Below are positions 1 to 64,000 of a stretch of DNA of 64,000 bases, piece after piece; within the stretch, counting starts at the first letter, position 1; the number at the start of each line of letters is the position of its first letter. Under the pieces are notes generated by a model that did no database searches, was not told the origin of the DNA, and saw nothing but the letters and a program-made list of their open reading frames with translations. Source of the stretch: Phoronis australis. Lineage: Eukaryota > Animalia > Phoronida. Position numbers and translations under genes: made by a program. Location of the stretch: NCBI GenBank assembly GCA_002633005.1, contig NMRA01000897.1:42943-106942 (forward strand), in the 5' to 3' direction.

Positions 1-266
1 ATTTTTGAATGAGCCTGTGCACAAGTTATAGTTCTGATCATGTTGATCAGTCCTTAAGACACAAGTTTTTGAGTTAGAGGAGGTGTTAAGTGTTTGAAAG
101 AAGTCCAATTGTTATGTAGTTAGTTGTTGAATGTTGACTTATTAATTTAATAATTATACTTTTTAGTGTTTCCTGCAGATCTTGTGGCCAATCTAATTTT
201 GACATTGTTAAAGATTTATTTGTAATAAAAGTAGAAAAAGATGAGGCATTAAGAATTTGGTAAGGA

Positions 267-353
267 AGTACCATGCGTGAGAAGTATTATGCGTGAGAAG
301 TACCATGCGTAAGAAGTATCATGCGTAAGAAGTATCATGCGTGAGAAGTATCA
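267..353. repeat. 16-bp minisatellite (aagtatcatgcgtgag-like), about 5 copies
   Basis: Tandem copies of aagta(t/c)catgcgt(g/a)ag are directly visible. Confidence 0.85.
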
Positions 354-1142
354 ATGATATTCTCATGAATACTTAGGTTATATAGGACCCTAATATGTCC
401 AAATATGGCTAACTTCAGAAAGTTACATATATCCCGGAAATGGCCATCAGATTCACATGAAATTTTCACATAATATGCTCTATGCAGTTCTTCAAAGCGT
501 TGTTATCAATTGTTTATAAAATGTACCAGTTTTGCATTGCGGGCTGTCAGAAATAGGACGTAAAATTGTATAAAACCACAACTAAGTCGTATTTTACGTA
601 ACTTTAACCCTTTTGAGATTTCATCTTTAAATTTGACCATGTTGTTTTGCTATGACTGCGTCTTTTTTACTTAATTGATCTGAAAAGATACGACACAATT
701 AATATTGACAGACAGAAACGACATATATTTCAGTGGCAGATCTACGTTTTCTGTAAGGGGGGAGGTTTAGGACTCGAGCGAATCCGAGGCGCGTATAGCG
801 CCGAGCGGAAGGAAGGTCGGGAGGAGGTTTGAACCCCCTGTAGATCCGCCTCTGTGTTTACTGGAGTTAATTCCAGATTTTTATAGGATACCTGTCCATA
901 AGCTCTTATATAATGGTAAGTATATGTGGTGTATGTGGTAATACCAGCTACCAAAATATGATCAATAAATGAAGAAAACTTGAGCCAATGTCAAATACTA
1001 ACAAACAACTTTGTCAGCCATCAACTTCAACACGCCTTTTGGCGATTACCGTATCAATTACACAAAACTCTGATCTGAAGATATCGAGTCCGACTCTTAA
1101 GGAGTTATTGATCGAGTTATACTTAAAGAGTCCAAATGTCTC

Positions 1143-1300
1143 AGTGTATAAGCTCTTATATAATGGTAAGTGTATAAACTCATATAATGGTAAGTGTATA
1201 AGCTCTTGTATAATGGTAAGTGTATAAGCTCTTGTATAATGGTCAGTGTATAAGCTCTTGTATAATGGTCAGTGTATAAGCTCTTGTATAATGGTAAGTA
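1143..1300. repeat. ~26-bp minisatellite (gtgtataagctcttgtataatggtaa), about 6 copies
   Basis: Direct tandem repetition; it explains the repetitive ORFs 988-1227 and 1097-1339. Confidence 0.9.
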
Positions 1301-1703
1301 TAATTTTATTTCCAAGTATCTGGGGATCTTTGTAAGCATTTTTAGTCCGATTTGAAAACAAGTTGATTTTTTAAGTACAGTCTAGCTGGCAATTTGTGAG
1401 ACTTCACATTTCTATGGTCAACAACCAACAAGTTTTGTACATTTATTGGGGCCCAAGTTTCAGCGGCTTGCAAAATACAAAACTAAAATGAAGTGAGTGA
1501 TGTGAATAACTTGTAATATTTGCCCAAATGTTGAATCTACAATTATATAAAGCTTTCTATTAGTGTAAACTAAATACACCTAGTAAGGAATTACGGATAT
1601 TTTTTAAATATAGAACTCTGAAAGATCCCATGTCGGGTATTTTTGACAACTATAACCATACACATGTAAATATGCAAAATGTGGTTAACACATGTTGTAA
1701 TGA

Positions 1704-1797
1704 TCAGATATAACGTGCCCGAATTTTGAGAACCAGTTTTCTCAACTGAATAACTGGCATCAAACTGGTTCTCAAAATACGGGCACCTTATATCAGA
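1704..1797. mobile_element. ~95-bp hairpin MITE-like repeat; two more copies at ~62243-62440
   Basis: gatataacgtgcccgaattttgagaaccagttt...aaactggttctcaaaatacgggcaccttatatc is self-complementary and recurs near 62.2-62.4 kb. Confidence 0.7.
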
Positions 1798-2947
1798 CTA
1801 TTGCTACACATGTAACACGCGTACAAAAGTAAGTTGAAAACTATCAACAAGAACCACAAGCAACAAGTCAAACCTCACCGAGACGGGACACAATATGGCA
1901 GAGGTGAAATTTTACTTTCTTATTTATCCATAAAAGATGTACCAACACATTAGTACTTCTCCATGCTCAAGTTCTGCACTACACCGAGCACCAGGCAATA
2001 TTGTCAAGAATTGTGGCAATTTTGACAATTCTTTTTGTCCGAAATTGGTGAGATTTTATCGTACTGATTGGTACACGAGCCAATACATTTACAGTACATG
2101 GCAAAAACAATTTCACAAAATGATCGGAATTCCTCAGCAGTAACGTCTGAACGCAAGTGGAATTTCCGTCATGACGATCGAGTGCGAGCTGAATTCACTG
2201 TCAAATTAGCTGGAAAATGATAATGGGTAGGCACTTGTCCCACTTGAGTTTTCTCTTATTAATTTCGACCTGTATTGTATCAGCGTAAAGACCACTACAG
2301 TCAGCACAACACAATGATACATTCAACACAAAAACTAAGTTCATGGAACTTGCGTTTACATAATTCTCCGAAAGAACAAAAACTGAAAAAACTTGAGATA
2401 AATTCACTGGAGAAAACGTTACACTTACACCCACCCACATTCTGTAATTCAGCCGTGCATATTGGAAGCAAACAATTTCCGTAAACATACAGTTGTTATT
2501 GCTTCTAAGTGGTCAAAGTGCCTTGACTTCTAACTCCATTTGAATGATTAGAAGCGGATAGGACTGTTTAGGGCAAACTTGTACAACTTGCAATACACAG
2601 TGAAACTACATATTCATACAGTAGGCCCTACAGATGATCACCACTATTTCTGTTCAATGGGTGACGCCCAGAGGTCAAGGGAACAGCCAAGGTACGTGTG
2701 CGATATACTTTGCTAGGAGGCTGCTGGCCGTCCTGACATTTGGGTATCACCTCCTTGTTGCTCGTTCGATGAAATGTCCACAAACTGTACCTCTATTCCA
2801 TCAAACAAGAAGGTATGTTTCATTCATAAATCTATCTGACGTAAAATGCATTAAAATCTTGGCAAAATTCTTTGAAAAGTCTCAGATAACGGAGAATTAG
2901 CATGAACTAAAAGCAGCCATTTTCAACGTGACGCAGAGAAGTGTCAG

Positions 2948-3103
2948 AAACCACATGTCTCCAGAGGCTACTGGCTCTGAGGCCCAATGTTTTACTCAAA
3001 ACCACATGTCTCCAGAGGCTACTGGCTCTGAGGCCCAATGTTTTACTCAAAACCACATGTCTCCAGAGGCTACTGGCTCTGAGGCCCAATGTTTTACTCA
3101 AAA
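2948..3103. repeat. 51-bp tandem repeat, 3 copies
   Basis: aaaccacatgtctccagaggctactggctctgaggcccaatgttttactca is repeated three times almost perfectly. Confidence 0.95.
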
Positions 3104-4400
3104 CCGAACTTAAATAATTTTTGACATTTTCCATGTTTCTACTTTTATGCGAACCTGATAAGGGTCTATTTTTCTATGCTCAAGTACATAATGGTTTTGT
3201 ATAACTGTTCAATACTAGTTTACACATGATGATCCCAGTACTAAAGCTATAACATAGATTCTAAACTCGAAATCTCGGGTTTTTAGTTGAAATCTTGAGT
3301 TTTCACTCATATCAGTAGCACGAATCTAGAAGGAGGCAGTGTGGCCTAGTGTGATAGGTGCTGTTTTCTTTACTCGAGGTCGTGGGTTCTTGTGGTCACA
3401 CTGTTAAACTCTTGAGTCAGGTTTCTAGCTCCTGAGTTCGGTTTTAACTGTGGTTCCAGGTGATCAGTGCAATGGGCTCACATGCGCGGCCTGCGCATGT
3501 CTGGTACAACGTGTATAAGACCGCCTGCAATTTTTAAAATTTCTACTTTTTAGCACAAATCTAGGGGTCATCAAATACAAACTTGGACTAGGCCTTTGTC
3601 TATATAAACCATCCCATACACAACTACACAAAGTAGACATTTATCTTGCGTTCGTACCAAAGTAGAACAACAAATGTCATAAATTCGACTGCGAGTACAA
3701 AGATTAGACCTCGAACCCCAGAATGACAGTAAGTGCTTCTGGCAATCTTCAGCATTTTAACCAATAAACTTGTGTTCATAAACCTGTTTTAGAGTCACGT
3801 GCTATATATTCACGCACTACACTGCTCTGCGTATAAACTGCATGCTCACACATGCTCACCAAAAAAAAAGATTTATTAACAACAAATTAACATTTAATAA
3901 ATACATTGAAAGCCCGTCTTATCAATTAAAATTTACATGGCCAAAATCTGTTTTCTAATTTTTTAAATAAATATGCATAGAGGTGGTTGTTCGGGAGAGG
4001 AGGCCGTGTGGCCTTGTGGGTTGAGTGTCCGCCTCCTTTCTCAAATCCCACTGGACCCAACTGCTAGACTCTTGAGTCACGTCTCTAGTTCCTCAACTCG
4101 CTCTCAATTTGTGTATATGTCTAAATCTGTTACATGTCTTGTGTACATTTAGTAAAACAAAAATGGTTTCAAGTGTTTGGTGCAATTGGTCCAGCTGAGT
4201 GGCCAACACAATGTGTATCAGACCACCTGCACTTTTTATTATTGAGGTTACAGGGAAACTTTAACAAATATGCATTGTGTTTTAGTAACTAAAACAACAC
4301 ATTATATTCAGAAACACAAGTACAAACCAGACCACTTCTTATTTTTAACCCTTTGAGAAAATGGGTTTCAGTAATACAGTCGTGACATTTACAGCTGTCT

Positions 4401-4586
4401 TCAAAACATTTTTTGTGGGTAAAACTTTGGAGAGCTGACTGACTCCATGGGAGGTCTGGACAATACAGCAGCAGAGCCATGGAGTGTGCATGAATCTGAG
4501 GCCTGTGAGAGTCTGCTGGTCAGCTGGTCACTATAGTTGCAGTCCTGCTCATCGATGTACTCTAGAATGTCCATTGATTCTAAGTC
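4401..4586 (-). CDS. Possible terminal exon of the unknown minus-strand gene (DLESMDILEYIDEQDCNYSDQLTSRLSQASDS...PQKMF*)
   Basis: Polypyrimidine tract and AG acceptor (ttttttctag on minus), then 61 open codons in phase 0 and a TGA. No recognisable domain. Confidence 0.35.
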   Translation of the reverse strand, partial: DLESMDILEYIDEQDCNYSDQLTSRLSQASDSCTLHGSAAVLSRPPMESVSSPKFYPQKMF

Positions 4587-7500
4587 CTAGAAAAAAGAAA
4601 ACCGCACTAATGCCAATTCTTCACTTATTTAGCGTACAAAATGGCCGATAAGTGAAATTCTATTTTTTTAAAGTTCTCCACAAAAATAAACATTAAGAAA
4701 CCATAAGTCTGTTGCTAGCATGGTTTGTACTCTGTTGATTTAATAGAACAACTTTTTGTAATTTTTTCATTTTATGCATTATTAAAGTAATCAGCCTTTT
4801 GCTAAACAGAACAAGAGCAACGCAGAGCGTTGAAATGCGCCCACAATTGACCTATCGCAAGCTCCGCCCCTATGCGAAAAGTCACGTGACACCCGACATT
4901 CGAACGAGATGTCAGAGGCAAATACACTGTCGCTAAACGACGTTCCTGGTGAAATCGATGAGTGTTTTTGCACTATTTGAAAACGCGTCGACAGGGACAA
5001 GAGGCGATGCTTTTCAACAGTGAATCGTACGTTCATGATATGGGAATTTGTAAAGGTGACGATGAAAAAATAAGTGCTCGAGGAGCCAGACAAAATCCGA
5101 AGAACCCCTCGGCCTCGGGGCTACCTTCACCTGCAGGGCTCGACATAACGAGCTGCAGGTCGCATTTGCGACCTGAAATTTGGAAATGCGAGCTGAGATT
5201 TTTGTCAGCTCGTATAAAGTCACAAAATGCGACCTGGAATTTCCAACGAATGCGAGCTGAGTTTTTACACTTCTCAACAGATACCTGGCAAATACAAAGC
5301 AGCTCTTGTTAATCCGACCGTTATTTGGTTGTTGCCAAATACAAGTTCAAAAGAACACTAACAGGCCTCCCGATGACTTGTAAGCAAGTCGCGTGATCAT
5401 GGGATATGCAGAATCAATCTTTGACGCGTTTCATTGGCTAACACTTTCGGCCACTTTTGTAAATTCCCGGATTCGTCGAGGAAAGTTTCGGGCCACTGCT
5501 TACACGTGATAAAACTTCACATAACAACGGTGTTTCTATTAATTCTTAAGTGATCAACTTACCAAACTTTGTGGTGGACAAAAATGCTTATTTTTCGCAT
5601 AAGANNNNNNNNNNNNNNNNNNNNNNNNNNNNNNNNNNNNNNNNNNNNNNNNNNNNNNNNNNNNNNNNNNNNNNNNNNNNNNNNNNNNNNNNNNNNNNNN
5701 NNNNNNNNNNNNNNNNNNNNNNNNNNNNNNNNNNNNNNNNNNNNNNNNNNNNNNNNNNNNNNNNNNNNNNNNNNNNNNNNNNNNNNNNNNNNNNNNNNNN
5801 NNNNNNNNNNNNNNNNNNNNNNNNNNNNNNNNNNNNNNNNNNNNNNNNNNNNNNNNNNNNNNNNNNNNNNNNNNNNNNNNNNNNNNNNNNNNNNNNNNNN
5901 NNNNNNNNNNNNNNNNNNNNNNNNNNNNNNNNNNNNNNNNNNNNNNNNNNNNNNNNNNNNNNNNNNNNNNNNNNNNNNNNNNNNNNNNNNNNNNNNNNNN
6001 NNNNNNNNNNNNNNNNNNNNNNNNNNNNNNNNNNNNNNNNNNNNNNNNNNNNNNNNNNNNNNNNNNNNNNNNNNNNNNNNNNNNNNNNNNNNNNNNNNNN
6101 NNNNNNNNNNNNNNNNNNNNNNNNNNNNNNNNNNNNNNNNNNNNNNNNNNNNNNNNNNNNNNNNNNNNNNNNNNNNNNNNNNNNNNNNNNNNNNNNNNNN
6201 NNNNNNNNNNNNNNNNNNNNNNNNNNNNNNNNNNNNNNNNNNNNNNNNNNNNNNNNNNNNNGGGGGGGGGGCGCTTATTATAACCCAGGGCGGTTGAAAC
6301 CCGGTCTCCGAAACAGGTGAAATCGGAAGCTAAGATTCATCAAATTTACGCTGTGTGACGTATATGTAATCTATGAAAGACTTTCAACAAAACTGTGGTG
6401 CATTGCTACCAAACTTTACTACTAAATTACGATCATGTTACAGAAAATTGTGCTGAAATCCCAGGGCGAAAACTCGCCGACTGACTGCCTCGAAATCGCC
6501 GTCTTCGATATGGTTACTTCAATGCTTGAATAAAAATTTTTTCGGCTCAAGCAAATTACCTAAAATCCTTATTAAGTTTTATAAGTAGCGTCTCCAAGAT
6601 TTTTTAAGTTCCCGTGGAGTCTGGATTAACGGCAGGTTTAAGTACAAATCTGTGCAACATCGTGCCATCTACATGTATGATCGGCAACACGGCGAGAAAA
6701 ATGTCTAGACGAACACACATGTTGTTGTCACGTGACGTTTGCTTTGAAGTTCGTCTGCGAGTAAGCGAGCGCGTGCGTGTCACCTGAGTTCATTTGCCAA
6801 AGCAAAGCCACGCAATCTAAGTAGCTAGATGTGTCTAAAGAAATTTGCACAAGCAGTAGGCTTAAACCAGAGTGTGTTTCATTCAGCACTTGCCAGTTGC
6901 GTGCTAAAAACTTTCAACATTTGTCTCGGTAAGGCCCATATTAGTCGCCGTGTAGCTGGAAGCGTACGTAACTATCTGACAGTCATTTTTCGGTGTAAGG
7001 GTGTGTAAGCATTCACTGTCAGTTGTCATTTTATCGGATATTCGGCTTAAAAACACCAATTATGGTTAATCAAACAATCTATCTCAAAAATAACGCAAAC
7101 ATGTTTCACCCCGGCCAACCCGCGATCGAGAACGAAATTTGGCGCGAGAAGCGAAGCCAGAAAATGTAAGTAAATTTGATGAATTTTTGGTTGTTTTGAG
7201 TTTCAATACGAAAACAGAGACATGAGTTCAAGGCGTAACACATTGAGGAAGGACAGGTAGAAGTTTAGACTTGTGTCTCGTCCAAATATTGGAGAAAAGT
7301 TACTTTAACCGATGAATCGCTTGAGCCGAAGTAGGCAATGACCATCGCCTCTGTTGGCCCGAACCAGAGGCGATGCAGAGGCTATAGGCGCTCTGTACGC
7401 CGGTTCTACATCAATATATTAATCATGAGGAAATGACGTATGAAAATGTAACCCAACGCTTGTTTTCCGTAGCATTGTCAGGATCTTTGATTTATGAACC

Positions 7501-7730
7501 TTTTTCTGTTAAAAGAAGCGATCGAGAACGCATTGATAAGCGATCGGGAACGCACATTTGAGTTCGCTAAAGCGATCGGGAAGGCACTGCGGTGTGTTGA
7601 ACAATAGTGAACTTTTCAGTAATAAAGAGTTTTAAAAGTTACAAAACAAGTGTGGTTCAATGAATTAATGATATTTTGCATCATTACTGTGTTGCTTTTT
7701 TGTTTAAAACTAAATTTCATAGCATAGCAT

Positions 7731-8032
7731 CCCATACCAAAAAGGCCTCCTGCAAACACTTGCGGCAAGCTTGCTGCAAAAGTTTCTGCAAATCAGCCAC
7801 AAACACATGGAATGATCTCTAGCCAGAAAGTTGTAGTAAGTTTCCTGCAACCCAGCCGCAAACATTGCAGCAAACTTGCTGCATGTTTGCCGCTAGCATG
7901 CAGCAAACTTTCACCATGCAAATGAAGTTTGCAGCAAGCTTGCAGCAAACATCTCCATGTCCTTATTTGGAACAGTTCCTGCAAGGCAGCTGCACACATT
8001 GCTGCAAGCTTGCTGCAAACATCTTCATGGGG
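7731..8032. repeat. MITE-like insertion built from repeated palindromic gcagcaagcttgc(t/a)gc motifs
   Basis: Many copies of gcaagcttgc/gcagcaaac in both orientations between cccat... and ...atgggg. Confidence 0.5.
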
Positions 8033-9036
8033 TTATATAGAAGTTTCTGCGAACCACCTGAAAAAATATTGCTGAAAGACTACAAAATACTTGAATTATG
8101 GTATGAATAATTTAATAAAAAATGTCCTTGGCTAATACATTATTTTTATTGTATGCCCACTTGTTAAAACAAGAAAATACAGAATCAGCTGCATACTCGA
8201 TTTAACATGATAGTTTTCAATCTTTTAATGTATGTCGACTAGAAATGAAATCAACATCACATGACAAGGAATAACAGAAACTACAAAAGTGTCTACAGTG
8301 GCAGTTAGTAATAATACTTGTATTACAATCAAAATTGTGTCTAAAGAGAACAACTAGAATGTATGCAAGCCTTAATTACAATATGCCAATATGTTTTATG
8401 CTTAACGCACGACAAAAATCTATGGTAATTGTAACTAATCAAAACTAACAACAGCAACACAGAGTGTTGAAATGTGCCCACGGCTGTGCCGCCTACGGGG
8501 TGTTAATCAGCATTGAAAATGGCAAAAAAATGTCGAATGCCAATAAAAAAACCCCATGAAATCAGATTTCCTCTCAGTGAAAATAAGGCATACTTAGCAC
8601 AACATGTCGAGCATATTAAAGTATTTTATTTTAAATTACCTCATTACTGGTCAACTAAAAAGAATCACTCTTAGCAAGTTGTATGTTGAAATTTGCAATA
8701 TTTCGACTAGGGATATCATCCAACAGCAACATTCATTTAGCTAAGGCATCAAACATAAATTAAACCTTTCCATTCTACAATATTTCTTAGGTGTTGAAAA
8801 GAACAATTACAGAGGTTGTCCAGTTATAGTCATACTAGTAGACGTTCTAAACACATTCTACTCCAGACTAATCTGTATTGCAGCAATCAGTGGTGTTGCA
8901 TAGGGATCGTGGGATGATCGCTCCACTTTTCTTCCTTAGCATATATTTCCATAAAATCACCATGAGCACTACATGTACAGCAAGCGTTATATTTTAGTTA
9001 TGGATATTTTCACAAATTATTTTATTTTTATTTCAG

Positions 9037-12000
9037 GAAACAATTTCATTGTTATTATTGCCCGGCAAGCTTCAACGACCATGAAAAAATCATTGCCCAC
9101 GCTGTGGCGGTGCCTTTTAGATGAAACTACTGGGAAAATGGGACTCTAAACTAAGACGCATCCAGGAGTTATTCCACGAGACGTATCAGCTGGGGGAAAA
9201 CAAATTGTTGCGACTGATGAAAGTGAGTGCCGAATATTTTTACAAAACTGCGACAACAAAAGAAAAAAAAACCGAACACGCCAGTGAAGTCAAGCAATGA
9301 TAGTGAGTTTGCCAAAGAAAATCTGAAAACAGATGAGACTCCCAGTAATGAAGAATTAGAGTTTGACAAGATGTGCTTCTTGCTTCCCCAAGTCATAGAG
9401 ATAATGAAAGAAAATGGTCTCATGGAATCTTACGTGAAACTGATTGCACTTCTTGCCTCAGGTAGACTGCCTTTGAACAACATATGTTTCCTACTATTCC
9501 TGGATAGTCGAGTGGTTTTCGGTGGAAAATACTTCCAAAATGCGTTACCAAAACCCACAAACTCTTCGGTTCTGGGAAATTGGCTACCAGCTATTTCATT
9601 GAAAGTTCATCAGATTTATGTCTGGACAACGAAATACAGGTCAGATTTTAGACCAGTCAACAGCAAGGGGAGAGTATAGCTCAGGTCAATTCAAAGTGAA
9701 CTTTGCAGTGCCATCTCTGACTACAATACAACATAACCTTTCTAAAAGGAGTCCGTTTTTTCCAGGAATAAAAAGGCAGACAATTGAAAATATAGCCCAC
9801 ACTTATGAAAGCTCTCCTGTAATTTTAGCTGTGGATGGAAAAAAAAATAAGTCGCGGAAAGGGCAAACGCATGGAGGATATTGACCTGTGGGGTTTTGAA
9901 CCAAAGCCAACTCTTCAGGAAAGATTGAACCAAGTTGAAAGAGAAGTGGAATTCGTGAATGAGCTAACAAAAGAAACGGATAGACTAATGACCTATAGTG
10001 TTCAGACCATTAGTGCAATACCCTCAACGTCACGTGAAAAAATTCATTCCGGACTCGTTGAATTGATTAAGTTCATAGGATATCGTAATAAAACAATGAG
10101 AGGCACTGAACAGACGCTAATTCGCTCTGAAGAGAAGTTCAAGCGACTCGGCGGAGATGACTGGATGAAATCCAAGTATTTCCCGGTCATCTCTTTAATG
10201 AGGACAAAACGCAGTGAAATTCGTGCCCACCTAAAAGGTCTTCAGCTGTCAGACGAGATCACAAAATTGGGAATTGACCTAAATGGGAAATCAAACCTTC
10301 ATTCCGAGAAGTTAGTTAAGCTTGCAGAACAACAGAACTTTTATTCACTGAACCCAAACTTCAATAAGTCGACTGATCCACGTTATATGCAACAAAGAAC
10401 CCCGGAGTGGTTTTCTTTGCGCAGCGAAGCGAAAGTTACTGGAAGTACAGCCAATTGTGCACTCGGCTTAGAGACCTTAAAAAGACAAAAAGAACATTTT
10501 CACCAAGTAATTCATGGCATAGAAAAACCTCGTCACAGTGCACTTAACACTCAGAGAATGCTTTATTTAACTGAACACGAACTGGATGCAGTTGCAACAA
10601 TGACATCTAAAGTATTGCCGTTTCTGTTTCCAGAACTGAGCTATTATGAAGAAGGTTGCCAAACAATACCTCACGGCGACAAAGCAGCATTCATGGTAGT
10701 GAGTTCGGATGGCAGTCTCAGGACAAATGATAATGCAGAACCAATAATGATGTATGAAAACAAGTGCAAAGCACCCCAGTCCTATAATCCTAACGCATAC
10801 TACAAGATTCCTAAATATTACGCTGTACAGTTACTCTCTGAGATGTTTGCTTACAGATGTGACAAATTACTCTTTACGTGCTGGTCAGAGACGTCACTTA
10901 CTGCTTTCATGGTTAATTTCGACCATCATCTATGGGGAATGTGCTCGGAGGAAATGACAGAAGTGTATGGCAGTCCAAATCCAAAGCTACTTACTAAGTT
11001 CAGACCTAGTCGAAAGCTCATCCAAGAACAAATCGCTGCATTTATGGAGAATATCATCCACTTTCTCGGTGAGTTTATGTCGTGTGTTGCTGTGAGATCA
11101 CCATCGTCAGACGTCCAAAGTGATGACGCTTATATATCGCCACAGAGTTCAAATGACGCCAAGCCAATTTCTACAGCTCGAGAGTTACAGAACTGCCTTG
11201 TGTCGACGAAAAACTGGATTAATCGGGCTCATCAGTTGTCTAGGACAACTGCATCCGAGATTCTGGTCTACATGGTGAACGGTTTAGACCGGACTTACCA
11301 TGCCGAAATAAATGTTGCTTATCCTATAGCGTATGCAATGAAGGGAACAAGCATGAATAATGCCACCTTTAGAAGTATGATGAATCAAGTTATCTCTGAA
11401 TGTGAAGCAAGGGGGTCTAAACGTGCCGGCCACGTCTAGTGATGGACAATGGCATAAGTAAGGAGTTCGCGGTGATGACAACGAACCACTGACTGTCTTG
11501 CAATTACAGAAAGATCACTGGTCAAGTGTGATGTCACAAGATAAGAAGACGATTATGTCCCAAATAAAATCTAAAGCAAGTGTAAAGAGTTTTCCTGAAG
11601 ATGTCCAAAAAGAGTACAATGTCAATGGTTCCGTGACTGTCTGGCACAAGAAAGATTCATCGATGACTGGGTATCTAAACACAGACCACTCAAAATCCCA
11701 GAGAAATGCAATCATTGATGCTACTTGCCAGAACAGATATGATGGGACTGAATCTCAGCTGTTATCTGTAAAAGAAACATGTCTCGCACTTTTTGAGGAT
11801 GAACACTTTGAAAACACTTCTCTCGAAACTCTAAATGCTGTTGAAAATATAATTGAAAGCTCAGTAACAAATAACGTGCAGAATTTGCATGAGTTCCTTG
11901 GACAGGACTATTTTGTCGAACCATGGTTGTTCCAAGAAGAACCAGGTGCTACACACAAAGTTTTGGCGCAACATCTGACGTGCTCTTTGGGGCTTTTGAG

Positions 12001-14438
12001 GCCATGTACATTAATGGCCATGACGACTTCTATGTGCAAACTGTGATCGATATGAGTGTTGATAAAATACCTTTGAGAAGAGATGGTGACCGTATGGAAT
12101 TGGACGAAGAAAATCTCAACTACACAGTATATGCCAATGATGACAACACATGTGTGGACACAGAACATGTACTTGAAAGTAAGGAGAATGGAAATGCGGA
12201 GCTGTTAGTTTCCGAGAATCGTTACGCTGTGGACACTGCAACGTCTGAATCCATGCTGAATGCTTTAAAAGCAAATGAAATGGCTGAAAACTATCATAAA
12301 TGGTCACAAAAAACTGTTGAAGACTTCAAAAGACTTTTTGCATGTAAGACCACTTGCAATAAGGCACTCCACAAGTTTGAACTCCAGATATGTCTACAAG
12401 TGTTACGTGTGCAGCACGGTGTTTGTTTTGACATTAAACCCTCAAAGAAGGAGCTAGTTCAGTTGTTCACGTCTACATTGAACTTTGGGGTAAATCCCCC
12501 TAATAGGAAGTATCATCAGCGCAATCGAAGTGTTTGCTCACTTAGAAAAATGTGTTGTTCTGTTTTAGAACGTGCATCAAAACAAGAGCTTGCTAAGATT
12601 CTCGCAGAAAACACATGGGATAAAGCTTTACAACAGTGGATTGAATCTGGACCATTGTACCACACTTCGTGTTTTCTTGATAATGAAAAGAGTATGAAGA
12701 ATTGGTTTTCTCGTCCAAGTACTGACCATTACGGCAAGAACAGGTTCCACTTCACCGACGCCTGTCACATTTTGACTTGTATTAGGACAAAACTCTGTAC
12801 TACTGGAATTGCTGGTTTAAAGCGAAAAGCATGGGAAGATGTTGCTCTATCTCGCAAAACCCATCTCAATATTGCTGTGATTGAGGATTGCGTTGACAAG
12901 CAAGATGTAGCTTTAGCAAGACGTGTATTTTCCAGGGATGTTCAAGAAAATATGCTTGACGAATATGTCAACGAGAAAGAATTTTGTGAGTTAATACGAA
13001 ACTGGTTTGATGCCGAGGACGAGCCTGCCATACCTGCTGCTGAAAGATGCATCCGAAGGCTTCGACTTAGAAAATGGCTTTTAGAAGAATTTGCAGTGAA
13101 CACGTTTCCGCCACAAACCCGATATATCAGAGGCATACCGATACAGACTTTCGAGGCATTGTTGGTGCACTTGGAAAGGAAAATGCAAATTTTCCCTTGC
13201 TGCAGAAATCAAACATATAATGTTCGTATAATAGGTTCTCAGCAGGTGGAAAACTTCTTTTCAACATTTCGAGATATGGACTCCACTGGACAAGGGACAC
13301 CAAAACCAGACTCCATTCCTCATATGATGACAGCAGTTGCAGATTTAGACTACTGCAGAATTGACCCCAGCAGGAAAGCAAGATTTAGAATCAAGCTTGT
13401 TTCCTACACATGATTAACTGTAAATTACGCGGACATATCAACTCTCATGTTTGATATTTTACAAAAGTGTTATTTTTCAGTTAAAATTTTGAAGATGTGG
13501 CAACAAAACGCTCCCTGAATAAAAAATGAAAAAATGTTTCACATACCTATCCTCTGAGCTGTGACGGGAAAAAAGTTTTGAGGGCGATGTAAGTGTAAAT
13601 TTATTTTCACACAAGGGCTCGTATGTATAATCAAAATAGGAACTAGTTGAACTGTAAGAAATTATATTAATTTAACAACTAGCTTGTCAGGTTTTGTAAG
13701 AGGTGACACTAAGAATTTGAATTGTTTCAAATGCATTCACGTTTACATGTTTAATCTTCTATAAAACCCCCTACTTGGTTTCAGATCATTCTATATGTCA
13801 ACCACACGAGCCGGAGTGTATCCAATGAGACAGTTTGAGTCCGGTGAAACCCAAGAATGTTTTCACGGCCAAACGCAAGGCATTCATTCTGCATTAGTTT
13901 TTAGTCTGATAACTCCAAGGTTAGTGTTATGTGATACACGTTAACTGTAATTGTTATCTTATATACATTACTTTTTTCTGTAGTCAAATTTCTCTTTTTT
14001 CGTCTTCATCTATTCGTTATCATAATGTCGCGTATTAGTGCTGATAAAGGTACGTAAAGCACCATTGTTTTAAAAAATATTCAAATCGTGGCATTGTCAA
14101 ATAAGCAAGGTCTTCATGAGCGCCGGGTCAAAAATACCCTTCAATAAATAAACGTCCAAGCGCTTATGCGTCATATTACGGTATTTCCACTACTTTGAAA
14201 ACAGTGGCAAGTGTAATGCAGCTCACAGGCTAGCGTCGAAAGCTTTAAAGGAGGATTGATTACTCATTAAATTTTGAGACCTCATAAGGTCGTAACCCTT
14301 CGGAAAGGAGGGAAAGTGTCGTTGCCAAGCGAGTCCGCCCATAGTGAGAAAGGAGTGTGACAACACCATTCGCGAGATGACTCGAAGATACCTGCTCATA
14401 AACGACTCGGATTTCAAAATTTATCAGAAGTTGTGTAG
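9037..14438 (+). pseudogene. Decayed spliced P-element/THAP9-like DDE transposase with an internal YqaJ (lambda exonuclease-like) domain and an N-terminal zinc-finger remnant
   Basis: Joins ORFs 9227-9679, 9618-9884, 9835-11439, 11498-12046 and 11923-13413 through frameshifts. Motifs in order: FHCYYCPASFNDHEKIIAH (~9045-9100); ILAVDGKK (D1, 9834); QQRTPEWFSLR..KVTGS, EHE, SSDG, ENKCK, YAVQ (YqaJ, ~10390-10930); ATSSDGQW (D2, 11441); HFTDACHILTCIRT (D(2)H, 12757-12768); DKQDVALARRVFS (~12895); SQQVENFFSTFR (E, 13249). Likely further exons at 13785-13919 and ~14270-14438. Contains in-frame stops and an apparently mutated GA donor at 13374. Confidence 0.8.
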
Positions 14439-15116
14439 CCAAAAGTATTGTGGTGATAAAAGTGTTGGGATTTTGTTTAATGGTTTACTAATAACATCCA
14501 TACAGAGTTGAACAGACTGACTTGCTACATCCTTGAGGCTTGTATGTGTTTTGTGTTCTTGGTCCCGAGTTCACTGTGCTATAATTTCAGTTCATGGGAC
14601 ATTGAAAAAGAGTGAGAGGAGTTGTAATACACATACTATATTGTGATTTTCTCAAAACGTAGTGACAATGTTGTCTTTAAGTCATTTCAAGACACACTAT
14701 AGTAACTACACTGGAAATCAACAATATGAAAGCAAAATTCCGTAATAATAGTAATCTTTTAATCACACATCATCTCAAAATACGTCATAAAAATATATAA
14801 AATATAGCTCTGGGTAATCAACATTACAAAAGAATCATTGAACATTCCCCATGAGGTATTTTTGGAATGCATTGCACTTATTATAGACACATATTTTCTT
14901 TTTAAAATCTTATGGTAATAACAATGGCCAATGGCACTTAGTATGGTCATTTGAATATACCTAAACACTACAAAAATGCACTGGTTCTGTTTAAGATAGA
15001 TAAAATAACACAAATGTAGAAACTTTAGAAAAAGGTTCAAAATACCACATCTGGCAACTACCAACCATAAACTCTTTTAATCAGAATAAAAACTTAAACA
15101 AATTTCACTACTGGAC

Positions 15117-15525
15117 TTAATGAAGCTTCTGTTTTTTGTGCCTACAGAGGGAGGCATAATGCTTGTACGATTTGCCGCATCCACAACAGAAAGCAGTGAC
15201 CTCATGTTGTGACGCCATGTGTCGCTTTAGGCTCACTTTCTCTGTGAAACATTGGTTGCAGGCATGACACTGAATTGTCTTGTCTCCTGAGCACAGTGCT
15301 TCATGTTGTGACTTTTTGTACCTATTGAAAAACTTCTTGCCACATGAAACACATGAAAATGCTTTGTAGTTTGCGTGCTGGCTCATGTGATCTTGAAACT
15401 TTGTTTGTCTCACGAACACTTTCCCACAGTCCGTCACTGGGCAGGTGAACGTCTTGGTTGCAGTCCTGTCACAATGCTTTGATGCCATGTGGTCAAGCAG
15501 TGTTGATTTTTTACTAAACGAAGCT
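15117..15525 (-). CDS. C2H2 zinc-finger array protein inside the transposon (4 complete fingers plus a partial upstream finger); 5' end not resolved
   Basis: CPVTDC..HMSQH, CVSC..HEALC, CHAC..HMASQH and C(C)GCG..HKKQKLH in ORF 15117-15488. Upstream in-frame SFSKKSTLLDHMASKH is the tail of another finger. Confidence 0.8.
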
Positions 15526-17108
15526 CAATAGTTCTTTGTCACAAGCACTAGTTCTCCTTTTTGAAGGTGTAGACGTTAAGAAGCTAAAAGACTTATCTTG
15601 TGGCAGAAGTTCAACTAAAAAATATCAAAAGCATTTCAGTTATACTTGTTAGGTTAAATCTCACAAAAATCATGAAAAACAGTGAAGTATAATAAACAAT
15701 CAACCCACCCGGCGCCTATTTCAGGGTACGTATTAAATGTAAAACTGACACAACACCGTAACTTGAACGAGTATTCAGGCCAATGCATAGAAAAAGAATG
15801 TGCGTTCACGATCGCTTTTTGCGTTCACGATCGCTTTTTTGCGTTCACGATCGCCATATGAAAGTAACGATTTCGTTCTCGATCGCCGTCTCACACAAGG
15901 ACAAGCTTGTATTGGTAAATATCTCGCATTGTTTCACAAAACATAACTTCGAAAGGTGTCACCTGGGGCAATGAAGCTCTAAACGTCACACTTCTTTACT
16001 TTAGAACTCTGGAACTGCTAATAACAAGTAAAACTTGTCGACTTTACGACGCGCAAGGCATTTTATCGGAAGGCATTACTTTCTGGGTCCTTTAGTTGAT
16101 AAAATAAGCAAAACCAAACATCATTTCAGATCGGCAACAAAGGTTAAGCTCTGATGCTTTTCTCTGTGTCGCATTCGTGCCAAAGTAGCCACTGTTTAAG
16201 AAGAAAATGACACTAAGACTCACCAGGTACATCATCGTCGTCTGCCATTTGTGCGGCAAAGTGTCGTTCTCGACCGCTTTCCGGTCGTTCCCGATCGCAG
16301 GTTGGCCGGAGTGTGTTTTATAGTCTTAGAAATTGTCGGAAATTAGCGCCAATATTCATTTCTTATCGATGCTATGCTACCCGTTTCATGAATGGATAGT
16401 TTCCAACTGTCTTTGATGACAGGTTCATGGATGTAGCGCGCGCTTCCTGGCCACGTGCGTTTAACATCGAGTTATTTTTATTCATGAGACAGTCGATGTG
16501 TACTGAAAGGTCAGACCATAGTGGGACGCGGTCGTCGCGAGAGCGTAGCAACGCCGTTGGGTTCTTTTTGAAGCGTTGCGTTACTTTGAAGTGTAAAGTC
16601 ACAAATAAATACAATAGTAGCAGTGCCGCTGGTGGTTTAGAAGACTCGTTTTTTGATAAATTGAAGACGTTACTGTAGCCGAGTTTTAGGACTGTAGGTA
16701 CGTCATTGTTCGCATATGTACACGTTCATGGACTGGGCGCTTATTTCTGCAGTCTGAAAACGCGTGGGGGGCGCTTATAGGGGCATGGGCGGTTATTACG
16801 GCGAATACGGTATGTAGTATGTTGTACTTTGCAAGATGGAAAGGCATCTGAAAACAGAGAATTAGCATCACATCATAAACAGATACCTGTATGCCAAATT
16901 TTATGAAAATACGTTGAGGACATTTGAACATACAGAGGTAAACGGAAAAAATAAAATTACCACTAGGTGGCACACCAGAAGTTAGCTCCGTCGGAACATC
17001 ATCGTCATGTGTTGCCAACATCATATAAATACACTTACTAAATTTGGTAAAGATCCTTCGAACGATTTAAAAGATACAACCATAGGCGCAAAAAACTGCC
17101 ACTAGGAG

Positions 17109-19528
17109 CATACATGTCAGAATGTCTAGTTGTACCCAACTAATCCCAACTTATCCTGTCATCACTACTGATGCAAGCCCGTTGCTGACATCATGTTTGT
17201 TATCAAACTGCCCCTGCAGGTGGCGCAGCTATTAGTGGGAATAGTTGAATTTGTTGAAACGCGTGATTGATGTCTCTAACATTGAGCTTGTGGATGACAT
17301 CATGTAAGTTAGCTCCCTGTCCACAGGTGACGCACTGATTAGTAGGAATCGTTGAATTAGTTGAATCCAACTAATCCCAAGTCAGCTCAACCTATCCAGC
17401 ACTGAGCTATTCAATTAATTCAACTAATTGTAGCGCCAGCTAAAGTATAACTGGCAATGTGAGACAGAAAAACCCGAGTCACTGACCTGCCTGCAGGTGG
17501 CGCAACAATAAGTGGGAATAGTTGAATTAGTTGAAATGCATGTTCTGTGTCAAGTTGAGAGCCTTTTGCTGACGTCATGATTGTTATCAGTCTGTTCCTG
17601 TAGGTGGCGCAGCGATAAGTGGGAATACTTGAATTAAGTTGAAATGCCTGATCTGAGTCTGTCAAGTTGTGAGCTTGGTGAGCCTTTTGCTAGCGCCATG
17701 CGCTTTATCTGTCTGCCTGCAGGTGGCATAGCGATTAGTGGGAATAGTTGAATTAGTTGGAATGTGGGTTCTGAGTTTCTCAAGCTGTGAGCCTGTTTCT
17801 GACATAATGTTTGTTATCAGCCTATCCCTGCAGGTGGCGCAGCGATTAGTGGGAATAGTTGAATTAGTTGAAATGTGGGTTCTGCGTTCCTCAAGCTATG
17901 AGCCTGTAGCTGACATAATGTTTGTTATCAGCCTATCCCTGCAGGTGGCGCAGCGATTAGTGGGAATAGTTGAATAAGTTGAAATGCTTGTTCTGTGTCT
18001 CTCACTTTGTGAGCCTGGTGAGCCTTTTGCTGGCGTCATGTACTTTTTCAATCTGCCTGTAGGTGGCGAAGCGATTAGTGGGAATAGTTGAATTAGTTGA
18101 AATGTGTGTTCTGTGTCTCTCAAGTTGTGGGCCTGTTGCTGACGCCATGTTTGGTATCAGGTCTGCCTGCAGGTAACGTAGCGATTAGTGGGAACAGTTG
18201 AATTAGTTGAAATGCGTGCTTGGAGTTGCTAAAATTGTGAGCCTGTTGATGATGTCATGTAAGGCGTTCTCTACCTGCCCACAGGTGGCGCAGCGATTAG
18301 TGGGAATAGTTGAAATGCGTGTTCTATGTCTGTCAAGTTGTGAGCCTTATGATTATGTGATAAACTTTATCTACCTGCTCTACTTGATCTACCTAACTTT
18401 ATCTACTCGTTATTTAGTGGGTCAACCCCGTAGGTGGCGTTACATGTCTGCCTTCAGGTGGCGTAGTGATTAATGGGAATAGTTGAATTAGTTGAAATTC
18501 GTGTTTGGAGTCTCTAAAATTGTGATTCTGATGGTGACGTTATGTAAGTTATCTACCTGCCCACAGGTAGCGCAGCCATTAGTAGAAGTATTTGAATTAG
18601 TTAAAATGCGTTTTCTACTTGATCTACCTGTTTCGTTGAGAGTTTGTATTATTTTAAGTTTGCCAGTTCTGCCCTCTGTTGTTTATTTTATGTTTCAGCT
18701 TGGCTACGCCACATTTATTGTTTTAGTATAACCTATGTCTTAGCCAGGACGAAATTTACAGCTACCCTGAGCTTTTCTCACTTGATTCTTGTAGAGGATG
18801 GATGTGTTTCAGTTACCTGCCAGTTTTTTAGTTGAAATATATGTCACAGCGTTCAAGAAAGTAAGTTTTTTTTGTTGGCTTATTAGTTGTATTGCAGTGT
18901 AGGTAATATTGTAATTTCTGACTTTTCTTATATTTAAAATAGGGGTAATTCTTTGGAAGTGAAGGTTCTCGTTTCAGAAACACGTGTTTTCAGAGGTGTA
19001 GTTTAGATTTCTTTCGACAGTTGGCGCTCTTAGCAGTACGTTTATTTCCGTTCACCGTGTGGCGCTGTGATTTGTTTATTTACATCCGGTTTTTGATTAG
19101 CGGGTTTGTGGCTTTGATATATGAGTTTGAATTGTACTTAGGGTTTTCATGACAGGTTTTGGATATTACTTACTTACTTACGTTGGTTTATTTGCTGTGA
19201 CATGCAGAGATTATTATTTCTTGTATTTATGGTGATTTTTGGTTTGTTTTCAGATTGAACTTCTTCTTCTAGACTTATACTGATGTCTGATGTAAAAATA
19301 AAGTTCCAATTTAAACGCTGCTGCTGTTTATTCACCCTGTGCGTGAGCCACTACCTAACCGTGTTTCTCAAGTCGTGAGTCGGTTGCTGACGTCATATAA
19401 ATTATGTACCAGCCCCCAGATGGCGCGGTTATTAGTACGTATAGTTGAATTAGTTGAAATCGGTTTAGTAGACCTACAGCTTCATATTAATCGATTAGTA
19501 GGTCCCTACCAAAGATTCTGACATGACT
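17109..19528. mobile_element. Non-autonomous TIR element carrying a ~120-bp satellite array, inserted in the HINE
   Basis: Short inverted ends catgtcagaat / attctgacatg. cactaggag is duplicated at 17100-17108 and 19529-19537 (candidate 7-9 bp TSD). Confidence 0.5.
17175..18620 (+). repeat. ~120-bp tandem satellite, about 11-12 diverged units
   Basis: The unit ...cctgcaggtggcgcagcgattagtgggaatagttgaattagttgaaatg...caagttgtgagcct... is repeated. Confidence 0.9.
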
Positions 19529-20239
19529 CACTAGGAGACGCCACAGAAGTCAAAATCGGCGAAAATCATCATCAGCCGTCCACTTCATAGTAAGAACATA
19601 CGTGCCAACTTTCGCAATCATCTCTTGATAAACGAGTGGACACCAAAACAGAATTGAAAACAGTAAAAATTGCCACTAGGTGGTGCAAACTACGTCAAAT
19701 TCATCTGAAAACGGAGAGATAGCGTCATCTCATTAACAGATGCCTTTAAGCTAAATTTTATGAAAATACGTTGAGGACCTTTGAATATAAAGAGGTAAAC
19801 GTAAAAAAAAAATTGCCACTAGGTGACACACCAGTTGTCAGATCTGTCTGAAAGTCGTCGTCCTCTGTTGTTAACATTATATAAAGGCCCTTACTAAATT
19901 TAGTAAAGATCATGCACACGGTTTAGAAGATACCGCCACAGGCGCAAAAAAATGCCACAGTAGTCGAAGTCGTCGGAAAATCATCGTCAGCAGTCGAATT
20001 TATAGTAAGAACATACATGCCAATTTTCACAATCGTCCATTGAGCGGTTTGGTTGATAGAGGGGTGGGCAAAAAAAAAGAGTCGAAAACAGTAAAAATGG
20101 CCACCAGGTGGCGCAAACTACGTCGAATCCATCCGAAAACGGGAGTATGGCTTCATCTTACTAATAGGTGCCTATATACCAAAGTTTCGGAAAATCCCTT
20201 CAAGACTTAGGGACGTCAAAAACAGATTCGAAAACAGTA

Positions 20240-21711
20240 ACAAGAGCAACGCAGAGCGTTGAAATGCGCCCACAATTGCACCGCATACGGTATCCTTCTA
20301 GGGTTGTTTATTGGTACCATAAAGTGGCCAGTAGAGGGCATATATGTAGTATGTTGTACTTTGCAAAATGGAAAGGCATGGTCATTGTCTCCTCAATAGG
20401 CTAGGGGCAAAATGTGAGTAATCTTCATAATACAAGCACATCCTATACACCAGTTGCTTAAAGCACCACAGAAANNNNNNNNNNNNNNNNNNNNNNNNNN
20501 NNNNNNNNNNNNNNNNNNNNNNNNNNNNNNNNNNNNNNNNNNNNNNNNNNNNNNNNNNNNNNNNNNNNNNNNNNNNNNNNNNNNNNNNNNNNNNNNNNNN
20601 NNNNNNNNNNNNNNNNNNNNNNNNNNNNNNNNNNNNNNNNNNNNNNNNNNNNNNNNNNNNNNNNNNNNNNNNNNNNNNNNNNNNNNNNNNNNNNNNNNNN
20701 NNNNNNNNNNNNNNNNNNNNNNNNNNNNNNNNNNNNNNNNNNNNNNNNNNNNNNNNNNNNNNNNNNNNNNNNNNNNNNNNNNNNNNNNNNNNNNNNNNNN
20801 NNNNNNNNNNNNNNNNNNNNNNNNNNNNNNNNNNNNNNNNNNNNNNNNNNNNNNNNNNNNNNNNNNNNNNNNNNNNNNNNNNNNNNNNNNNNNNNNNNNN
20901 NNNNNNNNNNNNNNNNNNNNNNNNNNNNNNNNNNNNNNNNNNNNNNNNNNNNNNNNNNNNNNNNNNNNNNNNNNNNNNNNNNNNNNNNNNNNNNNNNNNN
21001 NNNNNNNNNNNNNNNNNNNNNNNNNNNNNNNNNNNNNNNNNNNNNNNNNNNNNNNNNNNNNNNNNNNNNNNNNNNNNNNNNNNNNNNNNNNNNNNNNNNN
21101 NNNNNNNNNNNNNNNNNNNNNNNNNNNNNNNNNNNNNNNNNNNNNNNNNNNNNNNNNNNNNNNNNNNNNNNNNNNNNNNNNNNNNNNNNNNNNNNNNNNN
21201 NNNNNNNNNNNNNNNNNNNNNNNNNNNNNNNNNNNNNNNNNNNNNNNNNNNNNNNNNNNNNNNNNNNNNNNNNNNNNNNNNNNNNNNNNNNNNNNNNNNN
21301 NNNNNNNNNNNNNNNNNNNNNNNNNNNNNNNNNNNNNNNNNNNNNNNNNNNNNNNNNNNNNNNNNNNNNNNNNNNNNNNNNNNNNNNNNNNNNNNNNNNN
21401 NNNNNNNNNNNNNNNNNNNNNNNNNNNNNNNNNNNNNNCAGGACTTTTGAAGATACAAAGGTAAGCGTAAAAAACTAAAATTGCCACTAGGGGGCACACC
21501 GGTAGTCGGATCCGTCCGAAAGTTCGCACATGCCGTCCCATTCATGAATGGAACATATGTGCCAAATTTCATGAACGTATGTCAAAGGGTTTTGGAGATA
21601 GAGCAGCGGACGCCGGACGCCAGACGCCGGACGCCGGACGGACGCCGCCCGTACGGACGGACGGACGGAGATGACGGCATAATGCGTCCACATATAAATA
21701 TGTGGGCGCAT
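20240..21711 (+). mobile_element. HINE copy nested in an A-run of the outer HINE (spans a gap)
   Basis: Same 5' end acaagagcaacgcagagcgttgaaatgcgcccac; 3' end has (ggac)n, hairpin ccacatataaatatgtgg and gcgcat. Removing it restores the outer copy's aaaacagtaa(a)aatggccactagg core. Confidence 0.7.
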
Positions 21712-23198
21712 AAAAATGGCCACTAGGTGGTGCAAACTAGGTAGAATCCATCTGAAAACGGACAGCGTCATCTCATTAACAGATGCCTGTATGCTAAATT
21801 TTATGAAAATACGTTGAGGACCTTTGAATATACAGAGGTAAACGTAAAAAACTAAAATTGCCACTAGGGGGCACACCGGTAGTCGGATCCGTCCGAAAGT
21901 TCGCTCATGCCGTCCCATCCACGGAAGAAACACATGTGCAAAATTTCATGACCATACATGTAGGTCAAGGCGTTTTGGAGATAGAGCAGCGGACGCCGGA
22001 CGGACGAAGATGACGGTATAATACGTCCACATGTAAATATGTGGGCGCATAAAAATGACCAAATATGGCAATTATTTTTGTGCAAAATAAGTGGAGAGTT
22101 ATCATACACAACCTCAAACACTAGCTACGCATTTGCACAGGTGCATCACAGAGAGTTTACTAGCTACACTCTTCGCGCAAATGCTGTCACTAGAATGAGC
22201 AATAGAAAATTGACACCAATTTCATGCATTGCAAGAATTCGAGCACACAGTTACTACCTTAAGTGGAGTACAAGAAATAGTCATGTTTCGATATGGCCAC
22301 GAAATTATGAGTTATACCTCGTTGCCGCATGGCAATGGAGAAGTCGGTGGACAGCAGTCTGCAGTACTGTCTCATATGGGGATTTGGGGATTTAATGTAG
22401 AGGGGTTTCCCAGTGTTGTTTAAAGATTCTTTGTGACCATCATGCTACCAAATTGTCACTGTCGTTTGATGGGATATTCAAACGATTCACTCAAAAACTG
22501 CAACATCTCAAAATGTTCAAATAAGAGAATTTGCATTTCTGACTCAGTCAACTCCAGAATTAGAAATTGAGACAAGCAAATGATGTTTTCGTCCTTTCAC
22601 AGTACTAAAGGGTTATGTTCCAATTAGAACAAATGTAAAAATTTATTCATGATGATCTTTTCTGTGCCTTACTTTCTTGAAGGTAATACCACTTTGATGA
22701 TCATAAGTCAACATTCAATCATACCACAAAACAAGCATAACAAAAACAGACATATGTGTAGTCTAACACAATCAGAAATAAATAGACTGGGGAGACAGCA
22801 TTTGCATCAAATTTGGTTTAAACACAATAAATCTTTCAAATGGACATTCTTAGCGCGAACAGTCATTTTACAGAAATTAACACTAGAAGAGTGGAATAGA
22901 ACCCACTACCTCCATAGTAGCAACTGAATGCTCTGGGGCTGAGCCTAGTCCCACCTGTTTTAAATAGCAATGAAAGTAGTTTTTAAACTTAAAAGTGTAT
23001 TTAAATTGTAAGGACACAGGCCTTGATTTCAGGGAATGTCTGGCACACAACGATGAGAACTGGCAATTTGTGATAAAATCACAAAAACAGATTTTATTGT
23101 TGCTCCAGTCAAAGTTTATAAATTCAAAAAGTCTATCTCATCCAACAACAATTCCCAATGCTTTTATTTTCAGCTGGAAAATAGATAATATCCCTTTA

Positions 23199-24477
23199 AC
23201 AAGAGCAACGCAGAGCGTTGAAATGCGCCCACGCATGCATCGCAAATGGTGCGCTTTTAAGGTAATTTATTTGTATCATAAAAATGGCCACTATATGGCG
23301 CAAAAACGTACAATCCATCCAACAACGGGGAAAATGCCATATTTCATAAAAATCTGTCAAGGAACTTCAGAGTAACAAAGGAAAACAGAACAAAGTGAAA
23401 TTGCCACTTCTGGGCACAGCGTCCATTCCATCCGCCAAAATTCCCACTAGGGGGCACACCAGTAGTCAGATCCGTACGAAAGTTGTCGTCGTCCATTGTC
23501 AACATCATGTAAATACACTTGCTAAATTAAGTAAAGATCCTACAGTTTAATAGATACAGCCATGAGCATAAGAACAAAACTGCCACTAGGAGGTGCCACA
23601 GTAGTTGAACTCGTCGGAAAATCGTCATCAGCCGTCCACTTCATAGTGAAAACATACATGCAAATTTTCACAATTATCCCGAAAGCGGTTTGGTTGATAA
23701 AGTGGACGCGAAAAAACAGATTCGAAAACAGTAAAAATGGCCCCTAGGTGGCACAAACTAGGTCGAATCCATCTGAAAACGAAGAGATAGCTTTAACTCA
23801 TTAACAGATGCCTGTATGCCAAATTTTATGAAAATACGTTGAGAACCTTTGAACATACAGAGGTAAACGTAAAAAAAATCAAATTGCCACAAGGTGGCAC
23901 ACCAGTAGTCAGATCCATCTGAAAGTCGTGGTCCACCGTTGTTAAGATCATACAAATACACTTACTAAATTAAGTAAAGATCCTGCGAACGGTTTAGGGG
24001 ATACAGCTGTCCACGCAAAAAAAAAAACAAAACTACCACTAGGAGGCGCCACAGAAATAAAGTCGTCGCAAAATCATCGTTAGCCGTCCACTTCATAGTA
24101 GGAACATACACGCCAATTTTCACAATCATCCTTTGAGCGGTGTGGTTGAGAGGGGTGGTCGCAAAAACGGACTCAAAAACAGTACAAATGGCCACTAGGT
24201 GGCGCAAACTACGTCAAATCCATCTGAAAACAAGTGGATAGCGTCATCTCACTAATATGTGCCTATATACCAAATTTTATGAAAATCCGTTCAGGACTTT
24301 TGAACTAGGAGGCATACCGGTAATCGGATCCGTCCGAAAGTTCGCTCATGCCATCCCATTCACGGAAGGAACACAATTTCATGAACACATCGATGTCAAG
24401 GTGTTTTGAAGATAGAGCCGCGGACGCCGGACGGAGATGACGGCATAACGCGTCCACATATAAATATGTGGGCCCAT
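23199..24477 (+). mobile_element. Complete HINE copy
   Basis: Same 5' terminus, ~140-bp core tandem units, ggac repeats, 3' hairpin and gtgggcccat+A-run end. Confidence 0.8.
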
Positions 24478-25889
24478 AAAAACAATTCATATGCTTGCAC
24501 AGTACTGCCTATTTGTACATTACCCTTTCCGCACTACAGACACTGAGCGAAGACAGATGGTGCGGCCATATTGTCTCTCGGTCGATTCCAGTATAAGTAT
24601 CATGGAACCCTGGCATATACTTGTTTGGAGAAACAATGTACTCTGCCACAGCTCTCTGTCAAGGAAGATAGGACATAACAGTTAGACTACAAATTAAAGT
24701 TTTGACTCTTGGAAATATCTTTAAACGTCACAATATTTGCACCCAACTCTAAGGTACCCACCTTCCTACAAGCAGAGGGTTTAGTGCAAGTTTCTGGCCA
24801 TGACCTTCTTGGCTCTTTTGGCTGGGTTGTATCAAGAACTACATTGTGGACCATGGCAACGGGTACAGATGAGGCAGGATAGCGCAACGATGCTTCATCA
24901 TTATGAGCCAGTAATTTCTGCGCATTCATCATCTCACGAATCCCGACCATTCTGTTCTGACATTCACTACTATTTTGCCTGCCGGTCGGCAATATCTGAC
25001 CCCTTGCTGCACCTAACACATGATGCAGTTGTAAAGTTGGTGCTGGTCTGTCAGACGATACAATAGCAGACGTAGTTGTGGCAGAGGCATCTTGACTCTG
25101 GTGCTGGCTTGCAAGTGAAGGGGAAGTCTGGGTCTGTGAATCACTGGAAGGCATGCTAAGGTGTTTGGTCATAGAGTGGCAAGATATTGCCAGCTCTCTT
25201 TCCTCTACAAAGAAATTGAGTCAAAATATACACCTCAAAAATTGGATGGTGAAAGGAAATTTTGTCAACTTGGGCGACAGGCTCAAATAGATGAAAACTA
25301 TGGGTGGCAGATTTTATAGGAACAGCCATGAATTTAAGAACTAACTTGAAGTTGTGCAAGCCCATTAGGCAACTTACAGTATGCAAAAATCATGAGATCA
25401 ATTATGTTACACCCAGAAATTTTACTATTATTAGATCACAAAATAGTGTTCACAAAGCCAGCTAGCCTGCAGAGCTCCGTTGACAATTACAATAAATCAA
25501 GGTTCAACTTGCCTTCAGTTTCACGTGATCGTGACCCTACACTCCGCCTGACAGTTGCAGAATTAACTGAACCAGACATAATGGGAGCAGGCGTCTCATT
25601 TGTGCTGGAAATAAAACAAGACATCCAATCATTCCAAGAGAGCTTGGGACCACAGACTTTCCTCATTTGAAATCAGTGCAATGGAAATAATCATCTTTGC
25701 AAAGAACAATGTTCCTACATTTTGTTTCTTACCAAAAATGTACTTAGTATATGGTATTGACACAATTTCGAATGATTCTGAACTAACTGTACAGTATTTT
25801 ATTATCATCCATCATTGTATTACGTTATAATACCAAGCAAAAACACTGCTCCATTTGCCCTAATCACTAAATGCATGCAACAGGAGAGA

Positions 25890-26030
25890 GGAGACAGTGT
25901 GGCTCGGTGGTTTGAGTTCTGCACTCCTGTTTGACAGACCCAGGTTCGAATCCTGGCTTTAATGGCAAACAATCGAGGAGTGTACAAAAGTGTCTACTAC
26001 TACTCTGAGCTCGATTTTACTGGTGAATGT
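25890..26030 (+). mobile_element. tRNA-derived SINE-like repeat (related degraded copies at ~3332-3450 and ~3999-4110)
   Basis: A-box-like tggctcggtgg and B-box ggttcgaatcc; tail ctctgagctcgattttact resembles the 3.4-kb copy. Confidence 0.55.
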
Positions 26031-26135
26031 AACTAAGTGAATGAATGAGAACCTGAATATAATGCAAAAGTGATTTCTGGGGCTGTGCTAAAAAAAAATT
26101 TAAGGGGACATACAGTACACAACAAAAGCACAGTA

Positions 26136-27686
26136 CAGCCACTGAATTATTAGACTTCGTCCAGTCTGCCTCACGCCTGGCCAGACCGGAGCGTAACCGG
26201 AACGCAGGGGTGAGAGAAATCTGTCACGGCCTCCTCACGCCTACTCTCCAGGTAGCTCTAACGCTTACCTCCGGTTTGGTTAACGCCTTCCTCACGCTTT
26301 TCTCACGCTTCCCTCACGCCTTCGGTACCTGCGGTAGCATACAGTACCGTGATGGTGCGCCGGGCTAATTAAAATATCATCTAGATCTGCGTGTCAGGTG
26401 GCGTTGTTTGTGTAGCTTTTGAGTAATCCGTTGTTTTTGGCATCTTACTCTACTGAGTTCCGTCAAACACCGCATTTTCTCATACGAACGAACTCCTTTA
26501 ACTCGTCTGCGTTACATTTATAGTGTCCAAGTTATTACTTGAGGTTTTGGCGAAAAAACTTAAGTTTTTCTGAAGAACTTAAGTTTTTAAAACCTAAGTT
26601 TTTCGCCAAAAACTTAAGTTGTTCAGCACAATGTTAAGTTTTTCAAAAACTTCATTTTTTTCGGGTGTAAAACTTAAGTTTACACAAATAAACTTAATTT
26701 TCAAGTAATAACTTAACTTTTCGTGAAAACTTAAGTTTTTTGTACTAACAAAACTTAACTTTTTCTGGTCTATTTTCATTCAAAGTTTTTATACGAAGGC
26801 CAACACACGTCGGGTACCAATTCAGTGAAAGCTGCAAACTAGAATTTAGACTTCGAAAGCCGAAGTTCACTCAATTACCCGGTTTCAGTACACATTGTAT
26901 ATCCTGCTGAGGTTATAAAAACATTACCCTCATAGCACTACTACAGAGTAAAGCGAGCTCTCAAGTGCAGCCAGGAATCAGCACTAAAATCAATCTACAT
27001 AAAATACATGTACTATGATCGGCACTATTGCCTTTGATCTACCAGGTTGAACATAAATGAGAATTAATACACAGTTTAGTTTATATTTAATGTAACAAGA
27101 ACTAAAATGTCAAATAATAAATCCACTAATCTACAATGTTTCGTGCAATTCATTACATATCCGTGATACATTTCTGCTAATTTTGTTGATTTGATAGCAT
27201 TAATTGTAGTATTACTCACTTGCCGCTTGTTAATGAGTTCCAGTTGAGTAAGTGGACCAGTCTGTGCACCCAAGCCTGTTTTAATGAACTGTATCGTCAT
27301 ATAATATGGATGCCCGGAGACAGCTGACCAGTACCATATATATAGGCCTATTATATTGCAAACGCAGTTGGCAATTTTTTACCGATGTTGTCAAAGTTCT
27401 TACAGTTGTTTCCTATTCCAGCACTGAGAAATGTTTCTTGAAATACAATAGAGTATATTGTTCCAGTCGCGCTAAACGAGTTGAAATGGCAATAATGAAT
27501 GTCCCGACTGTAGAGAAGGCAGGAAAACTGACGCCTGGCTCACGGTGAGCTCGCGCTTCGTTCACGCTTAGGCTCACGCCAGCTTTCACGGTTGATTCAC
27601 GCCTCACTCTCCGGTCAGTCTCCGGTTACGCTCACGCTTAGCCAGACCGGAGGCAGACCGGACGAAGCCTAATAATTCAGTGGCTG
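26136..27686. mobile_element. Tc1/mariner-type MITE with TA target duplication
   Basis: TIR cagccactgaattattag(a/g)cttcgtcc(a/g)gtctgcctc at both ends, flanked by TA; subterminal ctcacgc repeats; internal aaaacttaagtttt array at ~26545-26765. Confidence 0.85.
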
Positions 27687-28657
27687 TACTGTACTCAGAC
27701 AAAATGACCTGTAATGGTTGTCATGACAGCTGGGCAGAAGCCGAATTCATTGTCACATTTTGATTTCAAATTCATGTTCAAATGATACATTTCGAATATG
27801 TGTGCACGCTAAAGTTGTCCTAGATATACAAAGGGACTCCATTCCTTCATAACTCATCCTAGTTCAATCCGTAGTACACCACATTGAATCCTGCAGGTAG
27901 ACAAATGACATAGAGAACAAACCGCAACTAAAAACAATCATCCACATTTTAAATAAAATGGAACCCAGAACTGGCTTATGGAAGTACCTGTTACATTTTG
28001 GAGCAACAAAATCCATTGGATAATAGAAGAACTTGTACCTTCTTGCTGGCCACAGAAAGATTCTACAGTACATTATCTATCAACTCAAATCTTCTGTTTT
28101 ATTATCAACATTCTTAACACTAACACAGCACATAGTAACATCCTACAGACATGTACACGTTATATGGTGCTCAACACAAAATGACAAGCACTGTAAATTT
28201 TAACTACGCCTTACCTTAGTTTTAACAACCTGTACAAATCTTCCTTTACCTCTGCATAGTAATCTGAAAATTTCATTAAATGTGAAGATTCATAATGGCC
28301 AGGTTTCCTCACAAAACCAAAACTCAATCTATAATGAGCCCATCAATCAGTTTATACACAGAAGGGGTGAAGATTAGTGCCATTGTCAAGACATTTCCTG
28401 ATTGCATTTTGCTAGGCACAGAGGGGATGCTTACAAGACCCCACATTCAAAACTTTAGTCCAAGTTTCTTAATAGGCTAGGTGCAGATTTGTTTTCCAAA
28501 AAATTACAGTAACTGCTGTGGTAGTCTTAACTTACCAAAAAGCATTTGACAGAATTCTAATTTTTACTATAAAAGCGAGTATTTAGCCCCCATGTTTTGA
28601 AAGCAAAAATTTCGCTCAAGTCAGGGTTTCACAAGCACATAACCATAACACTTTTAG

Positions 28658-28948
28658 TTTTTATGTGAATGTCTTAAACTACCAACTATTGAAAGAGCAT
28701 TTTATGTGAATGTCTTAAACTACCAACTATTGAAAGTGTATTTTATGTGAATGTCTTAAACTACCAACTATTGAAAGTGCATTTTATGTGAATGTCTTAA
28801 ACTACCAACTATTGAAAGTGTATTTTATGTGAATGTCTTAAACTACCAACAATTGAAAGTGTATTTTATGTGAATGTCTTAAACTACCAACTATTGAAAG
28901 TGTATTTTATGTGAATGTCTTAAACTACCAACAATTGAAAGTGTATTT
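28658..28948. repeat. 42-bp minisatellite, about 7 copies
   Basis: ttttatgtgaatgtcttaaactaccaactattgaaagtgta is repeated. Confidence 0.95.
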
Positions 28949-29877
28949 TTGTCCAACCTCAGGGTTTTATTTGTAGAACTTGCATTAAGTATTTAGTCCC
29001 TATTACAAACATCACTTGAATTTAAACTTTGAATTTCGAAGTTGAACTTAACAAAGACACAAGTTCACATCAGAAACAGAACAAAAATATTGAACACAAT
29101 AAAACAGCTCAACAAAACAAAAAAAGAACAGAGAGCACAGTCGTCCATGCAAGAAAGGTTTGATTGTTCATAACTCACTGCGGTCTCTGAATAGCTTATG
29201 TGTCTTCAAGCCACCAAATAAATCAGCGGCTATTTGAGACATCGGAAGATACTAAAACAATGTGCTAGATATAAAAATGACAAACTAATTGCTTTTAACA
29301 TGTAATTAAGCGGCGCAGGTAAAACAAGGGTCCTACTCGCTGAACCAGATACATTTCATTAACGTGGTCATGTGGGTTCAGCCTAAAAATGCCCTTAGGC
29401 TGATGAATTGCTGTTCACTGTTAATCTATTCAGAAACTAATAAGAGCAATACAAGACTGTTGATATACTGCGTGTAGCACAGATGACGATGCAAAAGACA
29501 GACATTTTCATAAGAGGAAGCCACTAAAGAACACCTAAAATCGGCTCTAAGGTCAAAGTTCAGTTATTCTAAGGTCACAGGCTCAGTTATTCCAAGTCAG
29601 AGAAGTCCTCTGGAAACTAAAAACATAGTTTCCAAAGTCTTAGGAACACCAATGATTCAAAAGCAGTTAGAAAGATAAAGATGCACATACAAAATTCGGA
29701 TTTGTCCTAAAATAAGCAAGTGCTGTCTTATCTTCAGTAAACACAGCTGCAAAATTTTACAGAGAATAGTCATTAAAGTGGTTTTGCACAAAGAAGATGG
29801 GGTAAAAATACTACAGATGACAGTAATTTGCACCTACATAAAAAGTGGGGCTTCTCTTGGTTAGCACGACCAGGCGA

Positions 29878-30180
29878 ATATTGAGTTGAACATTGCATAT
29901 TACTGTACAGTTATATTGATTTGAACATTGCATATTACTGTACAGAGTTATATTGTGCTGAACATTGCATATTACTGTACACAGTTATATTGAGTTGAAC
30001 ATTGCATATTACTGTACAGAGTTATATTGTGCTGAACATTGCATACTACTGTACACAGTTATATTGAGTTTAACATTGCATATTACTCTACAGAGTTATA
30101 TTGTGCTGAACATTGCATACTAGTGTACAGTTATATTGAGTAAAACATAGCATATTACTGTACAGAGTTATATTGTGCTT
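29878..30180. repeat. ~36-bp minisatellite, about 8 copies
   Basis: atattg(a/t)g(t/c)tgaacattgcatattactgtaca(ga)gtt is repeated. Confidence 0.9.
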
Positions 30181-32397
30181 TACTCACTTTGCCAAATATT
30201 GTCTATTAGATAAGTGTACTTAAAAGTTCATTTTAGCAGCACTTATTGCATCATTGTGCAAAAACAAACCACTCAGGCTTTCATGATTTAGAGAAGATGC
30301 AGCCCTCAAAACAATTTAAAACAAACCTCAGGAAATTCATCACTATCCAATGAAGTGGGACGTGATGAACTCTTGACATTTCTCTCTTGGGACTGAGGAG
30401 TGAAAGGAGTACAGCAGTTGGTGGGACGGGGCTGAGAAACAAGGCACTCGTCACGGTTCTTCGACTTGGCTTGGAGAGGTTTTTGGTGGCTTTTCTCCTT
30501 ACGCCAAACACAGCAAACTCTGGGCAGGTTTTCTTCATCTGCGTCCAACTCCACAGGACTGCTACTACCCATATCCATTGCTCTATAAGACAAAGCAAAT
30601 GTTACAAGATGAACTGCCAACAAGCCATGTTACAATGTTGCTTAATTGTCCATGGTTGGGGAACACATCTGCTTCAACTGCTAAGATGTAAAATGGGCTG
30701 TCATTCACAAAAATACAGGCTGAAGCAATTACCCATAATGCTAGCAAAACTCTAAGGAATGACAGTGACACTATGTATTTCACAGTCACCTTGGTGTTCA
30801 ATAAGGATGCCTGCTAAATTTGACCATTCTTTGGATGACTAACAAGTTTTATTCTGAGACCAGCCACAGCACACGGACACATGCAAATGTGGCAATCAAC
30901 CAAACTCATATACTAGAAAGAAGTCAGCTTGGCAACGTTAACTGTTTGAATTGAATGAGTGATTTGATCAGATAAGAGGATTGGTGCCCACTTGAAGTAA
31001 ACATGCTTGATACCTGGTGTTTGATGCGTGGTTACAATTCCACTGCAACCCACTAGGTGTTTACTAAAGAGTAAATTGAAGGTTAAAGGAGACAATTACT
31101 TGCATATGCTACTGGCCAATTTCTCTCTGAAATTAATCCCCTAATTCTGTTAAACAGTTTAGTACCCAAACCTGAATACCTTCCACATTTTGTCACTGAA
31201 TAATATGACAGTTTACATATAAAGGTCCTGTTGCATCTTGTTTAATGACTAAATAACATTTTTCTTCACTAACATTGCTTTATCACTACAGGCTTCGCTA
31301 AGTCCAGTTTCTTTACAAGCAATAATTTTCTTCATTTCTTCTGCTGTTTTGAGTTTCGTATTCTCAGACAGTCGCAATGGCCCTAAAAGTATAGGAATTT
31401 TTAATCCCATTCATGCAAGACACACAGCTACAGTTGTATTAAGAACTGTAGTGAATATAGAAAATATATCAACAATACAAGGAAAGAAAATAAGATTTAA
31501 CACAATAGTGGAAGGCACTTTACACATGTGAGGTTTGAGTATGACACAAGCATAATTGTAACACAATTAAGCTCCACAATTGCTTAGCATAATGTACCAA
31601 CTACTTAAAGATCTAAACCAAACTGTACTGCAGACAACACTGCTAGCTAAAATCTAGATATTATTACCTCACAATTATGTACTATAATTCAGAACCATGC
31701 TAAATAATAGTGCACATACTTTCACCTTCTAGACAGCAATGAAAATCTAGTGGTGGACAGACGTCTGTACTTCATATTCTAATTAATATATTCAAGACAA
31801 AAAACTCAATTAAGAATATGAAATTTCCGTTGCCATGCAACAACCAATTAATAAGTGATTATCATTATCAGTGATATCATGCATTAAAAGCAATAACTTA
31901 ATACCCCTTCTAATAGCATCAGACTTCCTTGCATTGTTGTATAGCCCTAATCGGATCTGAAAATGAATAATGAATTATGTAAGATTTGTCATACATCCAT
32001 ATTGCGTGAAAACAACTTAATATTCACTACTTGCCAATTTTTCAGTTGAATAAAAATTGCTAATGTTGCACCACTAGAGGTAGAATTGATCAACTTCTAT
32101 CCTATGTCACAGAGTACAAGGCAAATTTATTACCTGAACATGAGTGTGACCTGTATATGCGTGCCAAAAATGCACTGTTTAATTTTTGTGCATAAAAACT
32201 CTGATGATATAAATACGAAACCCATTGTTTGTATGCAAGTCTTGGAAAAGCTAGTATTAAAGCACCAGATACACACATCCCATAATCAGATATTCGGGAT
32301 CCAAAAACAAAAATAATAAACTTCAATGCTCTAAAAGTATATGTAACAACCACACTATATTTAATGTTTAGGCGCAAGTTTAGGAGACACCACTTAC

Positions 32398-35300
32398 AGT
32401 CAAGCGATCACTGGTTATAGCTGTAGACAACAGGTTTCCAGTTGCCTTTGCACACTGAAACAAACACAGTCAAGAAATGTTTAATTTACACACAGTTGTA
32501 AATGAAAACTGTTTAACAAGTAATGCCTATTTTTACAGCTTTCTGGCAATCTAAATTATTAGCGTGGCTTACGCCTAGACGCCAACTTCAACAAGAATCT
32601 GGTGTGTCTTTTCCCACAGTGTTACACAGAGCTAAAGCACTGAAGCCAATTTTTGTTGCAGTTCCAAAGAGGACTGTATTGTGAACCGTATGAATGTATG
32701 ATAGATGAACTATAAAATTGGAAACACTATCCTAAGAACAACAGAAACATCATTAATCAGATGGGATAATCAACAGTTCTAGGTAATTTCTTTTGCAATG
32801 TTACTACAGTTGTATAATTTATATGCACATAATATTAAAGACATATTTGCATGCTCCAGTTAAACTATGCTAATGCATAGCAGGAACTAAACAACAAATG
32901 AAATGCTATTTTAACATAATATACGCTAAATAAAGTGCAGTTGTGTATTCAGAGGCAACAAAATGTGAAAACAAAAATTATGCAAATAGGTGACCTTTGC
33001 ACTAATGATGTATGTAACAGGCTCACATAGCCCATATAATGCAGTGTTATTCCACAGCACGTCAGTCCTTACTGGACACGGTTCAGTGATTTGTGGCAGA
33101 TCATTTTTGCCACAAAACTCGTTCTTAAAGACATTTGGCAATTTTCAACCTGATCATATTCACATTGTCGCTATATGTTGTGCTTCTAAATAATTATTGG
33201 CCAACCAATCACAGAGATAAGGAATCAGCGTGCAAGTTCCACTTTAAGGTCCATGTGCCCACATAAGTTATGTTGTGTTTTTCAAAGAAAAATTATTACT
33301 GTGGTGTTTTCTATGTAGGCACATGTGTCTTGGCTTCACCTACACACACATGTGGTTATTCCTTGCATGTGCGCATGTCTGGTGGTATTCATGTGTTTTA
33401 TTTACTGTGAATACTTTTCATTTATTAATAGCTAGTGATAAATTGAATACATGTCAAACTACATCATTTTATGACCAGCAAGTTAAGTTTCAGTTACCGT
33501 ATTTGCCGTAATAACCGCCCAGGGCACTTAGACAAGTTTGTTCAAATTACCTGAAATCCTCCTTAAGTTTTCCAAGTGGCGCCCCTAAGATGTTTAAGTT
33601 CCCGTGGAGTCAGGATTAACGGCAGGTTTTAAGGCACTATTTCCGCTTCATTTTTGTTAAAAACTTCATGAAACGGATCTTTACGCAAACACTGTTATTC
33701 GAAACCTAAGCCCAAATAATAGCCTTCGCCACGGCATCGAATTCTTTTATAATGAACTGAATTTAATACAGATTTTTTTAGCTAAATTTTTCATTTTGTG
33801 TGGTGCACCAAGAAATAAATGGATGCCGGACGAAGTGTCAATCGAAGAATCAAGTGTCGAATATGAACTTGGAGTTTCAATTAATCTCAAGATCGTATAC
33901 AGGCCTACGTGAACTGGGAATACCCACTCAAATAATCACGCTCAAGCTACTATAATTAGTTAACGGGTGAAATAAGTGCTTTTGGAACCAATAATTACAG
34001 AAATTTGCTACATTGAACAAAATATTCACCAGATTTCTTTAATGTGTATTTAATTACAAGCTCACGCTTACGCGATCTTCAGATTAAGCAAAATTCACGT
34101 TCACGCATACCAAACAAGTAATAGCAGGCGTTCGGTATAAATATAGGTTGTCCTCCGTTGAAAAGGCTTGCTAATCGTCCTCAAGTTGAGTATTACCGCC
34201 GTAAAGCTTGAAATGAAGATCAGTTTGGGTGCTGGACTTATCTACCATCCCAGATGGCTGTTACACGGTCTCAGTAAGGAAAGATTTTGCTCGAGAGGTA
34301 AGTCGTCAACGGATGTCCGAGGCGCACTTGTTACAGCAATGCTAACCATAAAGTTTTCAGAATGTTATGGTAGATTTATTTTACTGCCTAACAGTACATA
34401 ATAAAGCACACCGACATTACAATATTCCTGTAGTAAAATCCTTGGTGTCTTTGACTGAGTATTTTTTGCGTTATTTTACTGTTTTAGTTGTTTAGCCCTC
34501 AGGCTCGGTTTCATCCACTTGTGTCGTGGATTAATTTGAGCAAACCACAGGCGTCCTCAGCTTCTGATCGTCCCTAATACACTGGATATACATGTAATGC
34601 TATTATATGCAGTGTATTAGGGACGATCAGAAGCTGAGGGCGCCTGTGGAGCAAACAAAGAAGCCACATTTACAAGTGTTTCTCATGTAAAAGTAAGGGG
34701 ACTCAAGGTAAGGGCTGTTGAAACCAATTAAGATTCGTTGTGTCATTGTGTGATCTAAGATGTAACAGCAATCCTTGAGTAAATAATCATTTGATAATCC
34801 TCTCTTTTGCAAATTCATGTCACCTTGCAGTGTGTATAGAGACTGACAGTCTATACAGCCTCTTGGTGCTAGTCTTGATACTCTAGCAGCCCTACACAAC
34901 TAACTAGTCTTGTGGTTGTTTATGTTGACTGGCAGTCTATACATGTAACCAGTTAGTCCTACTTTTGATACTCTCTGCAAGCCTAACTGTGTAATTTTGT
35001 GGTTGTATACAGGACAAGCTGATAGTCAATACACCCTGCCAGTGGTAGTGTGGATATTCCCAAATTGGTGGTTTGTATTAAATAATGTTATTTGTTGTTC
35101 TTCAGGGCATTGCACCAGACAGACAAGCATGAGTGGACTGCTCCACTGACAACTGCCAGCACTTTCAACTTGCATAGCAGGGAGTTACTAGAAGGTGCTG
35201 ATGAAGACAAATGAATTGAGAAGGGGTCATCTGACCATGATGCATTCAAAAGAACCCAACATTGCTGAAGAATGCTTCGCCATCAACAGCAGGTACCTAT

Positions 35301-38300
35301 TCTAGCTTTGGATAATGGCACATTATAGCACTCTGTAATGTTAACAGCAACAGAAAGTGTATTGTTTTTACCAAGGTATCAGCACCCAATTGCCATCTCA
35401 CGTTAACATGGATTTGATTTTATGTTGCAGAACCAGAGACGTGTTTTGCTACTCTCAAGGCCTTGTGTACTGGCTTACCAGAATTCTGCTAGCTATCAAG
35501 GATCACAGCAGGCCAGTCCTGGAACATGAAGCCGGCAATGCATTTTGGCTACTGGTGTGGCCACGACTTAGTATTCAACAGGGGTTTGAAACTAAATTGT
35601 AAGTGACCATTAGCCGGGTACTGCTAAAATGAGTGACGATAATTTAGGACTCTGCTAGAAACAAAGGGGCAAACACAAAATTGAGATGAAGACGTGGGAA
35701 GGCCTTTTTTGCAATGAACAAGCCATGCCACGTCCTGTTATGTCCCCAAGGCTACATCAGTGCAGCTTATGACAAAAAGACCACCTGCAATGCTTACAAG
35801 AAAGTTGAATTTGATTGTTCCTTGAATGGGAGATGATTTAAATAACCAAAAATTGTGATGTATGAATTAAAAATGTCCGAGTGTGCTCCACATGTCCTGT
35901 GTGCGTGTGCATTGTGTGTTTATTTTCATCCATGCAATGTTTCCTTGTCCATACCAATGTTGCATGATATCTCAAGAACAGTGCTGTAGTGGGGCGTAGG
36001 CGCACGTAGGCACAGCCAACCACCTTTTGGCAATTGAAGGTAGCGCTTACGCACCGTACAGTGCTCAAGGTGATACGGTGGGCTTTTGGCACCTACTTAC
36101 CACAAATTTTACCACTTCAGCACTGCTCAAGAAGGAAGTTTTGTTTGTATTTTGTGCTGAAGTTTAGATGACAGCCTTGTCTTTGAATTCACAGTCACAT
36201 TCAGAAAATCAAGATTATACTTGGATAACATTTGCCCATGCAATTTTGTGTATTTACAAAAAGGTGTAGGTGGCCTATCTCCAGGTGTTAGTCACATTTT
36301 GAAGGTCACAATATGCAATTACATAGCCCTGAATGCTGCATCTAACCCAGCAACCAACCAAGGAGTTACGTGTTGCCTAAGGTCACTGTAGCATTTTCAT
36401 TTCATTGACCTAATAGACATGAAAATACAACAGTTATTTTTGTGTTCACAAAGGTTGAGAGAGGCTTTCATTAAGATTGGTTTCAAAATCATTACCATTT
36501 AAAATTATGAAAGCCTTGAAAACTATCACATCCTGATAGGCATAGCAGTGACACAGCTTTGAACATTGGGTGGCCTTCGGTCCTGGACGGCAGCCCCAGG
36601 TGCAGGCCTTCATCTAGGTGGCATCTAGGGTGTCCAACTACACAACCCGACATAAATTTAGACACATTAGGTAGGTTGCCCTATTTAGCTTTTGGACGCC
36701 CAAGTAAAGTGTACCATTTTTTTACCTAACAACAGCCCTGGAAGCTAACTGTCCTGGCCGAATAAGAAAGTTAAGACATGGTGTAAGATGGGATAGACTT
36801 TATTACACACCACAGTAACATTCCACACCATAACAGCGATTTGACTTAAGGTCATAGAAATAGTCAAGAGTCATTGGTCATAGATGCCTTCATTAATTAG
36901 AAAACTAACTCATGTTGAACGCCCTATTCTTTAAATCGTTTATGAACCACCTGCTAAATGCTAATATGTGGTGGGGAACAATTCAGCCACCCTGTGACAA
37001 ATGCTGTTATTTGTATTGTTTTCTCTTCTTGAAAGGTGTGAAACTCTAATCACTTAATTAACTACATGTAGTATATTTTTATATTTTGAATAACGAAAAC
37101 ATGTTATCCAGTGTTTGAAACAACTTCGAAAAAGTTTCTATAACACTGAAAGAGGTGCATAATGTACTAATTGTTTGAAGAGTTTCATATGTTTCACACT
37201 CTTCATGTTTCAGGGTAAATCAATGCTGCTGCATTCATTTTCGTGTCTGGCACTGACATTGAAACAATTGTTATTATTTCTAGGGGAGCAACTTATCTTC
37301 AACAAGAAGAGCAGGAGATGGTTGTCCATTCTGGTGAAGGCTTCTAAGAGCTATGACGAGCTGATGATTGTGAAAACCCGGTTAAAAGACATGTCTGACA
37401 TGCACTGCTTCCATGAACATAAAAGCAAAATGACTCCCGCTTGTTGTCTGACAACATTGCCGTCTTCGAATGATTGCCATCAGTAGAAGTCAATGCGTCA
37501 AAGAAGCTGCCTGACAGAGGTTATTTAAGATGATATGGCAACTGGGTGTTATTCAGTTAGTTTGTTGCAGAGGATCATCTGGTACTACAGTTTGGTTTAT
37601 AGTCATGATACATCCAGTTATGCAGAAGTTAACATGTTCAGTCAGGCCATCGACCTTCAAACTCTGCCATGGGCAGTTTGTGTAGTGTCAATTTGGAAAC
37701 TGTCAAGGCTTGTAATTTTCCTCTTTTAAGAGGATTTACTCTCTTTTGGTTTCGATTTCCTCTTATTATATTTCCAATTTCCTCTTTATGTCTCTTTTTT
37801 GATCATTATTTTGACTTCTATACCAAAAATCTCTATCAAAGACCCTAGTATTAATTTGTGGAATGATACATCACCTGTCATTGATCAGTCCAAGCCCTGA
37901 ACCTTAACTTTGTGCAAACAATTTCTTTATGGAGCGTTTGGTTTACAGAAACACTTTCTACATGGTGAGTAAGATACAACTGGTAATACCAGTTTAACTT
38001 GTATTACCATTGGATAGTTTTCTTGATTCTTAATTATTTTCTCAGCCAAATGTGTAGTCAGTGGTTTGTCTTCAGGTGGGTCATAGAGAGGCGGATATTT
38101 GTATACAAGGGTCACCATAAAGCTTCTGTGTTACGTAAAATTATGTTTTTAGTGATGTTTTACTGCTTAGGCAATTCACATTCATATTAAAACCTGCATT
38201 TAGAAATCTTGAATTTGAGAGTGATAGTGTTGAACATTACAATATATATTTTGAATGGCTATGCTGTTGGGTTAGAGGTTGTGCTTGTAAGTAAGGTGTG

Positions 38301-41300
38301 TTACATGAGTACCAGATTACTCGCGATTGGTCATTGCAAAAGCTATAGAACTTTAAATCAGAAAATGTTGCAACTTCTGATTATGGGCCATGGCCAAACA
38401 ACCAGGAGACTATGTCTGTTGAAAGGATATCTTGTTTTGTTAATTTTGTCCAATCATCTTTCTGTCACCTGCTATTGCATTATTGGCGTTAATCAGGAAA
38501 GACAAAAGCAGGAATCAACTAAAAACTCGTACCCCTATCTCACAAATTAGACATTATGTTCCTTGGTCGGTGGCCTTTCCCACAGTTGCATGCAATTTGC
38601 TAAAAGCGTTCGTCATGCTTTTACTGTTTAGCAGACTTTGAAAATTCTTTTGAAATTTTCCTCCAAGTTTTGAGGATTTTCGATGGTTACAGAGCATTAA
38701 TTTGTTGCAGAGAACTAGGTGGGAAGTCAATTTTAGTATTTTACATTATTTTGAAAAGTTAATCCATTACTGGTTTTACGAAATTGGGGCCATTGCCCTA
38801 CATGACGGTAACTAATTTAAGGATGCTCTAGGTTATTGTTGCAAGCCAAAATCCAAATGGACTTTTTATACTACACTAAGAAATAAAAAGTTCACTCTGA
38901 CAGTTGTGCTTTCATCTCACAAAGTAACAATTGTGCACAAGCAAGTTTCAGTGCTCAGCTACAATTGTTGTGTAGCCTGTATGTCCCAATAAAGTCTGTG
39001 AAAATTTTTGTCCAAACAAAACTGTGCAACTCTGTCCACATGTCTCCCAAGATGTCCATGTTGCCCCAAGAAAAAGTTTCTGTATGCCTGATGTCAGTTA
39101 GACGCATTCTGACCAGTCTCTGGCTTCAGTGTCATCACATTTCGTTGCAGAGGCAAGTACACCTTCTCCAGGCAAAACACTTGGAAATCCTGAAAGCATT
39201 GGTAAAATATATTATCGTGCGGTTTCGCATTACTGTAGATTTGATAAGGAACATTTGTCTCTTGTAAATGAATTATATACAACAACAACTGGTTGATTGG
39301 GGTTGACATCCTATACTGGACAATCAAAACGTATAGAATTATTTTCATTATTGCAGACTGAACTCACCAATACTTTTGTAAATTGACATTTGGTTGGTTT
39401 GGGATGGGATTTGCTACTGAGATTTGATTTGAGTTCTTGGCCAGATTTGTTTTCCTTCAAAAAGTGATTTGAATTGTGTGGCTGTATATCTGTTTAAACC
39501 AATTGAAGACTCAAAAGTAAAGTAGCTATAGGAGTCTTTGAGGTCCTGGTGACATTAATATGAATCACCTTAAAAATGAAAAAGAGCAGACCAAAAAGTA
39601 CTAAGCAATTTTGTAAAATGTTTCCCACTGATATATGTAGTCTGTAGTCAATACTAAAAACTTTGTAGTGATTAAATTTTTAGACAACGGTTTAGTGAAT
39701 ACTTACAGGTAATAATGAAACGCAGTTAGCAGATTGCTTCCCACAGCACACTTTTATTTCTGGTTGGCATTTCTTGACACCTGTGACACGGGCACCATGA
39801 TGGATCTTCTGATTGTGCTGGGTAATGATCCAGTGAAGTGACCTGTGGTAGCCTAAATTCTAGACGCGGGGGTCTTGCTTGGCGACATCCAACATTAGGT
39901 CTCTCAATTCCTTCTTTTATTCATGCGACTGATTCGACCCTAAAGTGAGAGTAATTCAGTGACAACTTTCACAGTAATGAGAACAATTTTTATAACTTTT
40001 GTTTGTATTGTTGTAGGATTTATTTGCCAACAAGTACAAAGACAACCGCTGTATGACTATCAGATTGGAAATAATCTACTGGTTTAGGATTGGGTTTTGG
40101 ATTAATTCATAGGCGGATTTGGGGGGTGGATACGGGGCCTGGCCCCCCCCACCTGGCTGCCGCAAAAGAAGCAAAACGGCAAGAGCGCGAGGAAACATTG
40201 AGTCCACTAATTAATCTCGGTACTTAACATGTGGCTGTGAGGGGGGGTTGGCTCGGACCCGATCGTATCAGGGGACCTGCGTAAACGCCTTCTCATTTTT
40301 TTGTTTTTTTAGTCCACTGTTAGCTTTGTAGTACGAGGACCAGAAATTCGAGCAACACAATTTTTCGGGCTGGGTTCTCGCATTCAATCGTAAACCACAC
40401 TTGCCCAAGACAAAATGTTGCCCCCCCTTATGGTATCCTCGATCCGCCAATATAATTTAGAGATGCAGCCATGGAATCGTTTCTACCCCATGTACTAGGT
40501 CCAGAGCTCTATAATTGCAAACCCATGCTGTCCCAGGGCCTGGGACAGTGTCACGCAGGAAACTTATTTTTCGTAAGCAACTGATATCGTGCACCTCCGA
40601 GTTGTACATAATCTCCCAGAAGAGGAAACGTAAACAACCAAGCTCGACGAAGTCATGAATCACTAAGACTCGATTGCAGGTTTAAAATTGAACACAACTC
40701 ACGAGGTTGTAGCCTGTATATTATGTAATATAGACAAGTACACGGATACGTCGACTTCGAATGACTCAGGATAGCGACAGAAATAGTTGAGAGAACCGAG
40801 GTTCAGACCAAAATAATCTTGCTGTTTACGAGTAAGAATCAAGCTGTGATTTCCAAATGTTTGTACATTCTGATTTCTTGTTTAGCTGGCAAGAAGTCAC
40901 AAAACACCTAACTCACCTCGACCGCTTGCTTGACATGTTTGTCTTCCGTCAGCTGATTCGTGTGCATTATGGGTAATCTCTCCACTGGCAACCCCGCATA
41001 AATAATGAGGTTTGGCTGAAGGTCCGCACACTTTTTATAAATTTAAAAAAAGTAATAGTAAAATAACGAGAGTATGTACATCGCTGTAATTTACGAAAAG
41101 AGTTAATTTTAGTGATATCTTTCGATTGGCAAAGCTCAATTTGTGATCTAAGCAGGCGAAAGTAAAGGAAATAGTGACTTTAAGTACAAGTCTGTGCTAC
41201 ATCGTGCCATCTACATGTATGATCGGCAACATGAGAAAAATGTGTGGACGAACACGCATGTTGTTGTCATGGTGACATTTGTTTTAAAGTTCGTCTGCGC

Positions 41301-44088
41301 TGACTAAGCAAGCGCGTGCGTGTCACCAGAGCTCATTTGTCAGAGCAGAGACCGTCTTTTGGCCAGAACCACGCAATCTAACAAGCTACTAGAAATTTGC
41401 ACAAGCAGTAGGCCTAAACCAGAGCGTGTTTCATTCAGCACTTGCCGGTCTCGTGTACTAAAAACGTTCGACATTTGTCTCGGTAAGGCCCACATTTGTC
41501 GCCGTGTGACTAGATGTGTACGTGACAATTATTTTTTGGTGTAAGGGTGTGTACGCATTCACTGTCAGTGTCATTTTGTGGGATATTTGGCTTAAAAACA
41601 CAAATTATGGTTAATCAAACAATTCATCTTAAAAATAACGCAAACAAAATAGTATTTGAAACTGTCGGAAATAAGTGCCAATATTCATTTCTTGCCGATG
41701 CTATGATACCCATTTCACGAATGGATAGTTCCCAACTAATGTCTTTGATGACAGGTTCATGTATGTAGCGCGTGCTTCCTGGCCACGTGCTTTTAACACT
41801 GGCGAAGCTTTTTATTAGTCTTCGATTCGCGGTTTTCATGTGTACAAAGAAATTTGGATTCCTGTTGAAGGTGGGAAATATCTACAAAGCAATCCCGCAG
41901 ACTGAAAGGCCAGACCATTGGTCCTCGCAAGATCAGCAAAACTTTTGTGTTCATCATGGCGGAAGTTTGAAGTGTATAGTCACGGCTAAATACCGACATA
42001 GCGGCGAGGCTCGTGGTCTACAAATTCTGCTCACAATTTTTTTCAGGACTGCCAGATATTATTGATAAATGGATGACGTTACTGTAGAATTTTAGGACTG
42101 TAGGCGCTTATTTTTATAGCAAAGACTGAAAACGCGTGGGGGGGCGCTTATAGGGGCATGGGCGGTTATTACGGTGAATACGGTATGCAATCATTTACCC
42201 CATCTCAGTTTTACTCACGCGCCTAATCCCCAATATCGGTGCAGCTTCACATGTAAGTGTATGGACCTAAATTTGCAAATACGATAGTGATTGACAAGTT
42301 TAGATGGTATTAATTTTAACAAGCCAGGGTTCTATTACTATGAATCATCACATTATCTGCACTCAAGCAGCACCCAAAATTTGCAATGGCCCTAAAACCC
42401 ATTTGTGCTAGGCATATTCTAAGAACTCTAAATATGTTAAGATTTCATATAATAACATGCTAACAGGACCATGTTCCAAGCTAGCAGACACATACCGATG
42501 AAATTTCCTCAGCAAGCTTGACCTGTTCCCTGAATTCATCCTCTTTCTTGGAGAGCTGAAAATGTGCAAAAATGGTCATAGATGCATGTCCACATTTCAT
42601 CAATTTCCATCAACATGACTTCTCATTAAACGTCAATATAGTGTAGCACAGATTGCACATCAAAATGAACAAAAGGTGATGGCCTTAGATGGCGCCACCA
42701 CATTCAGAATTAAATCAATACTACCTGGTGATATCACTTTTTTCACATAGCAATTTAATATAGAAATTGAAGTTTTTGGCAAGTCATAGAGCAGGACTGG
42801 TGTAACTCAAATACATCAATTAACATTCTGTAGCTGATGGCCAACAAAGAGCACTGAGGTCATCATAATGGTACCAAACATGCTTTTACCTTCACATCCT
42901 AACCTATGTATAACAGATTCCCCAACTACAGAAATGTGACTGTGTACCAACCATTTCCGCAACAAAAATGAGAATGGATGTTGCAAGAAAATGAAATGTG
43001 ATGATGACATAACCCAAAGCAGTGCTATCTCTCATGCTTTAAGACCAGGGCTTGTTCTAGCAAAGACTGACACTAACTCAAGACAAAGACAGTTTAACGC
43101 AAGTGAGAATATCTGTCACTGGTGTAGCTGGAAAATGACAGGATGGTGGAAAAAAATAAAATGATCCCAAGAATGAAAAACAACGTTGCAAGATGCATGA
43201 AATTCTTTCAAAATATTATTAAAGTAATGCGAAAAGAATAATCTTTTTCCACCCAACATACTTTGGACTGCTGCCTTAGCTTTACTTTGTTTCTCTCTGA
43301 CCGTGTGTGTCTTTTCTTGATTTTTTGAAAGGTATCTTCAATCTGTCCTCTGTCCTTGGGTCCAGACATGCCTGAAGGCAGAAAAGTACAACAGGCAACA
43401 ATTTAGCTGTTCACAAAACTTCAGGTTTTTTGGTTTGTGAAATTACAGTGTTTATTTATATTAGCAAAAACACATGTTAAGTTTTGTTATACACAAAATT
43501 TGTAGGATACCGGAGGCATGCACACTCTACCAACCTTGTGTCCTGCCCGTTCTCAAATTGTCTTCTTTTTGGGAAACACCTGGCTGAGCGGAATTGAGAT
43601 GTTGTCTGAAAACTATAGAGCAAGATTGTTGTCAGTGACATTCACTAGTACATGAGAATTGCAATAATGGTGAAGAAACACAGCAGTAGCAGGACCGACA
43701 CTATGAGTCACAGCCAACTTAACATCCCGTCATAGGAATTACACAGTAACCAAGGTCTACCCATCCACCACAGTGTGTTTCCGCTCTTAAAATGATAAAA
43801 AATCCAGTAGTTTTAAAATTACAGAACCTAACCTTTCACAAAAAATCGATGATTTTATTTATACCTGCACTTGCTATCATCGTTGGAAGAAAATAATACC
43901 GGCCGATGCCTACCTTCTAAGATAGAATTTCGAAGTGTTTCTCTATCCCCAGCAGCTAAAAAGGAATGGTTTCTAACGTTGTGTTGATGCTCAGACTGTT
44001 TGTCCATATGTCCTGTAATGATATTAATATGATTGAGAACCTCAAAAACCACATCACAGAATTCAACACTTGAGTGTTTTGATGTTTT
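32398..44088 (-). CDS. Spliced gene of unknown product (possibly a pseudogene). Exons 44088-43865, 43605-43535, 43371-43262, 32454-32398; candidate further exon 30582-30327
   Basis: Each exon has AG/GT boundaries and the phases chain correctly (0-2, 2-1, 1-0, 0-0), giving KTSKHSSVEFCDVVFEVLNH...DDSKCR/QHLNSAQPG...RTQG/MSGPKDRGQIEDTFQKIKKRHTRSERNKVKLRQQSK/CAKATGNLLSTAITSDRLT. No known domain recognised. Confidence 0.55.
33633..41179 (+). mobile_element. Degraded Kolobok transposon (~7.5 kb) with transposase and KolX relics
   Basis: Inserted at the TTAA of ggtttaagtac (intact in copy 1 near 6635). Ends ttaa-ggcactatttcc / ggaaatagtgact-ttaa. Plus-strand remnants DKHEW...IEKGS..H (~35106-35290) and TRILLAIKDH (~35480). 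Minus-strand PSWCPCHRCQEMPT..CCG (~39740-39805) is typical of KolX. Confidence 0.7.
34546..34648. mobile_element. 103-bp hairpin MITE with 8-bp TSD (hAT- or P-type)
   Basis: cacaggcgtcctcagcttctgatcgtccctaatacactg...cagtgtattagggacgatcagaagctgagggcgcctgtg, flanked by GAGCAAAC at 34538-34545 and 34649-34656. Confidence 0.9.
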
Positions 44089-45620
44089 CTGAAGGTTTAT
44101 TTAACACTTATTTTGGCAAATAACAGCAGTACATTAAGACAACAAGTATAATGCAGTGCCGAACTATTATTTCAACAATCCTGTTTAAAATTAATGTTGA
44201 CTGTACTTTAATATAAAATTTGCCTCATAAATGATTATAACAATTCCTCAAAATCACCTCTACATTGCAAAACTATCTCTTCTAGCTTTGCAACAAGTAT
44301 TCGCCCATTTCACTGGTTGTGCCAGGGTGTTATTTGGCAAAATATTTAAAACGTCAGCAACATGGAAAATTTGTTATAATACAAAAAGAAAGGAAGCAAA
44401 TAAGACAGTAACACTGTTTTGTCACAATATAAAGCATAAGTGTACCCATGTTTGACATTGCACTCACTACCAAAACCTATTTTTGGACAATTAAATTTCA
44501 TAACTTGATGGGCCAATCTGACAATAAAAATAATTGAGGAGCCTGAATAGTATACGGGTTGTCGCATCCTTTGCCAAGGTTTCATTATCACTTGCTGGTC
44601 CAAGGGCCCTCACTCACCTGAGGGAAAGGTGTCTGCAGGCCTTCATGCAGCGTACGTCCTGGGCGTCCATTTGGATGCCACAGCACTAATCTGAACGCCC
44701 TGGCAAGGAGGCCCAATATATCATTTGGACGCCCTGTCAATCAGAATTTGTCCTTTGGACACCCACATTGTAAGTTTACTGGGACTCTCAGTTAATGAAA
44801 GAGAGAAGTTGGGGCCTTTCAACTCAGAAATAAATATACAATGTATATAAAATGTATGTAAAATGTTACAATGTTCAAACTATTTTCAAAGTATTTAGTA
44901 GACCTGTCAATCATAAGAACATGTTTGCTTGCCAAAGTGTCTCTGCCATGGACATATTAGCATCATCTGTGCATTTTTCTTGAGTTGGTAACTGCAGCTT
45001 TGATGACTCATTGTACATAATATAAAGCTAGTTACGATTATATGACAAACTTTATAACATCAATTTGCACTCATCGTTCAACCAAAATCTGTAATATCTG
45101 TAACCTGTTTGGTTAGCTGTGAATTTGGCTGTTTTCGTAATTTTGGACATAACAGTCTTGATCTACACAGTTTTTAGTAAAAAGATTACTACAAGAAAGC
45201 CGTTTTTGTAAACTTACATGTAAAAGCCTTGTTCAATGCATTTTTTGTAAAAAAACTTTCTGTGTGTGGGGGGAGGTTGTTACTGGTGAATGGTGGTGGG
45301 GCTTGGGGGTAATGCGTCATTGGAATCACGGACGCCCTGGAATATTGGGAACTCCAGTTTGGACACCCTATTTTCGAAATCCTAGATAAAGCCCTGGGTG
45401 TCTGTGCTTTCTGAGCGGGGAGAATTTTTAATCACTGGGAAGAAGTTTTGATCTTGATGAGAGGAATTTTGTGTGATTTTCAAATGTTTTTCATAGGGGA
45501 TTGGGAATGACATTCGGACCCACATTAATTGAAACATTAAGGGCCCTATGGTGATCACAACCACCTGTCACTTCACTCAATCTAACCCAATTCTCCTCCT
45601 CACAATCAACACAATTTCTG

Positions 45621-46325
45621 TGTCAGAATATAGTCTGACTGTATTATTAGTTGTATTGTTTTGTTTTGTTATTCAGTTTGATTGGCATGACCCCTGAGTT
45701 AAGTACAATGATGATGTAATTTGTTTACTACAGTATAGTGTGGAACTTTCTAGAAAACTCTAGCATGACAGTGATTAATGCAGTCTGGAATATTCTAGAG
45801 ACTAGTACATGTTTGTAGAATGGTTGGGTAGATTCAGGAAAGTTCTAGAATGTGCTTGAATTGATGAAAAGTTCCAGAACAATGCATTGGGCTATAAATA
45901 CACAAGCACGGGTTTGTGTTAGTCAGTTGAGTCCAAGAAGATCACGTAAGTTCAAGGGAAGATCAAGTCAGTTCAAGTAAGTTAATCAGGAGAACTACAG
46001 TTGAGTTGCATTGAAGAGAATCACCAGTTACAGCGATAGTCAATAGAGAGCCAGCTATAGAGACAGCAAGTTATTGAACCAACGAGTGTAACAGTTGCTG
46101 GAAGTATCTCAGCAGTTCATCACAAGTCAAGGCTTCGCAGCACTGGCTGGAGCATAAACAGACATTAATTAAGTCGGACGTTTTGTTTGAGTAGGCTTGT
46201 GAACGTTCGGTCGGGATTAATAAAGGATTAACTCGAACCAGTCTTCAGTCTATCGTTGCACCGAAAGCTATTAGCACCGGCCTGTAACAACCTGCGCCCA
46301 CCCACACACGGGGAAAAACGTGACA
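45621..46325 (+). mobile_element. Solo LTR (705 bp)
   Basis: TGTCA...TGACA ends, 5-bp TSD TTCTG (45616-45620, 46326-46330), TATAAATA near 45893 and AATAAA near 46219. Confidence 0.85.
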
Positions 46326-47231
46326 TTCTGTCAACACAATTTCTGTCGTGGCTATCACTAATTTCTCCCAACCCTCAATAACAAACTTCACATCTTCAGT
46401 TTTCAATTTCTTTAATAGAATGAAGGCTCAGTGGGAGATGTTGTTCCTGCTGGAAGGAATTCAAGACTCCCAACTGGTTCCAAGGGTGCACATAGTAATG
46501 TGACTGATAGTTTAGCTCATGGATTTTTTTAGCACATAACTCTCATCATATATCAAATGAACTAAAGGTAGAACCTTTTGCTTTCCAGCTGTTACGTGAA
46601 CTTCTGGAAGTCTCGCGACATTCTCAAGCTCACTATACTTATCAACTGCTAGCTAGCCTGTGATTTGCTACTGGACCTTCATTGACAGTGAAATTTGAAC
46701 CAGACAGTGGCCAATCAAAGTGCATCAAGTAATGGCAGGATTGAGAACATTGCAAGACTTCTCGCAGTTATGATCAGGCCTTTATGCAGCGTACGTCTTG
46801 GGCGTCCAAATGGACGCCTTAGCACTAATATGGATGCCATGGCAAGGACGTCCAATGTATCATTTGGACACCCACTATCAATAGGAACCGTGTGACACAC
46901 ACATTGTAATGATTACTAGGAAGCCTATGAAGACTCACAGTGGTGGCTCTTTTTTCAAAGCAGGAAGACATATACAATGTATATACAAAGTATATACAAT
47001 GTTGCTTTGCTCACACTTGGTCTACATTTTTTTTAGTAAAACTGCTCACTACAGAAGGCCGTTTTGTAAACTTAGACGTAAAAACCTTGGTCTATGCATT
47101 TTTTGGTAAAAAATCTGTGTGTTTGGGGGGATTGCTGGGGGTGGGGGTCATGCGTCGGAATCATGGACGCCCTGGAATATTGGGAGCCCCATTTTGGACA
47201 CCTTATTTTCGAAATCCTGGATAAAAGGCCT

Positions 47232-48278
47232 GGGCCCGGTCTCCAATCTCCGTACTCAGACTCGAATCATGCTCAAACTCACACTTCATACTCAACTCGA
47301 GTACAGACTCAGCTTTGGTGTATTCAATGTCATACTCGAAAACTCTGTACTCGAAATTTCGAGCACGTACTCAGTTTTCGAGTGTACTCGAACTGAAGTG
47401 TATCTCATCTATATTTCGAGTACGATTTTGAGTAAAAATTTGGAGTCTATGCTCAAATTTCAAGTTTGGTATGGCAGTGTGCTTGAAATCGTACTNNNNN
47501 NNNNNNNNNNNNNNNNNNNNNNNNNNNNNNNNNNNNNNNNNNNNNNNNNNNNNNNNNNNNNNNNNNNNNNNNNNNNNNNNNNNNNNNNNNNNNNNNNNNN
47601 NNNNNNNNNNNNNNNNNNNNNNNNNNNNNNNNNNNNNNNNNNNNNNNNNNNNNNNNNNNNNNNNNNNNNNNNNNNNNNNNNNNNNNNNNNNNNNNNNNNN
47701 NNNNNNNNNNNNNNNNNNNNNNNNNNNNNNNNNNNNNNNNNNNNNNNNNNNNNNNNNNNNNNNNNNNNNNNNNNNNNNNNNNNNNNNNNNNNNNNNNNNN
47801 NNNNNNNNNNNNNNNNNNNNNNNNNNNNNNNNNNNNNNNNNNNNNNNNNNNNNNNNNNNNNNNNNNNNNNNNNNNNNNNNNNNNNNNNNNNNNNNNNNNN
47901 NNNNNNNNNNNNNNNNNNNNNNNNNNNNNNNNNNNNNNNNAAAAAATGAATAACAGTTACAGAACACTCAGAATTCCACGTTATAGACATACTCTTGAAG
48001 TTGTAGCGACAGCAGACGATAATGTAGGCCTAGTTCTTGGGGTGGTCTATTCCAATAGCGAGCGATGAATCAGCGCGGCTTTGCGTGATTTTGCACTTCA
48101 CATCATAAAGAGTTCCATAGCAACTCGAGTATGAGTGTCAGATTTGAGTACGTTTGGAGTCTACTCGAAATAAGACATTAGATACGCTTTTTTGAGTACG
48201 ACTCCAGTGAGCACGATTTTGAGTATGAAATCTCGAGTATGAGTATGAGTCTGAGTACGGAGATTGGAGACCGGGCCC
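47232..48278. mobile_element. Harbinger-like MITE with actcga-rich subterminal repeats (spans a gap)
   Basis: TIR gggcccggtctccaatctccgtactcagactc and its reverse complement at the right end. Confidence 0.8.
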
Positions 48279-48296
48279 CGGTTATGATTTCTGCTG

Positions 48297-48452
48297 TGTT
48301 GTAGAACTGATTTGCTTCGAGTGAATCATATGAGCCTCTGTTAGCCACTTGCTAACGGACAATTGCCTATTAGCTAAATGGTTAGCATGTTCGCCAATTT
48401 TTTAGGATGGATGATTGAATTCCCGGGTCGGGTAATCTCGGCTGTTACTACA
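48297..48452 (+). mobile_element. Short (~156-bp) LTR followed by a PBS-like tggcg; related solo copy at 56758-56914
   Basis: TGTTGTAG...TTAC(T/A)ACA ends in both copies; aatggcgtagttggca follows the first copy. Confidence 0.55.
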
Positions 48453-49029
48453 AATGGCGTAGTTGGCAAACGGATGATCTACGGATAAAAAACTGCCAAC
48501 TAGAACCCGCGGACCTCAGATGGCGCGCAAGGTTATGGCGATGGTAAAAATTCAGAGTCGAGGACCTGCAGAGAGGCAACCTTGTGTTCACCTGTGCTAT
48601 GGTGGTAAAGGTACCAAGGAAAGTTGATGACCTGTATGTGAGACAACCTGGTGTCCACTTTCCTGGTGGCGCTCCAATGGGGCTATTCGGAAAATTTACA
48701 TTAACTAGAGGGCATGCGTGTACTAGTGATGATAGATTAAGCAGCCTCGCTTTTGTGAGCCCTTTAAATACATGGTGAAATGGCTTGCAGTGTTGCCAAC
48801 TGAATCTGAGATTGCGTGAAAAAGGTGCAAGTAAGCATGACTTTATACAAAGGAAAGGTTTGTGATTATTTTAACAATTATTAGATGTTTATTCTACTGA
48901 TGCCTGTTAACTGAGGTACTCGCCGATGTCGACTTCGCGGCAGTTGCCAGTTGGGTTAACCTTTGTTGTGATGTGTGTTATGCTACTTGACGTAGCACTC
49001 GGGATCTTTCAGACATCAACACTTATATG

Positions 49030-49530
49030 AAACACATCAACACCCTGAGAAACCGCCTAGTCCACCCCAAAGATCCCACCCCACTTGATCGCCAATGTTG
49101 TGTTATGTATTGACTGTCATGCACTAAGACCTGTCTCATACTTACATCGGCGAGACCAAGCGATCCCTGGGCACCAGAATCAAGGAACACTATAAACCGG
49201 ACAACCCCACAGGCGAGGGGGAACATCTCGGAATCCCCGGCCACACTGCAAGTGGCAAACATGCCAAGATACTGGCCAAAGAGGAAAACTGGTTTTCTAG
49301 AAAGATCAAAGAGTCAATATACATAAAAACTAACAAGCCTACCATATACCGTGACCAAGGTTTGCAACTCCAGTCGATCTATGACGCTATACTACTTTCG
49401 GAAAACAGAAGGACCGGAAACCAGGACGCCCCCCCCTACTAGTCGTTGACAAAGAACTGTGGAGTACAGTTCGAAACGTTTGAACTTCTAATCCCCAGTC
49501 TCCGAGTAATTTGATTTCACTTATAAACCA
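49030..49530 (+). mobile_element. Penelope-like retroelement 3' fragment (GIY-YIG endonuclease, decayed)
   Basis: NTLRNRLVHPKDPTP...YIGETKRSLGTRIKEH...ILAKEENWFSRKIKESIYIK..KPTIYRDQG, with stops and frameshifts. Confidence 0.85.
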
Positions 49531-49773
49531 GCAAGATCTTCCCATCCAGTGCGGATCTGTTGTCAAAGCCTACTTTCTATATCGGAGACAACGAACAAAG
49601 CTCTTGAAAAGGAACATCTATTTTTAAAGAAAGATATTTGTTAATTTACTTATTCAGGTCCTTAGCGGGGGGATTGGCATAGGGGTTTGGAGTTGTAAAA
49701 TTTGGTGCAACTGAATGTGTGGAAATAACAGGTAATAGTGTCTGGGGAAAGAGCATGGTGAGGTAATTCTTAA

Positions 49774-51415
49774 AGGAGAATGCCACCCGATTTAATTAGT
49801 GTGTTTAGCCGTCTTAATCGGTCTATATCCACTTCGCCTCGCATACGGTCAACCTTACCTTGCCAAGAGGTGTCGCGTTAACCTGTGAGGAAGGTGAGAA
49901 ACGACGCTAGCGACGTCAGTGGTTCATATGCAGAGTGAATGCCGCTATGTTGCTGTGCATCGTTCCCGCTTGTCCGAAACGTAAGCAGCTGCGAGGAAAA
50001 CGGGTTTATCGGTTTTTTACTTCCTCGAGAGTACCAAATGCTTAGGAAGTGGCTCATGGTAGTGAAGAATGAAATGTACGCTGTAAATAGCAAGTATGAG
50101 GCCGTGAAACATCTCCGTGTCTGTGGCCTGCAGATGTCGACAGTGCCTGACGAATTCCGGCTTACCAAATAACTCCATAATACGTTCCGGCGCCTCTCTA
50201 GTATTTCTTCATCAGTGTATTCCTGTTCGAATTGATAGCCTGTAAAACTTAACGATCCACCTGCGAAGTCGGGACTGACCATGAGCTCTATCTCGTCCTA
50301 AGTCGGGATTGCGAGTTGCCATGTTGGCGTTTATTACTGAACTTTCTGTTTCAAAATGAATTATTCTCACCCTAATCAATACTTATATAAAACTGAAACA
50401 AAGTCTGTCTCATTAGATGCAATTTGTAATGCCATTGGAGTGTTCATTAGTGCAAATGATTTGAGAAGCCAGCAATGAATAAATCACTGCGTTACCGGCT
50501 TTAAGGTGCAATAAAACCGTTGACGGGACACCGAGCTTGGCCGTGCGAGGTCATGCAAATTTAGTGTTTGCTGGCAGAAACTGTTGTGAAACAACTCGAT
50601 TTCCATCTCACGGCCAGGTGTTAGGAGAATCTTTATTTTCATTTACATTACTCAAATAATGATTGTCAATGAACAACGTCTGCCCTAAAGTGGAACTTGA
50701 ATTCACGGCCCCCGACGAGTAAGTAGATTTGCAGTTTCGTGGCTAAATCACCAACATAATCAGGTGCCCATTACTTTGGCTCGCTTGTATAGTATTTTCT
50801 TGACTGGAAGTTTAGTTTCCACTGAACTTTGGCTGGTTGATGTTCGTGATGTCTGATCAGTTCCCGAGCCACTGGCCGGGAGTCAATCCGGCGGGCCGCG
50901 ACGGGCCTGATCGGGCTCCGAGCCACTGGCCAGGATAACAAGGGCTTTGTGTTTAGAACTAAACAAATCACAAGTTCAAACAACACAGATCTAGGTTCTC
51001 CTGTTTGTATCTCACGGAAAATATTTCGAAATTATCTCCGAACAAACCCCAAACTGCTGCTACGGACCTTATTGGCGTGCCGAACTTTGTAGGTTACGGT
51101 GTGTCCAAATACCGATAAATCCGTAACAGCGAAATAAAACAACACGTTTTTATAAGAACTCGGTGTATTTTTAAGGGTTTTACATCGAAGTTTGATGATT
51201 TATTGGTGTAAAACGATGAATTCAAGCGATAAGCTGACACCAGTACCCCGTGTTGTGAACTGCTGAACAGACTGCGTGTGAAACCGATGACGTCATTGGG
51301 TAATTTCAACACCTCCGTCTGCCGTCAGGTAACGCAACCGTACGTGTCGTCATGGAGTAGAACTACTCAATCTAAATAGATACAAATTAGGTTGTTTTTT
51401 GGGTGGCATGCTCCT
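49774..51415. mobile_element. Non-autonomous Kolobok-type element
   Basis: ttaa|aggagaatgccaccc ... gggtggcatgctcct|ttaa. The minus-strand remnant GYQFEQEYTDEEILER resembles a KolX N-terminus. Confidence 0.8.
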
Positions 51416-52124
51416 TTAACCTTCATGAAGTTCCTTCAATTTTATGTCATGAAACTGTTTTGCTATCAATTGTAAACCCATAAAATATATATTACATTTT
51501 CTGAAACCTCAGTGAATTGAAATGTTGCAAGTCGTTTATAAATTCAGATGGCTGCCATTTCTTGTGAAAATTGCATTTTTGATGCTGCTATACGATTTGT
51601 TATTACTCTTAAACAACAGAAAGATTATCCATCATTTTTAAATGACCCAAGTCTTCACATCTATTAAATGAAAAATAAAAAGTCTGAGAAACGGTTCCCT
51701 TAGCCTTAGACAAGAAGTATGCTTGTCAAGACTCATGAATCTGTAATAGGAGTTTAAAATTGCAGAACGTATCAAAAATAAAAGGGCTTGAAAATGGGTA
51801 ACAAAGGTTTGAAGTTGTCTCAAATAACTTGCATATTTTGCAGACAAGTGATGTGTTTAAAGAATTGTTATGGCTACGAACGAAAAATAAAGACGAAAAT
51901 TTATACAATACTTATTATATACACCCTTGCTTTCTGAAAATAGTAATTATTTAATTTTGTGTGAAACTGTAGAGCAGTCACCATATCACATTTTTGAAAA
52001 ATGGGTAGCATTTTTGACCCAACCTGGAGTAGTTAATTATTCATATTTCATTCAGGTTCAGTGACATTTTAAGGCCACTTAAAGCTGTAACATAAGCAAG
52101 CCTTGTTACTCCTTTCTCTTCTCA

Positions 52125-55100
52125 ACAACATTTCCATACACCAGCAGTGCTGCATGGCACAATGTACAAGTCAGTGGCCCTGGAGAAATGAGAATCACAG
52201 TACTAAGTTACCATAAGACAATGTGCCAGTGGATTGATTGCGTATGAAAAGGAACTACATCTGACTGCTACACAAGTCAGCCTGGTTAGTGAAGATGCCC
52301 TTTCATAGGCCGTCATGTGTGAACAATAGCTTATTTCCTTTCCTGGAAGAAACACGAGGGACTGAAGGTAAAGAAGACCTAGTGACACTCTGGTCTAGTT
52401 CAAGGTCAGATTTTGGGCACAACACGATTCAAGTGATATGCTGTCGTGTTTACGTTCAAGGATCTAATAGTGGATGTTATTGAGGCTGATGATATTACAT
52501 GAAGGAAAGCCACATACCAAAACTGCACATTTTTTACAAATGCTTCCATAGGCTATTGAAATAAGACCCCAGTGAAATGAAAACCAAAAGAATCTGGTAT
52601 AAATACCTGTCTTTTCTCACTGAGTGACATTAACTTTTCCTTTCAGAAGAAAGGCTATTATACTAATGGTAAAAAAACTTTTTAATTTGGTACACATTAT
52701 GGGGAAACGACATTCAGTGACTGCATTGTCTTATTGTCAGTAGAAAGCCAGTTAATGTTACACTTTGATGATCGAATAAATTTTTCATCAACAGGCAAGT
52801 TTGTCACAAATTATTGAAACCACAATATGTCTTCAGTTTTAAAGTCCTATTCAGTGCAGTTGAGCTCATTCTTTTATGCTGAAATGATTAGCGATTACGC
52901 TTGCAAATTGTCATTTTCCTGTTTACCTATAGAAATGTGCAGAGATCAAAATCATGATGTAATCCCTTTGTTTACATTTGATTTGTTTGTGTGTAATTAT
53001 TTTTAGAGCTTTCTTAAGAAGACCTTTGAACAATTTTAAGTTTTGTGTTAACTTGTCTACAACAAAAGTTCCAAATGCAAGAAAAGTATGTTTTCAATTG
53101 GCTGGATAAGAATCTGCTAAGCACAAGATTCGAGAATAAACAATTATCAGTGTATTTAAAAACAAAATGGCAAACTGAACAACCACATACATACAAATAA
53201 ACAACATTGTTAAAAACAATTGTAATTTTCCCAATGCAATAGAGTCCATAATTAGGCATATCAAGGGCTGACTTTCTGAATTAGGTTCAATTCTTTCAGG
53301 TCATTGCTGAAGGATTGCTTTTCACTTTGTCCAAAGGTAAAATAGGCGGTCAGCAGGCAGCTGGTTTCAGTCGTTTTCTCTCACCTGTAACAGAAATGTT
53401 AGCAAATTATAAAAGAAAACACAGACAAAACCACTTATGTGAGGTAAAACATATTTGACGTTTCATCTTGTAGAAACTAACCTTTGTACCCAAGTCTTAT
53501 TTAAGATCTGAATTAAAATATGTGAAACAGGCTAAAAGTGATTTAACAATGTGTATTTTTCATGACACCTACAATGTGCGTCTGATCTCAACAAGTAAAA
53601 TTCATTCTAGGTGTCAATTTATATTCCAATGCAATGTTATATTTACTGAATAGCTTATTCGTGTTAATTCAGTTACTAATCTGGTAGTCCTGGGGGTGGG
53701 GTCCGTTATGAAATAAGGAAACTCACTCATCTAGAGAATTTTATTGGACATACATGTAGCACAGTTTTGAAGAGAAACTGCTGTGAAAAAGTCACCTTGA
53801 CTTCTGAGCGTCACGTACCATACACCTCTTATATTGGGCGCACTCCCACTCAGGACAATATGTGAACTGTATGTGCTGCTAGCCTACCCGGCATCGTAGT
53901 CCCGGGTGAGTTTCTGAAAAGAAACACTTAGTTCCATTCAATAAACCCATTATTCAGCGGGGTAACTGGTGGGATTAACAACACCGAACGATGTTGATAG
54001 AAACTGATTGCTAAAAACTTACCAAGTAACGTTATATAGTCTCGAAATGGAAATGCATAGAGCAAAGAAGGGGCTTCGGCATCCACACACTTTTTGTCAG
54101 TTGGTTGACCCTTTTGACCACAATTCTCCATGCCTGTAGTAACCTAAGGTCTTTTGGGAATTTGTGATCACCTGTCAAAGACTTGCACCAGGGAAAATAG
54201 CAATTATAAGGCTTAGCACGACGACGTATTTTGATAACAATTACGTCTTTTTACTAACTGTTTACATGCAGACAGCGACGCATGCGCAATTCAATCACCA
54301 CTAGTACAGCAGCGACACTGCGAGAATGGGGCTATTGGGAGAATTCTCCTCGCGGTGTCGCTGCTGTACTAGTGGTGATTGAATTACGCATGCGTGGCTG
54401 TCTGTATGTAAACATCTGGTAAAAGATGGAATTTTTATCAAAATACGTCGTCGCGCTAAGCCTTATTACTGCTAATTTCCCTGGTGCAAGTCTTCAACAA
54501 GTGGCCACAAATTCCCAAAAGACCTAAGGTTACTATATTCGGGGACAATTGCGGTACACAGGGTCAACTAACTGACAAAAAGTGTGTGGATGCTGAAGCC
54601 CCGTGTGTGCTCTCTATCATGTCTATGACTATGCAGATCCATTCGGAGACTACACAACATTACTTGGTAAGTTTTTAGCAATCAGTTTCTATCAACATCG
54701 TTCGGTGATGTTATCCCCACCAGTTACCCCACTGAATAACAGTTTTATTGAGTGGAACTAAGTGTTTCTTTTTGGAAACTCACCCGATGCCAGGTAGGCT
54801 AGCAGCACATATTCATATTGTCCTGGGTGGAAGTGCTCCCAAAATAAGAGGTGTATGGTACGTGATGCACAGAAGTCAAAAGTGACTTTTTCACAGCAGT
54901 TTCTCTTCAAAACTATGCTGTTTCCAATAAAATTCTCTAGATGAGTGAGTTTCCTTATTTTATCGTGGACCCCACCCACTGGACCACCAGCTCAGTTATC
55001 GAATTAACATGAATAAGCCTTAATTCAGTAAATGTCGTAACATTGCATTGGAAAAAAAATGACACCTAGAATGAATTTTACTTGTTGAGATCAGAAGCAC

Positions 55101-56166
55101 ATTTTAAGTGTCATGAAAAATACACATTGTTAAATCACTTTTAGCCTGTTTCACATATTTTAATTCAGATATTAAATAAGACTTGGGTACAACGGTTATT
55201 AGTTTCTACACATAAACATGAAATGTCAAGTATGTTCAGCCTTACAAAAGTAGTTTTGTCTTGTCTTTTCTTTTATAATTTGTTAATATTTCTATTCTGT
55301 TGCAGGCAAGAAAAAACAACTGAAACCAACCGCCTGACCATCAATTTCACCGTTGGACAAAGTGAAAAGCAATCCTTCAGCAATAACCTGAGAGAATTGA
55401 ACGTAATTCAGAAAATCAGCACATGATATGCCCGATTATGGACTCCCTCACAATGTTGTTTCTTTCTGTGCTTTTTCAGTTTGCCATTTGTTTTAAATAC
55501 ACTGATAATTTTTTTATTCTCGAATTTTGTTCATAGCAGATTCTTATCCAGCTAGCTACAATTGAAAACATACAATAAGACAATCAATGCAGTCACTGAA
55601 TGTAATTTCCCCATAATCTGTACCAAATTGAAAAGTTTTTACCAATAGTATAAAGCCTTTCTTCTGAAAGGAAAATTTAATGTCACTCAGCTTTTGGCTT
55701 TCATTTCACTGGGTTCTAGTTTCAATGGCTTATAGAAGCGCTTGTAAAAAAGGTCCAGTTTCAAAACGTGGCTTTCTTTCTATGTATCCTCATTCAGCCT
55801 CAATAACATCCACAATTAGACCCTTGAAGGTAAACATAGCAGCATATCACTTGAATCGTTTTTAGCCCAAAATCAGACTCTGAACTAGACCAGAGTGTGA
55901 CTTCTTTGGTCTTCTTTAGCTTCAGTCCCTCATGTTTCTTCCAGGAAAGGAAATAAGCTATTGTCCACACATGACTCATTGCCTATGAAAGAGCATCCTC
56001 ACCAACAAGGTTTATTTGTGTAGCAGTCAGATATAGTTCGTGTGGATACACAGACACTCCACTGGCACATTGTCTTACGGTAACTTAGTACTGCGATTCA
56101 TATTTCTCCAGGGCCACTGACTTGCACATTGTGCCATGCAGCACTGCTGGTGTGTGGAAGTGCTGT
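52125..56166. repeat. ~4-kb inverted repeat (arms ~2.2 and ~1.8 kb, 24-nt spacer)
   Basis: 52125-54324 is the diverged reverse complement of 54349-56166, e.g. ctagtacagcagcgacactgcgag / ctcgcggtgtcgctgctgtactag at the centre. The right arm runs into a gap. Confidence 0.9.
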
Positions 56167-57211
56167 NNNNNNNNNNNNNNNNNNNNNNNNNNNNNNNNNN
56201 NNNNNNNNNNNNNNNNNNNNNNNNNNNNNNNNNTTGGATTGTAATCTTAACTCATTAACCTGTATCGAGTTCACAGCATAAACATTCAGCATTGATTGAT
56301 GTAACTGTCACTGATAAACTTTTAGAAATCATTCCAAACAATAATAATGCTTTGATGTACGAAAAGATCCCGATTGCTACGTCAAGTATCGTATCACATA
56401 TCACAACATACAAAGATTAACCAGACTCTGGCTGGCGACTGACTGCCGCGAAGCCGACATCGGCGAGTGCCTCAGTTAACAGGCATAGGTAGAATAATCA
56501 TGGAATAATCGTTAAAATAATCGCAATCCTTACCTTTGTATGAGGTCGTGCTTACTTCCTCTCATAAAAGCACCCCTTTTACGCAATCTCAGATTCAGTT
56601 GGCACGGCTGCAAGCCATTTGACCATGTATTTAAAGGGCTCGGGAAATCGAAGCTGTTAATCTATCACCTCTAGTACACGCACGCCCTCTAGTTATTGTA
56701 GATTTTCCGAATAGCCCCATTCTCCGAATAGCCCCATTCCATAGGAAAGACAGGGAATGTTGTAGATGATGTGTTTCCGGTGAATCATATGAGCCTCTGT
56801 GCCACTAGCTAACGGGCAATTGCCAATTAGCTAAATGGTTACTAGCACACTCGCCAGTTTTATGGGGGGTCGCTGGTTCTATTCCCGGGTCGGGTAATCT
56901 CAGCTATTACAACAGTTAAGAGAAAAACAATCTAATAAACGTCATTTTCTTGCGTAATCCTTCGCCTTTTCTAAAAAAGGAAAGTTATGTCGTTGTTTCG
57001 AAAACAGTACGCTCGTGACACACGCATGCGCCATTTCGACATCTCTCGGGAGAAGATGATAGCTTGGCACCAGCAAAACTAGTTCTGAAATCAAAATTCT
57101 GAAAAAATATAATGAACTGAAACCAGTTACGATAATTTGTTGTGACGTGTATGCAACCTCGTGAAAGAACAACATTTGATTGAAGAAGCGGCGAAAAAAG
57201 AAACTGGCCTA

Positions 57212-58030
57212 TAGGTGCTTTGGAAATATAACACAGGTAAGCATACAGCGGGGCTATCGGCAGGCCGGGATACAGTCCCTAGTTCTGTCCCGGGTATCTC
57301 AGTGTTAAAACTCCCCAGACGGCGGTATACGGGATTGTCAAATCCGGCAACTTGCGGTGCCGAGACCGGAGCGCTGCAGGCCGTTCTGTCCCCAGCGTAA
57401 ATGTACAAAATTTTCTAAGTTCCGACAAAATGTGTCGATTGTTGTCCATTTGTGTCGGTTTCAGAAACGTTGCTTTGAAAAATTCCTGAAGTCCCACGAA
57501 ATGTGTCGATTATTGGCCATTTGTGTCGCTTTCTCAAAGGTGCTTTGAAAATATAACAAAGGTAAGCATACAGCGGGGTCTATTGGCAGGCCGGGATAGG
57601 CCCTAGTCGTGTCAAGGGTACTCTGTGAAAACTCCCCAGACGGCGGTCCACGGAGTCAAGTACGGCATCTTGCGGGGTCTGCGGTGCCGAGGACGGAGCG
57701 GTGCAGGCCGGTCTGTACCCTGCGTAAATGAGCAAAATTTTCTAAGTTCCGAGAAAATGTGTCGATTATTGGACATTTGTGTCGCTTTCTCAAAGGTGCT
57801 TTGAAAATATAACAAAGGTAAGCATACAAGGGGGTTGATGGTCAGGCCGGCGAGATACAGTCCTAGTAGTGTCCCGGCGGTCCACGGTGTCAAGTCCGGC
57901 AGCTTGCGGGGTCTGCGGTGACGAGGCCGGAGCGGTGCAGGCCGGTCTGTCTCTGCGTATGTGCAAAATTTTCTAAGTCACAAGAAATGTGTCGATTATT
58001 GGCCATTTGTGTCGCTTTCAGAAATGTTGG
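57212..58030. repeat. GC-rich ~255-325-bp tandem repeat, 3 units
   Basis: aggtgctttg(g/a)aaatataaca...gcaggccgg...aaatgtgtcgatt units start at ~57212, ~57538 and ~57793. Confidence 0.8.
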
Positions 58031-58353
58031 GTTGAAAATTTTTGCGAGTACAAAGAAATGTGTATATGACTATCGGCGCCGGAGCGCGGAATCACGGTAG
58101 CCGTCGGGTCGGAGCCTGGCCAGTGGAAGACAGGGGCCGCACGTCCGTACTGGGCAGTTGAAGACAGGGGGCGCACGGGTACGTTCTCTTTGGCGGAGCG
58201 GAGACGGGACTGAGATTTGAGGTTTGCGGACTTTTGTTAATCCGGGCATGATTAGGAAGTTTCCGCGGGTTTTGTTCGCGAAACGAAATGTGTCGATTTC
58301 ACCCTCAATAATGGACACATTTTAAAATGCGTGTTTTCACTGTACTCTATATC

Positions 58354-58579
58354 TGTAATGGCTTGTGGAGAGAGGAGTGAAGAAGACGTCTTTACTAGAA
58401 CACTACTTTATTGCGGACTGACTTACTACTGTACAACATGTTTTTGCAATACACAAGACCACATGCATATGAGTCACATTTCATAGAACTGTTTGGCAAG
58501 ACTTATATAATAAACCATTCTAACTAATTGTGCCATATAAGGCAAGTGTAGTTCCAGTACAAACTACAATACTATTACA
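58354..58579 (-). mobile_element. 3' LTR of the Gypsy element (226 bp)
   Basis: TGTAAT...ATTACA ends; polypurine tract aagaaaagggga immediately upstream on the minus strand (58580-58591). Confidence 0.85.
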
Positions 58580-58731
58580 TCCCCTTTTCTTTGAAAAACA
58601 AGAAAGTAGCACTAAGAAACCTAAATTAACAACTGTTAACCACGATAAACAAATTACCATAACAGACTAATCAAATTATAAAAGTTGCTATTCTTGCAAA
58701 CCCATACTCAGCAATACACACTTACTGACTG

Positions 58732-60285
58732 TCAAGAAGTTATATAATCATTAAGCCTGGAGGGTTTCTTGATTTCCCTTCCTGTCCTTGTAACTACAGG
58801 TTTTGATTTAATCTCTGGTGAATCATTATCAGTGTCACTTGTTGATTGAATAGGATTGTGTGTTTGTTTGACTTTGTGACGAAATGCACTGGGCAAATTA
58901 GGCTGTACAGAATGTGGAGATTCTGCAGTGGACAGTAACATTTGTCGATTGCGTCGATACTCTCGCGCTTCATCACCTGATTTGACAATGTAAGATGTAT
59001 CAGAGTGTTGTTTAACCAATTCTGCTGGTTCCCAACCACTCTTAGTTTTCATGGGCACTGCTTGTTCAAACTCAGAATTGTTTAACGCTGGCAATGGTTT
59101 AGTATTTCTGTCGTAATACTTCTTTTGTCTCATTTGATAATTGGACAGTTGTGAATGCACTTCATCAGGGTTAATTGCTTCAGGTTTCAGCAATGCATTC
59201 GAAGTAGGCAATAATGTCCTGGTACGTCTACCCATTAATCTTTGAACTGGGGACCCAATAATACCATCTCTTGGTGTATTTCTCAAATCTAACAAAGCCA
59301 AATATATATCACCATTTGTTTCACTTGTTTTCTTTATCAATTGCTTGATAACATGAACAGATTTCTCTGCAAGGCCATTTGCCTGCTGGTGACCTGGAGA
59401 TGATATTATGTGGATAATACCATAGTTTTCCACAAATTCTCTGAATTCTAAACTAGAAAACAGAGGCCCATTATCTGACACTAACTTCTCCATAATGCCA
59501 TAACGTGCAATATTTGCTTTGATATGCTTAATCACTGTAAATGCATTCGTAGAAGGTAATGGGGACACTTCAATGAATCCTGAATAATAATCTACCATCA
59601 ACAGGTAGTGTCTGTTTTCATATTCAAACAAATCACATGCAACTGTGTTCCATGGAAGAATAGGTTTCTCAAACAATTTCATTGGCTCTTTCGGCTGGTA
59701 GTTTCGATGTTTCAAGCATACAGCACATCTGCTAATCATATCTTCAATTTGTTTGTTCATACCCGGCAAAAATATAATATCACGAGCTCTTATTTTTGTC
59801 CGTGTCATTCCCGTATGTGATTGGTGTAGCACACTTAACATGTGCCGACGGAGCGTAGTGGGAATACACACCCTATCTGCTCTGAAAACAATACCATTGT
59901 AAGTAGCTAATTGATCTCTGCAATCCAAATAAGGTAATGCGATGTGAGGTACTTGTGACCTATGTTCTGGCCAACCATTCAAAATTAACTGCTCTACACA
60001 CTGCAGTTCATCATCATCGCATGTTGCCATAGCAATCTTATCATGCATACAATTTGCTAGAGTATCAACTTTACAAACCATGAGCTCATCATCCATGATA
60101 GCATAATTGTCATCACCATTGTGAGGTAATCTACTCAAACAATCAGCTAAACCAATAGTAGTACCTTTTTGTACACCATATTGAATGAGTATGGTTGAAG
60201 TTTCAGCATCATTCTTTGAATTCTCATCGGAGACATGCCTATTGGCTTCTTAAATAAAATCTCTAAAGGCTTATGGTCTGATGGA
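58732..60285 (-). pseudogene. pol: Gypsy (Ty3) pol 3' part: RNase H remnant plus integrase
   Basis: HHCC zinc finger (HQSH...CAVC) and DDE triad ACDLF / VSDNG / GLAEKSV in ORF 58732-60138. Frameshifted upstream SDHKPLE...RIQRMMLKLQPY. 5'-truncated. Confidence 0.92.
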
Positions 60286-62557
60286 AATATCGGCAATGTG
60301 GAGACACAGATTCCACAAGTGTGGGGATGGTCGTGGTAGTATAGTTGAGGTAGGGATTACCCGGTTCTTGGTTGAACGGTAGATAGTTGGCTAACAAGGT
60401 AGCAACAGCAAGTCGATGGAGAGCAGCNCTGATCTAAGTTCAATGTGGAGACACGGATTCCACTAGTGTGGGGATGGTCGTGGTAGTATAGTTGGGGTTA
60501 CCCGGTTCTTGGTTGAATGGTAGATAGTTAGCTAACAAGGTAGCAACAGCAAGTCGATGGAGAGCAGCATAAAAACTAACACAGTAATTGAGTTTCTACT
60601 GGCACACAAAGTTTATTAACTCTAGCTACAATATATATAGTGTATACAAATATGTGTGGGTTGCAAAACAACAACAACATTGAGAGTTCCGGTGATTTCA
60701 TCCAACTCATAAACATGAATGGAGTCTGGACAGCTGTTTGGCATATAGGGTTTCACTATGAGTTGGCACTGGTCAGTGGCATAGTAAACAACAACACAAG
60801 ATGTCCGGAATTGTTATATAACACAAACTGTTTTGTTGAGATAGTTGTACGCCATAGGAAATGATGAAATTCACACTTAATTAACTTCATNGTATATGAT
60901 ACAAGCATTAGGATAACGCAAGATGTCGAAAATTTTTACAATTATCAGTGTAAGACTGCTAGCATGCATGAAAGTATTGCCAACTGGGTTTGCTAAATGT
61001 GAGCCCAGGTTCGTTCAGTCGGTTGCTTTGAATTATGTGATTCATTGTTTTGTGTCAGTTCTTTGCATCCACCCTCTTGTGAAAATATTCGCCTTGTAGA
61101 TATTTGATTTTTTGTTTCTTGAATTTGTTATAGCACAACAGCACATACTGTTATACTATTTGAAATGCACAATACAAGGAACCTAACATAATGTTGCGAA
61201 GCCCAGAGTATAGTCCATAAAAGATGTATTTGCATGCTCCTAACTCTGGTAATGTATAGCAGGAAATAAACAGCAATATATTGCTATTTTAACATAATCA
61301 ATGCTAAACAAAGCGCAGTTGTATTCATTGACAACTTGTAAATTGTGAAAACAAAAAATCCTCAAATAGATGCCTTTTGGCTCACATAGCCTGCATTATA
61401 CAGTGTTTTTTCTCCAACACCACGTCACGATATTTGCTGGACGTGTATGGTTGCCATAGATCATTTTCACCACAAAACTCATTCTTAAAAATGTTTGGAA
61501 TTTTTCAACCTACCTCAACTTCACATGGTCCTATATGTTGTGTTTCTTGCTAATTTGGTCAAGGTAATTAGCCAACAAGTTCCACTTTAAAGGAGGCAGC
61601 GTAAATTCGTTTGGGATTTACGGCTGCATTTAAAATCTTCACGCGTCCTATCTCCCTCTCTTTCAGCAAACAGTGATCCTCTGCATGTAGTTACCAAATT
61701 GTTTATGGCTTTATTTATGGCTATGATTTTGCGACATGTGGATTTTTTTGTTGGTGTCAGTTTGATACCGTTGTTGAACAAAGTTTATTTAGTCAAAGAG
61801 TTTGAAAAAGCATGAAACTGAGTGATCAAATTTTACAGTAAAACTTTCACGGCTGTCATTGTGGCATAAAAATTCTTAATACTTGGGCAATACTCCGTTG
61901 TCCAGTTGTTATCATAACCCTTAATGCACAGTACATGTGTACATTGGGAACTGTGTAAAAGTTAAAAGACTATTGTGGCGACATCTGAAGATTCGGATAT
62001 GGGATTACTGACCTTGTGATGTGTCATTTTCAGGCGGAATTGTCCTTCATGACACTGGGAATTTTTGTTTGTTTGTTTGTTTTCTTTTGGCTTGTACTGT
62101 ATTCTCTGTTTTATACACCAATTTTTTGTCGAATTTCGACATTGTTAACTATTGTACTTTAAAGTTTTGGTCTTGCTCTTGAAAAATTATTCTGCTTCTG
62201 ATTACCATATCAGTACATAGCAGCATTTGCCTTTGGTAATGGTCTGATATAACGTGCCCGAATTTTGAGAACCAATTTTCTTCACTGATTAACGGGCACC
62301 AAAATGGTTCTCAAAATAGGACACGTTATAACAGTCTATTGCCTTGTCGGTAATGGTCTGATATAACATGCCTGATTTTTTAGAACCAGTTTTCTCCACT
62401 GAATAACAGGCATCAAACTGGTTCTCAAAATAAGGGCATGACAGATTCCTCATACAATATGGTGTATATGGTGTGTCCATCATTAGAACAAAATAATTTC
62501 ATCTCTTTAATTAAGTTGTGAACAGGCATTATACAGCTGATTTCATTTTGATTCCAG

Positions 62558-64000
62558 ATGTCGTCAACAAAGCACCTCCGGGAAGCATCACATTTCTGCC
62601 ATCAGGTGACTCATCGGTGCCCCACGTAAAAACCGAGCCGGGCCAACTCATGGCGCCCTCGTCATCCAAGTCGCCCCGACCAACTGCGGGCAGTAAGCGC
62701 AGTGCAGAGCAATTGGCCAGAGTCCAACAAAACTTGCTCATTCAACAGCAAAGACAATTCAACATGGCTAAGAAACGGAAAATTGAGGGGCCGAGACCTC
62801 CTGCTGTGCGGGGCAGGCTGCCCAGGGTTCCTGCTCCGAGACAGGCCCACCCTGGTCTTGAGGGCATGCCCCAGGCCCATGGCATGCCTGGCCCACGGAT
62901 GCGCATGCCAGCTCCAGTTAGAATGCCCATCGGTGCCTCTTCAGTGCCCATGAGTATGGCTGGTGTGAGCATGCTACCAAGTCAGCCGACAACGGAGGTA
63001 AGACCAAGGATGGCTCCACCGTCTCCACAGTCAGCCACGAGCGTTCCGAAGCAGCCTTCCATGTTTCCGATGTCACAGTCAAGTGTCTCTACTCCAGAGC
63101 CAAACAATGCCATTGCAGTGTCTGATTCTGATGCCCTGCCTGCCTCGACACCTGTCTCGGCCCCATCTTCTCTCGGTACTGCTGTCAATCCGCCTACTGA
63201 AGATATACCACTGTCAAAAGCAATAGAGTCCTTGTGCAGTGATGACAGTAAAGAAGACCAGCTTCAAAGTGATAGCGAACCAGCCACACTGAAAACTGAT
63301 TCTGCAAAAGAACTGTTCCCTGAGAAAGACTCAAATGGACAGGAAAAAAATATGGAGAAGAAAAAGAAAGATAGCCTCAAGTCTCACTTGAGTCCTGTTG
63401 TTAGTCTTGAGAGGCTCATCTTGCCGTTGAGCTCTGGCACAAGTACCAAAACTTCGGAGAGTGTCGCAGATATGCTTTCCAAAAACTCTANTGACAAAGA
63501 CTCAAATGGACAGGAAAAAAATATGGAGAAGAAAAAGAAAGAGAGCCTCAAGTCTCACTTGAGTCCTGTTGTTAGTCTTGAGAGACTCATCTTGCCGTTG
63601 AGCTCTGGCACAAGTACCAAAACTTCGGAGAGTGTCGCAGATATGCTTTCCAAAAACTCTAACAGCCTGAGCTCTAGTCAAGAAGACAAAGACCTAGCTT
63701 TCCTTGACGACATCTTGGCCCAAGGCGACTCTGGTTCAGCTAGTGACCAGGCCAAATTCAATGAGGTTGCTCGGTCCATAGAGGACCAGTTGTCATCAAT
63801 CTCTGCTGAAATTCTCAATGCCACACCAGAGAAGAGTCCTCCAAGCAAAGAAGTCAACCCGACATCAGCCCCTCCGCCACCTCTTCCAATGTCTCGTCCT
63901 GTGCTTAGCCCCAGTCCTGGCAAGAACCTCAAGACACAACTCACTAATTACCTGACGGGTAAGATGCAACCGAGTCCCCAGATGGGGCACCCGCAGTCAC
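62558..64000 (+). CDS. Large internal exon of a host gene; Pro/Ser-rich, probably disordered nuclear protein (runs off the window end)
   Basis: ttccag acceptor, then a frame I read as open to the end (not in the ORF track, probably because it lacks a stop): VVNKAPPGSITFLPSGDSSVPHVKTEPGQLMAPSSSK...MAKKRKIEGPRPP...LSPVVSLERLILP... Higher GC than the flanks. Confidence 0.75.

Follow-up and report, generated by a model that had tools for sequence, protein, structure and literature searches.

What kind of transposon joins a P-like transposase to an embedded exonuclease, CAC termini and a 5-bp target-site duplication (TSD)? The question is raised by a complete but mutated 9207-bp DNA transposon at 7107–16313 of the window, the whole 64,000-nucleotide stretch of Phoronis australis DNA that was analysed. 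Our reading, to which we give a probability of roughly 0.6, is that a DNA transposon with inverted repeats and two genes lies here in mutated form; its transposase, predicted to adopt the P fold, carries a lambda-type exonuclease between catalytic aspartates D1 and D2, and this nuclease likely resects the 5' ends that excision leaves at the donor site. About the identity of the element and its architecture we are highly confident; the step as worded, in which the exonuclease acts on donor DNA and resection favours gap repair, is put forward tentatively, at somewhat less than even odds.

The element is bounded on both sides by TGTTT and ends in 29-bp terminal inverted repeats (TIRs; 26/29 identical, CAC...GTG), and neither terminus has a further 20-mer match at ≤5 mismatches within the whole window. 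These boundaries had been given in a preliminary description, and on re-checking both coordinates and termini stood. The features of the ends, read here and in the lists below from the sequence with other evidence in brackets, are:

7102–7106, no strand: left TSD, TGTTT (empty-site joints in public data)
7107–7135, plus strand: left TIR, 29 bp, CAC start (26/29 against the right TIR)
7516–7585, plus strand: three subterminal copies of GCGATCG(A/G)GAA, a motif shared with the TIR
15805–15890, minus strand: four subterminal copies of (GC)GATCG(T/A)GAAC, inverted relative to the left set
16285–16313, minus strand: right TIR
16314–16318, no strand: right TSD, TGTTT (empty-site joints in public data)

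The GCGATCG(A/G)GAA copies are likely candidate binding sites for the transposase. Empty-site joints in public data lead from 7101 to 16314 and skip 9212 bases (9207+5), five letters fitting either side; they are present in contigs of data sets X1, X4, X5 and X9 (they are not among the joints listed for X2) and in raw reads of X6, X7 and X8 (52, 59 and 55, respectively). The length skipped by reads across the unoccupied host repeat is exactly 9207+5 bases, which fixes the TSD at 5 bp for the window insertion, a single insertion and not the whole lineage, and to that extent the CAC ends with a 5-bp TSD reported earlier are confirmed. The empty site had originally been placed in a sister repeat within the window (41455–41798; 85% identical); this repeat is indeed empty, but it is 4 bases shorter at the site and lacks TGTTT, and therefore cannot set the TSD length. 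No TIR pair with a TSD was found in the five related loci scanned (L001–L004 and L006), and the loose read ends listed hold no terminus flanks of other copies, so that the evidence comprises one TSD. A 12-bp inverted match in L006, CACTCCTAAAAA, was considered as a TIR and rejected; it consists of two coding T-P-K-K motifs.

The transposase gene and its introns comprise:

7164–7165, plus strand: putative end of exon 1, the AT of the start codon being split by a GTAAGT donor (relatives' N-termini)
7728–9000, no strand: intron sequence with nested high-copy repeats and a palindromic TTGCAGCAAGCTTGCTGCAA array at about 7750–8025
9037–13373, plus strand: main transposase exon, broken (comparison with other copies)
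9834–9836 (GAT), plus strand: catalytic D1 (ILAVDGKK; VDGKK), Asp in 58/61 complete relatives (beta-strand end in the model)
10405–10845, plus strand: YqaJ/lambda-exonuclease core (W..R...GS, E, SxDG, ExK, Q), between D1 and D2 (profile, fold, alignment)
11441–11443, plus strand: catalytic D2 (SSDGQW), Asp in 60/61 relatives
12757–12768, plus strand: DxxH signature (DACH), D and H in 61/61 relatives
13249–13251 (GAA), plus strand: catalytic E (QVENFFSTFR), Glu in 54/61, six gaps, one Gly
13374–13784, plus strand: 411-nt intron, donor GA in the window copy (spliced reads: 3 in X6, 14 in X7, 1 in X8)
13785–14423, plus strand: 3' exons with a conserved G(V/I)R.H...DESK-like tail at the end and one stop in the window copy (alignment)

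The window copy is broken: relative to other copies its main exon has lost 31 bases at 9113, and it contains stops at 9600 and 11459 and frameshifts near 9250, 9505, 9845, 11415 and 11950. The domain order of this exon is C2H2-like finger, HTH-like region, D1, helical stalk, exonuclease, D2, acidic linker, DxxH, P-type insertion domain and E, and every motif originally named (ILAVDGKK, SSDGQW, DACH, KQDVALARRVFS and QVENFFSTFR) was located, scattered over frameshifted pieces. Joining 7164–7165 to an acceptor at 9035–9036 gives M-K-Q-F-H-C-Y-Y-C, which resembles relatives' N-termini; this joint is absent among the RNA joints listed. At the other end of the gene, 14301–14423 matches the relative P0016 (E 1.9e-4). 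Public read depth over the 7728–9000 intron is several-fold greater than over the coding region, Logan read depth not being equated here with copy number.

Searches of the PDB with sequence profiles returned nothing significant and Pfam searches of the C-terminus nothing, and kinship with P is therefore visible mainly by structure. Intact relatives have ORFs of 1100–1700 aa, and a structure model of one of them, P0030 (pLDDT 79.7), has 6p5a, the Drosophila P transposase, as its best Foldseek match (E 1.9e-4), followed by LHK-Exo. Via this model, 6p5a aligns over 325 residues (Z 24.6, 2.9 Å) covering 29–1180 and bridging the exonuclease insertion; the best RAG1 score is Z 9.4. The fold search first suggested, with its expectation of a P core and GTP insertion flanking YqaJ, yields in an intact relative a P match that spans an inserted LHK-Exo-like domain. 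Among 48,161 chains, the window's own C-terminal 281 aa match 6p5a at Z 14.7 (5.5 Å, 209 aligned), as against 6.4 for Transib, the next best, 6.3 for BbRAGL and 4.3 for Hermes, and the P-type helical insertion domain fold is also matched by Foldseek (E 1.6e-4). In the ESM Atlas the nearest named clusters are PF21788, the P-type GTP-binding insertion; Pfam gave no match to PF21788 by sequence, and PF21787 was above cut-off in 2/34 proteins, matching the second half of the profile only. The RNase H DDE triad and D(2)H are kept at the frequencies listed above, and the transposase is predicted to have a P-element fold, in line with the P-type core originally proposed. The THAP domain said to be missing was found neither in 38 long ORFs (4 + 34 scanned; long ORFs of relatives as distinct from their upstream exons) nor in six frames of 7107–9120. 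By motif-based mapping of the GTP-contact residues, the D444-like site is D in 9/61 proteins (E in 23, other in 29) and the E-3 site (D528-like) is L or Q, not D; F/Y is kept in 54/61, D at the N447-like site in 56/61 and S in 44/61. An acidic residue is often seen by eye at E-2 in the alignments.

The embedded YqaJ domain has also stood up. Residues 242–452 of the P0030 model match LHK-Exo (Z 15.9) and lambda exonuclease (Z 15.2), and the exonuclease lies between D1 and D2 in all 61 complete proteins; YqaJ is below the Pfam cut-off in the window copy (E 0.026) and passes it in 4/4 intact relatives scanned. Retrieval by the C-terminus alone found it at the same place in 40/40 proteins bearing D1 and D2, a count from the best 150 of 1210 matches, so that weaker relatives without an exonuclease may exist. 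Its catalytic residues are well kept (W, D and K each in 59 of 61 proteins, the second S and E in 58, R in 57, the first S and Q in 55), and relatives' residues can be mapped by motif order to R28, S35, S117 and Q157, which passages of PMC3239189 identify as the 5'-phosphate pocket of lambda exonuclease. Mean identity of the domain among relatives is 32%, and the retention of catalytic residues at this level argues against a neutral exonuclease. Co-descent of the exonuclease and DDE domains is favoured by a Spearman coefficient of 0.52 between their identities and by the exonuclease tree, in which 15 splits reach ≥0.95 support; nine of these are shared with the DDE tree and one conflicts. At 0.9 support 6/22 conflict. 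The exonuclease is degenerate in a few members (e.g. P0038; 2–6 of 61 differ per site) and may consequently be dispensable.

The second gene of the element is convergent with the first:

15117–15614, minus strand: exon 2 of a multi-C2H2 zinc-finger gene, with a frameshift near 15530 in the window copy (profile E 6e-13; opposite-strand RNA reads)
16224–16248, minus strand: putative exon 1 (MADDDDVP, GTGAGT donor)

Exon 1 begins 65 bases inside the right end of the element, and its joint is absent among the RNA joints listed. The zinc-finger partner, already proposed, recurs in the same convergent layout in 2/2 long-enough related loci (L003 and L006), its C2H2 similarity to them being generic (E 0.008 and 8e-7, tiny database). 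Spliced RNA of the transposon family covers both genes (X6–X8); reads over the transposase lie on both strands in X6 and X7, and are one-sided only in X8 and among spliced reads.

Clustered at 50% identity, matches at E≤1e-30 make the family 346 clusters large. Its named members come from molluscs, an annelid and amphioxus, and NCBI and UniRef call them ‘hypothetical’ or ‘YqaJ domain-containing’; some members are mis-binned into symbiont MAGs. Intact copies are present in Branchiostoma belcheri (Bbelb_316380 and Bbelb_127970), Mercenaria (LOC128558653), Owenia, Littorina and Batillaria. Speaking for mobility, intact ORFs on different contigs are 98.7–99.9% identical in 4/4 clusters compared, including two Branchiostoma belcheri loci, and in some records such near-identical ORFs could be haplotypes or repeated assemblies. 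Scans of metagenomes and GTDB gave nine loci, seven of which stop ≤1.3 kb from the match; further search of the MAGs behind L007 and L009 gave the same short contigs only, and viral contigs held no relative and no TIR pattern. The lineage had been called undescribed, which holds for the literature searched (as distinct from Repbase and Dfam), where the architecture was not found.

We propose that the transposase would bind the GCGATCG copies that lie within each TIR and just inward of it, likely via its HTH-like region and without THAP, and that its D-D-E site would cut the ends and join the 3' ends to the target with a 5-bp stagger, the stagger being taken from the TSD and the chemistry from established knowledge of DDE enzymes. 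The exonuclease, predicted to sit on a long helical stalk, would need a pre-existing 5'-phosphate end, because residues matching the lambda pocket are kept. Its likeliest substrate would be flanking donor DNA, where resection may favour homology-directed gap repair, and such repair would recopy the element into the empty site, raising copy number; P donor breaks are repaired by homologous recombination or end joining, according to passages of PMC7776569. The likely role of the C2H2 protein is to bind DNA as a regulator or to assist in targeting. Lambda and LHK exonucleases function as trimers (passages of PMC3239189), an arrangement not obviously provided by a transposase dimer, which counts against the proposed exonuclease role.

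The same enzyme might instead act on the transposon ends, trimming the non-transferred 5' strand to leave long 3' overhangs and so replacing the 17-nt staggered second cut of P, and perhaps the GTP cofactor. The P transposase depends on 3' extensions of 17 nt and on GTP, which is bound by D528, K385, K400, V401, S409, F443, D444 and N447 (passages of PMC7776569), D444 being essential (PMC8230255). Overhangs at the 3' end are exactly what a 5'-3' exonuclease produces, the insertion was present in 40/40 of the retrieved proteins with D1 and D2, and D is scarce at the D444-like site and replaced at E-3; however, these sites were placed by motif and not by residue-level superposition, an acidic residue often stands at E-2, and the F/Y, N447-like D and S positions are largely kept. 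A processive exonuclease would moreover require a stop signal, and the same nuclease class in ISL2EU and KolobokE suggests a more general benefit. We consider end-trimming unlikely. A further reading, in which the insert would be an endonuclease of the TnsA type cutting the non-transferred strand, giving one chain two active sites where Tn7 uses two proteins, seems very improbable to us: its nearest folds are end-dependent exonucleases (LHK-Exo and lambda exonuclease), the presumed 5'-phosphate pocket is conserved, and a DDE site of the P type needs no helper to cut both strands.

It is also rather improbable that the element is already catalogued in Repbase or Dfam, under P or as unclassified with a 5-bp TSD, or that the exonuclease is neutral cargo without a role in transposition. 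Repbase does curate amphioxus and mollusc repeats, and transposons often carry nucleases as cargo (KolobokD/E/P, ISL2EU, some Dada). Against a catalogued family stand the literature searched, the Kolobok supplements, which hold none of DGQW, DGKK and DACH, and the database names quoted above; against neutrality stands the retention of catalytic residues at a mean identity of 32%. A broader proposal goes beyond our preferred reading of this copy as a two-gene transposon with an exonuclease that resects excision breaks: a superfamily-level animal group, sister to P, in which THAP and the 8-bp stagger, and possibly also GTP as cofactor and the second cut at 17 nt, have given way to an internal 5'-3' exonuclease with a zinc-finger protein as partner, the transposase being a single-chain, two-nuclease enzyme with its own end processing, recently active in molluscs, annelids and amphioxus. 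We regard this proposal as possible but doubtful.

A large, old lineage labelled only ‘YqaJ domain protein’ in databases is now defined by the ends and TSD of one insertion, a partner gene and transcripts. Lambda-type exonucleases of unknown role occur in several transposon groups, among them ISL2EU (PMC4482050); here the nuclease lies within the transposase chain, and since intact near-identical copies exist, one point mutant can probe its role. The element is also, in structure, the nearest counterpart of the P transposase to depart from it in TSD length, in THAP and possibly in the use of GTP, a comparison which bears on the evolution of P's unusual end chemistry.

Transib and RAG-like transposons share CAC termini and a 5-bp TSD with the window element, and ProtoRAG likewise has two convergent genes. 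The Transib-like ends noted at the outset are real as a resemblance of termini only: the core is far closer in fold to P than to Transib or RAG (Z 14.7 against 6.4 for Transib and 6.3 for BbRAGL; 24.6 against 9.4 for RAG1), the partner is a C2H2 protein and not RAG2-like, and Transib identity was rejected. P elements likewise begin with CA. Academ transposons, known for an XPG nuclease and TAG ends, were set aside on these general features. Dada resembles our element in nesting an exonuclease within a DxxH-type DDE core (an inserted DEDDy exonuclease; PMC3706591), and differs in nuclease fold, in insertion between D2 and DxxH, in lacking TIRs and in its 6–7-bp TSD in RNA genes. The preliminary description had allowed for a divergent ISL2EU or Kolobok member, but neither ISL2EU nor KolobokE agrees with the element in architecture, TSD or termini. 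KolobokE, also from invertebrate hosts, has a DDE transposase of C/DxxH type in one protein with a domain resembling lambda exonuclease, but the nuclease is downstream of the transposase, the TSD is TTAA and the ends are RR..YY (PMC9587614), in contrast to TGTTT and CA..TG here, and its core motifs are ADGSW/ADGDSS. ISL2EU, of the PHIS superfamily, is likewise a two-gene animal transposon with a YqaJ exonuclease, but in a separate ORF beside an IS5-like transposase with THAP, with an AT TSD and GG termini (PMC4482050). With the P superfamily (Drosophila P element, 1360/Hoppel, Galileo, THAP9; PDB 6P5A) the element shares the split RNase H fold and DDE triad, D(2)H after beta-5, the P-type helical insertion domain, an HTH-like region before D1, short TIRs with subterminal repeats, and introns. 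It departs from P in its stalk and exonuclease of ~470 aa (D1–D2 median 540 aa in 49/61 parsed, versus 73 in P), a further insertion that separates D2 from DxxH (median 375 versus 36), the absence of a THAP domain from the ORFs and frames searched, a second, C2H2 gene, GTP-site residues that motif-based mapping recognises only in part, and a 5-bp TSD (one insertion) versus the 7–8 bp of the P superfamily (PMC3698922).

The element at 7107–16313 is real and well delimited. It represents a large P-related lineage in which an exonuclease is an obligate part of the transposase interior and a zinc-finger partner recurs; the target site duplication (TSD), known for one insertion, is 5 bp. As the preliminary description had stated, this copy is 9207 bp long in the window sequence, has 29 bp terminal inverted repeats (TIRs) that start with CAC and are identical at 26 of 29 positions, and is flanked on either side by TGTTT. 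The TIR motif GCGATCG has three further copies at 7518–7572 and four inverted copies at 15809–15880, and all nine occurrences of this 7-mer or its complement in the 64 kb window fall inside the element. The insertion site is a high-copy host repeat, of which a sister copy (41455–41798) is empty, as had been claimed, but four bases shorter at the site, so that the TSD length is not readable from it. The 5 bp proposed earlier was fixed instead by joints of the empty host repeat in public runs, where 7101 is followed by 16314, skipping 9212 bases, i.e. 9207 + 5, with five letters that fit either side. This joint was present in contigs of runs X1, X4, X5 and also X9 (none being listed for X2) and in raw reads of X6 (52), X7 (59) and X8 (55); the fewer reads that skip 9213–9223 bases are expected from variants of the host repeat. 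The TSD of this insertion is therefore 5 bp. The surrounding features are as follows.

Host repeat and other features of the window
6637–7106 and 16314–16700, host repeat around the element (sister 41179–41798); very high-copy, transcribed, non-coding, covered by reads 10 to 100 times more deeply than the transposase
17176–18621, tandem array, unit about 111 bp
28618–28990, tandem array, unit about 41 bp
29872–30167, tandem array, unit about 37 bp
48676–56721, large foldback-like inverted repeat, nested, spanning about 8 kb, with arms of 81–97% complementarity
58732–60249, minus strand, 505 aa ORF, by eye similar to the pol of Gypsy-type LTR retrotransposons in its RNase H/integrase part

The transposase gene of this copy is broken, lacking at 9113 31 bases that are present in other copies; it is also shifted in frame about five times and interrupted by stops at 9600 and 11459, and the donor of its 411 nt intron at 13374 is GA. 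Family-majority contigs are about 97–99% identical to this copy (for example, 32 of 1208 and 5 of 842 positions differ), and there is also a subfamily that is about 90% identical. Judged by the sequence alone, the transposase and C2H2 zinc-finger genes each seem to begin no more than 70 bases from a terminus and to converge on each other, and the transposase start codon seems to be split by a 1.87 kb intron, which would give M-K-Q-F-H-C-Y-Y-C as in relatives. The family is transcribed: RNA reads cover the transposase thinly and are mostly 90–99% alike, so they are assigned to the family, this copy not being provable as their source. Spliced reads (3, 14 and 1 in X6, X7 and X8) all lie on one strand; RNA over the transposase is one-sided in X8 and on both strands in X6 and X7, and that of the zinc-finger exon lies on the strand opposite to the transposase (8.2/0.2, 8.1/0 and 16.5/0 at 15050–15383). 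A short palindrome at 7332–7403, with hundreds of RNA reads running off both sides, is a distinct, abundant repeat lying within the first intron, and an array of palindromic TTGCAGCAAGCTTGCTGCAA units at 7750–8025 is likely a nested foldback/MITE-like repeat.

A P-type core with an embedded YqaJ-class nuclease had been proposed, and structure prediction points the same way. The AlphaFold2 model of P0030, a natural relative (1182 aa, 30 sequences, pLDDT 79.7), had the Drosophila P transposase as its top Foldseek match (E 1.9e-4; VIA Z 24.6, 2.9 Å, 325 residues, model 29–1180 on chain 165–569); this match spans the exonuclease insertion, so that in the model the separated pieces form one P-type core. 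Residues ~240–455 matched LHK-Exo (Z 15.9, 2.4 Å, 172) and lambda exonuclease (Z 15.2), and the model gave Z 9.4 with RAG1. Modelled separately (pLDDT 82.6) and compared with 48,161 chains, the window's own C-terminal 281 residues matched P (Z 14.7, 5.5 Å, 209 aligned), Transib (6.4), BbRAGL (6.3) and Hermes (4.3), and their Atlas neighbours are annotated as the P-type GTP-binding insertion. The catalytic residues D1 and D2 are 509–598 aa apart (49/61 parsed), compared with 73 in P, and D2 and the DxxH signature 168–562 aa, compared with 36. The latter stretch comprises an acidic linker (22–26% D+E in three proteins tested) and a well-predicted helical domain (window ~11950–12530, P0030 residues 794–932) that canonical P transposase is without. 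Searches of 38 long ORFs, and of the upstream sequence in this copy, detected no THAP domain; the N-terminus carries a C2H2-like finger in the subclade including this copy and a basic low-complexity tail in others.

Searches by word index retrieved 41 relatives. A profile restricted to the C-terminal 282 positions (eight sequences, no exonuclease in the query) was then used; the clusters it matched numbered 1210 at E≤1e-3, 778 at 1e-10 and 346 at 1e-30, and the best 150 of the 1210 were examined, 140 of them new. Among these new proteins, 40 contained both D1 and D2 segments, with the exonuclease between them in 40/40; ten had D2 without the exonuclease but start at most 57 residues ahead of the D2 segment and are thus truncated, and 60 comprised the C-terminal part alone. 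The segment profiles were made from family members, and a canonical P protein would escape them; no protein of at least 850 aa without the exonuclease occurred among the matches listed. With all relatives pooled, 61 of 181 proteins cover the full stretch between D1 and the C-terminal domain, both included. Named members occur in Mercenaria, Dreissena, Pinctada, Littorina, Batillaria, Owenia and Branchiostoma belcheri; matches labelled Ca. Thiodiazotropha or Sedimenticola, on 2.6–5.3 kb MAG contigs, are most likely host DNA. In bacterial symbiont MAGs, loci L007–L009 carry the annotation ‘YqaJ viral recombinase’ and are most likely fragments of animal transposons that were binned there. Near-identical ORFs on different contigs (four of 1608 aa at 98.8–99.9%, three of 1587 aa at 98.7–99.2%, and a pair of B. 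belcheri genes sharing 98.9%) suggest recent activity, with haplotypes or repeated assemblies as the alternative source. The zinc-finger partner recurs as a convergent multi-C2H2 ORF in both loci that are long enough, L003 and L006, which are 24–27% identical to the query and the only two of nine with more than 3 kb downstream. At the start of another locus, L002, CACATGTG precedes four GTTC(C/T)CGG repeats, an arrangement that is terminus-like but has no partner end.

The TSD shows a 5 bp stagger, both active sites are conserved, and the exonuclease and DDE domain show rough co-descent. By motif order, exonuclease residues correspond to lambda R28, S35, S117 and Q157, described in part of PMC3239189 as the 5′-phosphate pocket; their retention makes an end-dependent 5′–3′ exonuclease most likely, rather than an endonuclease resembling TnsA as outlined in part of PMC9527255. 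Our working hypothesis, to which we give a probability of about 0.4, is that the exonuclease would resect the donor-side ends, steering repair toward copying the element back, and it is favoured because unrelated transposons have acquired the same nuclease class. The main rival, that the exonuclease would trim the element's non-transferred strand and so mimic the 17 nt overhang of P, draws on the partly altered GTP site (the D444-like position is D in 9/61, read against parts of PMC7776569 and PMC8230255), and we consider it rather unlikely. A full-length relative, P0038, with a degenerate exonuclease active site and an intact DDE, provides a natural control.

CAC termini and a 5 bp TSD are end features of Transib/RAG transposons. 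The element shares the working mode of its transposase with the P superfamily, yet we call it P-related rather than a member, since two features usual there (in the relevant part of PMC3698922), the THAP domain and a 7–8 bp TSD, were not found and its placement is by fold and features. We found no description of this architecture in the open-access literature, with subscription journals, Repbase Reports and Dfam outside the search. As far as the relevant parts of the following sources describe them, C/DxxH superfamilies are listed in PMC10045372; KolobokE has its nuclease downstream, a TTAA TSD and other motifs (PMC9587614), whereas here the nuclease is internal and the duplication TGTTT; ISL2EU has its nuclease in a separate ORF (PMC4482050), whereas here it lies within the transposase chain; and Dada offers a precedent, with a different exonuclease nested at another place in the core (PMC3706591).

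Follow-up and report, generated by a model that had tools for sequence, protein, structure and literature searches.

Why should a transposase carry a lambda-type exonuclease between the first two of its own catalytic aspartates? The question is raised by a locus in the 64,000-nucleotide stretch of Phoronis australis DNA analysed here (the window), where an earlier note, working from the letters, had placed the motifs of a YqaJ/lambda-exonuclease domain between D1 and D2 of a P-like transposase. The architecture itself, a P-type DDE transposase with YqaJ inside its catalytic core on a single chain, is almost certainly real. What the nuclease does there is a more tentative matter. Perhaps the locus represents a widespread invertebrate lineage ranking apart from P, whose one-chain protein uses the DDE site to cut and paste and the lambda-type arm to process the cut ends and control repair; this reading as a whole has a little less than an even chance of being right.

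The gene lies within a transposon spanning window positions 7107–16313, 9,207 bp bounded by inverted ends. The left terminal inverted repeat (TIR; 7107..7135, plus strand, 29 bp) starts with CAC and is 90% complementary to the right one (16285..16313, minus strand), which terminates in GTG. About 400 bp inward of either end lies a sub-terminal inverted repeat, the left copy (7512..7558, plus strand, 47 bp, containing GCGATCG) matching the right (15797..15840, minus strand) at 85%, and the combination of short TIRs with sub-terminal repeats is a trait of the P superfamily. Identical copies of TGTTT flank the element (7102..7106 and 16314..16318), an apparent target-site duplication (TSD) of 5 bp. 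When flank matches of 2 to 11 bp were compared, full identity was found at 5 bp only, at this one locus; the frequency of the 5-mer TGTTT in the window is 0.3%. Because a single locus is concerned, the 5-bp length is provisional. DNA of relatives was sought in metagenome, genome, and viral scans, and none was found.

The copy in the window is dead. Compared by tblastn with intact relatives, its transposase gene is interrupted by stops in frame at 9147, 9600, 11459, and 14358 and, relative to the homologue P0002, changes frame six times. D1 (GAT 9834) and D2 (GAT 11441) are separated by 535.7 codons, and the YqaJ motifs all lie in a 536-codon open reading frame (ORF) at 9829-11439. The positions and the spacing of about 535 codons given previously were therefore right, but the three parts do not share a frame in this copy. 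Frame 0 holds D1, frame 1 the YqaJ ORF, and frame 2 D2; the frame changes are located at a run of nine A's (9839-9847) and near a run of five G's (11411-11415).

The transposase gene can nonetheless be followed along the plus strand. A short exon 1 is predicted at 7136..7171; by its sequence it would end at 7165, before a consensus GTAAGT donor at 7166. If that donor were joined to an acceptor at 9036, the splice would supply the rest of a start codon immediately ahead of a CYYC finger, and this predicted start is where homologues begin. The C2H2-like finger (CYYC...H; 9037..9120), which matches residues 3-21 of P0002 and is not a THAP domain, opens predicted exon 2. A THAP-like motif near 8478 was considered as the N-terminus of the transposase and rejected, as it belongs to a dispersed repeat with copies at 4810, 20219, and 23178. 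The copy of that repeat at 8427-8531 (others at 4810, 20219-20323, and 23178-23282), with its THAP-like start motif, lies in predicted intron 1. So does a palindromic, internally repeated stretch (7750-8023), possibly a small foldback insertion.

Downstream of the finger comes a broken pre-catalytic region, helical and equivalent to a helix-turn-helix (9236..9833, traced by tblastn; the matching model residues 1-91 are within the range aligned with P transposase). D1 follows on β-1 (9834..9836), and beyond it are three long stalk helices (9910..10281, limits approximate, mapped from a structural model of the relative P0005), the YqaJ/lambda-exonuclease-like PD-(D/E)XK domain (10363..11080, limits approximate), a return helix that would close the predicted stalk (11176..11247), and RNase H strands β-2 to β-4, ending at D2 (11257..11443). 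A second insert (11450..12730) separates β-4 from β-5 and consists of helices, an acidic linker modelled with low confidence, and a confidently modelled helical domain. The D(2)H motif follows β-5 (12757..12768), after which a helical domain with a conserved D at 12895 forms the shorter counterpart of the GTP-binding insertion of P (12769..13248) and leads to the catalytic E (13249..13251). Two more exons are predicted: exon 3 (13785..13919), resembling the spliced C-termini of P0006, P0025, and P0030, whose preceding donor (13374) is not GT in the window copy, and a broken last exon (14250..14438, 5' limit approximate) corresponding to residues 1649-1686 of P0015.

Convergent with the transposase gene is a frameshifted multi-C2H2 zinc-finger gene (15117..16248, minus strand), whose exon structure is predicted. 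Its fingers at 15117-15524 match Pfam zf-C2H2 (E 6e-13). A predicted ATG at 16248, followed by a GTGAGT donor at 16223 and an acceptor at 15614, would splice in frame to the fingers; from 14440 to 16313 the minus strand has no consensus donor other than 16223, and consensus donors of this kind occur about once per kb over both strands. Between the TIRs there is no gene for a single-strand annealase of the Red/RecET type, and the C2H2 protein is the only other recognised gene.

The motifs of the exonuclease, claimed for 10390..10935, are present as placed: QQRT from 10390, the E of TEHE at 10579, the D of SSDG at 10708, the E and K of E-x-K at 10756 and 10762, and the Q of YYAVQ at 10828. The catalytic D and E-x-K, thought to be retained, are indeed there, and the catalytic codons of the nuclease are still all present in the window copy despite its breakage. 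The window ORF itself is short of the Pfam YqaJ cut-off (E 0.026), but all five longer homologues scanned are above it, and the domain as modelled is that of lambda exonuclease (Z 16.4). Its YqaJ-type identity is thereby borne out. Viral YqaJ matches were also obtained for the domain. A single-sequence fold of the window ORF was unusable (pLDDT 37).

On the transposase side, Pfam PF21787 was matched by its second half only, after YqaJ (about 64-137 in homologues, in 5/5 and 3/14 proteins, mostly below cut-off); its first half went undetected. When 19 short pieces, from the D1 side or the C-terminus, were scanned with Pfam, no P-family model was found, which leaves D1 without Pfam support. PDB sequence searches with P0005, A1, and A5 returned no P transposase, and lambda exonuclease was not significant (3SYY, E 0.67). 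The kinship is therefore visible by structure only.

Intact relatives show whether the arrangement belongs to the family or to a wrecked copy. Homology searches gave 67 distinct proteins. Segment profiles from alignment A3 were run over a larger set of 211 proteins, and in all 64 of these that span the region, YqaJ sits between D1 and D2 within a single ORF, which is what the earlier note proposed to look for; the proteins outside the 64 are fragments that do not reach both D1 and D2. A query consisting only of the C-terminal part of the transposase (12700-13380) gave 575 clusters at E <= 0.001, and among the best 150 of the 575 matches, 32/32 spanning proteins carry YqaJ. A sister lacking YqaJ, with a short D1-D2 interval, was sought as well and is absent from the proteins compared, which include the best 150 of those 575 matches.

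Forty-nine proteins are complete from D1 to E, with identities of 19-60% (median 28%). D1, DxxH (both its D and its H), and E are found in 49/49 and D2 in 48/49, at spacings of 494-587 residues from D1 to D2, 168-562 from D2 to DxxH, and 162-172 from DxxH to E. Seven scored YqaJ residues are complete in 43/49, and both active sites, whose joint conservation was in question, are intact in 42 of the 49 in spite of that median identity. In P0145, D2 is replaced by H and the YqaJ site is intact. The six proteins that have lost nuclease residues (P0104, P0124, P0151, P0155, P0161, and P0174) keep the domain as well as D1, D2, DxxH, and E. In the tree they occupy at least three branches, and P0124, P0151, P0155, and P0161 form one diverged clade. 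Derived changes in common and a shortened helix mark P0124, P0155, and P0161.

Intact relatives encode one protein of 1,200-1,700 residues. Named members come from the bivalves Mercenaria, Dreissena, Mytilus, and Pinctada, the gastropod Batillaria, and the annelid Owenia. In the four clusters compared, out of ten retrieved, full-length copies on different contigs differ at 1-19 residues and occur alongside fragments, as expected for young transposon families. A search of the ESM Atlas with the whole protein gave one cluster of 58 members, 64% of them with YqaJ. THAP matches are absent from the 5 + 14 proteins scanned with Pfam, and a crude N-terminal pattern gives THAP in 0/49 and a C2H2-like finger in 12/49, several of the proteins being truncated at the N-terminus. 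Three members (P0024, P0039, and P0064) are labelled as belonging to a Candidatus Thiodiazotropha symbiont bin and lie on 4-5-kb contigs; these are likely host animal DNA within the bin, not bacterial genes.

How the chain might fold was modelled with AlphaFold2 on 1,189 residues of P0005, from 69 aligned rows, with no templates and with the protein free of DNA (pLDDT 86.3, pTM 0.78). In the model, strand E92-101 carries D1. It is followed by three long helices, which lead to the nuclease (about 275-512), and helix H547-567 returns from it to strands E574-582, E594-602, and E628-634, the last ending in D2. Past the second insert, the chain continues through strand E977-982 and its DxxH, then through a helical domain, to helix H1145-1157, which bears E. 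Foldseek puts P transposase at the top and lambda-type exonucleases next, and a wider structural search repeats the ranking of P transposase. By VIA-align, P transposase (6P5A) gives Z 28.3 with an rmsd of 2.9 Å over 359 residues, model 1-1184 lying on chain 152-566, as against Z 11.6 for Transib and 10.3 for RAG1, both at over 5 Å. Within the model, residues 275-481 align with lambda exonuclease (3SM4, Z 16.4, rmsd 3.0 Å, 185 residues; 3SZ4, Z 15.9). The structure 6P5A was released in 2019, after the training cut-off of AlphaFold2.

The RNase H fold is thus predicted to assemble around the insert, as had been suggested, with YqaJ between β-1 and β-2 on a four-helix stalk that would hold it away from the core. 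The stretch of helix or coiled coil said to follow D1 appears in the model as four helices, three long ones ahead of YqaJ and one behind it, which together resemble a four-helix bundle. Bundle matches span model 121-571, and the helices flanking the nuclease are on that account likely to be one stalk, although bundle scores are generic. As for the ILAVDG aspartate, proposed to be the first catalytic D, it is on the expected strand in a core that superposes on P transposase, while its pairing with D230 is presumptive. If free of gaps, the aligned ranges (model 66 = 147 in Hermes, model 87 = 116 in foamy-virus integrase) would place D1 at 179 and 127, respectively, adjacent to 180 and 128, the first catalytic aspartates of those enzymes. 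Within the second insert, the helical domain (P0005 about 870-1010) has pLDDT over 90, behind the acidic linker, and is conserved across the family; an ESM Atlas lookup with this domain gave no usable match.

The family resembles P transposase, THAP9, and Galileo by far the most closely in fold, and the catalytic residues are laid out as in P, with D on β-1, D after β-4, D(2)H after β-5, and E on a helix past a helical insertion (for P: β-1, β-4, and the helix that follows the insertion domain, as described in PMC8230255). Also as in P, TIRs of about 30 bp are accompanied by sub-terminal inverted repeats. The spacings differ. Drosophila P has 73 residues from D1 to D2 (in line with the previous assertion that canonical P enzymes have fewer than 100), 36 from D2 to DxxH, and 192 from DxxH to E (PMC8230255), whereas here stalk and YqaJ bring the first interval to 494-587 and the second is 168-562. 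Unlike P, the family lacks a THAP match, has a C2H2-like finger in some members, and is accompanied by a convergent zinc-finger gene. The apparent 5-bp duplication at one locus compares with 8 bp for P (PMC7776569) and 7-8 bp for Galileo (PMC4168063). The GTP-binding residues of P are D528, K385, K400, V401, S409, F443, D444, and N447; the likely equivalent of D444 is D or E in 49/49 proteins, in a domain that is shorter than that of P. P enzymes also cleave with a 17-nt stagger and depend on GTP. A shorter GTP-domain equivalent and the apparent 5-bp duplication together suggest that ends are handled unlike those of P. The family is filed here as an unnamed P-related lineage, one that works like P but has neither THAP nor the 7-8-bp TSD (one locus) and has two large inserts in its core.

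Membership in Transib/RAG was considered and rejected. Transib and RAG-like elements share with this one the CAC termini, the 5-bp duplication (one locus), and two convergent genes (PMC7204232), but the fold match is poor (Z 9-12, rmsd over 5 Å, far from the P value) and the second gene encodes a C2H2 protein, not a RAG2-like one. The available text of PMC7204232 reports no nuclease insert.

The insert has the fold of lambda exonuclease and YqaJ (PF09588; 1AVQ, 3SM4, 3SYY) and the same E, PD, E-x-K, and Q residues, but it is no free enzyme, being embedded in a transposase through both of its ends, and its element is without an annealase gene. Lambda exonuclease and YqaJ act processively in the 5'-3' direction as ring-shaped trimers.

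Other transposons carry such nucleases. ISL2EU, of the PHIS superfamily, is a DDE transposon with a YqaJ exonuclease, but there YqaJ is on a second ORF, the transposase is of the THAP-HTH-DDE type, the termini are GG, and the target is AT (PMC4482050; the separate ORF also in PMC4122938 and PMC9179366). KolobokE (Kolobok superfamily) encodes a lambda-exonuclease-like nuclease with its DDD/E transposase, but downstream from its transposase domain, with termini RR...YY, in contrast to the present D1–D2 location and CA...TG ends; its insertion after D1 is a small CCHC finger, as described in PMC9587614. No description of a P-type core with an internal YqaJ was found in full-text searches of the literature, though Repbase, subscription journals, and supplements may list some as P.

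What, then, might the nuclease do? Since its residues are conserved, it is probably active in most members, and for intact members activity can be assumed with good confidence. It is also likely to be accessory, useful but non-essential, because nuclease residues are gone from six relatives in which DDE persists. The association of YqaJ with unrelated transposases (ISL2EU, KolobokE) suggests a job independent of end chemistry. Lambda exonuclease converts double-strand ends to long 3' overhangs (PMC3424549), and donor breaks left by P are repaired through homologous recombination or end joining (PMC7776569). Together with a non-essential nuclease, these considerations lead to the proposal that the nuclease resects the donor flank. 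The DDE site most probably excises and integrates the element, and the exonuclease would chew back the 5' strands where the donor chromosome is broken. The resected ends would then enter homologous recombination with the sister or homologue, which would restore the element at the donor site, for a net gain of a copy. If the nuclease is active, whether its substrate is the donor flank and not the element end is an even call; that resection of the donor site tilts repair to recombination and so re-copies the element is slightly more doubtful than that. Several considerations weigh against the proposal. Instead of being self-mobile, the six proteins with a degenerate nuclease could be non-autonomous or have been kept by their hosts. 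A 5'-3' exonuclease could equally well make 3' overhangs of 17 nt like those of P. Also, core and nuclease trees (FastTree, 49 proteins) are congruent only in part, with 21/46 splits in common, a distance correlation of 0.61, supported splits recovered in 18/30 and 16/22 cases, and 10 conflicting supported pairs.

The main rival of donor resection, unlikely but deserving attention, is that the exonuclease trims the non-transferred 5' strands of the element itself to leave 3' extensions, replacing or following a second cut by DDE. P elements need 3' extensions of 17 nt, and the mechanism of that cleavage is stated to be unknown (PMC7776569). The idea is also favored by the fusion of the nuclease within the catalytic core, by the 45-53 residues from DxxH to the conserved D (105 in P) and by the apparent 5-bp duplication. 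If trimming were obligatory, however, it would fit poorly with the 6/49 relatives, four of which make up a single long-lived clade, whose nuclease residues are lost and whose DDE is kept, and canonical P overhangs arise without a YqaJ-type domain. Or perhaps YqaJ mainly binds or caps ends or scaffolds the transpososome, with catalysis of minor importance or used to clear excised or mis-joined intermediates. The domain does stay where its catalytic residues are lost, and no spanning relative is without it, but binding would not require seven nuclease residues to be kept in 43/49 proteins that are so diverged, and this role is less likely again. It is improbable that the domain acts like TnsA of Tn7, as an endonuclease cutting the second strand at the element end: TnsA is a PD-(D/E)XK transposition nuclease (PMC3424549) and one chain here holds two nuclease sites, but the best fold matches are lambda and LHK exonucleases (Z 15-16), and a cut that is obligatory agrees poorly with the existence of the degenerate relatives. 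That a nested insertion by chance, or a host gene of no transposase design, accounts for the arrangement, as a heavily broken copy of an element examined at one copy might suggest, is very improbable and already largely refuted by the 64/64 spanning proteins that share it in one ORF, by the inverted ends and target duplication that bracket the gene, and by the near-identical multi-copy clusters.

Donor resection is the working proposal, and the arrangement matters beyond it. Insertion domains of transposases usually lie between β-5 and the last helix (PMC8230255), but in this family the first two strands are parted by about 470 residues, among them a second enzyme, and yet the fold is predicted to close. 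YqaJ nucleases accompany several transposon superfamilies, in a role stated to be unknown (PMC4482050). With transposase and YqaJ on one chain, and with nuclease-dead relatives provided by nature as controls, that role becomes directly open to tests by point mutants. The one-chain arrangement could also illuminate the origin of the long 3' overhangs of P-type enzymes, and an enzyme in which cutting and resection are tethered is of interest as a way to direct repair to recombination. Because databases label the proteins only as YqaJ or hypothetical, hundreds of clusters have been missed as transposons.

Repeats of other kinds surround the element in the window. To its right, 16788-24397 contains several copies of a dispersed repeat family of 100-190 nt. 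Tandem arrays are found at 17176-18621, 28618-28990, 29872-30167, and 1133-1312, with periods of about 111, 41, 37, and 26 nt, respectively. Farther along, nested long inverted repeats occupy 48676-56721, in which an approximately 4-kb foldback, its centre near 54336, is accompanied by outer inverted-repeat arms at 48676-49009 and 56363-56721.
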